From contig OX597822.1 in assembly GCA_951406725.2 (NCBI GenBank), positions 55,676,001 to 55,740,000 of the forward strand: a stretch of DNA of 64,000 nt, in the 5' to 3' direction. The DNA comes from Octopus vulgaris. Taxonomy: Eukaryota. This document shows, one piece after another, positions 1 to 64,000 of this stretch (position 1 is the first letter of the stretch; every line of letters begins with the position of its first letter). The notes under the pieces are model-generated. The model saw only the letters and a list, made by a program, of their open reading frames with translations, ran no database searches and was not told the DNA's origin. Position numbers and translations under genes: made by a program.

Positions 1-141
1 CTGTCTCAGCAATTACTACTAAACAATGAAGAGGACACAAACAAACTTTACTTCGCATGCTTTTAGATGTATCAAAACCTGCTCGTCGAGGCAAGGTATT
101 GTAACATAACGGTAAATAAACATTTCCCTAAAACTTTATGC

Positions 142-1129
142 GGATCTTTTCATTTTGACCGGCAGATTTTTAAAATAATTTCCATGTAACTAAACACTTT
201 TAAACTTCGTATACTGGTAGAATGTGTTACATAAAACATCTTTTTCTCTTGGCTTTCTTGAGAAAATTCTGTAGTTTGTAAGCTATTTGTTGTTTAATTT
301 CTTGCATTTTGGCAATTTTAATCAATCAATGACGTCTATTGAGGTAAATACAATTTCTGCGGTTGTTTGTCAACAACAATTTCTTGCGGTGTCATATCAG
401 TTTGTCACTGTTATTTACGAGAAAAAGATACCCTTCCCCCCTAAACCTAACCCTAATCCTAACCATAACCCTAACCCCACATATATATAAAAAAAAATTT
501 TTTACAGAAAGTGACGAGCTTCAAATGTAAACAAATACACGTGTGTGGCCATAAACTTAGGGATCACACATAAACAGAGCTGGATAACAAAACCGTTCCC
601 TCATTTAGTGTCCACCCATAATTATGTCCCTAGTATCGATCTATTGCATTTCAATCTGTTTTAGGGTTAGGGGTGGGGGAAGGGTATCTTTTTCTTCAGA
701 AATGTAAATAAACCCAATCTGTTTCTTAAACGAATATATAATATGTAATGTGTGTATCTGTGCAACAGAGAGGGAAATTAAAACTGCATATGTTGTGAAC
801 TTAGATTATGTGTTTATTAATAAAAGTTTAATAACGATAATCTTTTATTCATACGAACGTAACTGATATGAAATATGTCATAAGTAACAGTGACAAACTG
901 ATATGACACTGCAAGAAATTGTATTCACCTCAATAGACGTCATTGATTGGTTCAAATTGCCGAAATGCAAGAAATTAAACAACAAATAGCTTACAAACTA
1001 CAGAATTTTCTCAAGAAAGCCAAGAGAAAAAGATGTTTTATGTAACACATTCAACCAGTATACGAAGTTTAAAAGTGTTTAGTTACAAAGAAATTTTTTT
1101 AAAATCTGTCGGTCAAAGTGAAAAGATCC
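142..1129. mobile_element. Non-autonomous TIR DNA element (MITE/foldback), Merlin-like
   Basis: About 270-bp terminal inverted repeats (GGATCTTTTCATTTTGACCGG... at 142 / ...GGTCAAAGTGAAAAGATCC ending 1129). Flanks CTTTATGC (134-141) and CTTTTTGC (1130-1137) are an 8-bp TSD with 1 mismatch. GG termini plus an 8-bp TSD fit Merlin. Internal short CCCTAA-like repeats. Confidence 0.75.
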
Positions 1130-2130
1130 CTTTTTGCACTTTATTTTTTCACATATTACAACATGCAATCATAATAACAAATTATTTCTCCCGTTACAAT
1201 TGCTGACTATCAACATTTCATAAAATTGTTTACTAATCAATTTCTCCCGTTACAACTGTACAATCTCTACCGTTACAAATCTTTGCTTGTGATCGCCTTT
1301 GCAATATCTTTGTGAAAACGGACAAAGAGCGTTACAAACATATATCAAGTAGGATACATGACAACGACCGAGCAATATAACCTGCGACAAACACATCGAC
1401 TCGACTGTATCTTTACAACGACTGAGTAGTCAAAGCTGATGAAGTTAATTATCTGTTTATTGACTGCGTAGTCTGTACTTAAAGTTATCATTGCACTGTA
1501 GTTTAACATTGCTCCTGTGCAACTAAACTCAGACTTCATGTTTCTGCTTGTTTAGGCTAGTAATTTTAAGCCATTAGTTAACTTTTTTTCTGGTTTATTT
1601 CTCCTCTATGTCAAGTCTTAAAACTGTTGCCGTTATATTTTCATCTAAATCTTTAATTTCTGTGTAGTTAGTTAGTCTTCAGTTTGTATTTTATCAATTG
1701 CTTATATTTAAAGAAAAAACAAAACAAAACAAACAAGCAAAGACTGTATGCTTTCATCTTTCCATAGTAAACCTATTGATTCTCTTTCGCTTCTAAGTAT
1801 TTTCTAGTTCAACTATTGTTATTTTGCTGTAGCTTTCTATTTGTAACAAAACCAAACTTTTGTGCATGGAGTAGGAGTATTCTGTCGATATCATCTCGGT
1901 GGTAGGATGGGTTATTTCAGGATTCTCAGTGATGTAGTTATTTGTGCGTATTAAGCGACTATAATCAACCCTCCTGTTTCTGCATTAAGCTAAGAACTTT
2001 AGAGGCATTATTGACCTTAACTCCAGCTTGTTTCCTTTCTGTAGAGACTTGCAGAATATTGATCACGAACGAAGTGGTGTTCCTCTGAAATTTTTTTTCT
2101 GCAGTATATTTCAGGATTCTTTCGTATGGC

Positions 2131-2298
2131 CTTACGTTCTGAGTTCAAATTCCGCCGAGGTTAACTTTGCCTTTCATCCTTTTGGGGTCGATAAATAAGG
2201 TACCAGTTACGCACTGGGGTCGATGTAATCGACTTAATCCATTTGTCTGTCTTTGGTTGTCCCCTTTATGTTTAGCCCCTTGTGGGCAATAAAGAAAT
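2131..2298 (+). mobile_element. SINE family A, 5'-truncated copy
   Basis: Matches 6106-6335: B-box GAGTTCAAATT, central GCCTTTCATCCTTTTGGGGTCGATAAATAAG domain, tail GCCCCTTGTGGGCAATAAAG. Confidence 0.8.
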
Positions 2299-2649
2299 AT
2301 ATATTTCAGGATTCTCACTTGATTTTGTCTCTTCATTTTCTTTAGCCTTTTTTTTCTTTCGTTCTTTTTTTTTAGACTGGTTAATTTTATGTTTGTATTT
2401 GTTATTAATTTATTTTTGTATTTCTTAATAATACTTGCAAGTATTTTCTAGTCCCACCAATGTTATGTAGAGATTTTTTATTGCTTTATTTTATATCAGA
2501 TTCTAGGGGAATCCATCTCTCTCATCTTTTGGGTGGTGGCTTCGACAAAATTTCTGAAGTTTTAAAGTTTTTCTGCCTAAGCTATCTGCAGCGGGATGTG
2601 TAGCGAATTGTGATGTTGTTGATGGTTCAATATAAGTTGTCGGGTGTGT

Positions 2650-3210
2650 GCTAGTTACACGATCACTGACGAAGAGCAGGCGACTTTATGAGTGAGAGCC
2701 AGGGAATTCCGTCGCGTTAAATTCCTGGTTAATTTGTTTCCCGAACGGGATGTTGAGAACGAACACGGAGTCGTTCATTTCTGCGCCCGTGTTCAAAATG
2801 TATGGTAGTACCAACATGCTTCCTGTGAATTACGGGAAGAATTCGAGCTCCGTGACCGCCTACCAAATCGACGCGATCAGCTGCTACTTTGATGGGGGAG
2901 ACCAAAGGTTAGGGCTTGTATCTGATCTATCAGGGCCTGTATTTGTGATGCCCGCTGCGTCACCAACGAATGCAAGTCTGCATTTTCCGAAGAGCTGGAC
3001 GACGAAAGGAAAGGATCGGTAGAAGGGATCGCTGCCTGGAATTCCATGTCGACCGAGAGTAAATTCACCGCTGGGTTGTATTCCAGTAGAGACATGACGA
3101 TTAGTCACAGCAATTTTCTAGTTCGGGTAGGGAAATGTGATATTGTTGATGATACAGTGTAAGTTGGCGCGTGTAGCAGGATGATGATAGGCGTATTGGA
3201 CCGACACCAA
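2650..3210 (-). mobile_element. Decayed Ty3/gypsy gag remnant
   Basis: Minus strand reads ...EACWYYHTF*TRAQK*TTPCSF, a degenerate gag CWYHxxFGxxAxxCxxPC motif. PBS-like TGGTGTCGG near 3201-3209. Confidence 0.5.
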
Positions 3211-4344
3211 CGGAAAACAAATGAAAAAGAATAGAAATGCAGTTTTCATAATTTATTTGGTTAACAGTTGCATCTACGTGTTAGATACGGAGAACTTGAT
3301 TTGAAACATGACCAAATCTGCCGCTACATAAAGTTACCAGCTACTTCGAGTTGGCAAAGTAAAACTGGAGGAAAGAGAATGTTGATGTGACGGGATAGTA
3401 CAAGGTTAATATACCTTGTACTATCTAGTACCAGGTAAATATACCTTGTACTATCTCGTCATATCAACATGTGCGTTTGTCATTTGGTCGTGTTGTGTTA
3501 TTGTTCTATCTTGTCTGTTCGTGGTCTACAACTGCAACTGTCTAGCGTCAACGGTCACTGCTAGCTCATCTCTGGCTATGTTGCTAACTGGCGCGTGTTT
3601 AAGGCAACCGTATTTATAATGGCTATCCTAGCTAGAAGGTTGGATATACCATAAGAGTAGTTTGTACTTATTTAGGTCACTTGTCCATCTGAACTTTCCG
3701 TGATAGAGCCCAGGTTGGAGTTTGATTAGAAACTCATCCATCACTTTCTGATAAGGCAAAGAAATTTTTTGCGCCTAGTCAGCCTGGAGGTGGATCAGGC
3801 GAGCGAGAATCTTTAGATTCGGTTTCGAATCGCAGCCCGGGAAAAAAAATGTAGTTTCCACATATTAATTTTAATTCCCTTCCAGTTTACCATTCTGAAG
3901 CTGTAGTTTATACTCGGAAGATTTATATACACGAGCTTACTTCTAACCTGCAATTTATTTTTTAATAATACTTCTCTAATAATCTTTCCTATTCCTCTTA
4001 ATTTCTGAGCATTATATTTTATCAGCCTCATCTACTCTTAAGCATTTGTAGAGATGTGTTTAGTCTAAATCTCTAGTTTTGATATTTGTATCTTATTGCA
4101 TATTTTCAGTTTTACTTAGTTTGTGTCATCTTATAGAAGCGTTTTCACCTTTGCCATATCTTAGACTCAAGTTTATGCCTTGGCAGAATTTATGAAAACT
4201 TGTTAGTAGGATTTTTTCCTCTGGATATTATCGCTTGCATATATTTACAAATCATCCGTATAGAAGAGAAGGTTAAGAGTTTATACATAACATTAAAACA
4301 CACTAATTAAAAAAATATATAAATGGAGTCAGCGTTTGGAAAGA

Positions 4345-4578
4345 ATATTAGTTTTAGGGTTAGGGTTAGGTTAAGGTTAGTCTCTGGTTTAGGGTTAGGT
4401 TTAGTTTTAGGTTAGGGTTAGAGTTAGGGATAGTTTTAGGGTTAGTGTTAGTGTTAGAGTTAGTTTTAGGGTTATGGTTAGTTTTAGGATTAGGGTTAGG
4501 TTAGGGTTAGTTTTAGGGTTAGGTTTAGGTTTAGTTTTAGAGTTAGGGTTAGGATCAGGGTCAGAGCCAGGGTTAGTT
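4345..4578 (+). repeat. Degenerate interstitial (TTAGGG)n-like tract
   Basis: Mixed TTAGGG, TTAGTT and TTAGAG hexamers. Confidence 0.85.
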
Positions 4579-5569
4579 AATAGCCTTTTCTGTTGTTCCC
4601 AAATCTCTTCTGAGACGAAATAAGGTCATACAATTAAAAATTCCACGTTCAGGCACAAAATTTGACATAATAGTATGTATAGGTTAGAAACTGAATTTCC
4701 AGAAGAAGATTGTGGAGCGGTCTTCTTACAATTCACAGACGATGTTGTCGGGCCCCTCGTATCATTAATAATATTTGACTGGTAAAAGCAAATTACCACC
4801 TCTTTTTTCGTCCGACATATTTGTTTATATTAGCGAGTGTCCGATTTAGTATAAAATATTTTAAAATGGATGAATCTTTCTAATTTTTTTGAATACATCA
4901 TTAATTTTGTATATATTTTCCATTTTCATAAATTTTTCTTAATTGCATTTCATTTTCTTGGAGATGTGCGTTTCTAAAGGAGCGCCAAGTAGAGTATAGA
5001 CTAAAACTGGGCATCTGTAATGTTATCGGTCGTCCACAGTTCTCTTCTAATTGGTTAATGGAGCCAATGGAACGTCAAGCCTTTTTGCTTTCTATAAACG
5101 GTTGGTGGCAAACGTGAGAGACGACATTATCAAGAAAGCCCTTAGTGTCGACGAAGACCAGCTATAAAGCATGCCCTAGTGGACCTTCAATTTATGAATT
5201 AGGAATAATTTCTAAACTCTCTGGTCCTAGAGTGCTAAGAGTGGTGCATTGTCACTTCTGGATAGACCCTGCTAGAGGAAAGGTTGTCTGAGATACGCAT
5301 AGGATAACGTCAGTGTTTATTACGCGCTCATTCAATTTTTCAGCATTGCTGACTCGCAGAACTATGATGAACGGTTGTCAGCTCATGCGGTGTGGAACCA
5401 GCGGTTAACTGAATATCATGTAAAAATCTTCCTACTATATTCTTTTAACAAAAAGAGTGAGACCTTTTTCTTCTGCTTGATGGCTTTGCTAAAGAGATTT
5501 TATGGGCGAGATTGAAATTAATGAGGACAGACACTTTACTTTTTACAAAGATAAGTCAAAGACGAAAAT

Positions 5570-6400
5570 AATGATGTCATCAGAGTAATGACGCCATATA
5601 GAGAGGTGATGTCATAAGGATAATGATGTTAGAGAATAATAATGCCATAAAGGATAACGATGTCATTACAGGGTACGGCGTTTTAGAGAACAACGATGTC
5701 GATAAGAATGTCTCAGAATAGCGACATCGTAGATAATGGTTGCTGACTGAGGCAAAAATCCGGCAATTTTTTAAAGGGGAGGGTCCTTGATGATACGACC
5801 GACCACAGTACTTGACTGGAAATTTATTGTATCTATTCCAAAAAGATGAAAGGCATAGGTGACCTCAGCTGAACTTGAACGTAAAAAAAGCCGAAACAAG
5901 TACCGCAAAACTTTTTGTGCGACGCTCTAACGATTTCATCCGTTCAATGGTCATACAGGATAATGAAACCATAGAAGATAATGGTATTATAGAAGATAAT
6001 GATACATAGATGTCCTAGAAAATAAGGGTACTATAGATGATGATGATCTCATCGAAGATGATGATACCATAAATGCTCATGGTATCATAGAATATAATGT
6101 TACAAGGCGGCGAGCTGGCAGAAACGTTAGCACGCCGTGGGAAAATGCGTAGCCGTATTTCGTCTGCCGCTACGTTTTGAGTTCAAATTCTGCCGAGGTC
6201 GATTTTGCCTTTCATCCTTTCGGGGTCGATTAAATAAGTACCAGTTACGCACTGGGGTCGATGTAATCGACTTAATCCGTTTTTCTGTCCTTGTTTGTCC
6301 TCTCTGTGTTTAGCCCCTTGTGGGTAGTAAAGAAGTAGGTATCATAGAATATGTTACCATAGAAGATAATGATACCACAGAACATAATATATGATAGAAA
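5570..6400 (+). repeat. Degenerate ~21-bp minisatellite (GATAATGATGTCATAGAA-like), interrupted by SINE sequence
   Basis: Recurring GATAATGATG.CAT.GA units. Confidence 0.55.
6106..6335 (+). mobile_element. SINE family A, full-length tRNA-derived SINE
   Basis: GGCGGCGAGCTGGCAGAAACGTTAG (A box), GAGTTCAAATTC (B box), conserved central domain, 3' GCCCCTTGTGGGT hairpin and A-rich tail. Further copies at 2131 and 13028. Confidence 0.85.
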
Positions 6401-6644
6401 AAAAGTGAAGTTGTGCTAATAGTTGTAGGTTGCATTTTGTAAACAGCATCCAAGAAAATACTGTACTTTCAAGAATATACAAGCAAAAATCTGATATAAA
6501 TGACAACATACAACAGACAATATAGGTCAAAACATATGTTAATAAACATAGTAATTGAATTGTCATTACACAATTGTATAAGAATATAAATCAGTTGTAA
6601 ACCATACTAATACTTTCCAGAACTATTTGACCAATATATTTGGT

Positions 6645-6701
6645 CATCATCGTCATCATCACCACTACCACTACCATCACCATCATCATCATCACCATCA
6701 C

Positions 6702-6737
<36 letters not shown>

Positions 6738-6749
6738 AATCATCATCAC
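6645..6749 (+). repeat. (CAT/CAC)n microsatellite
   Basis: Read directly from the sequence. Confidence 0.95.
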
Positions 6750-6974
6750 AGCTTTAACGCTTACTTACCACGCTTACATGAGACATACGAAAAATTCATT
6801 GTGGCTAGATATCTATGGCCGAATACTCATCTCATCGCTCACCCTCAATTGTGTTAAGTCAAAACAGTATTTCCCAGTGGCTAAACATGTTTACCCGAAA
6901 GACTGGAAACAAAATACACTGCATGTATGACGGTGATGCTCTTTTACATGACAAGAAGACAAAAAAAAAAACAA

Positions 6975-7017
<43 letters not shown>

Positions 7018-7023
7018 GACGTG

Positions 7024-7066
<43 letters not shown>

Positions 7067-7426
7067 GCGTGTATGTATATATGCGTACGTGTATGTGTGT
7101 GAGTGAGAGTGTATATGTGCGTGCGTGCATGCGTGCCTGTGTGCGAGTTTCTTTCATCTATCGTTTACCATTGCCGCTCACAAGGCTTTTGGGGGACTCG
7201 ATGCCATGGTTGAAGACACATCTTCAAATTGCTAAGCAGCCAAGCTTAGCCTTGGATCACATGATTGAGAAATGAACCTTTCATCTTCGCAGCTACATCC
7301 GCGCCTACTTATTAATTCATTATATTTATTTCTGCGTAACTTTTCCTTTTCTTGTTTGCTAGCGCGTCAACGTGCGCCCGCGTATTTCATTTACTTAGCT
7401 TTAAATCTATTTTCTTTTCACACCAG

Positions 7427-7968
7427 GACGAATTTGCTTTGTCGAACGCAGAAAACTACTCTGCCTTACATCCACATGTCTCATTACCTAACGGAGAGTA
7501 TGATGAAAACCTGTGTCAAAATTGTGATGAATTTCGAAAAATTGGAAGGTATATCACTTTGAAGGATGTTACAAAAGAAGAAGAAGACTTTCCTCTTGCT
7601 TATTCCATCGTACTTTACAAAGAACCCGATCAAGTTGAAAACTTACTCAGGGCCATTTACCGTCCACACAATTATTATTGCATTCACGTTGATAAAAGTT
7701 CTGATCCTTTGATATTGAGTGACATGGAAGCGATAGCAAAGTGTTTACCTAATGTTTACATTGCATCTCGCATTATCGACGTTGAATGGGGAATATTTTC
7801 TCAAACGGAAGCTGAGTTAATTTGCATGAGGGATTTGTTAAAATATAAAAAATGGAAATATTTCATAAATTTAACGGGACAGGAATATCCGTTGAAAACC
7901 AACCTTCAAATTGTACGAATCCTTAAAGCGCTTAAAGGAGCTAACGATATTGAAGGAATACGTGATAA
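7427..7968 (+). CDS. Core-2/I-branching beta-1,6-GlcNAc-transferase (GT14, GCNT-like), internal exon
   Basis: EEEDFPLAYSI...LLRAIYRPHNYYCIHVDK...CMRDLL...WKYFINLTGQEYPLKTN are GCNT motifs. Acceptor ttttcacaccag|, donor AA|gtaagt (phase 2). Upstream transmembrane exon(s) not identified. Confidence 0.92.
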
Positions 7969-8229
7969 GTAAGTATTATTTATTGATTTTAGAGTATTGT
8001 TCTTACAGTTTTGTAATTTGCTTACTTTCCTAAACTGAAAGTTTTTCTTGCGATTATATATAAAAGGGGGCCGACATGTTTGGTACATGCACACACACGC
8101 TTGCGCGGGCACACACATATATATATGTATATGCATGTATGTGTATATGTATATATATGTTTATGTATGTATATGCATGTATGCATATGTATGTATATAT
8201 ATATATGTATGAACGGTTAAAACAGAATT

Positions 8230-11200
8230 GCAACATGTCCGTCAAATCTTTGTAGAGGAGAATAAATCTTTCAACGTAGTCAGAGAAGCTTATACAACGT
8301 TTAACAGAAGCGTTAAAATCTAAAGATGCCAGTGAGAGGAAGCTTGACAAATTTGAACATCACCAGGAATGTTATATGAAAAACTTAAACCAGAAAATAG
8401 ATATTTTAGTGAAAGAAAAAAAGGAAAAACTAAAAGAGCAAGTATCTTCACTGAAGTGTGACAACAGCCGACTACCAGAAAGTAAATTTCAGGTGATCCA
8501 GGAAATTAACGAACTAAAGGTGAATATGTTGCAGGCAAACAATAAACGGGATGAGATGCAGTGTAATATGCGTAAGAAGATTGCTGTTATGTATGAGGAA
8601 ATGTCTTCCAACTCACGAAAACACTGCTGAGTTTTGAAGATGGAAATCATAACATTATGGTGGAATTAAAGAAGCTTTCCAATTCACAGAAAATAATTAG
8701 TAGAAGCTGGAAAAAGGAATGCAGTACAACCTCAAAGAAATACGATGAGAAAAAAGCACAAATTTGATCTGAGCTGAGACGTTACAAAACTCGCAATTCT
8801 GAGCTGAAATCTTTGCAAGTAAAGATAACAGAGAGTGGACAGGTTTTGAAAGAATACACTTGCAAAATACAAAGAAGGGAATGGGACTTGAAGTTATTCG
8901 CTTTTTTGATGGCATATTGTTTGGAAACGCACGAGTCTACTGGCAATACACGTGCAACGCTGATGCAGGGTTACGGGGTGTGATTCCGGTTGATCTGTTG
9001 ATGGGAAGATCACTAAATGAAGAAATTCTTAGAGAAACATCCAGTTACGAGAAACATCTGCAAGAGAGACTGACAGAGGCACACCATCAAGTTAAGGAAT
9101 CTCTGAAGTTTTGTGGTGGAGTGATGAAACGTCGGCATGATGCCAGGGCTAGCGAGATCAACTTTAAAGGTGGGAGATGAAGTGTGGTTTTATAATTCCC
9201 AACGGAAGAAGGGACAGTCGCCGAAGCTGCAGAGTTTTTGGGAAGGACACTATGCTGTGTTGAATCGACTGTCCGAAGTGACATACCAGATTCGAGGAGG
9301 CAAGACGGCACGTCCTAAGAATGTGCATGTGAATCGTCTGTGGAAGTACGATGGGCCTGGCCAGTTCAGCTTGGGACCGCCCTGGACACATCTGTAGCTG
9401 AAGGCACTGTAGACCGAGGAGAATGAGTGTAAGAGTAAGACAGTCACCGTAAAGACTTGTAGTGATGCTACTGTGTAGGGCTCAGCGCGCATGTGCAGAA
9501 TGGGACTACTTCCGGGTGGCCACCGGAAGTCTTCCCCATGCGCATGTGCGGGAAACGTTCCCTCAAGCCCGCCAAGCTCAAATCTTTCTCTCCGGCTCCA
9601 CAGCTCATGCGATCGGACGTACATTCAACAAGCTCTGACAACCTCACCGACATAGCCGCCAACGACCATCAACAAACTTCAACAAGCTAACACGAAGCTG
9701 TATATCAGAGGCTGTCTTTCTCCCATCAGACACACGTACGACATCGCAATAAATAAACGAACTGCTGTCTTTTTACCTACAACCTGACTTCGTCTGTATT
9801 GTCTTATAAAATTGTATGTAACCAGATCGGATATCGACACCCTTTCAGTGAATCGATAACAGATCCTTCGTTACAATTGGTGACCCCAAGTTGAAAAAAA
9901 AAAGAACAGAACAGAAGACGCAGCGAACAGGTTTTTGCCGGATAGAGCGCTGAACATTCATTTTTTCATCCAGTTTTCTGCTAAGTCTGAACACGATCAA
10001 TTCTACGCAGTCATCATCCTTCGACGATTTGTTTCCGGTCCCCTCAAACAGTTATAAAAGGAGCCTCTCTTATTTACAGCAATAATGACGACACTAACAT
10101 ACACCACGGACGCCTTCATATCATCGATGCTTTTTCTCTGCCGTCGTCATCACCATCGTCGTCTTAGAACTTCACGTCGTCGTTATCTTCGTCGCCAGCA
10201 ACACTAAGCAACAATGTGTCTCAAGTCCATCACTGTCGCCTTCAACACCATCGACCTCAACAAGATGTACATAGCAACTCGCGGAAGTTTAGCGTACACG
10301 CTGTTCGTGTATACACACCAGCATTAACAGCACAGTCTACCTGCGAGATCTTCTGTACCAATTTAACCTGTCACAGCATTGAAGCCACAACCGCTACACG
10401 ACATGTGTTCAACCGGCATCTGCATTTGTGATCTCAACATTCTGTTACAGAACGAACTGCTATTATGTATCATGCTATTACGAACTGGTAAATTAACTCC
10501 ATCTTGTCTGAAATAGCCCTGAGAGACTTTTTCCTATGCGCTGTATTTTATTTTGTCCGCATTCACCTTGTTGTATTTCTGTCGCACACACGTACACACA
10601 CAAATGCTATCTCTGTCACATTCATACGTCACACATGCCTTTCTCGCTTGTTTTTCCATGCTCAATTTGCCTTTGTGGACACAACTCATATCTGTAAGAC
10701 CCTGAAAGTTGTTTGTCCATGATAACGCGCCAGCATGTCACACTTTTGTTCCTGCACGACCGAGGCACATAATCGCTCAAGCACTGGCTGGCAGCCTCAG
10801 CCTTACTACATTAACCACTGGCATATTCATTACTGTGTTTCAGTCTAGCAAGCCCTATTGCATTCATGCACCTCTGTTCTGCACGTGTACTGCCTTGTTT
10901 TGAAACACGTCTGCGTCAGCTCAATTCTTTTCCCGACTCAAAGAACGTCGGATGTTCACTTACGCTGCGCCCATGTTTAGGTGTAATTTCCCCCTGTTAG
11001 ACCCCTGTTAGTCACGTAATTAACAGAGTAAATTATCTGTCTCGCGCATCACTCCAGCATGCTTACACTGTCACCTTTGCTAACCTTACACCTTCAGCTG
11101 AAGCACTGTCTGCCTTTTGTGTTACTAGCGATCTATCTGCCAGTTCCATTTCCTCTCCTGCAGCAATTGACTTAACTGCTATTTCGCAGGATCAACCACC

Positions 11201-12610
11201 TTTAGAGGAGTTGGATTTAACTTCGCCTAAGTTTATTAACTGTAAGTTTGCCTAGCTTCCGCTCCTTTCAGCAGAAGGCTCTATACTTTGTGACGTATCC
11301 ACCGGTTCACCTAGACCATTAGTACCTGAGAAACATCAACGTTCTGTGTTTGATGCTCTTCATTCACTGTCACATCCAGGTATCTCTGCCACAGTTCTTT
11401 TGGCCCAATATGCGACGATCGATTACCTCTTGGGTACGCTCTTGTTTGAAGTGCCAGAGTGCTAAGGTCCATGGACACGTTCGTGCTCCACTTGGACAGT
11501 TTTCTTCTCCTGAAGCCCGTTTTCGCCATGTCCACCTTGATTTGGTTGGACCATGGCCTGTGAGTAATGGGTTCTCATATATATTTAACTTTATCGATCA
11601 TTTCTCACGTTGACCGGAAGCTATTCTTATTCACACATGCACCTTTGATTTTGCTCATTTTGAGTATTTTTTCTCTTTTTTCCTTTTGGTGAATTTCTTA
11701 TGTATATTATAAATTCTGCCATTTTGTTATATTGTATGATATTATGTACCAAGTCTTCTGGGGGATCGGCAAGCCTTCTGTTTTCTGCAGCACCACCACA
11801 AATTTTCTTGTTGTCGTACTTCGCACTCGAAGGGGAGCCTTGTAGTGATGCTACTGTGTAGGGCTCAGCGCGCATGCGCAGAATGGGACTACTTCCGGGT
11901 GGCCACCGGAAGTCTTCCCCATGCGCATGTGCGGGAAACGTTCCCTCAAGCCCGCCAAGCTCAAATCTTTCTCTCCGGCTCCACAGCTCATGCGATCGGA
12001 CGTACATTCAACAAGCTCTGACAACCTCACCGACATAGCCGCCAACGACCATCAACAAACTTCAACAAGCTAACACGAAGCTGTATATCAGAGGCTGTCT
12101 TTCTCCCATCAGACACACGTACGACATCGCAATAAATAAACGAACTGCTGTCTTTTTACCTACAACCTGACTTCGTCTGTATTGTCTTATAAAATTGTAT
12201 GTAACCAGATCGGATATCGACACCCTTTCAGTGAATCGATAACAGATCCTTCGTTACAGACTGAAGTTATAAATGTGGTATACTTTTGTCGGGTCAACAA
12301 AGGACTAGGGAGTGGGTAGTGTTACAAAGGAGAAATAACGTTGTTGATCACGTGACTGATATGAAGCATGTAGCGCATTTCCTTTTTCTATGCGTCTTTG
12401 CTGTGAGGTGGACGATTTGAACTGGTGAAGGAACGCACGGTGTCAGTTGGCCACGTAAAGAACGCGGAGTGTGAAGTTGGCTACGGAAACAGTCAGTGTG
12501 AATTTGGCAACTAGGACAGTCGGTGCAAAGATACGAGGTAACCAGCCTGTGGTTTCCTAGTTACTGACTTGACTGTTGGAGCTGTTTTGGAGCTAGGAGG
12601 CAGCATTTTG
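8230..12610 (+). mobile_element. Older decayed gypsy element interrupted at 9457/12259 by a younger LTR element
   Basis: Coiled-coil gag-like pieces at 8376-8630. Integrase C-terminus (RKKGQSPKLQSFWEGHYAV...NVHVNRLWKY) at 8860-9397. Resumes after the TSD with PPT AGGGAGTGGG and a TGTTACA LTR start at 12320. Confidence 0.65.
9458..12258 (+). mobile_element. Young non-autonomous Ty3/gypsy LTR retroelement
   Basis: 418-bp TG...CA LTRs at 9458-9875 and 11841-12258 with one visible difference. 4-bp TSD GACT. PBS TGGTGACCCC (tRNA-Trp type) at 9878. PPT GAAGGGGAG at 11829. Only a broken integrase fragment inside (11260-11640: HxxxHPG...CxxC...HLDLVGP...IDHFSR). Confidence 0.93.
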
Positions 12611-12613
12611 CAA

Positions 12614-13018
<405 letters not shown>

Positions 13019-13027
13019 TTTTACCTA

Positions 13028-13200
13028 AGGCGGCGAGCTGGCAGAAACGTTATGAGTTCAAATCCCGCCGAGGTCGACTTTGCCTTTCATCCTTTCCCAG
13101 TCGATAAATTAAGTACCAGTTGTGTACTGGTGTCGATCAAATCGACTGGCTCCCCCCTCCCCAAAAATTTCACCTCTTGTGCCTAGATTAGAAAAGAAAA
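13028..13200 (+). mobile_element. SINE family A variant, internally deleted, different tail
   Basis: GGCGGCGAGCTGGCAGAAACGTTA joined directly to TGAGTTCAAATCCCGCCGAGG and the central domain. Confidence 0.75.
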
Positions 13201-13453
13201 GAATATATATATATAATCTATTTGGGCTTTTCTTGAACTCCTTCTGCAGTCAGTTTTGCTTTTCACAAATCTCGGATCAGCTTTTACAGAACATATTTTC
13301 ATGAGCAAAAGAAAAAGAAAGACAGACAGACAGACAGAGAAATAAATGACCGAGATCAAGCGCTCGCCGACAAGTGAGTGTTTTTTTGACAAATTAAGTA
13401 TATATATATTTTTGCGATTCATATTGTTTTTCGTGTTCTGCTCTATTTAACAG

Positions 13454-13710
13454 AAGTTTTGAATTTCGGACAAAATATCACTATGTTAAATTTCAACAAA
13501 TGGGCCTGAAACCGCCTCCACCACATAACATTACAGTTTCAAAAGGAAGCGTACACATTGCAGCATCACGTGGTTATGTAGAATTTCTTATCATGGATCG
13601 CCGATCACAGGACTTTACTAATTGGGTTCGGGATACAAGAAACCCAGATGAAACATTATTTTCAACAATGAATCACAACCCACATCTGAGAGTACCTGGT
13701 TCTTTCAATG
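13454..13710 (+). CDS. GCNT-like gene, next exon
   Basis: ttaacag| acceptor is phase-compatible with the previous exon. Reads KPPPPHNITVSKGSVHIAASRGYVEF...PDETLFSTMNHNPHLRVPGS. Donor G|gtatgt (phase 1). Confidence 0.9.
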
Positions 13711-14766
13711 GTATGTGTTTAATGAATGATTTCATTTTTTTTATATATTTGAACGTATTAACAACAGTTTATTGTTGTTGTAATAGCTTGGGCTATCAGA
13801 AACTTTGTAAAGAAGAAAACTAGAGAACGTCATTACTAACAAATCAAGGAATGAGCATGGGCAAAAATATGAAACCCGATTCAATGAGGTCGCCTAGAAA
13901 TAGTAGCCAAATGTTCTCCAAATCACACAAATCGTCTTATAAATAAGGATACTTTAAGTAATGTAGATTGAGAAGAAAGACAAGATGGAGGCATTTCGAA
14001 TGATTTATTTTCATGGGTCTTCTCATTCAGAGCCGATCTATACAAAACAATAACGACAACTAGTAATCGATTATGTCGACAAAAATGTGAATGCACTTCT
14101 TAGCTTATAATATATGTAATTTTGGACTCCTTATTCAAGCGAGCAGCTAACAGGAAAAGTAACAACTTGTAGCGTAGCTAGGTGATATCCTCACTGTTTG
14201 AGAGATATATTAGAAATGACCTCGTGTTAGATAGCAATCATCTTTCGGCTGCTTAGGTTCAGTTGTGTCCGCTACTCTGATTGGTTGATTATTTCGCGCC
14301 AGTGTGTAAAACAACCAATCACGGCCTTCGGATAAGGTCCCATGACACAGTCTTTTTGGGTTTTCACTAGAGCTCACTTTCGGTTGTAAAAGGCGCCAGC
14401 AAATCACTATTTCTCGTCTTAGGTTCTAGTCCTTCTCAGGACTAACCTCTGACCACAGCGACTCAGCCATGTTCCAGCGACGCAGCCAGTTTCTACTCCA
14501 GCCGCAACGAGACAACATACAGCAACGCAACGACGCCTTTCTTCACCGATGCCTTAGGTCAACTTTACATCGTCTCCATCTCCGTCGCCTTCATCTCCAC
14601 CAACAGTAATACGTACACAGCAATACGCTCAGGTTTAAACTCCACGCTCTTGTGAATACTCACCAAGGTGAACAGCTCAGTCAGACTGCGAGATTTCTGT
14701 ATCAAGTAACCCGGCACGGTATAATAACAACGGATCTTTTCTGTTTGAACAGCAGATGTCAACACA

Positions 14767-15488
14767 ATTTCTAGTTAACTAAACACTTTTAAACTTCGTA
14801 TACTAGTAGAATGTGTTTATAAAACATCATTTTTTCTTGGTTTTATTGAGAAAATTCTATAGTTTGTAACATATTTCCACTATAAAATCGAGCATTTTGA
14901 CAATTTTAACCAATCAAATACGTCCATTTGGAGTCAAAACATACCGTGCTGTATGAATATGCCCCTCGTTTAAGAAACAGATTAGGTTTATTTACATTTG
15001 CGAAGAAAAAAGATACCCTTCCCCCACCTCTAACCCTAATCCTAAAATAGATTGAAATGCAATAGATCGATACCAGGGCCATAATTATGGGTGACAATTT
15101 CATACGACACCGCTACGGAAAATGGGATTTTTTTCTAGCGGTGTCAAATGAAAATGTCACCCATAATTATGGCCCTGGTATCGATCTATTGCATTTCAAT
15201 CTATTTTAGGATTAGGGTTAGGGTTAGGGGTGGGGGAAGGGTATCTTTTTTTCTCCGAAAATGTAAATAAACCCAATCTGTTTCTTAAACGAGGGGCATA
15301 TTCATACATCACGGAATCTTTTCACCCCAAATGGAGGTGAGCGATTGGTTAAAATTGCCAAAATGCTCGATTTTAAAGTGGGAATATGTTATAACATAGA
15401 ATTTTCTCAATAAAGCCAAGAAAAAACGATGTTTTATAAACACATTCTACCAGCATACGAAGTTTAAAAGTGTTTAGTTAACTAGAAA
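14767..15488. mobile_element. About 720-bp foldback palindrome, same family as 142-1129
   Basis: About 350-bp imperfect inverted arms centred near 15125. Shares AACTAAACACTTTTAAACTTCGTATACT and the CCCTAA-containing internal block with the first MITE. Outermost TIR bases are missing. Confidence 0.8.
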
Positions 15489-17091
15489 TCCACAACAACT
15501 TCTGCACTTCTAGTAACCGGTACTGCCTCGTGACCTCAACTTCTTTTATAGGACTACAACTATTCTGTAACCTTACTACGAACTGGTAAATTGACTGCTG
15601 AGAGACTCATTCTATGCTCTGTATTGTATTCTGTCTCACACGCATACACCTTGTTTGTAATTATGTTCACTCTTGTAACACGAACACAGACACAAACATT
15701 TGATTGCATGCACCGTTGTTATACTTACAACGTACACACAGACACACATGTGCACGCACTCATTCTGCTTGCACCCATAATATATCCTATTGTACACATC
15801 TGTAAATAATCTTTCTTCTCTCAAACAATAGAACGGTTGTGGCGTCCTCATTATTCCTTTTAGCACTTATTCATTTATACGATGTATCTGGCTTCTTATG
15901 CGACCGTACGGCATTAAAAAGGAGACATATCTGTCACCAACTCCATTATGTACGGTCGTTTTACTGCAAACTCAATCACATAAATCAGGTTATCTAAATA
16001 GTGGTGCATTTTCTGATGAAACACAAAGATCTATATTTTATGATGGTGGGTAACTAGCAAGTATCACATTCGCACCTTTTCAGAATGTATATAATTAAAG
16101 TGAAATTGTTTCATATTATTCTCAAACCTTAAAAAACTTACCCATTCTTACTGGGGACTTACTGCATGTGATTTAAATATATACACTTTATGATAAATAT
16201 TATATGCAGCTCATACACCGAATACACCGAATGCACCGAATCTCTATAAAAACCTGATTTTGGCCAGCTAACATCCCTGGTCAACAGCCAAAATATCTTT
16301 ACTGAATACACATATACTCATTTTCACGATACAAAATAGTCTCCTTTCAATTTTCTCATCACTCATTACCTCACCGTTTGCAGGAGGAAAAGAAGCGGGT
16401 AATCGCACCTTGATATTGGTAAGTCCGGAGCAGGTTTCCAACTATAGCTTTATAACCCTTTGTGCATTTATTTCCAAGAAGATTGTCTGTGACCAATTCG
16501 AAAGCTGTCTACGTTGGCTTTGGAAGACAATCAAAGAAATAAGAATATTAGCATATACATTCAACGCTGAGGATTTTGTTATCACTGCGGTAGCAAGAGT
16601 TGTTCAGATTATTTATGCATTTGAAGGGTATTTCTAACAGATAAATGTAGTTCCAATAAAATCATACAATTTAACATAAGAGGTAACGCCCACAAAGCAT
16701 TAGTTTAATCGTCTCGAAGGAACGACGCAGTCGTCCATATACGCATATCACATTATGCTTATATGGTTGATACAGTAATTTTCATGTAATATATGCTGCA
16801 ACCTATGCGCTTTATTGTACCATAAACCCATTGGAAAAACAAAAACGGGTGTAATTCTGTAACTAAAAAACCTTTCAATATGAACTTGAATTTCGTAACC
16901 AGCGATCCAAATTAATGGACACGGAATAGTTTCAGCTCCAGCACAAAAATTGTTGAATTTTGTTAGTAAGTTTATTTGATGGGATTTAAGTTGAAATTGT
17001 TTACTTTAAATTTACTTTATCGACTTGATTGTGCACTCTTCCTTTTTGGCTTCATTTTATTCATGTTTTTATTTATTTGTTATATTTACAG

Positions 17092-17383
17092 GGACAGAAA
17101 TCCGTAAAAAACGTTTAATTTCAAGATTTGGCAGTTTGAGACAAGCAATTGTCATGGAAAGTGGTTAAGAACAGTTTGTGTTTTTGGACACGGTGATTTG
17201 AAACAATTAACAAATTCGTCGAAACTATTTGCAAACAAATTTGAACAGCGCTTTATGCCAATGACGCTTCGTTGTCTCTCAGAATGGCATTATAACAGAA
17301 CACGAGATGAATATAATAGAAAATATGTATTTAGTGCTAAAGCCTATGAACAAATGTTAGAAGTCCTTTTACGGATACAATAG
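17092..17383 (+). CDS. GCNT-like gene, last exon (apparent frameshift near 17123-17129)
   Basis: Strong acceptor tatatttacag|. CHGKWLRTVCVFGHGDL...LFANKF...CLSEWH is the GCNT C-terminus, but it is out of frame with the exon entry. Confidence 0.8.
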
Positions 17384-17616
17384 TTTAGCAAACTATTATT
17401 GAAATTGGTTACATGTGTCAATTAAAATATTTATATAATTTTTCTTTCTTTGTTTATCTTCGGTGCGTTGTTCATAAAAGATATCTTGCTACGGATAGGA
17501 ATATGGGAAGAGTAATAGGAGGTTTAAATCAATAAAGTTTCGAAACGGTGTGATATGTTCTGCAGTACGTTAACCGAAACTTATTCTAGTGAAGAAATTT
17601 TTTTGTTCAACTACAT

Positions 17617-17836
17617 GCGGGCTATAAAAATCGAATTATTTTGGCTTCATTTTCTTAACTGCGGGCTGTAAAAATCGAATTATTTTGGGTTCATTTTCTT
17701 AACTGCGGGCTGTAAAAATCGAATTATTTTGGGTTCATTTTCTTAACTGCGGGCTGTAAAAATCGAATTATTTTGGGTTCATTTTCTTAACTGCGGGCTG
17801 TAAAAATCGAATTATTTTGGGTTCATTTTCTTAACT
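17617..17836 (+). repeat. Tandem repeat, 5 x 44 bp
   Basis: GCGGGCTGTAAAAATCGAATTATTTTGGGTTCATTTTCTTAACT at 17617, 17661, 17705, 17749 and 17793. Confidence 0.95.
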
Positions 17837-17879
17837 GAAAACTTCCGTAAATCACTCCGACATGGACTAATTCCAACTG

Positions 17880-18800
17880 GGAAATGGATGAAGCTTTGTT
17901 ATAGTGGAGAGAATTGGATTTGTCAGTTCCTGTTACAGTTGAGGATAGATGGAATTAGAGAGTATGGGACAACTACACTCAGGTACCTCTTTCAACTCTC
18001 TCCTTGATCAATCCGATCAATTTTCAAGGTATCGCCTACTTTCTGCTAGTGCAAAATTCTCAGGGGACTGGATTGATACCCTGCCTGTGGCCAACATTGG
18101 TGGTCTACTCAATCAACATGAGCTCCGCATCTCCATCGCACTCAGAGTGGGAGCTGACGTCTGTAGGGGACAAAGATGTCGCTGTTGCAAGCCCCTCGAT
18201 GCCACAGGTCTGTTTTGCCGCCTAAGTACTGGACGTTTCGCTCGTCACACCGAGCTAAACCTAATCCTTCAGGTGGCTCTTGCTCGGATTAATATCCCCT
18301 TAGTTCTGGAGCGGGCAGGATTATCTAGAAGTGATAGGAAAAGATGAGATGGTCTTAACCTCCGTCCCGGCATTAGAGATAGGTGCCTCATCTGGGACGT
18401 CACTCTGTGACTCTTTTGCTCTCACCCACATCCTTGATGCTACGGTAAACGAGAGGGTTACTGCTTCTTATTCCGAGCGAAACAAAATCCTGAAGTACCG
18501 GGGCCTGTGACATTTGAGGCATTCGGAAGGACTGAGCGATGTTCTTGTCATCGTTGGCAGCTCGCCTCACCAAGATTCAGATGATGCCCATGAGGGTGCT
18601 TGTCTTTTCCAACGCCTTAACCTCGCCACCGCCCATGGTAATGTTGCGAGCATGCTGGCTTGCTTCAGTACGTTACATTGAACATTGTGGTGTGCGACTA
18701 ATTGAAGCACTTGGTGCTGCATTGATGTTTTCTTTTCTTTTTTCTCTTTTCCTCTCTCCTTTTTTCCACTTTTCTTTGTCGCTCTTTTGTAAAAACTAGA
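17880..18800 (+). mobile_element. 5'-truncated CRE-like (RLE-type) non-LTR retrotransposon relic
   Basis: SGDWIDTLP...LRISIALRVG...CRC...C...RFARHTELN...R*DGL...LIWDVT corresponds to a zinc knuckle plus PD-D restriction-like endonuclease. Contains stops and frameshifts. Confidence 0.75.
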
Positions 18801-19342
18801 TTAGTATAAAATTAAGTATTGCATGCTTGTTGGTAGCATAGTCATATAAGAATGTGATTCTAAAACTTGTCCTAATCTGAAATTTAAAATTTTCGATCGT
18901 TAAATGTATTAGTTTTCTCAAAGTTAACAGTATATGGTTATGAAAGAAGATCTCTGAAGGAGGTTATTTTAGGATCTTTTCGGTTTGGCTATACTTTATG
19001 AAATCTTAAAATTAAATGAAAATTTTCAGATTTGGTGTAATGATATAACTTTTTCCTCATCCGTTATTCACTCATTCCAGGAAAATTTTTAAAAAAAGTT
19101 ACAGAAGTTTAAAGTTTGATAGTTTTTACCCGCTCAGTAAACAGGATCTGGAAGGTGTCATTTTGTGTGTGACTAGAATCTTATGACGGCAAAACATTCA
19201 TGGCGACATTACGACAACAAAACATGTTTAAAGCATTTAATAAGAATTTAATGTGAGAAATCACCCAAAATTAAACAAACTGCAAAGTTTTTAACACACA
19301 ATTATTGTGAAAGGTATATATATATATATATTGTTAGAGGTG

Positions 19343-19390
<48 letters not shown>

Positions 19391-20176
19391 TTAATTGATG
19401 TACAAATTGAAATTAAAAAAAAAACAAGCGAAATCATGAATTGAAAGTTTGGTAATTACTTCTGCACCAATTTGAACCACGCGACACTTATGGGATTGAT
19501 GATGGCAATCCCTCAATGTCGAGGATGATGGTCTTCGCGCAAATTTACTGGTGAGTCCGTAGGTGACCGATAAGACCAATTCTTGCTTGAAAAGATCGGT
19601 CGCAGTGCGGACATCTAGTGCCAGAAGAGAGAGTCGCACGTGGTTGTTGTTGGCGCCCCTTCCGTCGTCGTCTTTTCTCCTCCAGCTCTGCAGACCTTTT
19701 CGACTCGAAAGTCGCCGTTCACTCATGGATGGTAGTTTTCCAAAGTGGTCTGTTTTTTGCCGTTTCCTCCCAGTTAGTGAAGTCGAAACAGCAAAAAGGG
19801 CCAGAAACAACAAAAACAAAACAATAATATGCCTAAATCGGTCTCAAGTTTGCGCGTGGAGTGTGAGTAGTATTGTAAAAATTTGCGAAATATTTTTTCA
19901 TAAAAGGATGTCGGAAGCTGTGATATAAATTGGGAAAATAATCCTCGACACCAGTGTGTAATTGGTACTTAATTTATCGACCCCGAAACGATGAAACATT
20001 TACCCCCCCCCCTTCTGGTTTATTTACCTTTTGTGCAAATTTGTTGTGGCAAGTGGCAACACACGAACGTGTATGTATGCTTGTGTGCGTATGTGTGTGT
20101 ATGTATATGTCCGTTTGTATGTGTGTGTACGCTTATATATTAATTACTATGTGCTTGTGCAAATGTATATGCATGT

Positions 20177-20217
<41 letters not shown>

Positions 20218-20269
20218 TGTGTGTCGTGCGTCTGCTATATTTCTTTATCAATATCGATAACGCAGCAAT

Positions 20270-20476
20270 GCTGGGATTTCATTGGTTAAAATTCGAAGAT
20301 GTTGGGATTTCATTGGCTAAAATTCGTAAAATTAAACTACGTTTAAGTTACGAATTACAATTTTGTTTTCAATTTTGTTTACAATAATGTTTTCTTTTGA
20401 CACATTCTACCAGTATACGAAGTTTCAAATTTTTTAGTTAACTAGAAAATTCCGTCTATCAAACAGAAAAGATCCA
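20270..20476. mobile_element. Right TIR of the Merlin-like MITE family (possible left TIR at 18972)
   Basis: CACATTCTACCAGTATACGAAGTTT...GAAAAGATCC, with GGATCTTTTCGG at 18972. No matching TSD found. Confidence 0.55.
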
Positions 20477-20649
20477 GAGTGCTCTTTGATACAAGTAAAT
20501 GTCGAACCTTTCAAACCTTTCCGATTTCCCTTATTAAAACAGCTAGAACTTGTGCAATAATCTGACATACGCCAGTGACTGTGGTTACTGTGAAAATCTA
20601 TATATATCCAGCCTGCAGAGGAAGTCCCTCAACGAAGAGCGGTGCTTAC

Positions 20650-20692
20650 CATACGTTGACAAGAGGCAATAACCTCGAAACCGGTCCGTGTG
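20650..20692 (+). ncRNA. Minimal type-I hammerhead ribozyme (U3-A8 core variant)
   Basis: CAUACG-UUGACAA-GAGG(CAAUAA)CCUC-GAAA-CCGGUC^CGUGUG. Stem I 6 bp, stem II 4 bp, palindromic stem III, GUC cleavage triplet. Confidence 0.8.
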
Positions 20693-20864
20693 TAGTATCC
20701 GTATCTTCGGGGAGACTGATCTCCCTTTGCTGGCTGGCAAGGACACCGAGATGGTGTCAGCTCTTCTGGTGACGTCGATGTTCGCCTGGGGCTAAATGCA
20801 TCAGTAACACCCCCACCACCCCGCCCTGACCCTAGCCACATTCAGATGGGTGATCCCTCTTATG

Positions 20865-20930
<66 letters not shown>

Positions 20931-21117
20931 ATATATATTTCGGCATATCTGCACAAATGTGCCCCATAGATTTGTTTCTTCATGATCTTGAGAAAATTAA
21001 ATATTTCTTTTCTACAAATATGCTTCAGATCATGGAGATTCCGATTAAATTAGAATTTATTGTGAAAACCATTTGTCCTTAAAGAAGTTTTAGAAAATTC
21101 ATACCATTAGGCTTTGT

Positions 21118-21150
<33 letters not shown>

Positions 21151-21205
21151 CGTTTTTGGATTTGGTTTGCATGATTCTTTATATGAGTTCGTGTGTTGAA
21201 GCAAA

Positions 21206-21375
21206 TTCTGTTGCGTCTGGGGAGAGTCATTTTATTTTTGTGCTTTATAATGTAAGACACTCACCGGTAAAACTTCACTTTTTAGGAAAATAAAAATAAG
21301 AAAAAAGTGGAAATTTTACCGGTGAGTGTTACATTATAAGACACAAAAAGAAAATGACTCTCCCCAGACACAACA

Positions 21376-21376
<1 letters not shown>
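21206..21376. repeat. Imperfect inverted repeat (~80-bp arms) between (TA)n tracts
   Basis: GTCTGGGGAGAGTCATTTT...CACTCACCGGTAAAA versus TTTTACCGGTGAGTG...AAAATGACTCTCCCCAGAC. Confidence 0.85.
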
Positions 21377-21443
<67 letters not shown>

Positions 21444-22618
21444 ATATATGTATATATACGTGGGTGTATACGTATTGTTTTAATTATACACACATACACA
21501 CAAAAAACTGGCACACCGTCGGTTACGGCAATCACATGTATCCAAACCTAGTAATGATAATACCAACTATAACAACACTCTAAATCACAATACACCTCAT
21601 AATAATAATTCACCTAAAAATACTAATCCAGTAGTAGATAACTCTCCCCTACAGTACAACCTAGTATAAATAATAAAGATAAAGATATTAACTTTGATTT
21701 AGAATTGAAATTCCTTACTTCGGCACCATCGTTCGTACAATGTAAAAAATAATAAATACCTCCTGAGCATTAATAGCAATTTTTTAATATCAATGGCCAG
21801 ACTCCCATTAATTAACTTAAGGGAAGAACGAAACAGCCCTTGCCTGCACATAGGTAAGCATGTTTTCTCTAGATATCTCTTCACCTTAATAATAGTAGAC
21901 TTTGATTCTAATTGTTAGCATAATTTACCTTTCAATTACAATTTTTGTTTGATAGATTAACTTATATAGGCCCACTTAGGTAATTCAGCATTAATATTCT
22001 TACACTAAAATCTCTTCCAGTTTAAAAACCCATCTCCCACACTTAATTTCATTTTATTACTTCATTACATTACTTTTCAGTATGACACCCTCTTATAATT
22101 ACATATTGACCGTTCTCAAATTTATACTATAGTGTGCGCATGTATCCATTCCCCCTCTTTGGTCCTTCACCTTAATAATGAAGGAATTTGTCTTTATTTT
22201 GTAATACAATTTACCTTTAATTCATCATATTTTTATATTCATATATAAATATATATATATATATATTTTTTATATAGACTTAAACGGCTTCATGCCCCTT
22301 ATAACATACACCTTTCATTTATTTACCCCGGAGAATAAAGGTTTATTAATAACCAGTCTTCACCTTTATCTTTATTGTGTAATACAATTTACCTTTTATT
22401 AATATTGAATGTTTGATTATCACACTTTAATTTATTTCTGGACTCCTTTTAGTTAATTCAGCATTTGTCCACTTCTAATAAATACAGACCACCCTAGTGT
22501 ACTTACCCTTTGCATTACCTCCCCTACACAATACGATAATCATTTAACATTTTAACACCAAATTTGCATCCTCAGTTAAGTATTTGCTTGCTCTTTGTTT
22601 TACAATTTGTACTTACAA

Positions 22619-22647
22619 GAGTGGCTGTGTGGTAAGTAGCTTCTTAC
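22619..22647 (+). mobile_element. SINE family B head (A box), split by insertions
   Basis: GAGTGGCTGTGTGGTAAGTAGCTT-CTTAC matches the 5' end of the intact copy at 59808-60231(-). Confidence 0.85.
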
Positions 22648-24695
22648 CAGACAGACGTGTTGTTTTTTGCTCCTGCAAATGTCACGTGTTTGAACGTGAA
22701 ATGTTGAACTTTTGACTCGGCGACAGGTAAGACGTTCTGTATTTTTAGAAGCATAGTGAAGTTTATTGCTTGCTTAATGTTATTTAGCAGTTAACGTTAT
22801 CTAGCATTAATATTTTTTTGCGGGTAATAGACTTCACTTTGCTTCAGTTATATTTCTCTGCCTGTTGTCGTGTCTAAGGTCTCACTCTTTAGTGAGAATT
22901 GTGCTTTTTGAGGAGGCGTAGCCCCTCCGCAAAAATTAATTTGTTTGCTTGTGTTTTCCACTGGATTTACCACGGAGTACCAAGGCTGAAAGGACCAATT
23001 GTGCTGCGACTGGAGTACCCTGTTTCGTTAGGATTACCAGAGTTGCAGAACTGTGTTGCCATTGACTGAACTGTCTTCCTTCGTTCTTTTCTCTGCTCTG
23101 TCTTTCTGTTCTTTCATTGTGTTTTTTATTGGACTTTTATTAGAACTTTGAACTTTTGATTGAACTCTTTTTCTCTTTTCATTTAAAATCATGGCAACGA
23201 AAGAAACCACTGCTTTGGAGTGGGAGGTTGTCCCGCCCAAGCAGTGGGTTGAAGGTCTTGAGAGGAGGACGGTGGTCCTACGAACCTATTCTAGGTCGCG
23301 TGGAGCCATCGCCCTCTTCGACAGGAATACTATAGAGAGAGAGTTGGGGGACCACCTGCCAACTATAAAGTTTATTTCTCGGGGGACTAAATTTGCAACG
23401 GTGTGGTTGCTGTTTGCTACCCCCGAGGAAGCTAGCAGATTTGCTAGCGAGCCCCTGGAGGGAGAGGAAATTTTGTTCCTCCCCTCGTATTGTGGCAGAA
23501 AGATAAAAAGAGCCTGGGTTTGTGGGCTGCCCCCGGGCACGGAAGCGGGATGGATCGAGGAGACCATCCGGCGAGGCCTGGGGGATAGCGGACCCAGGCT
23601 ACTGAGTGTAAAAATGGCTCCGCGGTCGCCTGGGAGGGGTCAAAGTTGCCTTTGACCCTGTGGAAACCGGTGGCCGTGGGAGAAATGAAATTCCCGGACT
23701 TCCTGAGAATGGCTGGGCACAGGTACCCGGTGATACTCGAGGGTCGCCCCCCAAGTGTCACCTGTGCCTGAAGCCCGGACATATCAGGAGGAATTGTCCC
23801 AGGGGCCGTGGTGGTGCCCCGGAGCAGAAAGGGGAAAAGGCGCCCGCCGCCCCCTCATTGGAGGGGGAGACGGTGGAAGTCGTGGAGGAGGTTGCCTCCA
23901 CGAAAAGAAAGAGACAGGCGAGCAACAATGGTTGCCCGCCAAAGAACGCTCAGGTGGCGGAGGGGGATAGCGATCCCCCGTGTCTGGTGACGGAGTCCCC
24001 TGGGTCAGCAGTCTCCCCCAAAAGAAGGAGGAGAAAAAGGAGAGGTCAGACGACTGACGTTTCTGTGTCGCCGACGGAGCCGCGGGTGGGATGTGTGCCA
24101 CCTGCGGACAAGGCTCCGCCAGTGGGAAGTGTGCCACTGACGGAGCAGTGTGAGGTCCCTTCCTGTGAAGAGGAGATGCTTCTCCTCCTTTACCACAAGG
24201 GAGAGGAGGTGAAAAGGTTTTTGAATGGCTTGGGTGACCGAGAACGCAAGGGCACGGTCGGCTCAAGGAGTCCGTTATGGCCTCCGCGGGTAGCTGCGGA
24301 AAAAGTAACGGAAGATATTTTGTCAAGGGTCGCAGAGACCTTTGAGAGGAAACATTTCACTTTTCTCTTTGCAGGCCCCGACTTGTCGCAGAGTTGTCTG
24401 CAGGCGGCAAGACAATTTGCTTCGGGAACCTGACGGGGAGAATTGTTGAACATTCTTGTAACATGTTGAAGAGGAGGTTTATTGCCTCCTCTAAAATATG
24501 TAATTTGAATCATTGTGAACATTTTGTGCATTAAATGTAATTATTGAACATTGTTTTAGAGAAGCGGAAGTCGGCGGGCGCTTTTGACTTCTCCCATCAC
24601 CATCTTCATCCACCACCACCATCATCCATTAATGTCCTTGTCCAGCCCGTAGCTACTACTCTGTGTGCTGCCCTAGTGGCAAATTATATAAAATA
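22648..24695 (+). mobile_element. ORF1-only Tx1-like retroelement, copy 1
   Basis: 540-nt 5' UTR, gag-like ORF1, conserved 3' UTR ending AATAAA. Flanked by a duplication of the SINE target. Confidence 0.85.
23191..24433 (+). pseudogene. Tx1/L1-type ORF1 protein (CCHC zinc knuckle), two 1-bp frameshifts (~23620, ~23750)
   Basis: MATKETTALEWEVVPP...LEGRPPKCHLCLKPGHIRRNC (CX2CX4HX4C). Homologous to ORF1 of the EN-bearing element at 54.3-55.6 kb. Confidence 0.8.
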
Positions 24696-24710
24696 AAGTA
24701 GCTTGCTAAC

Positions 24711-38244: not shown

Positions 38245-39068
38245 AGTAGTGAAGGTTCCGATTTTTAGACGGGTGTGTATCGGTGTTTGGGTGTTGTTTT
38301 GGTTTTCTTATTTTCTGGAAAGGGTTGTTGGAGGCGTGCTCTGTTTGAAAGACGGCTTCATAGTCTGAGAACCAAGTGGCGCTTTTCTCCCAGCGTTGGA
38401 GAGATTTTAGTTCTTCTTTTTCACAGTCCTCTTTCCATAGTTTGGAGAACTTCTCTTGATCTGGGCCTTGGGTCATTTTGCGAATTTCTTCGTTGATATC
38501 TTCATCGGTGGATTTTATTTTATCCTCATTCGTTTGGGCCCTCAATTTCAGAAGTTCTATTTCCATTTTCATTTTTTCCAGTGCCATTCTCTCCCTGAGG
38601 TGTCTTTGTGTTTCAGGTTCTTCTGTAATAGCTTTGAACTGGAATTTACGTGGGAGGATTAACGGGGTCCGGTTGAGCCATTTTTCGTATATATCCGCTT
38701 TGTTGTTGTTTTGGATCATCTTCCAAAAGGCGAACTTTCTATCTCTGAGTGATTTGTTCCATTGTGGTATTATGTGGTGTTTCATTTGGTATGTTGTTAG
38801 AGTATTGATCCCATATATTGACGCGTTTGGAGGTCCTTGGTTAGCGTTGTTAGAGAAAAATGTTCTAATTGTTTCGCATAAGTTTCCAAGGTTTTCGACA
38901 ATTTCGGAGGTTGTATTTTTCGTATATGTTTCTTCATTGTTCTCTCGATTGGGTTGAAGTGTCGAGTCGAATTTGTTCAAAAAAAGTTGACAAATTTGTG
39001 TTGATTTTCTTGAGTTCTTTCAGTATTTCTTCGTTTATGGAGGTGATTGTGTCTGTTTTTGTCGGCAT
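38245..39068 (-). CDS. PLE ORF1, partial copy (extra A near 38980; truncated by the gap)
   Basis: Identical to the other ORF1 copies apart from a homopolymer indel. Confidence 0.8.
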
Positions 39069-39188
39069 TTTCTGTATCTCGTGTGGGTTAATGATATGTA
39101 TAAGAGTGAAAAGGAACACACGAGTTGATATATATGAAAAAACAAGTAAAAAATAGAAAATGCTAAAATAATTTTATAGTGAACATTT

Positions 39189-39226
39189 CAGTACCGGTTT
39201 CGGTCATTTTGAGACCTTTTCAACTG
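39189..39226 (-). ncRNA. Minimal hammerhead ribozyme (U3-A8) in PLE 3' repeat
   Basis: CAG-UUGAAAA-GGUC(UCAAAAU)GACC-GAAA-CCGGUA^CUG. Confidence 0.8.
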
Positions 39227-39924
39227 TAACGATTAAATAATTAAATTTAGAAAAATTAGAAGAAAAGTTTTTTTAAAACAATATTTCTATAGTAGTGTTC
39301 AGATTTAAGTGGCATTCTGCCTTTCTCTGACTCCCTTGTTTGCACTTGTGTGTTCGAGGTAGTTGTGAGTTCTTGGTAGGGTAGTAGAGGGAAGGCTGGT
39401 GAGGAAAGGGGGTGGGAGAATCTGGGAGTGCCCTGATGGTCGTATTTTGAATGGTCAGTGGCGGCTGGCAGTCTCAGTTCAATTCAGGATTGTTTATAGA
39501 ATTAGTGTAGGTGTTATACTAAAAAACATTAGTGACAAACTTAAGGGGTAGGGAGTGGAGAAGAAGAAGAAGAAGAAGAAGAAGAAGAAGAAGAAGAAGA
39601 AGAAGAAGAGAAGGAGAAGATGATGGTGATGGTGGTGATGATTATGACGACGATGATGATGATAACGATGATGATGAAGAAGAAGAAGAAGAAGAAGAAG
39701 AAGAAGGAGGAGAAGATGGTGGTGATGATGGTGGTGATGATGATGACGCCGATGATGATGATAACGATGATGATGAAGAAGAAGAAGAAGAAAAAAACAG
39801 AGAAGGGAGAATATGAATGGGTGTAAATATAGCTATGAAGGGGCTGATTAGTAATGGATTCTATGGAGTGTAGTATTTGTGTGTGTATATATATTTTTTT
39901 CTTTTATTCTAAAGTTGAGGTATA

Positions 39925-42255
39925 TTAATTGTTTGTCGTAGACCCATTAAGAAGTGGCTTGTATTTTGTAATAAAGAGATTTTCTTTACTTATTCTTTGT
40001 CTCGAGGTTGTATCGTCCCTAAATTGGTAGAGGGGGAAAATTCTGAAGTTTGGTGTTTTTTTGTTGGCGCAAGTATCTATGTGTTGGCTAAAAGCTATTT
40101 TTCTGTTTTGGGGAATTTTTATCTGGGATCTGTGCAGGGCCATTCGTTTACGCAAACCATTTTTTGTTTGGCCTATGTACTGCTCTTGACACCCGGAGCA
40201 GGTTAGTGAGTATATTAGGTTCTCCGAAGCACATGTGAAGTTGCTTTTCACTGTAAACCGTTGTCCCTGTTTGAAGGAGAACTCCGAACCCTCGATTAGA
40301 TAGTCGCATATCCCGCAATTGGGTCTTCCACATTTTTTTACTGTCGGCTTCTGTGTTGAAGAGTGAATTCGGGCTTGTGTAAGGAGACTTTTCATGGATC
40401 TAGGCTGTCTTTTGCTTTTTATGATCGTGTGTGTTTGGAGGATTGTGTTCATTCTGTGGTCTTTTTTTAGGAGGGGTATGTTGTGGAGGATGGTGTCGAA
40501 GGCTTCGTTATTGAGAGGGTTGTGTGTGGAGATGTATGGTAAGGCTTTTGGTTGTAAGTTTTTCTTTGATTTGGGATGTCTCAGTTCCTTGATGTTAAGT
40601 TGAAGGGCACGTTGAATGCACTTGTCAATAAGTGAAGGTGGATAGTTCCTGGTGATTAGGGTATCTTTTAGTTCTTGTAGTCGTGTGTCTCTGGTGTTTG
40701 CGTTAGAGACTATAGTGCATATCCTTTTTGCTAGATTGAAGGGGATATTCATCCTGGTGTGTCTGGGGTGGCATGAATTGAATGGAAGATATTGCTTAGA
40801 GTCTGTAGGCTTATAGTATATGTCTGTTTCTATTATATTATTAGCTTTCTTAATGAGGATATCGAGGAAGGGGAGTTGTTGTTGGCTATATTCCATCGTG
40901 AATTGGATGTTTACGTCCAGTCCGTTTAAAATTTTCTGGAATTCTATGAGTTTTTCTATATTTTTATGCCAAAGGATGAAACAGTCATCTAGATATCTCT
41001 TCCAGTTGTTTTCTATGTAGATGGAGAAAGGGCTGCCATATCTTTCTAGAACCTTACGATACAGACTGATCTCTAGGTATCCTATGACTAGGTTGGCAAA
41101 GGAGGGGGCCATTCGTGTACCCATCGCAGTCCCCGATTTTTGTCGGTAGAAGTTGTCATTGAAGGCGAAGAAGTTATTTTCCAGGATGAATTTAACCCCT
41201 TCTATCACAAATTCTTTTTTGATGCGGTGTGGTAGTTCGTTGGCGTGATTCTCTAGCCAGAATTGGATTGCCTCTAGTCCTAGGTTGTGGGGGATATTGG
41301 AGTAGAGGTTGACTACATCGAAGGATACCAGTATGGTGTTTTTGTTTATAGTATTCGGTAGGTGATTGAGCATATCTAAGTCGTCCCTTATATAGCTTTT
41401 GACATGTTTGAGGAGTGGTTTTAACAGGGTGTCTAAAAAGTTACTGAGGCGGTGGGTTTCGCATGCGGGACCTGCTATTATGGGTCTCAATTTGAGGTCA
41501 TTAGGATTAGGGACTTTAATTATTTTGTCTGTAGCTATCTTGCATGCGTTGCTTATTTTTTCACTTTTGTGGATCTTAGGTATACCGTAGAATTGGCTAG
41601 TTTTACTTGTGAAATTGGTCATATACTCATATTCTTTGTCGGTGAGCCCTGCTTTGTATGGGTTTAATATGGATTTTAGTTCCCTCATTATTTTTTGTTG
41701 ACTGTAGTTTTGTGCCTTTTCATAGTATGTTGTGTCTTCCAGCATAGAAAGTACCAAAGTTATGTAAAATGTCGTATCCATTAAGACAACAGCACTCCCT
41801 TTATCGGCCTCTTTGATTGTTATTGTTTTATCTAGTTTTAATTTGTTCAACTCAGCCCATTCTTTTTTGCTGAAGTTTGGTTTGTGTTTTTGTTTGTGCA
41901 TATGTTGATATGGGTAATTTGATATGTGGTCACAGAAATCATCAAGTGTTTTATTCTTACCTTTCGAGGGGGTGTAGTTACTCCTATTTCTGGCTAACGA
42001 TTCGTCCTCGTTGTATTTATCGTATAGCTCCTCAGTAAGTCTTAATTTTCTGCAGAATTCTGCGATGTCTTCTTTCATTTCATTGTAGTTGGGGTGTTGT
42101 GGGGTGGGTGTAAACTTGAGTCCTTTGGAAAGTATGTTTATTTGGTTTGCTGTTAGTTCCTTGTGAGTTAGATTAATAATTTTTATTACTTTTGGTTCCT
42201 CCTGCTTGTTTGGTGCTATCTTGTGTCTCTGTGTTTGCGTATTGGGTCTAAAAAA
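39925..42255 (-). CDS. PLE ORF2: RT + Cys linker + GIY-YIG endonuclease (frame open from the slippery site; first ATG at 42078)
   Basis: INLT..L....IL.KGLKFTPTP, ADKG, YGIPKIHK, RPII, SFDVVNLY, GTAMG, YLDD, LPFLD, CGRPNCGIC, LIY..YIGQT. Confidence 0.95.
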   Translation of the reverse strand, partial: FFRPNTQTQRHKIAPNKQEEPKVIKIINLTHKELTANQINILSKGLKFTPTPQHPNYNEMKEDIAEFCRKLRLTEELYDKYNEDESLARNRSNYTPSKGKNKTLDDFCDHISNYPYQHMHKQKHKPNFSKKEWAELNKLKLDKTITIKEADKGSAVVLMDTTFYITLVLSMLEDTTYYEKAQNYSQQKIMRELKSILNPYKAGLTDKEYEYMTNFTSKTSQFYGIPKIHKSEKISNACKIATDKIIKVPNPNDLKLRPIIAGPACETHRLSNFLDTLLKPLLKHVKSYIRDDLDMLNHLPNTINKNTILVSFDVVNLYSNIPHNLGLEAIQFWLENHANELPHRIKKEFVIEGVKFILENNFFAFNDNFYRQKSGTAMGTRMAPSFANLVIGYLEISLYRKVLERYGSPFSIYIENNWKRYLDDCFILWHKNIEKLIEFQKILNGLDVNIQFTMEYSQQQLPFLDILIKKANNIIETDIYYKPTDSKQYLPFNSCHPRHTRMNIPFNLAKRICTIVSNANTRDTRLQELKDTLITRNYPPSLIDKCIQRALQLNIKELRHPKSKKNLQPKALPYISTHNPLNNEAFDTILHNIPLLKKDHRMNTILQTHTIIKSKRQPRSMKSLLTQARIHSSTQKPTVKKCGRPNCGICDYLIEGSEFSFKQGQRFTVKSNFTCASENLIYSLTCSGCQEQYIGQTKNGLRKRMALHRSQIKIPQNRKIAFSQHIDTCANKKTPNFRIFPLYQFRDDTTSRQRISKENLFITKYKPLLNGSTTNN

Positions 42256-43451
42256 TGAATGCGGTGGTTGGGACGGTAGCTAGTATATAGTTGTTCTTTG
42301 TTGATTAGGGGTCTCCTGTTGTGATTTGTGGTGTGTGTTCTTGGAGCAGTATTGAGGAGAGCATCCCGATATCCCATATTCTGGTGTGGTGTTCTAGGAG
42401 GCCTTCGTTGGTAATCATTGCAAGTGGTGTGGGTTTGTTGTGCATGGTTGTTTAACCGGTTAATGGGACGAAGATTTCGTTGGTAACTCCTTTGGGTGGG
42501 GATGAGGTTGCAGTGTCTATGCTGTGGGTGTTGATTTATCCTTTCTCTGCTTGAAGTGGGGGTATTCCTGATATTGTATCGCTGGCTGCTTACAGAGTTG
42601 GGGTTAGGTCCTGTATTCTTTTTTTGATAGTAGTGAAGGTTCCGATTTTTAGACGGGTGTGTATCGGTGTTTGGGTGTTGTTTTGGTTTTCTTATTTTCT
42701 GGAAAGGGTTGTTGGAGGCGTGCTCTGTTTGAAAGACGGCTTCATAGTCTGAGAACCAAGTGGCGCTTTTCTCCCAGCGTTGGAGAGATTTTAGTTCTTC
42801 TTTTTCACAGTCCTCTTTCCATAGTTTGGAGAACTTCTCTTGATCTGGGCCTTGGGTCATTTTGCGAATTTCTTCGTTGATATCTTCATCGGTGGATTTT
42901 ATTTTATCCTCATTCGTTTGGGCCCTCAATTTCAGAAGTTCTATTTCCATTTTCATTTTTTCCAGTGCCATTCTCTCCCTGAGGTGTCTTTGTGTTTCAG
43001 GTTCTTCTGTAATAGCTTTGAACTGGAATTTACGTGGGAGGATTAACGGGGTCCGGTTGAGCCATTTTTCGTATATATCCGCTTTGTTGTTGTTTTGGAT
43101 CATCTTCCAAAAGGCGAACTTTCTATCTCTGAGTGATTTGTTCCATTGTGGTATTATGTGGTGTTTCATTTGGTATGTTGTTAGAGTATTGATCCCATAT
43201 ATTGACGCGTTTGGAGGTCCTTGGTTAGCGTTGTTAGAGAAAAATGTTCTAATTGTTTCGCATAAGTTTCCAAGGTTTTCGACAATTTCGGAGGTTGTAT
43301 TTTTCGTATATGTTTCTTCATTGTTCTCTCGATTGGGTTGAAGTGTCGAGTCGAATTTGTTCAAAAAAGTTGACAAATTTGTGTTGATTTTCTTGAGTTC
43401 TTTCAGTATTTCTTCGTTTATGGAGGTGATTGTGTCTGTTTTTGTCGGCAT
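42216..43451 (-). CDS. PLE ORF1, 411 aa (MPTKTD...), coiled-coil plus basic/N-rich tail
   Basis: Intact and identical in two units. Heptad-rich LRERMALEKMKMEIELLKLRAQ...INEEIRK; R/N/H-rich C-terminus. Confidence 0.85.
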   Translation of the reverse strand: MPTKTDTITSINEEILKELKKINTNLSTFLNKFDSTLQPNRENNEETYTKNTTSEIVENLGNLCETIRTFFSNNANQGPPNASIYGINTLTTYQMKHHIIPQWNKSLRDRKFAFWKMIQNNNKADIYEKWLNRTPLILPRKFQFKAITEEPETQRHLRERMALEKMKMEIELLKLRAQTNEDKIKSTDEDINEEIRKMTQGPDQEKFSKLWKEDCEKEELKSLQRWEKSATWFSDYEAVFQTEHASNNPFQKIRKPKQHPNTDTHPSKNRNLHYYQKKNTGPNPNSVSSQRYNIRNTPTSSRERINQHPQHRHCNLIPTQRSYQRNLRPINRLNNHAQQTHTTCNDYQRRPPRTPHQNMGYRDALLNTAPRTHTTNHNRRPLINKEQLYTSYRPNHRIHFLDPIRKHRDTR

Positions 43452-43571
43452 TTTCTGTATCTCGTGTGGGTTAATGATATGTATAAGAGTGAAAAGGAAC
43501 ACACGAGTTGATATATATGAAAAAACAAGTAAAAAATAGAAAATGCTAAAATAATTTTATAGTGAACATTT

Positions 43572-43609
43572 CAGTACCGGTTTCGGTCATTTTGAGACCT
43601 TTTCAACTG
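43572..43609 (-). ncRNA. Minimal hammerhead ribozyme (U3-A8)
   Basis: Identical to 39189-39226. Confidence 0.8.
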
Positions 43610-44350
43610 TAACGATTAAATAATTAAATTTAGAAAAATTAGAAGAAAAGTTTTTTTAAAACAATATTTCTATAGTAGTGTTCAGATTTAAGTGGCATTC
43701 TGCCTTTCTCTGACTCCCTTGTTTGCACTTGTGTGTTCGAGGTAGTTGTGAGTTCTTGGTAGGGTAGTAGAGGGAAGGCTGGTGAGGAAAGGGGGTGGGA
43801 GAATCTGGGAGTGCCCTGATGGTCGTATTTTGAATGGTCAGTGGCGGCTGGCAGTCTCAGTTCAATTCAGGATTGTTTATAGAATTAGTGTAGGTGTTAT
43901 ACTAAAAAACATTAGTGACAAACTTAAGGGGTAGGGAGTGGAGAAGAAGAAGAAGAAGAAGAAGAAGAAGAAGAAGAAGAAGAAGAAGAAGAAGGAGAAG
44001 GAGAAGATGATGGTGATGGTGGTGATGATTATGACGACGATGATGATGATAATGATGATGAAGAAGAAGAAGAAGAAGAAGAAGAAGAAGAAGAAGAAGA
44101 AGAAGAAGAAGAAGAAGAAGAAGAAGAAGAAGGAGGAGAAGATGGTGGTGATGATGGTGGTGATGATGATGACGCCGATGATGATGATAACGATGATGAT
44201 GAAGAAGAAGAAGAAGAAAAAAACAGAGAAGGGAGAATATGAATGGGTGTAAATATAGCTATGAAGGGGCTGATTAGTAATGGATTCTATGGAGTGTAGT
44301 ATTTGTGTGTGTATATATATTTTTTTCTTTTATTCTAAAGTTGAGGTATA

Positions 44351-46681
44351 TTAATTGTTTGTCGTAGACCCATTAAGAAGTGGCTTGTATTTTGTAATAA
44401 AGAGATTTTCTTTACTTATTCTTTGTCTCGAGGTTGTATCGTCCCTAAATTGGTAGAGGGGGAAAATTCTGAAGTTTGGTGTTTTTTTGTTGGCGCAAGT
44501 ATCTATGTGTTGGCTAAAAGCTATTTTTCTGTTTTGGGGAATTTTTATCTGGGATCTGTGCAGGGCCATTCGTTTACGCAAACCATTTTTTGTTTGGCCT
44601 ATGTACTGCTCTTGACACCCGGAGCAGGTTAGTGAGTATATTAGGTTCTCCGAAGCACATGTGAAGTTGCTTTTCACTGTAAACCGTTGTCCCTGTTTGA
44701 AGGAGAACTCCGAACCCTCGATTAGATAGTCGCATATCCCGCAATTGGGTCTTCCACATTTTTTTACTGTCGGCTTCTGTGTTGAAGAGTGAATTCGGGC
44801 TTGTGTAAGGAGACTTTTCATGGATCTAGGCTGTCTTTTGCTTTTTATGATCGTGTGTGTTTGGAGGATTGTGTTCATTCTGTGGTCTTTTTTTAGGAGG
44901 GGTATGTTGTGGAGGATGGTGTCGAAGGCTTCGTTATTGAGAGGGTTGTGTGTGGAGATGTATGGTAAGGCTTTTGGTTGTAAGTTTTTCTTTGATTTGG
45001 GATGTCTCAGTTCCTTGATGTTAAGTTGAAGGGCACGTTGAATGCACTTGTCAATAAGTGAAGGTGGATAGTTCCTGGTGATTAGGGTATCTTTTAGTTC
45101 TTGTAGTCGTGTGTCTCTGGTGTTTGCGTTAGAGACTATAGTGCATATCCTTTTTGCTAGATTGAAGGGGATATTCATCCTGGTGTGTCTGGGGTGGCAT
45201 GAATTGAATGGAAGATATTGCTTAGAGTCTGTAGGCTTATAGTATATGTCTGTTTCTATTATATTATTAGCTTTCTTAATGAGGATATCGAGGAAGGGGA
45301 GTTGTTGTTGGCTATATTCCATCGTGAATTGGATGTTTACGTCCAGTCCGTTTAAAATTTTCTGGAATTCTATGAGTTTTTCTATATTTTTATGCCAAAG
45401 GATGAAACAGTCATCTAGATATCTCTTCCAGTTGTTTTCTATGTAGATGGAGAAAGGGCTGCCATATCTTTCTAGAACCTTACGATACAGACTGATCTCT
45501 AGGTATCCTATGACTAGGTTGGCAAAGGAGGGGGCCATTCGTGTACCCATCGCAGTCCCCGATTTTTGTCGGTAGAAGTTGTCATTGAAGGCGAAGAAGT
45601 TATTTTCCAGGATGAATTTAACCCCTTCTATCACAAATTCTTTTTTGATGCGGTGTGGTAGTTCGTTGGCGTGATTCTCTAGCCAGAATTGGATTGCCTC
45701 TAGTCCTAGGTTGTGGGGGATATTGGAGTAGAGGTTGACTACATCGAAGGATACCAGTATGGTGTTTTTGTTTATAGTATTCGGTAGGTGATTGAGCATA
45801 TCTAAGTCGTCCCTTATATAGCTTTTGACATGTTTGAGGAGTGGTTTTAACAGGGTGTCTAAAAAGTTACTGAGGCGGTGGGTTTCGCATGCGGGACCTG
45901 CTATTATGGGTCTCAATTTGAGGTCATTAGGATTAGGGACTTTAATTATTTTGTCTGTAGCTATCTTGCATGCGTTGCTTATTTTTTCACTTTTGTGGAT
46001 CTTAGGTATACCGTAGAATTGGCTAGTTTTACTTGTGAAATTGGTCATATACTCATATTCTTTGTCGGTGAGCCCTGCTTTGTATGGGTTTAATATGGAT
46101 TTTAGTTCCCTCATTATTTTTTGTTGACTGTAGTTTTGTGCCTTTTCATAGTATGTTGTGTCTTCCAGCATAGAAAGTACCAAAGTTATGTAAAATGTCG
46201 TATCCATTAAGACAACAGCACTCCCTTTATCGGCCTCTTTGATTGTTATTGTTTTATCTAGTTTTAATTTGTTCAACTCAGCCCATTCTTTTTTGCTGAA
46301 GTTTGGTTTGTGTTTTTGTTTGTGCATATGTTGATATGGGTAATTTGATATGTGGTCACAGAAATCATCAAGTGTTTTATTCTTACCTTTCGAGGGGGTG
46401 TAGTTACTCCTATTTCTGGCTAACGATTCGTCCTCGTTGTATTTATCGTATAGCTCCTCAGTAAGTCTTAATTTTCTGCAGAATTCTGCGATGTCTTCTT
46501 TCATTTCATTGTAGTTGGGGTGTTGTGGGGTGGGTGTAAACTTGAGTCCTTTGGAAAGTATGTTTATTTGGTTTGCTGTTAGTTCCTTGTGAGTTAGATT
46601 AATAATTTTTATTACTTTTGGTTCCTCCTGCTTGTTTGGTGCTATCTTGTGTCTCTGTGTTTGCGTATTGGGTCTAAAAAA
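44351..46681 (-). CDS. PLE ORF2 RT + GIY-YIG, second intact copy (first ATG 46504)
   Basis: Protein identical to the 39925 copy. Confidence 0.95.
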   Translation of the reverse strand, partial: FFRPNTQTQRHKIAPNKQEEPKVIKIINLTHKELTANQINILSKGLKFTPTPQHPNYNEMKEDIAEFCRKLRLTEELYDKYNEDESLARNRSNYTPSKGKNKTLDDFCDHISNYPYQHMHKQKHKPNFSKKEWAELNKLKLDKTITIKEADKGSAVVLMDTTFYITLVLSMLEDTTYYEKAQNYSQQKIMRELKSILNPYKAGLTDKEYEYMTNFTSKTSQFYGIPKIHKSEKISNACKIATDKIIKVPNPNDLKLRPIIAGPACETHRLSNFLDTLLKPLLKHVKSYIRDDLDMLNHLPNTINKNTILVSFDVVNLYSNIPHNLGLEAIQFWLENHANELPHRIKKEFVIEGVKFILENNFFAFNDNFYRQKSGTAMGTRMAPSFANLVIGYLEISLYRKVLERYGSPFSIYIENNWKRYLDDCFILWHKNIEKLIEFQKILNGLDVNIQFTMEYSQQQLPFLDILIKKANNIIETDIYYKPTDSKQYLPFNSCHPRHTRMNIPFNLAKRICTIVSNANTRDTRLQELKDTLITRNYPPSLIDKCIQRALQLNIKELRHPKSKKNLQPKALPYISTHNPLNNEAFDTILHNIPLLKKDHRMNTILQTHTIIKSKRQPRSMKSLLTQARIHSSTQKPTVKKCGRPNCGICDYLIEGSEFSFKQGQRFTVKSNFTCASENLIYSLTCSGCQEQYIGQTKNGLRKRMALHRSQIKIPQNRKIAFSQHIDTCANKKTPNFRIFPLYQFRDDTTSRQRISKENLFITKYKPLLNGSTTNN

Positions 46682-47877
46682 TGAATGCGGTGGTTGGGAC
46701 GGTAGCTAGTATATAGTTGTTCTTTGTTGATTAGGGGTCTCCTGTTGTGATTTGTGGTGTGTGTTCTTGGAGCAGTATTGAGGAGAGCATCCCGATATCC
46801 CATATTCTGGTGTGGTGTTCTAGGAGGCCTTCGTTGGTAATCATTGCAAGTGGTGTGGGTTTGTTGTGCATGGTTGTTTAACCGGTTAATGGGACGAAGA
46901 TTTCGTTGGTAACTCCTTTGGGTGGGGATGAGGTTGCAGTGTCTATGCTGTGGGTGTTGATTTATCCTTTCTCTGCTTGAAGTGGGGGTATTCCTGATAT
47001 TGTATCGCTGGCTGCTTACAGAGTTGGGGTTAGGTCCTGTATTCTTTTTTTGATAGTAGTGAAGGTTCCGATTTTTAGACGGGTGTGTATCGGTGTTTGG
47101 GTGTTGTTTTGGTTTTCTTATTTTCTGGAAAGGGTTGTTGGAGGCGTGCTCTGTTTGAAAGACGGCTTCATAGTCTGAGAACCAAGTGGCGCTTTTCTCC
47201 CAGCGTTGGAGAGATTTTAGTTCTTCTTTTTCACAGTCCTCTTTCCATAGTTTGGAGAACTTCTCTTGATCTGGGCCTTGGGTCATTTTGCGAATTTCTT
47301 CGTTGATATCTTCATCGGTGGATTTTATTTTATCCTCATTCGTTTGGGCCCTCAATTTCAGAAGTTCTATTTCCATTTTCATTTTTTCCAGTGCCATTCT
47401 CTCCCTGAGGTGTCTTTGTGTTTCAGGTTCTTCTGTAATAGCTTTGAACTGGAATTTACGTGGGAGGATTAACGGGGTCCGGTTGAGCCATTTTTCGTAT
47501 ATATCCGCTTTGTTGTTGTTTTGGATCATCTTCCAAAAGGCGAACTTTCTATCTCTGAGTGATTTGTTCCATTGTGGTATTATGTGGTGTTTCATTTGGT
47601 ATGTTGTTAGAGTATTGATCCCATATATTGACGCGTTTGGAGGTCCTTGGTTAGCGTTGTTAGAGAAAAATGTTCTAATTGTTTCGCATAAGTTTCCAAG
47701 GTTTTCGACAATTTCGGAGGTTGTATTTTTCGTATATGTTTCTTCATTGTTCTCTCGATTGGGTTGAAGTGTCGAGTCGAATTTGTTCAAAAAAGTTGAC
47801 AAATTTGTGTTGATTTTCTTGAGTTCTTTCAGTATTTCTTCGTTTATGGAGGTGATTGTGTCTGTTTTTGTCGGCAT
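46642..47877 (-). CDS. PLE ORF1, second intact copy
   Basis: Protein identical to the 42216 copy. Confidence 0.85.
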   Translation of the reverse strand: MPTKTDTITSINEEILKELKKINTNLSTFLNKFDSTLQPNRENNEETYTKNTTSEIVENLGNLCETIRTFFSNNANQGPPNASIYGINTLTTYQMKHHIIPQWNKSLRDRKFAFWKMIQNNNKADIYEKWLNRTPLILPRKFQFKAITEEPETQRHLRERMALEKMKMEIELLKLRAQTNEDKIKSTDEDINEEIRKMTQGPDQEKFSKLWKEDCEKEELKSLQRWEKSATWFSDYEAVFQTEHASNNPFQKIRKPKQHPNTDTHPSKNRNLHYYQKKNTGPNPNSVSSQRYNIRNTPTSSRERINQHPQHRHCNLIPTQRSYQRNLRPINRLNNHAQQTHTTCNDYQRRPPRTPHQNMGYRDALLNTAPRTHTTNHNRRPLINKEQLYTSYRPNHRIHFLDPIRKHRDTR

Positions 47878-47997
47878 TTTCTGTATCTCGTGTGGGTTAA
47901 TGATATGTATAAGGGTGAAAAGGAACACACGAGTTGATATATATGAAAAAACAAGTAAAAAATAGAAAATGCTAAAATAATTTTATAGTGAACATTT

Positions 47998-48035
47998 CAG
48001 TACCGGTTTCGGTCATTTTGAGACCTTTTCAACTG
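47998..48035 (-). ncRNA. Minimal hammerhead ribozyme (U3-A8)
   Basis: Identical motif in the partial upstream repeat. Confidence 0.8.
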
Positions 48036-48185
48036 TAACGATTAAATAATTAAATTTAGAAAAATTAGAAGAAAAGTTTTTTTAAAACAATATTTCTATA
48101 GTAGTGTTCAGATTTAAGTGGCATTCTGCCTTTCTCTGACTCCCTTGTTTGCACTTGTGTGTTCGAGGTAGTTGTGAGTTCTTGG

Positions 48186-50375
48186 TTTACACCCACCCCA
48201 CAACACCCCAACTACAATGAAATGAAAGAAGACATCGCAGAATTCTGCAGAAAATTAAGACTTACTGAGGAGCTATACGATAAATACAACGAGGACGAAT
48301 CGTTAGCCAGAAATAGGAGTAACTACACCCCCTCGAAAGGTAAGAATAAAACACTTGATGATTTCTGTGACCACATATCAAATTACCCATATCAACATAT
48401 GCACAAACAAAAACACAAACCAAACTTCAGCAAAAAAGAATGGGCTGAGTTGAACAAATTAAAACTAGATAAAACAATAACAATCAAAGAGGCCGATAAA
48501 GGGAGTGCTGTTGTCTTAATGGATACGACATTTTACATAACTTTGGTACTTTCTATGCTGGAAGACACAACATACTATGAAAAGGCACAAAACTACAGTC
48601 AACAAAAAATAATGAGGGAACTAAAATCCATATTAAACCCATACAAAGCAGGGCTCACCGACAAAGAATATGATTATATGACCAATTTCACAAGTAAAAC
48701 TAGCCAATTCTACGGTATACCTAAGATCCACAAAAGTGAAAAAATAAGCAACGCATGCAAGATAGCTACAGACAAAATAATTAAAGTCCCTAATCCTAAT
48801 GACCTCAAATTGAGACCCATAATAGCAGGTCCCGCATGCGAAACCCACCGCCTCAGTAACTTTTTAGACACCCTGTTAAAACCACTCCTCAAACATGTCA
48901 AAAGCTATATAAGGGACGACTTAGATATGCTCAATCACCTACCGAATACTATAAACAAAAACACCATACTGGTATCCTTCGATGTAGTCAACCTCTACTC
49001 CAATATCCCCCACAACCTAGGACTAGAGGCAATCCAATTCTGGCTAGAGAATCACGCCAACGAACTACCACACCGCATCAAAAAAGAATTTGTGATAGAA
49101 GGGGTTAAATTCATCCTGGAAAATAACTTCTTCGCCTTCAATGACAACTTCTACCGACAAAAATCGGGGACTGCGATGGGTACACGAATGGCCCCCTCCT
49201 TTGCCAACCTAGTCATAGGATACCTAGAGATCAGTCTGTATCGTAAGGTTCTAGAAAGATATGGCAGCCCTTTCTCCATCTACATAGAAAACAACTGGAA
49301 GAGATATCTAGATGACTGTTTCATCCTTTGGCATAAAAATATAGAAAAACTCATAGAATTCCAGAAAATTTTAAACGGACTGGACGTAAACATCCAATTC
49401 ACGATGGAATATAGCCAACAACAACTCCCCTTCCTCGATATCCTCATTAAGAAAGCTAATAATATAATAGAAACAGACATATACTATAAGCCTACAGACT
49501 CTAAGCAATATCTTCCATTCAATTCATGCCACCCCAGACACACCAGGATGAATATCCCCTTCAATCTAGCAAAAAGGATATGCACTATAGTCTCTAACGC
49601 AAACACCAGAGACACACGACTACAAGAACTAAAAGATACCCTAATCACCAGGAACTATCCACCTTCACTTATTGACAAGTGCATTCAACGTGCCCTTCAA
49701 CTTAACATCAAGGAACTGAGACATCCCAAATCAAAGAAAAACTTACAACCAAAAGCCTTACCATACATCTCCACACACAACCCTCTCAATAACGAAGCCT
49801 TCGACACCATCCTCCACAACATACCCCTCCTAAAAAAAGACCACAGAATGAACACAATCCTCCAAACACACACGATCATAAAAAGCAAAAGACAGCCTAG
49901 ATCCATGAAAAGTCTCCTTACACAAGCCCGAATTCACTCTTCAACACAGAAGCCGACAGTAAAAAAATGTGGAAGACCCAATTGCGGGATATGCGACTAT
50001 CTAATCGAGGGTTCGGAGTTCTCCTTCAAACAGGGACAACGGTTTACAGTGAAAAGCAACTTCACATGTGCTTCGGAGAACCTAATATACTCACTAACCT
50101 GCTCCGGGTGTCAAGAGCAGTACATAGGCCAAACAAAAAATGGTTTGCGTAAACGAATGGCCCTGCACAGATCCCAGATAAAAATTCCCCAAAACAGAAA
50201 AATAGCTTTTAGCCAACACATAGATACTTGCGCCAACAAAAAAACACCAAACTTCAGAATTTTCCCCCTCTACCAATTTAGGGACGATACAACCTCGAGA
50301 CAAAGAATAAGTAAAGAAAATCTCTTTATTACAAAATACAAGCCACTTCTTAATGGGTCTACGACAAACAATTAA
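48186..50375 (+). CDS. PLE ORF2 RT + GIY-YIG, inverted 5'-truncated copy (starts at FTPTP)
   Basis: Same protein with one E>D change; the conserved N-terminal motif is cut by the inversion junction. Confidence 0.9.
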   Translation, partial: FTPTPQHPNYNEMKEDIAEFCRKLRLTEELYDKYNEDESLARNRSNYTPSKGKNKTLDDFCDHISNYPYQHMHKQKHKPNFSKKEWAELNKLKLDKTITIKEADKGSAVVLMDTTFYITLVLSMLEDTTYYEKAQNYSQQKIMRELKSILNPYKAGLTDKEYDYMTNFTSKTSQFYGIPKIHKSEKISNACKIATDKIIKVPNPNDLKLRPIIAGPACETHRLSNFLDTLLKPLLKHVKSYIRDDLDMLNHLPNTINKNTILVSFDVVNLYSNIPHNLGLEAIQFWLENHANELPHRIKKEFVIEGVKFILENNFFAFNDNFYRQKSGTAMGTRMAPSFANLVIGYLEISLYRKVLERYGSPFSIYIENNWKRYLDDCFILWHKNIEKLIEFQKILNGLDVNIQFTMEYSQQQLPFLDILIKKANNIIETDIYYKPTDSKQYLPFNSCHPRHTRMNIPFNLAKRICTIVSNANTRDTRLQELKDTLITRNYPPSLIDKCIQRALQLNIKELRHPKSKKNLQPKALPYISTHNPLNNEAFDTILHNIPLLKKDHRMNTILQTHTIIKSKRQPRSMKSLLTQARIHSSTQKPTVKKCGRPNCGICDYLIEGSEFSFKQGQRFTVKSNFTCASENLIYSLTCSGCQEQYIGQTKNGLRKRMALHRSQIKIPQNRKIAFSQHIDTCANKKTPNFRIFPLYQFRDDTTSRQRISKENLFITKYKPLLNGSTTNN

Positions 50376-51070
50376 TATACCTCAACTTTAGAATAAAAGA
50401 AAAAAATATATATACACACACAAATACTACACTCCATAGAATCCATTACTAATCAGCCCCTTCATAGCTATATTTACACCCATTCATATTCTCCCTTCTC
50501 TGTTTTTTTCTTCTTCTTCTTCTTCATCATCATCGTTATCATCATCATCGGCGTCATCATCATCACCACCATCATCACCACCATCTTCTCTCCTTCTTCT
50601 TCTTCTTCTTCTTCTTCTTCTTCATCATCATCGTTATCATCATCATCGTCGTCATAATCATCACCACCATCACCATCATCTTCTCCTTCTCCTTCTTCTT
50701 CTTCTTCTTCTTCTTCTTCTTCTTCTTCTTCTTCTTCTCCACTCCCTACCCCTTAAGTTTGTCACTAATGTTTTTTAGTATAACACCTACACTAATTCTA
50801 TAAACAATCCTGAATTGAACTGAGACTGCCAGCCGCCACTGACCATTCAAAATACGACCATCAGGGCACTCCCAGATTCTCCCACCCCCTTTCCTCACCA
50901 GCCTTCCCTCTACTACCCTACCAAGAACTCACAACTACCTCGAACACACAAGTGCAAACAAGGGAGTCAGAGAAAGGCAGAATGCCACTTAAATCTGAAC
51001 ACTACTATAGAAATATTGTTTTAAAAAAACTTTTCTTCTAATTTTTCTAAATTTAATTATTTAATCGTTA

Positions 51071-51108
51071 CAGTTGAAAAGGTCTCAAAATGACCGAAAC
51101 CGGTACTG
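51071..51108 (+). ncRNA. Minimal hammerhead ribozyme (U3-A8), predicted cleavage after 51105
   Basis: CAGTTGAAAAGGTCTCAAAATGACCGAAACCGGTACTG, about 98 nt before the element 3' end. Confidence 0.8.
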
Positions 51109-51195
51109 AAATGTTCACTATAAAATTATTTTAGCATTTTCTATTTTTTACTTGTTTTTTCATATATATCAACTCGTGTGTTCCTTTTCACCCTT

Positions 51196-51260
<65 letters not shown>

Positions 51261-51271
51261 CGTGTGTGTAT

Positions 51272-51385
51272 GTTTCCCCCCAACATCGCTTGACAACCGA
51301 TGCTGGTGTGCTTACGTCCACCTAACTTAGCGGTTCGGCAAAAGAGACAGATAGAATAAGTACTTACCTTACAAAGAATAAGTCA
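51272..51385 (+). mobile_element. SINE family B, orphan 3' half
   Basis: CCCCCAACATCGCTTGACAACCGATGCTGGTGTG...GATAGAATAAGTACT matches the post-microsatellite half of intact copies. Confidence 0.8.
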
Positions 51386-52176
51386 TGAGGCGCTAACCAA
51401 TGAAATAAAGGACGTTATATCGTCACTCTTGAAAATTGACGTACAATTGAAAATGGAGTACTCGCCCACCAGAGACACCTAACGATGACGTGGTGGTGTA
51501 AAAATTGTGCAACACTTTAAACTTCCCACCCTTTAAAGCTGCTATGCGAAAAATTATTTTTACTACTATGTGGTGGTAATAGTTGTTTAACTTGATTTTA
51601 GTTTTCACAAAGACTTCTGATCAAAGGCATTTAAACAACAATGTCACTCCATTCAATGGAAATTTGACTGCCATTTCTAATAGCACTTACAAACGCATAG
51701 AAGATCCATCACAGGGTTCTTTAGGTGTCTACACGGTTTGTGCTGTATAAATATAGTTGTTTAGCTTTATAGACCATTTTGTTGACTTATTTATTTTGTA
51801 AATCAGTATTTTTATCAGATAAAAGTCTAAGGCTGATTTAACGAATTGCTAATGTGTATACAAAAAATTAATGTAGACAGCCGTATGCAATGTGTTACCT
51901 AAAAGGAAAACTAGTTATCACTAGATATAACTAGGGTCACTGTGTGGTTGGTAAGCAAGCTTCTTAGCGTCCAGTCACACTTGCGCCGATATAATTGAAG
52001 TATTAATAGAGCGGATAGGAGTACCACTATTAAATCTTTAGATAAAACTTGTAACCGCCGTTTCCAGGAATCATATCCTTTAGGAGGGAAGTGCCTGAGT
52101 AAAAACGTAGTATACAAGTGCGAAGTTAGTACAGTAAATCCTATGGGACATAGGAAAATTTATATAGGGAGTACTC

Positions 52177-52815
52177 TCTTTACTCTTTTACTCTTTTACT
52201 TGTTTCAGTCATTTGACTGTGGCCATGCTGGAGCACCGCCTTTAGTCGAATGAATCGACCCCAGGACTTATTCTTTGTAATCCTAGTACTTATTCTATCG
52301 GTCTATTTTGCCGAACCGCTAAGTTACGGGGACGTAAACACACCAGCATCGGTTGTCAAGCGATGTTGGTGGGGGGGGGGGAGACAAACACAGACACACA
52401 GAAATACATACATATATATATATATATAATAGTTATCGCCATACTAATATGGCATTCTTATAAAAATAAGAATAAAGCTGTCCGCTTATTAGCTCCATGA
52501 GGCCATGGAGCTAATAAGCGGACAGCTTTATTCTTATTTTTATAAGAATGCCATATTAGTATGGCGATAACTATTATTTTCCGGGAACGCTGCCGCTGTT
52601 CTCTTTTAGAGAGACTTAGTAATTTTAATATTTCTATTATATATATATATATATATACATATATACGACGGGCTTCTTTCAGTTTCCGTCTACCAAATCC
52701 ACTCACAAGGCTTTGGTCGGCCCGAGGCTATAGCAGAAGACACTTGCCCAAGTTGCCACGCAGTGGGACTGAACCCAGAACCATGTGGTTCGTAAGCAAG
52801 CTACTTACCATACAG
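52177..52815 (-). mobile_element. SINE family B copy with an insert in its internal (TA)n
   Basis: Head at 52660-52815 (uninterrupted target GGTAAGTAGCTTGCTTAC), 3' half at 52177-52390. Confidence 0.85.
52426..52577. repeat. Perfect palindrome, 74-bp arms, 4-nt loop
   Basis: 52426-52499 is the exact reverse complement of 52504-52577. Confidence 0.95.
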
Positions 52816-53974
52816 TAATATTGATTTTAAAATAAATATAGGGGACACAAGAATTCATTTCTTAACCCCAATATAAAAAAAAACTCCACGACATTAGCAT
52901 CATGCATTAACCACTTCAAGTGACTAACATTGAGTATAATTTAAGGTGGTCGATAATTACTGAATCAACACCATATAACAAGCAAACAAAGTCTTGTAGG
53001 CTTTGCATAAAGGAATCGAGTAGCATATTATGTGCTTGTAATACAAATAAACATATTAAATATAATTACGGATGTCTTAGTATGTTGTAAGCATAAATAT
53101 TTAGCAACTTTAAAATTTTTAAACTTTAAAATTAAATATTTTTTAAAAATATGACCTGGATTGGATCCAATGAATATTTATATACAAATCTTTTATCTTA
53201 AATTACCGCTCTCTTATAGTAGTATGGATTAAAAAAAATATATCAATACAAAATGGATATATTCCAATTGGAATATTCCAGAAAAGGAAGATAATGAAAC
53301 GAACAACGAAAGGGAAATGGCTACGAAAAGAAAGAGAAGGAAAAGAAAAAAAGCATGTCACGTGAATATAGACGCACACCCCACACCCACCCACACATGC
53401 CCCTCCTCCACCTACAGACGCTAAACCTCCCCACTCTCCTCCGACACAAAGAAGAGCAAACACACAAAATAACCCCCAAACTTCCTCTCCCCTGGCCGAG
53501 GAAAAAAATTATTATGTAGTGCTGTATGACAAGTCAAATGAGGAACTTGTCGAAGAATCGTGCACTTGGGAAAATACATGGTTACAGTGGGTCCAGGAAC
53601 GTACACCTATATACAAGGGCGGTATAGTTGGTTGCTGGTGACCCAGAAGCAATTATCAAGAATAATGGAATTCAAGGATGGATTTGAATATTCGGAAGAT
53701 AAAAATAAAAATGGATATAAGTGAGCTACAAGGCTATATAGATTATATGGACCTTCTAACGAAGTATACGACTGACATTTTGTCTGGAACTCTGATCAAA
53801 GTAAGGTATGAATGAAACCGCTCAGAGGTGGGGCCGAAAAGCTTCATTACATTTTTCATTTTCATCTCATCTTCCTTTCATACGTTTTTCATTGTTTTCT
53901 TCTTTGTTTCTTGTCCCCCACATGTCTTGTATTGTCTCCTTTGTGTAGCCCCTTGTGGGTAATAAAAAATCATT

Positions 53975-56450
53975 TCATATTTAATCTTTGTATAGAAATG
54001 ATTATATTCTTATATTTTGGTTTTATATTTTGAAAGTGTCTAAAATCTGTTCTCTTGAAGTTTTACTTAGCTGTGTGAAACTAAGGTGTGCTTTGTTTGT
54101 AAGTTTGTTCAAGTTATTTATTAGAGTTATTTGTTGAAGCAAATTGCTTGTTGAAGACCTATTCTTATTGCTTTTGAAAGTAACCTGCCTCAAATTGCCC
54201 CGTGAGGAGAAATTATAATTGTTGAACTTTAACATTTCTGTGCGGCGTCAAGCCAATTTTTCTGCGAGGAGTAACCCCAAAATTTGCGTGTTCGGCGTTG
54301 GCCGTTTTCCGTGACTCGATCGAGTCTGAAAGTTTTACACTGAAACTGTCACCAGTATCATCGGTGGAATCACCATTGTCTCAAACTATGCAAACACCAG
54401 TCATGTCGCCACAAAATAAGGCAACGAAAAAAAAAAATATGGATGTACCCAGTATGTCGACCGGTGAGTTACTTGTGACTCCCGGAAAAAAGAATTCGCT
54501 AGTAGCATCGCCCAAAAAGAAGTTAAATGTGAAAAGAAATATTGAAGTACCCAGTCTGTCTACCGGTGATCCACCCGTGACTCCCTTGACAGAGTCGCCT
54601 AAAAAATTAAGTTCTGCAGCGGCAGCTGGCGAGAAAAGACATAACTATATAGATAAAGGAACTCTCCAAATATGAAAAGATGTTAACTAACAAAGGAGGG
54701 GTCAGAGGTTAAAGTGGCTCCTCCAACCAGCATAACGGAAAACACGAATAAAACAACTGTGTACAAAACGTTTAATGTAAAAAGCAAAAAAATAGATAAG
54801 GTGTCGGAAGAAGCGGTGGAGAAGTGTCTGAAGCCGATATGGCAAGATATCACTTACATAACGAGAGAGAAAAAAGTTTGCTCTGATTGAAGTAAGGATG
54901 ACTACGGAGGAGAAACATCACTCCACAGCAACCTTAAAAACAGAAGAAGTAATTCTCCTCCCCACTTACACGGGGGAGGGGGAGAACTTCAATGATAATG
55001 ATAGGGAGTATCCCACCGGAAGCGGATGCCGCCTGGTTGGTCGCAGCCGCAACCGTAGACCTGGAGAAGATTACACTCTTCCAAGCTATGGTTACAGAAA
55101 AACAGAATTGTCAAGGGCAAATCTTCAATATCATGATACAAGCGGAACCCCTGACACTAGAAGAGATACCGGAGGTGATTCAGGTGGGAGAGGCCAGATT
55201 GGTCGTTTTCGTTGAAGGACGTAAGCACAGGTGGTCAATAGTGAAAATAAAGATTACCCAAACCTCTCTTTCGAAACCTACCAACAACAACAACAACCGT
55301 AAAATTAAAAGAGCAAAGAAACCACTCTCTGAGATGGACAAATCGATGGACAACTTGAAGGCAGTGAGAGCATCAAACAACAGACGACTAGGCCTTTTGT
55401 CAGTCACCCCGACTGCCAAACGGATGGATGAACACTCACCAAAATACTATTACATCTACCAAATTGACGGAAAAAATTATAATATAATGAAAAATGATTT
55501 CAGGGATAATGTAGGCCCATTGCGGAAAGATTTCTCGACGCCAATATTCGAAGGCCTAACTCACCCAACCACGCAAGCCCGTGGCAAAGAAAAAGAGGTG
55601 GATTCTCATCCACCTCCTACCACAGATTAAGGTAGGTCGAAATGGCTATTCATGCTGGTTGTTTAAATGTACGTAGCCTGACGTCGAGCTGGAAGCAAGG
55701 GCACTTTCTAAATGACACCAGGTCACGTGATTTGGATGTAATTGTTGCTACTGAAACCTGGTTAAAGGGGCCAAGAGATCTGCTCCCGCTCCTGGACGAT
55801 TACGAGAAATTCATTTCTCCAGGCTCTTCATCGGGCGGAAATGGGATGTTGGTCCTATTAAAAAGAAATCGGGTTTCAGAGAAAAGGTTAATTTTTTCTG
55901 ATCCAGAAGGTAGGCAGGTCGTCATGGACTTGACGTTCAGTTGTAGTAAGACTATCAGACTGGTTGCAATTTATGCACCCAATTCAATTGATCAAAGTGA
56001 GTATTTTCGTGACCTGGAGAAATTTCTGGGTACGTCACATTCACTAGTTTTGTCAGGAGACTTTAACATAATCTACGTTGAACGCGTGGATTACGTTGTC
56101 TCGAATACGAATGGGCGAGGTAATCTTTGCTTCCGCGGTCAGCTAAATTGCTTTCAGCTAGTAGATTCATATAGACTTGAATTTCCTAACGCTCCATTGT
56201 GGACATGGTCAAACAGCGACGGGTCATGCAGGTCAAACAGAGATAGGATTTTTATAGGAGAAACAGACAGAAATATAGCTAATTTTCATCTGGTCAGCTA
56301 CAGTGATCACAAGCTAGTCACTTGTAAGCTGAACATAGACTATATAGTCGAGGTTCCGGCTACTGGAAGCTCAATACGTCCCTTTTGGCGATTGAAGAGT
56401 AAAGGAACCGGATTAAGATGTTAATACAGAGGTCGTTGACTGGAACCATT
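53975..56450 (+). mobile_element. Decayed, 3'-truncated Tx1/L1-clade LINE (ORF1 + AP endonuclease)
   Basis: Frameshifted ORF1 at 54.3-55.6 kb. ORF2 from 55642: CLNVRSL, ATETW, IYAPN, GDFN, WTW, DRIF, SDH, then shifted RGSGYWKLNTSLL. RT absent. Confidence 0.85.
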
Positions 56451-56989
56451 TACTATGGCTATTACTGTGTGTAAAAGCCACACGTTTTAATGGGACTCAA
56501 GTCAAACTACCATTAATGATTTCGTGGTCACTATGCACTATCATGTTCTCCACTCATCAGTATGAACATAGCCGGGGGAAAATAAATATGTAAACATCAG
56601 TACATACCAAACGAACACAACGCATCCAATAGGGTATATACAAATGTTTACACTTGTAAATCCAATTTAAAGGGGTCTCTGCCTAATTCCTCTCGCCACC
56701 TGTGTATAATCGAAATAATTCAGCACTGAATATATTCCGATTCAATATTTGTAAAGCGGAGAACATGGTAATACATGGTGACCACGAAATCATTAATGGT
56801 ATACGACTAAACCTTTTTATAGTGAAGAGCGTATCATCAGATCCTAAACCTGTTGGCCTATGGCCTCTCTAGCAAGTGGCCTCTCCAGAAAATGGAAAAG
56901 GAAAAGACTTCGTTATCCTATGCCAACAACAGGGAATTGTCTCATTTTTGCCGTTATTTTTAATTGACCCTGTTAACGCTTATATCTTA

Positions 56990-58400
56990 GGATCATGAAG
57001 TGCATGAAGGGTCCGAAGATTTCCATTCTGGAAGTAAGGATGTTCTTTGCGTGAAGGCAGTCCTCTTATATTCTCGTCCGTTCGGCTATGCGCAGTTTAC
57101 AACGCTTGATCCAGTTTATGTGAGGGTCTGGTTTTCTTTAGGATTTTCCATGATATTACGTGTGGAATTCCGACGTCCTTCAACCGCCAAACATGGCTGG
57201 CTAATCACGTAGCGTATCTCCCTTCCAGTGTCCTGAAAGAGGATCTGTGATTAAAAAGGCGTTGCTTGAACGTATTACCGGAGCATCTGATCTATCTGTT
57301 CGGGTGTTGCTGATGTTGTATCTGCTGGTGTTGACGCCGCTGCTACTGCTGTTGTTGGTACTGGTACTGTTGTTATTGGTTTTGGCATCGTTGAAGATGG
57401 CGATGATATTGGTGTTGCTACTGCTGGCGTAGGGGGCATCAATAGCGATGGTGCTGTTATTGGTGTTATGATCATCGCCTTTGGTGTTGTTGGAGCTGTT
57501 GTCGGCGCTTTCGTGGTGGGTGATGCTGCCACTGTTGTTATAGTTACCACTGGCAATGGTTCTTCTTCTATTTCTGCTAGGGATAATGCCATTGCTGCCG
57601 TTGATGTTGTTATCGCTGACGATGGTGTTGCCGCTAATTCTGTTCGCGTTATTGCTGCTGCTATTGGTAGTCATCCTTGCCATTGTAGTAGTCGTTGGAG
57701 AGGCTGCTGATATCGCTGCTGCTTCTAGGATTGGCCAGCACCTCAGCTTCATAGACGACTCTCTTGGTTTCGCAATGGGCATCTGTTGTAGTCCCGGCAT
57801 GATTATCCCGCCTCCGCTCGTGGTCTAGGGATGCTAACTAGAATGCTCTTGATATGGGTCGCCCATCTAAATGAAACTCTGATGCTGTGCCTATTGAAAG
57901 TGTGTCCATACCTATGCGAACTTGTGAAGTGTTTATCTACTAGTTTAAGGAATATCCTATCTACACACGTTTTTACGTTAAAGGAGGAGTGGGTGGTTGA
58001 ACAAAATGATAATTCTGCGGCACTTCCTTCCTTCTGTGGGTGTTAGGGCCCGGAATGTAGGGGATGGGATCCTTGACTCCACTAGAATCTAGTGATTCGT
58101 TATAGGTCGGGGGGAGGGGGGCTGTATAAAAAATCTCTTGGCTAGAAGAAATGTTCGTGATCCTCTTGCTAACACCCTTCATCAAGTTTTTGAACATATA
58201 TATATCCAGGTGGGCGTGTCGATGTACATGTTGATGTGTGTTGATGGCTTGTGGTAGGGCGTGTATGCACCGGAGCCCAAGTCGAGCTTAACGTCTAAGA
58301 AGCCTGCGGTGGTGAGATTGGTCTCCATGGTAATTTTCAGAATCATGGAGCCAAGGGTGCTAATTAGATCTTTCCTAAGCCTCTCTAGGTGTGTCCGTTG
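56990..58400 (-). mobile_element. Decayed Naiad-like PLE (RT thumb, N-rich linker, GIY-YIG remnant)
   Basis: FLDVKLDL..Y.PY.KP; SKRITNISSSQEIF....Y..L..SG; FLKLVDKHF...FNR; PLSGH. Confidence 0.65.
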
Positions 58401-58475
58401 GTTCCTCTAGAATGTGTGTATGTGTATGTATATGAGTGCGTGTGCGTGTATATGTGCGCGTCTGTGTGTGTTTGT

Positions 58476-58521
<46 letters not shown>

Positions 58522-58699
58522 TTATATATAATCATAATCTTTAGTTACTTTGTATTTTTCTTTTCAGATTAGGTAGGTAGTTAGGTAGTAGTTTTGAAAT
58601 TTATCTTAGATTTTATATTACATACAATTATGATAGATAGAAGAGATCTAACCGGAATTGATCTCATTTGTGATCTAATGGATTTGCCTCTTTTTCCAT

Positions 58700-60009
58700 C
58701 AATTTTAACCTCAAATTTTGCACCGATACGTGCTATCCAATATCATGGGCCAGTTCGCCGTTAGGTTTAGCCTCTATAAACAATACCTATTGGACATTGT
58801 TACCACCATGCCACAAGTCTTATTTGCCTTACTTTTAATTAATTCTTTCTGGTCTAATCCATGGATTGTTCGAATACCTCAGACAAGTTTCATTTCTATC
58901 ACTTCCTATGATGTTTTCTAACTGTTCTTGGCATCCATTCTTGCTCGGATTCTCTTCTTTTTCTTGCGTCTAGACCGGCTTTTATATGCTAATAAGTGCA
59001 TATTTGTAAATGTGCAAGATAATATAGAATTAGCAAAGAATAATATAGAATTAGCTATCACCTTGGAATATTTCTGTCAATGGCCTAATTCTATTAGTGA
59101 CTATAGAAGTAACTTCAGTTGTTGCCGCTAGTTATGTGGACCATGTTATTGTCAATCTCAATTGGCTATAGCAGATAGAACCTTAGTACGGTGTAGTAGT
59201 AAATCTATGAATGAAGGAAGCATCTTTTCTCACTATATGGGCAGTAGACTTTTGGTGGTTCTGCTTCGCTTCTTTAAAGATAGATTTGTTGAAGAAGAGC
59301 TGTTCAGCACAGACTCCCACTTCTTTTTCCTCCTATTTGCGCATCAGTCACCACACTGTTTGTTTTGCAATTAAGTAACCAGTGTACAGCTCATACTGAA
59401 CATTTAACATGGTATGAGTCCTGTAGTTTTGGGTATTGTGTGTTGACCATGTAAGTGTCAACCCCTTCGGCACCTCATCGTTCATTATTCGTTTGAATAG
59501 GCTGACGACAGCTTCCCTATAGAACTTTTCTATAACAGGAAATAACTACCAAGTTTCTCCCTAGTAATTTTTCCATTTCGTAGTTCTGCAACAACCGTCA
59601 GGTGAGTTTCATCGCAGATATTATGTTTTGGAAAAGACGTTTGCATAGTACTCACTCCGTATTCATTTAACCACATAGCATCGCGGTTGTTTTATTTGTT
59701 TTCATTCAGAGCTCTCTGATGAGGGGTCCATTGCAACTTTAATACGATCTTTCATGCTGCAGTATATACTTTGTGGGTTTAATGCAAATTTGCGGTTGAC
59801 AATGCTTTCTTTACTCTTTTGCTCTTTTACTTGTTTCAGTCATTTGACTGCGGCCATGCTGGAGCACCGCCATTAGTCGAGCAATTTGACCCCAGGACTT
59901 ATTCTTTGTAAACCTAGTACTTATTCTATCGGTCTCTTTTGCCGAACAGCTAAGTTATGGGGACGTAAACACACCGACATCGGTTGTCAAGCGATGTTGG
60001 GGGACAAGT

Positions 60010-60050
<41 letters not shown>

Positions 60051-61860
60051 CACACACACACATATATACGACGGACTTCTTTCAGTTTCCGTCTACCAAA
60101 TCCACTCACAAGGCTTTAGTCGGCCCGAGGCTATAGTAGACGACACTTGCCCAAGGTACAACGCAGTGGGACTGAACCCGGAACCATGTGGTTGGTAAAC
60201 AAGCTACTTACCTCACAGCCACTCCTGCGCCTGTTAACTTACCGCTCGCAGATCCTTTTTGAGGTATTTACCTTACTCGTGAGTTTCTCTTGTCGGCAGT
60301 TATTGAAGCTTTTTGATAACCTGTCATAGAGTTGCAGTTGCTGGTTTGATAGTTCCTTATTCAACCCAGTTCTCATGATTAAATCCACGTATCCGTGCCC
60401 GATATTTTCCTGTGTTTGTTGGCATTTTTAAGAGAGATTTTTCATTTTAATTGTATGCTAGGATTTCGTTTGATCTTTAGCGAATAGTAATTGCAATAAC
60501 ACTACAGCAGGACATTCAAAGCCCAAACACAGAGTTTCAATTTTCACTACGCTTTCTTTAGCTACTTGATCGATCGCGAATATCATAAAAGCTTCCAATT
60601 GATTCGGGTCGAATTCGTTCTTCTGAACAGCAGTTTGTCTATATAAAATGTAAATCTAGCTGTAAACTGTATTTTGAGTTGTTTATAATACTTAGCTCAT
60701 TTCTGTTAGTTCAGAACTGAGTGTCCGTATAATAGCAGCAGTTGTCTCTCTTGCTATGTATGTATGTATGTATGTATGTATGTATGTATGTATGTATGTA
60801 TGTATGGATGTATGTATGGATGGATGTATGGATGGATGGATGTATGGATGTATGTATGGATGGATGGATGGATTTGGGTGGGTGGATGGATGGATGACTG
60901 GATGGATGGATGGATGGATGGACGGAAGGATGTAAGGATGTGTGTGTGCCTATGCATGTAATTAGTTGGTCAGTCAGTTAGTCACTCTGTTGGGTAAGTA
61001 GGTAGGTAGGTAGGTAGGTAGGTAGGTAGGTAGGTAGGCAGACAGGCAGGCAGGATCTATAACCAAGATTTTAGGTGTCTAAATACTGCAAAGTTTGCAT
61101 AGGTCTACGAGGGAAGAAAAGTTAGCCTATGCGAAATTTTGTTAGACATTTTCTTACTTCCAACAAACGTCGGGTACTGCTGCGAGTTCTAACGCGCACA
61201 CACACACACACACACACACGCATGAACATGTACGTGTGTGCAATCGCGTGCTGTGTGTGTGTGTGTGTGAGTGTGTGTGTATGTATGTGTGTTTGACATA
61301 ACAAAAAACTGTAAAGGACGAACATGAATAAAAATACTAGATATTATTCTGATTGTCTCTGCTGTGTCCTCGTCCTACTTAGGGGAAAGTAATTGTGTTG
61401 AATGATTAGTTAGACAGGAACTTGTTTAGATCTGTACCAAACAGGAGTGTGTGAGCTTGATAATTTCATTATTGTTGATGGTGGTAGTGATTTTCGATTT
61501 AATAAAGTTACAGTTAGTAACATTTTCCCTGTTTTACAAATATTGCTTGTTGGTGTAGTTGCTTCGCTGTAAAATGATTTAATTCTGGATGCAGATCGGC
61601 CCAATATGATTTCAGTAGATTCATATAGCCAACAGCGGAGTTTTGTTTCGTATTTTTTTTGCAGTTAAATTCATAAATCGAAGAGAAATGACTTTTGTAA
61701 TTACGGTTTCTTCTATAACTACAGCTGGAACGTGTTTGTTTACCTATTGCACTGTTGTTTTCGTTTTGTTCCTCGGTTCTGTTGTTGTTGATGTTATATC
61801 CAGCCACGTTGTTATTAATAACTCTCTGCATGTATTTTTCTCGCTGAATTGTGAGAATTT
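58700..61860 (-). mobile_element. Highly decayed R4/Dong-like non-LTR relic, interrupted by a SINE and microsatellites
   Basis: N-terminal YMNLLKSYW...FTAKQL.QQA and RT-like QIGGK..S.C..LL fragments with many stops. Confidence 0.4.
59808..60231 (-). mobile_element. SINE family B, intact reference copy (empty target site)
   Basis: GGCGCAGGAGTGGCTGTGAGGTAAGTAGCTTGTTTACCAACCACATGGTTCCGGGTTCAGTCCC (A and B boxes), internal TA/TG tract, (AAAAGAGT)-like tail. Confidence 0.9.
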
Positions 61861-61879
61861 TTTGGGGGACGTATTCATC

Positions 61880-63711
61880 TTCGGTAATTGAGTGAATATT
61901 TTTCTCACCTACTTATGAGAACTGTATTGTGCCGTGAAAAACTTTAAGAATTGTGAGAACTGCTATATAGGGGAGTGTTTTGCCTCCGAAGTTTGAACAA
62001 TTTTTACCAATTTTATACCAATTTTTGTGGAAGTTGTGTTCCAGTTGCGGCGTTCCGGGTTCAATTTAGGCCGGGAGTAGCCAGACGATTTTTTGCTGTG
62101 TTATTGACTTTCTTTTGAACTTTATTTGACTTTCTCCTTTTTGTTTATTGTGACTTTCTGTTCATTTCTTTCCTTCTGTTGTGCTTTCTCCTTTTTTGTA
62201 TCCTTCTCACCTCTTAAAAACCTATCGTGAACCTTATTTGGACTTTGAACTTTTTTCACATGGCAAAGAAAAATGAAGCCACTGCTTTGGAGTGGGAGGT
62301 TGTCCCACCCAAGCAGTGGATTAAAGATCTTGAGAAGAGGACGGTGGTACTAAGAACCTATTCTAGGTCGCGTGGGGCCATCGCCCTCTCCGACAAGGAC
62401 ATAATAGAAAAAGAGTTGGCAGACCACCTGTTTATTTCTCGGGGGACCAAATTTGCAACGGTGTGGTTGCTGTTTGGTACCCCCGAAGAAGCTAGCAGAT
62501 TTGCTAGCGAGCCCCTTCAGGGAGAGGAAGTTTTGTTCCTCCCCTCGTATTGTGGAAGAAAAATAAAAAGAGCCTGGGTGTGCGGGCTGCCCCCGGGCAC
62601 GGAGGCGGGATGGATCGAGGAGACCATCCAACGAGGCCTGGGAGATAGTGGGCCCAGGCTTTTGAGTGTAAAAATTACTCCCGCGGTCGACTGGGAGGGG
62701 TCAAAGGCAATTTTGACCCTGTGGACCCCGGTGGCCGTGGGAGAGATGATATTCCCAGACTTCCTGAGAATGGCCGGGCACAGGTGCCCGGTGATACTCG
62801 AGGGACGCCTCCCCCAAGTGTCACCTGTGCCTGGAGACCGGCCACATTAAGAAGAACTGCCCCAGGGACCAAAGTAGGATCCTGGAGCAGTTAATGGTGG
62901 AATCTCTCCCTGCTTCCCCAATGGAGGGAGAGAAGCAGAAGAGTGACGAGGAGGTTGTTACATCCTCAAAACGTAAAAGAAAGGCGGGCAACAATGGTGA
63001 CCCACCGAAAGACCCGGGATCTGCGGGAGAAAAAGAGGACCCGTTGTGTACACCACAGGAACCTCACCCTCCAGCGGCCCAGGAAAAAAAGGAAAAAGAA
63101 ACGGGACGCCGCCGGTGAATTGTAACACGCGGACGGCGTCTCCCAAGCCTCCTCAGACGGGTGTGCCGCCGGAGGATAAATATGTGGTCCTCTTCCACAA
63201 AGGAGGAACCATTGAAAATGAGATAAGAAAAATGAAAAGGAGAGGCCAATGGGAGGGACTTCGGTCCTGCACAGAGGACCCTGAGTGGCCTTCGCAGGTG
63301 GCTGCGGAGGTCCTATGGGATAGCGATCTGTGAAGGATCGTGAATTCCTTCCCGGAGGACTCCTATAGATTTGTACCTGTGTGGTCTTGCCTGGAACCGG
63401 CTGAGTGCTTCAATAAAGCAAGAGAGCTGGTCGGCCGGTGATGTGAACTTTTTGTATATTTTGAAGGAACATTGTATTATATTGAAACCTGAACTTTCTG
63501 TATATTTTAAAAGAACATTGTAAGAGGTTTATTGCCTCATTATGATTTGTTGAAAAAAGAACATTATTTTTGAGAAGCGGAAGTCGGCGGGCGCTTTCGT
63601 CTTCTCCCATCATCATCTTCGTTCCATCGCCATCATTCATACCATTAATGTCTGTGTCCAGCCCGCAAAGCTACATCTGTGTAATGCCCCTGTGGCAAAT
63701 TAGATAAAATA
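61880..63711 (+). mobile_element. ORF1-only Tx1-like retroelement, copy 3 (5' end unclear)
   Basis: ORF1 from ATG 62260 with frameshifts (KCHLCLETGHIKKNC). Same 3' UTR; AATAAA followed by target AAGTAGCTTGCTTAC (63712-63726). Confidence 0.85.
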
Positions 63712-63726
63712 AAGTAGCTTGCTTAC

Positions 63727-64000
63727 GCGCATGCGTGTTTGTTAGTTGCTTATCGGATTGGACACTTTCAAGACGTGCATTGGTGGCCGTCTTAAATCGA
63801 AGAACTGTTGAAGAGGCGTGATTACAGGGTAGGCACTTGTTTTTTTTAAGGGACTTAGTGGGGAAGCTGTTGTATGACATTATTTTTCCTTTTTTCATAT
63901 AAGAAATCCTCACTTAGCGGTGAGAATTGTTTTGTTTTGGTGGGCGTGTGTCGCTACCAAAATTTGAAAAGTTTATAAAAATTCGACCCATTCGTGGAGG
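63727..64000 (+). mobile_element. 5' UTR of a probable fourth family member, running off the window
   Basis: Starts GCGCATGCG immediately after the target duplication, like copy 2. Shares the CTCACT...GTGAGAATTG hairpin with copy 1. Confidence 0.7.

Follow-up and report, generated by a model that had tools for sequence, protein, structure and literature searches.

A two-ORF, endonuclease-bearing Penelope-like element of Octopus vulgaris with a predicted -1 frameshift signal

The window, the whole stretch of 64,000 nucleotides of Octopus vulgaris DNA that was analysed, contains a young, endonuclease-bearing (EN+), Neptune-type Penelope-like element (PLE), coded on the minus strand. It is very probably a two-ORF retrotransposon in which a -1 shift at U UUU UUA yields an ORF1-RT-endonuclease fusion. 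Much as in gag-pol expression, one mRNA would give ORF1 (411 aa), presumably in abundance, and a minor fusion protein with a predicted length of 1,175 aa.

A broader reading is offered tentatively. A widespread clade of EN+ Penelopes may use a new, structure-free -1 signal, in which an ORF1 stop in poor context parks a ribosome and the follower slips. The signal would occur in two or more lineages whose ORF1s are unrelated, and in the present one the ancestral N-terminal domain would have been split off as a gag-like protein.

The element and its two reading frames

The features of the element and its copies are as follows.

42216..43451, minus strand: ORF1, from the ATG at 43451 to the stop TAG at 42216-42218; 411 aa
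39925..42279, minus strand: ORF2 frame (RT-GIY-YIG), 784 aa stop to stop; -1 relative to ORF1
42249..42255, minus strand: slippery heptamer T TTT TTA in ORF1 phase, Phe400-Leu401; predicted -1 frameshift site
42216..42218, minus strand: ORF1 stop TAG, next base C, 11 codons past the TTA codon; candidate roadblock
42100..42183, minus strand: conserved KIINL...GLKFTPTP block, 5' of the first ORF2 ATG; under purifying selection
40930..41493, minus strand: RT core (Pfam RVT_1), aa 263-450
40306..40332, minus strand: linker zinc-finger-like motif CGRPNCGIC (CX4CxxC), Neptune/Nematis type
39955..40218, minus strand: GIY-YIG endonuclease, aa 688-775; two Cys separate its GIY half from its YIG half
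43556..43620, minus strand: hammerhead-like motif in the pseudo-LTR (pLTR); weak Rfam match
44351..47877, minus strand: second full tandem copy, ORF1 and ORF2; unit 4,426 bp, heptamer at 46675-46681
38245..39377, minus strand: beginning of another, third tandem copy, comprising the pLTR and a 5' portion of ORF1 and interrupted by an assembly gap
48185..51203, plus strand: inverted copy, truncated at its 5' end; it holds most of ORF2, the 3' UTR and the pLTR and ends in a (TA)n tract
Within ORF1, predicted domains: helical hairpin/coiled coil, aa 8-75; conserved four-helix core, aa 85-243; N/R/Q/H/T-rich low-complexity tail

The first-pass annotation had described an EN+ Penelope with a separate ORF1 and an in-phase U UUU UUA leading into RT-EN, and this architecture is confirmed. 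The 411-aa ORF1, the RT frame in -1 relation to it and open after the heptamer, and the in-phase heptamers of both full copies were all reproduced in the sequence. ORF1 ends in ...IHFLDPIRKHRDTR before its stop. The ORF2 frame is closed on the 5' side by a TAG at 42280-42282, 8 codons ahead of the heptamer; the distance of about 27 nt given earlier holds when counted from the first base of that TAG. The heptamer has the canonical X XXY YYZ form in 0-frame phase, with the -1 frame open 3' of it.

The tandem copies differ at 1 base over 39925-43556, and being near-identical they count as a single piece of evidence. Likewise, one heptamer alone is weak proof, since another in-phase T6 run stands at codon 29 of ORF1, and its Phe-Leu is not kept by families B and C of this genome. 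The case therefore rests on conservation.

ORF2 matches RVT_1 in Pfam at E 3e-8 and GIY-YIG at E 4e-4, the latter just under the curated cut-off; against PDB sequences it had no match. A PLE-type RT is followed by a C-terminal GIY-YIG with the Cys pair between GIY and YIG, as in EN+ elements (LIYSLTCSGCQEQYIG). The linker zinc finger CGRPNCGIC, expected from the earlier assignment to the Neptune type, was found here and in all full-length members of the frameshift clade; CX2-5CxxC fingers are common to Neptune, Nematis and Naiad, and the RT tree, midpoint-rooted, comprises unnamed loci without named Neptune references. Pseudo-LTRs and a partial tandem and inverted structure are also those of EN+ PLEs, and (TA)n adjoins copy ends here and in several other copies, in line with the Neptune target preference. 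The hammerhead-like motif is repeated at 39173-39237, 47982-48046 and 51060-51124, and Rfam HH9 matches all four pLTR copies weakly (19.7 bits, E 0.83, below gathering), with a core that deviates from the canonical one. EN-minus elements are defined by a missing endonuclease and telomere attachment; here GIY-YIG is present and copies are dispersed over many chromosomes. A telomeric array in the window lies across an assembly gap.

Conservation of the heptamer and entry into ORF2

An in-phase T TTT TTR is present in 15 of 15 sites, from four families of this genome (A to D) and 11 distant loci. Families A-D have CATTTTTTAGAC in common; B and C are 45-47% identical to A in ORF1 and 68-72% in ORF2. 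Across the families and distant loci that bear the heptamer, ORF2 identity is 28-72%. All ten metagenome/MAG loci that belong to the same RT clade and have upstream DNA (L083, L100-103, L106-110) carry T TTT TTR in ORF1 phase, with the heptamer 0-15 codons past a stop in the ORF2 frame and ORF2 open from there on. Given the codon usage of family A, the probability of this spelling for a Phe-Leu pair is 0.013. One locus of the L137 clade, L144, has no such heptamer. The site is conserved in evolution, and the refuting case named in the first-pass annotation, relatives without the heptamer, is not borne out.

The protein sequences of ORF1 homologues, a group of 1,157 clusters at 50% identity, point the same way. 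In 69 of 87 full-length homologues, Phe-Leu occurs within the final 45 aa (shuffles 8.7+-2.7, maximum 18 in 1000 runs), compared with 5 of 87 in the preceding 45 aa. In 68 of the 69, the codon of the residue before it could end in T.

The first-pass annotation had also noted that a T7 run would make one continuous ORF. Such a run is rare: 132 exact matches in the genome comprise 130 with T6 and 2 with T7, so that T6 is the family state, and two ORFs are found in these 130 matches and in relatives, where EN+ PLEs are described as having one. In independent data, contigs from 4 of 4 runs span the heptamer with no indel listed there. Among the matches listed for an ORF2 protein query, T6 is present in 24 of 28 loci, and 2 of the 4 others are truncated before the site (the motif filter missed 2 of 30 loci in this set). 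The T tract is retained in 138 of 139 genomic copies, the remaining one being an inversion junction. On the T6 count and the four runs without an indel, the T run is rejected as a product of faulty assembly or recent mutation.

The first ATG of ORF2 is codon 68 (42078), and the KIINL...GLKFTPTP block, taken earlier as the conserved PLE N-terminal motif, does precede it. Codons 31-67, before this ATG, have dN 0.10-0.19 against dS of at least 1.5, and the ORF1 core has dN 0.18-0.21 against dS of at least 1.4. Both ORFs, together with the ORF2 codons before the first ATG, are under purifying selection. The first in-frame ATG lies inside or past the block in 12 of 14 evaluable sites; family C and L137, where an ATG stands ahead of it, count against this pattern.

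Three other accounts of the two frames can be considered. The element might be a broken single-ORF element that lost one base in the T run and was spread in trans by an intact partner. T runs are prone to indels, and the two T7 copies do fuse the frames. Both of these are 5'-truncated, however, and every family, down to 33% ORF2 identity, would need to have suffered the identical break in the identical phase. Nor is there a fused form among the best 120 ORF2 homologues (maximum 803 aa, with lengths searched to 1,372) or the best 150 ORF1 homologues (maximum 546 aa). This reading is largely refuted already and deserves almost no weight. Alternatively, termination-reinitiation or non-AUG initiation could restart ORF2 at the codon overlapping the ORF1 stop and give a separate RT-EN protein, which would explain why the position of the stop matters. 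In family C the ORF2 frame reads ACG ATG G at the place where the stop is overlapped by ATA in families A and B, P0003 and P0005 end in ...DTRW with the spelling of family C, and 50 of 120 predicted ORF2 homologues start 1-61 residues ahead of the conserved block, although these starts are gene predictions and prokaryotic callers accept GTG/TTG too. A restart leaves unexplained why the heptamer is in phase in every site and ORF2 is open from it; the ORF2-frame codon at +11 stops is ATA, GTA or CTA, all poor starts, and most sites have no ATG ahead of the block. It is a very unlikely account.

A splice might instead supply the ORF2 N-terminus, with TTTTTTAG as a 3' splice acceptor and ORF2 joined either to an exon further 5' or to the N-terminus of ORF1. 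Penelopes do have introns and retain them, and TTTTTTAG is spelled in 10 of 15 sites. The other five (L083, L102, L109, L110, L137) are without AG, so the heptamer is not just a splice acceptor, and an acceptor would have no need to keep phase with ORF1. The retention of the T tract in nearly every genomic copy also counts against a splice. The 1.7 kb upstream hold a single GTRAG donor-like site. For the refuting case named earlier, a splice or separate start seen in RNA, the test is a weak one: unspliced contigs cross the site, with no joints, in 4 of 4 presumed-RNA runs (3 studies), contigs being a form of data that drops rare forms, may derive from DNA or antisense, and is silent on strand and level. 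When 62 family-A loci were scanned for skipped segments, 1 match came up, away from the heptamer; 5' ends in this family are scattered. As a conserved feature, the acceptor is largely rejected, and splicing is very unlikely to be the route into ORF2. The -1 shift remains the preferred explanation.

Stop spacing as a possible stimulator

The first-pass annotation had seen no strong hairpin downstream, and the 45 nt past the heptamer indeed fold with 0 kcal/mol. The hairpin or pseudoknot of canonical -1 sites is also missing elsewhere. Families A-C have neither a stimulatory hairpin nor a pseudoknot, MFE and z-scores computed for 15 sites gave no conserved stimulatory fold, a simple H-type pseudoknot scan of 14 sites gave none above shuffles, and three wider windows in family A held no conserved stimulatory structure. 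Good folds occur in 2 of the 15 sites only, L100 (z -3.75) and L103 (z -1.9). Lack of a hairpin is typical of the group, in which conservation instead concerns how far the ORF1 stop lies from the heptamer.

Stops of ORF1 at codons +1 to +10 after the heptamer are nearly absent (1 in 707 codon positions). The stop falls at +11 in 24 of 70 homologues and beyond it in 46, with a rate past +11 of about 0.09 per codon. Later stops lie at +21/22 or +31-33 in 14 of 46 cases against 5.3 expected, and C follows the stop in 6 of 7 DNA sites with a +11 stop against 0 of 8 others; both tests are post hoc, on small related sets, with P values that treat relatives as independent.

The +11 spacing is that of a collided ribosome pair (mouse disomes have two states one codon apart, 59-60 and 62-63 nt), and a terminating ribosome is for this reason suggested as the roadblock. 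The ribosome terminating at the ORF1 stop, 11 codons on, would hold its follower with UUU-UUA in the P and A sites; in such a queue, the stop would lie one collided-ribosome length behind U UUU UUR. It is possible, if short of probable, that this pause stimulates the slip. Slippery sites without stem-loops shift far less than sites with them. Counting against a queue, a mammalian study found that ribosomes hardly accumulate behind a terminating one and saw no pause motif 3' of stops; the 46 homologues with a stop beyond +11 weigh in the same direction.

Close to an even chance, as a share of all outcomes, goes to a variant within the same explanation, in which the -1 shift is real and has another stimulator. 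This may be a low basal slip at the bare heptamer, a variable hairpin, a bound protein such as ORF1, or a needed 10-residue ORF1 tail, which would account for the zone free of stops. Hairpins do end at codon +11 in L100 and L103, Gly, Pro and Arg (GC-rich codons) are common at +1 to +11, and termination was rarely a cause of collisions in one mammalian study. Yet family A, the most active, has no fold, the 10-residue tail has no conserved sequence, and neither the +4 C nor the +21/+31 excess would be expected from another stimulator.

The ORF1 protein and comparison with known systems

ORF1 had been described as a coiled-coil protein. A coiled coil is indeed predicted at aa 8-75; the protein is more than that, with a core that has the helix pattern of the single-ORF Penelope N-terminal domain. 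Predicted helices are 14, 33, 47 and 42 residues long in ORF1 and 14, 32, 43 and 40 in single-ORF Penelopes, around an iiP..l.k loop. HHalign scored the pair at 21.4, compared with at most 15.2 in 29 block shuffles; a deeper, trimmed run gave E 0.007 at a probability of only 5.5%, and earlier runs were not significant (E 0.097 and 0.18). From these predicted helices and profiles, the core is probably the ordinary Penelope N-terminal domain. Because of this resemblance, ORF1 may be that domain, split off, and not a captured ORF of the Athena type. If so, the fusion would restore the usual single-ORF domain order, and frameshifting would yield extra free copies of the N-terminal domain for RNP assembly.

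Other searches with ORF1 found no Pfam family above cut-off, no match in Atlas, weak coiled-coil matches only among PDB sequences (best E 0.002), and no Foldseek match in PDB or BFVD at E<=0.001. The best VIA match (Z 8.6, rmsd 5.1 over 160 residues) is generic for helical bundles. Such a lack of matches is not evidence for a new fold.

Reviews divide PLEs into single-ORF EN+ and two-ORF EN-minus elements (PMC8557442, PMC6431247, PMC6515669). This division is blurred by a large group of EN+ elements that have two ORFs and conserve a gag-pol-like signal. If the frameshift is real, ORF2-only annotations omit the N-terminal third of the enzyme, which is relevant to expressing Penelope RT. Should the core of ORF1 be the usual N-terminal domain, it offers a handle on Penelope RNP assembly. 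If the stop spacing reflects a ribosome queue, it would stimulate frameshifting without RNA structure and exist in hundreds of natural variants, and RT output would scale with ribosome load on the element's own mRNA. No published account of frameshifting in EN+ Penelopes was found in the part of the literature searched.

Among the closest known systems are the Neptune-clade EN+ PLEs (Craig et al. 2021, PMC8557442). These share the RT followed by C-terminal GIY-YIG, the CX2-5CxxC linker finger, the pseudo-LTR with a hammerhead-like motif, tandem and inverted copies, and the (TA)n target. They are described there as single-ORF, whereas here the N-terminal part is a separate 411-aa ORF with a conserved -1 heptamer. 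In a killifish Neptune consensus, ORF1 is short and does not overlap, and the available part of its description mentions no frameshift (10.1101/2025.05.22.655539).

Single-ORF elements of Penelope/Poseidon type (L090, L092, L120, L127 and others, a label read from the missing linker finger) have an N-terminal domain with a predicted helix pattern like that of the ORF1 core. It is fused to RT in one frame and is without the extra N-terminal helices and basic tail of ORF1.

The EN-minus Athena/Terminon and Coprina elements also have two ORFs (PMC6431247). The Fig. 1 legend of PMC8557442 mentions an ORF1 separable by a frameshift with a pseudoknot and lists a coiled coil, its placement by clade lying outside the text seen. 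Those elements are without endonuclease and sit at telomeres, in contrast to the dispersed, GIY-YIG-bearing element here, which has no pseudoknot.

HIV-1 gag-pol has the same heptamer, U_UUU_UUA, with a structural ORF 5' and the polymerase 3' (PMC5009743, PMC7618472). Its stimulator is a stable stem-loop, and none is conserved in the octopus element. In SARS-CoV-2 ORF1a/1b, a stop 5 codons on is proposed to clear ribosomes so that the pseudoknot refolds (Bhatt et al. 2021, PMC8168617); here, without a pseudoknot, the stop never stands so near and peaks at +11.

Two overlapping frames in a tandem Penelope-like element

Family A is an EN+ Neptune-type Penelope-like element (PLE) whose coding region consists of two overlapping frames:

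43451 (ATG) to 42216-42218 (TAG), minus strand: ORF1, 411 aa
42279-39925, minus strand: open ORF2 frame, 784 aa, -1 relative to ORF1
42255-42249, minus strand: slippery heptamer T TTT TTA, in ORF1 phase

The first-pass annotation had described this -1 overlap with its in-phase heptamer, and had placed the PLE N-terminal motif upstream of the first ATG. Both descriptions hold. The heptamer lies 8 codons downstream of a TAG in the ORF2 frame, and the first ORF2 ATG is codon 68, downstream of the conserved KIINL...GLKFTPTP block. The frame encodes RT (Pfam E 3e-8), the linker motif CGRPNCGIC and GIY-YIG (Pfam E 4e-4). A -1 shift at the heptamer would yield a computed product of 1,175 aa.

The locus consists of two tandem 4,426-bp units, which differ from each other by 1 base, and a partial third, cut off by a gap, together with a truncated copy in inverted orientation that ends in (TA)n. 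A seventh T would turn the two frames into one continuous ORF, but the T6 run stands: exact-flank searches of the 2.8 Gb assembly gave 130 T6 and 2 T7 matches, and both T7 copies are 5'-truncated. In a further sample, 30 loci were chosen by a foreign ORF2 protein query and 28 passed a motif filter; these comprise 24 with T6A in phase, 2 truncated before the site, 1 with T5 and 1 with a substitution. The site is spanned by contigs of all four sequencing runs (three studies, presumed RNA), and neither an indel nor a joint is listed there.

Several repeats accompany the element. The telomeric repeat CCCTAA, in about 255 copies (window 36589-38137), is followed by a 100-N assembly gap (38145-38244) and then the tandem array; this join is a scaffold gap, and the adjacency is only putative. 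A hammerhead-like motif at 43556-43620 (minus strand) has UUGAAAA in place of the usual core CUGAnGA. After its GAAA comes a palindromic CCGG, consistent with descriptions of PLE hammerheads, in which helix III is small and palindromic. GAA/GAT triplet microsatellites in the 3' UTR (43945-44225, also 39560-39800 and 50500-50740) differ in length among otherwise near-identical tandem copies. Elsewhere in the window are a degenerate (ATGT/GTGT)n array of about 4.7 kb (28645-33407), the source of many spurious long ORFs, and a 44-bp tandem repeat (17616-17837; 5 copies, 98% matches).

Conservation of the junction and routes into ORF2

In three further families of the genome, CATTTTTTAGAC is kept together with the two ORFs and their -1 overlap. 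Families B and C are 68-72% identical to family A in ORF2 and 45-47% in ORF1. At least three additional families are present in all, namely B (loci L063, L066), C (L067-L069) and D (L078); in B and C, the frames are intact in many copies.

The junction was inspected in two sets drawn from 97 MAG and metagenome loci, first 21 and then 10, with 4 loci common to both; selection was on similarity or on a stop near the RT motif. All ten loci of the same RT clade with upstream DNA (L083, L100-103, L106-110, of which L108 is a near-duplicate of L107) carry T TTT TTR in ORF1 phase. Relatives thus keep the heptamer and overlap, a check that the first-pass annotation had called for. In a second lineage, L137 and L149 also have an in-phase T TTT TTR, and the inspected junction of L144 has no such heptamer.

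This separate RT lineage is 28-30% identical (L137:912-3500 with ORF1 at 1-975; L149:1917-3848 and 3800-5674). L137 carries GIY-YIG; the L149 sequence ends before the endonuclease region. Their ORF1 is unrelated to that of family A, yet T TTT TTA again lies in phase in it, and the stops fall at +12 and +11, counted in codons after the heptamer's TTA. By its motif GDSN...DG(I/V)H it presumably resembles an SGNH/GDSL esterase; a Pfam search gave no match. In L143, L156 and related PLE loci no GIY-YIG was seen, and a long ORF1 overlaps the RT frame at length; in L143, a QKN near the opening of the RT frame could mark a candidate A AAA AAC shift site. Relatives also occur in bacterial symbiont and MAG records such as Thiodiazotropha and the Solemya gill symbiont (proteins P0034, P0076, P0081, P0083, P0086, P0100; loci L083-L099), most likely as host DNA carried into those assemblies.

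The heptamer leaves a trace in protein sequences. An ORF1-core profile search returned 1,157 clusters at E<=0.001. The matches listed include 149 new proteins, of which 87 are at least 340 aa long; the 62 shorter ones (Phe-Leu in 19) were excluded as likely fragments. Phe-Leu occurs within the final 45 residues of 69 of the 87; shuffled sequences give 8.7+-2.7, and the 45 residues before this stretch contain it in 5. In 68 of these 69, the residue preceding Phe-Leu has a codon that may end in T, a property that about 20% of residues in that region lack. No fusions were found among the best 150 ORF1 and best 120 ORF2 homologues.

Comparisons between families show purifying selection on both ORFs. 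This extends to ORF2 codons 31-67, which precede the first ATG (dN 0.10-0.19; dS 1.5 or saturated), and these codons are therefore translated without an ATG. One route to such a product is splicing, since TTTTTTAG looks like an acceptor. The AG is absent at 5 of 15 DNA sites, however, and the T tract is retained in 138 of 139 genomic copies, the single exception being an inversion junction. The run contigs have no joint, a weak argument as they are contigs only. Another route is reinitiation, which is possible in family C and L137, where an ATG lies upstream of the block; the predicted start precedes the block in 50 of 120 ORF2 homologues, with gene callers that also accept GTG and TTG. Against this, 12 of 14 evaluable sites have no ATG before the block, and as a general explanation reinitiation is judged very improbable. 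Neither route accounts for the phase-locked heptamer, at which the sequences strongly predict a programmed -1 frameshift.

The ORF1 stop as a candidate stimulator

The first-pass annotation saw no strong downstream hairpin, in agreement with an MFE of 0 over 45 nt in family A. No conserved RNA fold follows the heptamer across 15 sites, good hairpins being limited to L100 and L103, and a pseudoknot scan of 14 sites gave none above shuffles. What is conserved downstream is the ORF1 stop. Across 71 homologues that carry the Phe-Leu trace, codons +1 to +10 contain 1 stop in 707 positions; the stop falls at +11 in 24 of 70 and thereafter at about 0.09 per codon. The +11 class is scattered across several parts of the ORF1 tree (median identity 26%). 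Among the 15 DNA sites, which overlap the protein set, the stop is at +11 in 7 and earlier in none.

In the queue model, a ribosome terminating at the ORF1 stop acts as a roadblock and stimulates the -1 slip of its follower. In mouse, disomes are described as two classes that differ by one codon; their A sites are placed 15 and 45 nt from the 5' end (PMC7397865), so that neighbouring ribosomes are 10 or 11 codons apart. With the leading ribosome at a +11 stop, the P site of the follower would be occupied by UUU and its A site by UUA. No 0-frame ribosome would reach the roadblock position if the stop came earlier, and the stop-free zone fits this expectation. Two post hoc observations agree with the model. 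Of the 7 sites with a +11 stop, 6 have C as the next base, vs 0 of the 8 others, and a +4 C is described as promoting readthrough (PMC13341110). Likewise, later stops lie at +21/22 or +31-33 in 14 of 46 cases vs 5.3 expected. Such stimulation is conceivable, if somewhat doubtful. Literature searched by title or start of abstract gave no report of a terminating ribosome as a -1 shift stimulator. Queues behind stops are described in yeast without New1 (PMC12852954), and in SARS-CoV-2 the stop position tunes the shift by a different proposed route (PMC8168617).

The nature of ORF1 and comparison with known elements

The AlphaFold model of ORF1 residues 1-255 is entirely helical (pLDDT 88.6), with two N-terminal helices followed by core helices 85-98, 100-132, 152-198 and 202-243 around a conserved Pro loop. 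Residues 15-85 give weak coiled-coil matches to PDB sequences; family and structure searches found no ORF1 family or specific fold. The N-terminal domain of single-ORF Penelope elements is modelled with helices 4-17, 19-50, 67-109 and 112-151 (pLDDT 88.0). HHalign aligns the two in matching helix register (score 21.4, E 0.007, probability 5.5%), above 29 block shuffles (maximum 15.2) and a reversed control (9.7); shallower runs were not significant. Of the top 50 VIA matches of each model, 18 are common to both, several in matching register, all of them generic helical bundles.

Where the linker finger is absent, loci mostly have a single ORF containing the usual N-terminal domain; none of the loci matches both the ORF1 and N-terminal-domain profiles. 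In a midpoint-rooted FastTree of 73 RTs, built without named references, a branch with support 0.998 separates ORF1-family loci from the rest. ORF1 is probably the normal Penelope N-terminal domain that has been split off and has gained an extension; it may act in RNP assembly, as gag and the ORF1 proteins of LINEs suggest by analogy. The single-ORF loci L088:188-3205 and L112 have the linker zinc finger and an ordinary N-terminal domain, then a long acidic spacer; they are possibly the unsplit counterpart of the two-ORF form.

The literature searched gave no report of a frameshift in EN+ PLEs, although two-ORF Neptunes may be recorded in older PLE papers, supplements or Repbase. For these elements, no programmed shift is reported in the portions available of PMC6515669, PMC3846280, PMC5408684, PMC4209133 and two bioRxiv preprints, nor is Penelope mentioned in those of a frameshifting review (PMC5009743). 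The two-ORF arrangement first noticed in the window is confirmed, and its interpretation as a frameshift is supported. PLEs are described as either single-ORF elements with EN or two-ORF elements that lack it (Arkhipova and Yushenova 2019, PMC6431247), and canonical EN+ PLEs as single-ORF (Craig et al. 2021, PMC8557442). The Fig. 1 legend of the latter mentions an ORF1 set apart by a frameshift that has a pseudoknot, and in its supplement an ORF1 is listed upstream in two Chara Chlamys families.

Follow-up and report, generated by a model that had tools for sequence, protein, structure and literature searches.

A probable second tandem stack of ORF1-only retroelements with a shared 15-nt target junction in Octopus vulgaris

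At the end of a 64,000-nt stretch of the Octopus vulgaris genome (contig OX597822.1, positions 55,676,001–55,740,000, forward strand; hereafter the window), an ORF1-only retroelement (copy 3) runs directly into the start of another, probably related element (copy 4), in an arrangement resembling that of two further elements (copies 1 and 2, stack 1) about 40 kb away. The locus raises the question of whether copies 3 and 4 form a second, independent stack (stack 2) at the same SINE target, as proposed in the first-pass annotation. The reference for this comparison is stack 1, together with an unsplit SINE in the same window:

22618–22649, + strand: SINE head and upstream target copy (22634–22647, one base deleted, TTAC variant), stack 1
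22650–24695, + strand: copy 1, about 2045 nt, with ORF1 at 23191–24433 containing two frameshifts, stack 1
24696–24710, + strand: middle target copy, TAAC variant, stack 1
24711–26959, + strand: copy 2, 2249 nt, with ORF1 at 25419–26662 containing one stop and one frameshift, stack 1
26960–27109, + strand: downstream target copy (TAAC variant), running in register into the SINE body, stack 1
60060–60232, − strand: unsplit target SINE (empty-site reference), with A-box-like and B-box-like motifs flanking the 15-mer

Stack 1 is inserted into the SINE head, in register, with a duplication of 15 nt (up to 17 nt). In this putative tRNA-type SINE, which has six matches in the window, the 15-mer lies between Pol III A-box-like and B-box-like motifs. 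One octopus SINE family, OR2, has been named previously (PMC4758252).

The corresponding features at the junction of stack 2 are as follows:

63708–63713, + strand: AATAAA, overlapping the first two bases of the 15-nt target; poly(A) tail absent
63712–63726, + strand: AAGTAGCTTGCTTAC, the 15-nt target / target-site duplication that separates copies 3 and 4
63727–64000, + strand: 5' end of copy 4, probably a fourth and distinct member of the family, ending at the window edge as the conserved 5' UTR block starts

The 3' end of copy 3 consists of AATA and AAGTAGCTTGCTTAC (63712–63726), followed by GCGCATGCG; the whole of AATAAAGTAGCTTGCTTAC thus occupies 63708–63726, with GCGCATGCG adjoining at 63727–63735. 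The copy 1/copy 2 junction is AATAAAGTAGCTTGCTAAC GCACATGCG (24692–24719), and the two junctions are built alike, as had been stated in the first-pass annotation. In the window, the target 13-mer occurs six times with at most one mismatch, against 0.07 expected, and six was reached by 0 of 100 shuffles. The 15-mer adjoins the 3' ends of all three elements that end in the window, at the same base, these ends coming from two loci with SINE flanks visible at one; the three remaining ungapped copies of the 15-mer are found in minus-strand SINE heads that are unsplit. A poly(A) tail is present in none of the three copies, AATAAA passing straight into the target.

The claim that stack 2 occupies the same SINE target holds at this shared 15-nt junction and does not extend to the flanks. 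In the region 5' of copy 3 (60240–62260), neither the SINE head nor an upstream 15-mer was found (best Hamming distance, 5), and the best local matches there to three SINE-head queries were equalled by 60–147 of 300 shuffles. Candidates for the SINE head or target at 60987 (the edge of a GGTA microsatellite), 61442, 61548, and ~61730 were all at shuffle level, and at 61190 a run of GCGCA(CA)n was weighed as the decayed 5' end of copy 3 and set aside as probably an ordinary microsatellite. The downstream SINE body is not visible because the window ends inside copy 4. With no upstream head or target and with the SINE body beyond the window, it is therefore the 15-mer that connects stack 2 to the SINE target, and what stack 2 replicates of the target specificity is only the 15-nt junction, the SINE flanks being seen in stack 1. 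The target-site duplication lies on both sides of copies 1 and 2; copy 3 is without a 5' copy, and the 3' side of copy 4 is beyond the window.

As stack 2 shows neither SINE flank, it should be considered whether it lies outside any resident SINE, either because copy 3 inserted at an ordinary site with a 3'-transduced target or because copies 3 and 4 moved together. We regard this as unlikely, and yet as the most serious of the alternatives. In the first variant, copy 3 would have brought the target, perhaps with the SINE body, by read-through, and copy 4 would have used the recreated site; in the second, copies 3 and 4 would be one 5'-truncated read-through transcript from a stack elsewhere. 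Copy 3 is preceded by neither a SINE head nor an upstream duplication and shows no recognisable 5' terminus such as GCRCATGCG, the terminal AATAAA makes read-through into flanking DNA plausible, and 3' transduction is described for L1, R7Ag, and R1Bm (PMC7265360). However, the missing features are explained equally simply by deletion or decay of the 30-nt head, or by deletion of the upstream target at insertion, and copy 3 is already decayed, with two frameshifts and one stop. Even with transduction, the copy 3/copy 4 junction would still mark a targeted insertion independent of stack 1.

We give less credence to a tRNA gene, or the Pol III promoter region of one, as the true target, with the SINE struck only for the sequence it has retained. 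The position of the site between the A-box-like and B-box-like motifs is suggestive in this respect, and site-specific LINEs are described that target tRNA genes (PMC4640811, PMC8869645), but there is no tRNA gene in the window, where ARAGORN and Rfam gave no match at threshold. The SINE head itself was not recognised as a tRNA by these searches, and so has diverged from its parent. Moreover, SINEs, at about 11.6% of the O. vulgaris genome, offer far more target than tRNA genes (PMC13282606).

It is highly improbable that the family merely carries the 15-mer as its own 3' end, acquired in a single capture from a SINE, with the tandems arising by template jumping or recombination with no endonuclease specificity. 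Identical ends in all three copies and SINE flanks in stack 1 only are compatible with such an origin, and template jumping in vivo is reported for R2 (PMC3414825), but stack 1 has the SINE head upstream and the SINE body downstream, in register. The distribution of the T/A variant of the 15-mer also speaks against it: TAAC is present in both downstream target copies of stack 1, and TTAC in the upstream copy of stack 1 and in stack 2. The variant tracks the locus and not the subfamily, being common to the most distant copies in one stack (copies 1 and 2, dS 2.3) and different between the closer copies 1 and 3. Such locus-bound variants form a pattern that points to target duplication, and this pattern, at one site only, suggests that copy 1 inserted before copy 2.

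That a new element of the family begins after copy 3 is probable for its later part, whereas its first 120 nt have no above-background match anywhere in the window. Copies 2 and 4 agree at 8 of their first 9 nt (p 1.5e-4). Ranked over 1270 tiles, the last 100 nt of copy 4 have their two highest-scoring partners in the 5' UTRs of copies 3 and 1 (ranks 1 and 2), and the best non-self match of a 5' UTR profile is 63939–63999 in copy 4 (E 0.025). Local alignments of copy 4 were equalled by 2/200 shuffles for the copy 1 UTR, 6/200 for that of copy 3, and 184/200 for that of copy 2. Copy 4 is thus a probable family member by weak sequence similarity.

The start of copy 3 at 61880 in the first-pass annotation proved arbitrary, recognisable family motifs beginning at ~61833–61846. 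Copy 3 is organised as follows:

61833–63711, + strand: copy 3, ORF1-only retroelement; the start is the first recognisable family motif, the real 5' end being undefined
61833–62005, + strand: distal 5' UTR, with 2–3 degenerate GTGAGAA(T/C)T motif-block repeats, also in copies 1 and 4
62004–62259, + strand: proximal 5' UTR block, 86% to copy 2; copy 1 not alignable above background
62260–62811, + strand: ORF1 N-terminal part, two predicted tandem RRM-fold domains; DNA 90% identical to that of copy 1
62819–62860, + strand: CCHC zinc knuckle, in a different frame from the N-terminal part
62861–63441, + strand: ORF1 C-terminal part, with a low-complexity basic linker and a short conserved domain
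63572–63606, + strand: candidate 3' UTR stem-loop of 14 pairs; all three copies have one

The first frameshift of copy 3 lies in a C-run (~62803–62812), the second near 63085–63100, and an in-frame stop at 63331–63333. A programmed frameshift at the C-run was rejected: the offsets differ among the copies (−1, −1, +1), and an O. sinensis homologue is in a single frame through the region. The stem-loop shows no compensatory change or covariation, so that its structure is not proven, and it folds no better than shuffles (z ~0).

As had been noted initially, copy 3 resembles copy 1 in the ORF1 N-terminus (90%, 494/549 aligned, versus 72% to copy 2) and copy 2 in the 5' UTR block (86%, 207/240, versus 61% to copy 1). 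In the proximal 5' UTR, the alignment score of copies 2 and 3 (262) was reached by 0 of 200 shuffles, and that of copies 1 and 3 by 25 of 200. A similarity to copy 2 after the knuckle, also claimed, was not borne out: informative sites favouring copy 1 and copy 2 number 9 and 14, respectively, in 62813–62890 (p 0.4), and 73 and 75 in 62891–63330 (p 0.93). Instead, copy 3 ceases at the knuckle to be especially close to copy 1. The mosaicism test agrees with the suggested recombination among subfamilies, with one informative-site breakpoint at the start codon, another at the knuckle (0 of 2000 permutations in both cases), and no further breakpoint in 62813–63711 (892/2000). Since the post-knuckle linker aligns near background (53–54%), the second breakpoint is weakened there, except in two blocks that support it: 78 columns beside the knuckle (Fisher p 1.9e-5) and the 3' UTR block (p 6e-4). 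Divergence is discordant in the same way, copies 2 and 3 having dS 1.43 yet a UTR identity of 86%, and copies 1 and 3 having dS 0.27 yet UTRs at background. In a protein quartet with the O. sinensis homologue (P), the N-terminus gave 16:0:0 for (1,3|2,P) and the post-knuckle part 2:3:1. Within this sample of three copies and one outside protein, the view of copy 3 as a mosaic of subfamilies, with an origin independent of stack 1, is supported. In agreement with the first-pass annotation, its dS to copies 1 and 2, with dN/dS of 0.17–0.20, also shows that copy 3 is not a local duplication. It is very improbable that stack 2 arose by segmental duplication of stack 1 or reflects repeats collapsed in the assembly: despite the shared window, orientation, and junction type, and a break of all three ORF1s at the same C-run that resembles homopolymer error, the ORF1s differ by 10–31% with dN/dS of 0.1–0.2, the flanks are unrelated, copy 4 is unlike copy 2, and three neighbouring Penelope-type ORFs of 756–784 codons are open in the same assembly.

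Copies 1–3 share a common anatomy of 5' UTR, one type I ORF1, 3' UTR hairpin, and AATAAA, with neither ORF2 nor poly(A); in each, ORF1 (~1.2 kb) is followed by only 257–297 nt to the 3' end. The ORF1 N-terminal part (AF2 mean pLDDT, 84.8) matched hnRNP A1 UP1 in a Foldseek search with its predicted structure (E 4.4e-5; two-domain TM only ~0.33), and structural comparison of the second domain with an RRM gave a Z of 8.3 and an rmsd of 2.5 over 73 residues. The N-terminal sequence gave nothing informative in Pfam or PDB searches, and Pfam zf-CCHC matched the knuckle pieces of copies 1 and 2 with E-values of 0.009 and 0.004, below the curated cut-off. The N-terminal part is thus predicted to be a tandem RRM fold and ORF1, with its CCHC knuckle, to be of type I; the type II arrangement of mammalian L1 (coiled coil-RRM-CTD) is not that of copies 1–3. 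Type I ORF1, with the RRM directly upstream of the CCHC, is tied to Tx1 in non-mammalian animals (PMC5203782) and is not exclusive to it, as other clades are also described as carrying type I (PMC4120745). The dN/dS values among the three ORF1s (0.10–0.20) indicate purifying selection on ORF1; as all three are broken, none is shown to be active.

A distant relative of this ORF1 is found in the same window:

54687–56424, + strand: broken L1/Tx1-type LINE, with an ORF1 distantly homologous to that of the copies, then an apurinic-like endonuclease ORF

A profile of 20 outside homologues matches the three ORF1s and also, with iE 3.7e-22 and 1.9e-17, the ORF1 at 54–56 kb. The endonuclease matches Pfam Exo_endo_phos (4.7e-11), L1 endonuclease structures (E 6e-5 to 1e-3), and the Atlas clusters LINE-1 ORF2 and TX1 149 kDa (score 0.96). 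The element stops after the endonuclease, from which alone the L1/Tx1 clade was assigned; it shows the source of ORF1 and is too distant for a mobilising partner. The Tx1 label of copies 1–4 is indirect, because neither an autonomous partner nor a reverse transcriptase for them was seen in the window. Longer or ORF2-fused ORF1 homologues were not found, which is weak evidence; one of the searches covered proteins of 1092–3115 aa.

Altogether, it is likely that copies 1–4 are HAL1-like, probably Tx1-mobilised, target-specific elements stacked by sequential insertion. They would be non-autonomous ORF1-only half-LINEs of about 2–2.3 kb, derived from an L1/Tx1-type LINE, for which an autonomous Tx1-type LINE would provide endonuclease and reverse transcriptase in trans by recognising the 3' UTR. 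A bottom-strand nick at the 5' border of AAGTAGCTTGCTTAC, which lies between the SINE's A and B boxes, would prime reverse transcription. Each insertion would keep the 15-mer and the SINE body at its 3' end, and the next element, of any subfamily, could therefore insert there, so that a head-to-tail stack grows with the newest element at the 3' side. Locus 2 is most likely a second such stack, in which copy 3 inserted first and copy 4 thereafter, and in which the SINE head was lost or never accompanied copy 3; it is expected to end ~2 kb or more beyond the window edge with the 15-mer and CAACCACATGGTTCC. With AATAAA directly against the target, transcription probably continues into the target sequence, and this read-through RNA could pair with the nicked strand to give exact, tail-less 3' junctions, by analogy with R1Bm. 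The simplest origin of the copy 3 lineage would be a copy-2-type element that gained the ATG-to-knuckle (tandem RRM) segment of a copy-1-type element.

A wider reading, which we put forward tentatively, is that of an old and diversified protein-coding half-LINE lineage parasitising an abundant octopus SINE through promoter-killing, partly RNA-guided targeting. Purifying selection would have maintained ORF1 over dS values greater than 1, and subfamilies would have exchanged tandem-RRM modules; insertion would separate the SINE A and B boxes and leave the promoter dead; and read-through transcripts, bearing the 15-nt site, would anneal to the nicked strand. If true, this would be a three-tier LINE/half-LINE/SINE system, a counterpart of which was not found in the literature searched.

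A 3' poly(A) tail is a HAL1-type feature. Copies 1–3 are unlike HAL1 in their type I ORF1 (tandem RRM and CCHC), tail-less 3' ends, and apparently fixed target, and because tandem RRM and CCHC take the place of a type II ORF1, we call them HAL1-like and not HAL1. The likeness is that of a non-autonomous L1-clade derivative with ORF1p only and of recurrent origin, HAL1 itself being described as mammalian, derived from mammalian L1, with a type II ORF1 (PMC5753468); no report of a target-specific HAL1 was found in the literature searched. In crocodilians, SINEU-3, mobilised by Tx1-Mar, is likewise non-autonomous and forms sequential tandems that sandwich a target duplication of ~16 nt inside an abundant transposon, Mariner-N4 (PMC4494074). 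SINEU-3 is described there as short, non-coding, and U2-derived, with a Mariner DNA transposon as its target, whereas the octopus elements have a coding ORF1 under selection and appear to target a SINE in its Pol III head. Tx1 LINEs with a specific target include Tx1L (into Tx1D), Keno (into U2), and Kibi/Koshi (into microsatellites), and the account of Tx1 targets in that source names no SINE (PMC4494074). They are alike in type I ORF1, probably in a fixed site in a repeat, and in an apurinic-like endonuclease (here in the distantly related LINE), and differ in being autonomous with ORF2, the octopus family having no reverse transcriptase for placement. As a criterion for a target-specific non-LTR element, Kojima takes over 20% of flanks being one repeat (PMC4494074). 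The Drosophila R2 SIDEs and R2/R1 SIDEs resemble the octopus elements as non-autonomous internal deletions that retain the 3' UTR of the parent and insert where it does with the same duplication, 14 bp for the R1 site, and that include hybrid 5'/3' modules, and differ as non-coding, ribozyme-headed elements targeting 28S rDNA (PMC3414825). Module exchange at the UTR/ORF1 boundary and within ORF1 is also described for the mammalian L1 5' UTR and for CR1/L2 ORF1 (PMC5753468, PMC4120745), unlike the octopus case, in which it takes place among ORF1-only elements.

Taken singly, LINEs with a specific target, derivatives reduced to ORF1, and tandem stacking where the site is regenerated are thus all known already. 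Their combination with a SINE promoter target was not found in the literature searched, including term searches of the main text and supplement of the 2026 O. vulgaris repeat annotation; Repbase or Dfam may already contain the family. The second stack serves as a supporting replicate and not as a separate discovery. If general, the system would offer a tractable case for why non-autonomous elements keep ORF1, a new endonuclease specificity, a stack order that records a datable order of subfamily activity, and an instance of one transposon inactivating another where SINEs are ~12% of the DNA.

Among the matches listed in a literature search linking ZCCHC3 and Tx1, no paper contained both; an Atlas comparison of ORF1 gave a ZCCHC3 link. 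An element at 53.3–53.96 kb was considered as a family member and rejected, as the C-terminal and 3' end profiles miss it; its 3' terminus bears a weak resemblance to the family, 6 of 842 tiles scoring as high in a scan that included the three family ends.

The 3′ end of copy 3, one of three retroelements of ~2 kb that code only for ORF1, reads ...AGATAAAATA AAGTAGCTTGCTTAC and is followed from 63727 by a next element opening with GCGCATGCG. Read directly, this junction mirrors that of copies 1 and 2, as the first-pass annotation had stated; the 3′ end of copy 1 is ...ATATAAAATA AAGTAGCTTGCTAAC, and copy 2 opens at 24711 with GCACATGCG. The 5′ terminus GCRCATGCG, common to 24711–24720 and 63727–63735, presumably resembles an NRF1-type promoter motif, and splice-donor-like GGTAAG/GGTAGG is found 77–105 nt inside copies 1, 2, and 4. 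A 13-mer query for the target gave six matches in the window with at most one mismatch (0.07 expected), and a Hamming scan of both strands with the 15-mer abutting the element 3′ ends (≤3 mismatches) also gave six sites, comprising three element 3′ ends on the plus strand and three unsplit heads of a putatively tRNA-type SINE on the minus strand. A seventh site, with one base deleted, is located inside the SINE head at the start of stack 1 (copies 1 and 2), where the head (22618–22649) and body (26975–27109) remain in register around the two elements. The 15-mer variant tracks the locus, a pattern that fits target duplication: the two downstream copies in stack 1 have TAAC, and the upstream copy there and the one in stack 2 (copies 3 and 4) have TTAC. 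On parsimony at this one site, copy 1 would have inserted first, followed by a substitution in the downstream target and the later insertion of copy 2 there. In the SINE head, the 15-mer lies between what we take to be A-box-like and B-box-like motifs, so that insertion would split the SINE promoter.

The claim of a second stack at the same SINE target was confirmed for the junction and the 15-mer, but not for the SINE itself. Upstream of copy 3 (60240–62260), the best match to the 15-mer has a Hamming distance of 5, and no SINE head was found: for three head versions, 147, 60, and 110 out of 300 shuffles scored as high as the best local match. The downstream flank lies beyond the window end, copy 4 being visible for 274 nt. 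With no SINE head upstream and a 3′ end that falls beyond the window, stack 2 is likely, but not proven, to be a second stack in the same SINE. The first 9 nt of copy 4 are identical to copy 2 at eight positions, and its last 100 nt, scored against 1270 window tiles (mean, 18.8; sd, 4.0), reached their highest values in copy 3 (42) and copy 1 (36), in both cases in the 5′ UTR. A profile from the three 5′ UTRs matches 63939–63999 at E 0.025, and the final bases align where the conserved UTR block begins in copy 2. The first 120 nt have no match in the window, and local alignment with the whole UTR of copy 2 is below the shuffle level (184/200). Judged from these alignments, copy 4 probably represents a distinct subfamily, the fourth.

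Over the first 140 codons of ORF1, dN/dS and dS are 0.20 and 0.27 between copies 1 and 3, 0.17 and 1.43 between copies 2 and 3, and 0.10 and 2.26 between copies 1 and 2. With dN/dS of 0.10–0.20 and dS of 0.27–2.26, the copies stem from separate master lineages under selection and not from local duplication, in agreement with what had been proposed for copy 3. Mosaicism was examined by aligning the three copies (1665 ungapped columns, with the ORF1 linker aligning near background) and counting the sites that link copy 3 to copy 1 or copy 2. The counts (copy 1:copy 2) were 15:48 in the 5′ UTR block and 130:26 in the ORF1 N-terminus, bearing out the reported resemblances to copy 2 and copy 1, respectively; the resemblance to copy 2 claimed after the CCHC zinc knuckle was not significant (knuckle, 9:14; linker, 73:75; 3′ part, 43:44 and 17:15). 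The predicted mosaicism was recovered as two breakpoints in copy 3, at ~62256 (start codon) and ~62834 (knuckle), each as extreme in 0/2000 permutations, and no further breakpoint was detected 3′ of ~62834 (892/2000). Protein quartets with P0001 (P), an O. sinensis homologue of ORF1, favoured (1,3|2,P) by 16:0:0 in the N-terminus, and after the knuckle gave two sites for (1,3|2,P), three for (1,2|3,P), and one for (1,P|2,3). Most simply, copy 3 would be a copy-2/P0001-type backbone carrying one transferred, copy-1-type segment from ATG to knuckle, three copies being too few to polarise the exchange fully. We regard the junction, independence, and mosaicism as real.

Copies 1 and 2 (2045 and 2249 nt) consist of a 5′ UTR of 540–708 nt, a single ORF of ~1.2 kb, and a 3′ UTR of 257–297 nt that terminates in AATAAA without poly(A), leaving no room for ORF2. 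All three ORF1s are broken, each being frameshifted at a differing offset in the cytosine run preceding the knuckle:
23745–23752, frameshift in copy 1
25968–25975, frameshift in copy 2
62803–62812, frameshift in copy 3
These frameshifts are either mutations at a slippage hot spot or homopolymer/assembly errors; the O. sinensis homologue is continuous across the run, and long ORFs near the copies are intact in the same assembly. The first 184 residues of ORF1 were modeled by AlphaFold2 with a mean pLDDT of 84.8 (22 aligned sequences), and the best Foldseek matches were tandem-RRM proteins (hnRNP A1 UP1; E 4.4e-5; TM ~0.33). The second domain superposed on single RRMs with a Z-score of 8.3 (rmsd 2.5, 73 residues), middling by the tool's own note, and the CCHC knuckle 3′ of the RRMs has a Pfam E of 0.004–0.009, which falls short of the curated cut-off. 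An RRM upstream of CCHC characterizes type I ORF1, described as accompanying Tx1 in non-mammalian animals (PMC5203782) and as present in other clades too (PMC4120745). Only one close named relative of the ORF was found among 112 candidates, Octopus sinensis LOC115225585 (65% identity, E 5e-71), making it likely that the window comes from an octopus; a search of 1.84 billion representatives gave 25 homologues at E ≤ 0.001. A profile of 20 of these (excluding P0001 and the window row; P0008, P0020, P0022, and P0023 never aligned) matches the three ORF1s at ~1e-33, and also 54687–55321 at 1e-7 to 4e-22, where an ORF1 precedes an ORF for an apurinic-like endonuclease (Pfam 4.7e-11) that resembles L1 endonuclease structures and falls in Atlas clusters named LINE-1 ORF2 and TX1 149 kDa. 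This common profile identifies the ORF as a LINE ORF1 of the L1/Tx1 type, and the copies are ORF1-only LINE derivatives, HAL1-like by the definition of HAL1 in PMC5753468. The LINE at 54380–56424, broken and stopping before the RT, is distant kin of the family ORF1 and lies outside the SINE target. Directly upstream, a fragment (53300–53970) ending TGTGTAGCCCCTTGTGGGTAATAAA loosely resembles the family 3′ end, has no match from the family profiles, and might be another short non-autonomous element. The outside gene model P0008, a copy-2-like ORF1 start fused to an LTR integrase fragment, shows that another dataset contains one more copy of the family.

The best explanation, in which we have reasonably good confidence, is that HAL1-like, ORF1-only, target-specific elements, probably mobilised by Tx1, stack by sequential insertion. 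A putative Tx1-type LINE, not seen here, would act in trans, its endonuclease nicking at the 15-mer's 5′ edge; recognition would depend mainly on the sequence 3′ of the nick, because the site still works with an element end as its 5′ flank. A hairpin present in all three 3′ UTRs (63572–63606 in copy 3), with neither compensatory change nor excess stability, could serve as an RT recognition signal. Because of the overlap between AATAAA and the target, transcripts are expected to run on into the target, and read-through RNA may pair with the nicked strand to give exact, tail-less junctions, by analogy with R1Bm, which reportedly requires downstream target to be reverse-transcribed accurately (PMC7265360, citing Anzai 2005).

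The copies are alike HAL1 in anatomy and Tx1 LINEs in targeting. Tx1 families aiming at other transposons are on record, as are SINEU-3 tandems inside Mariner-N4 that sandwich the target duplication, explained by sequential insertion (PMC4494074); site-specific LINEs target rRNA, tRNA, snRNA, microsatellites, and transposons (PMC4640811, PMC8869645), and non-autonomous hybrids retaining the parent's site have been reported (PMC3414825). The relevant passages of these four sources name neither a fixed target for any ORF1-only element nor a SINE target, those of PMC8967140, PMC4758252, and PMC11203168 add nothing on ORF1-only, SINE-targeting elements, and the account of 80 L1-Tx1 families in O. 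vulgaris (PMC13282606) lists them without ORF1-only or SINE-target detail. No published description was found in the open-access papers searched, Repbase and Dfam being outside the scope. The system is a variant on known kinds that combines HAL1-like anatomy, Tx1-like targeting, and a SINE as target.

The window is repeat-rich eukaryotic DNA. Elsewhere in it, the body of the target SINE is followed by a TA/GT microsatellite and a second conserved module of ~190 nt, which suggests a bipartite SINE:
59820–60232, target SINE with second module
52190–52815, target SINE with second module
51277–51390, target SINE with second module
The copy closing stack 1 is without this module; in the TA run after its body, a single-copy insertion of ~920 nt (27116–28035) opens with TGTTACGG and, by its start alone, appears solo-LTR-like. 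A degenerate (GT/AT)n satellite of ~5 kb with internal duplications (28500–33500) precedes a decayed Penelope-like element (minus strand, 33.7–35.5 kb). Three Penelope-type copies, 98–99% alike, and a partial fourth occupy 38138–51200 (gap of 100 N at 38145–38244) in tandem on the minus strand with one copy inverted, encoding RT and GIY-YIG in open frames of 756–784 codons; two have an intact upstream frame of 446 codons that overlaps the RT frame and has no Pfam match. The exon-like frame at 7340–7972 (Pfam Branch, E 6e-26) is that of a core-2/I-branching glycosyltransferase, the likely host gene, and immediately upstream of it is an old copy of the SINE (7144–7294, minus strand).
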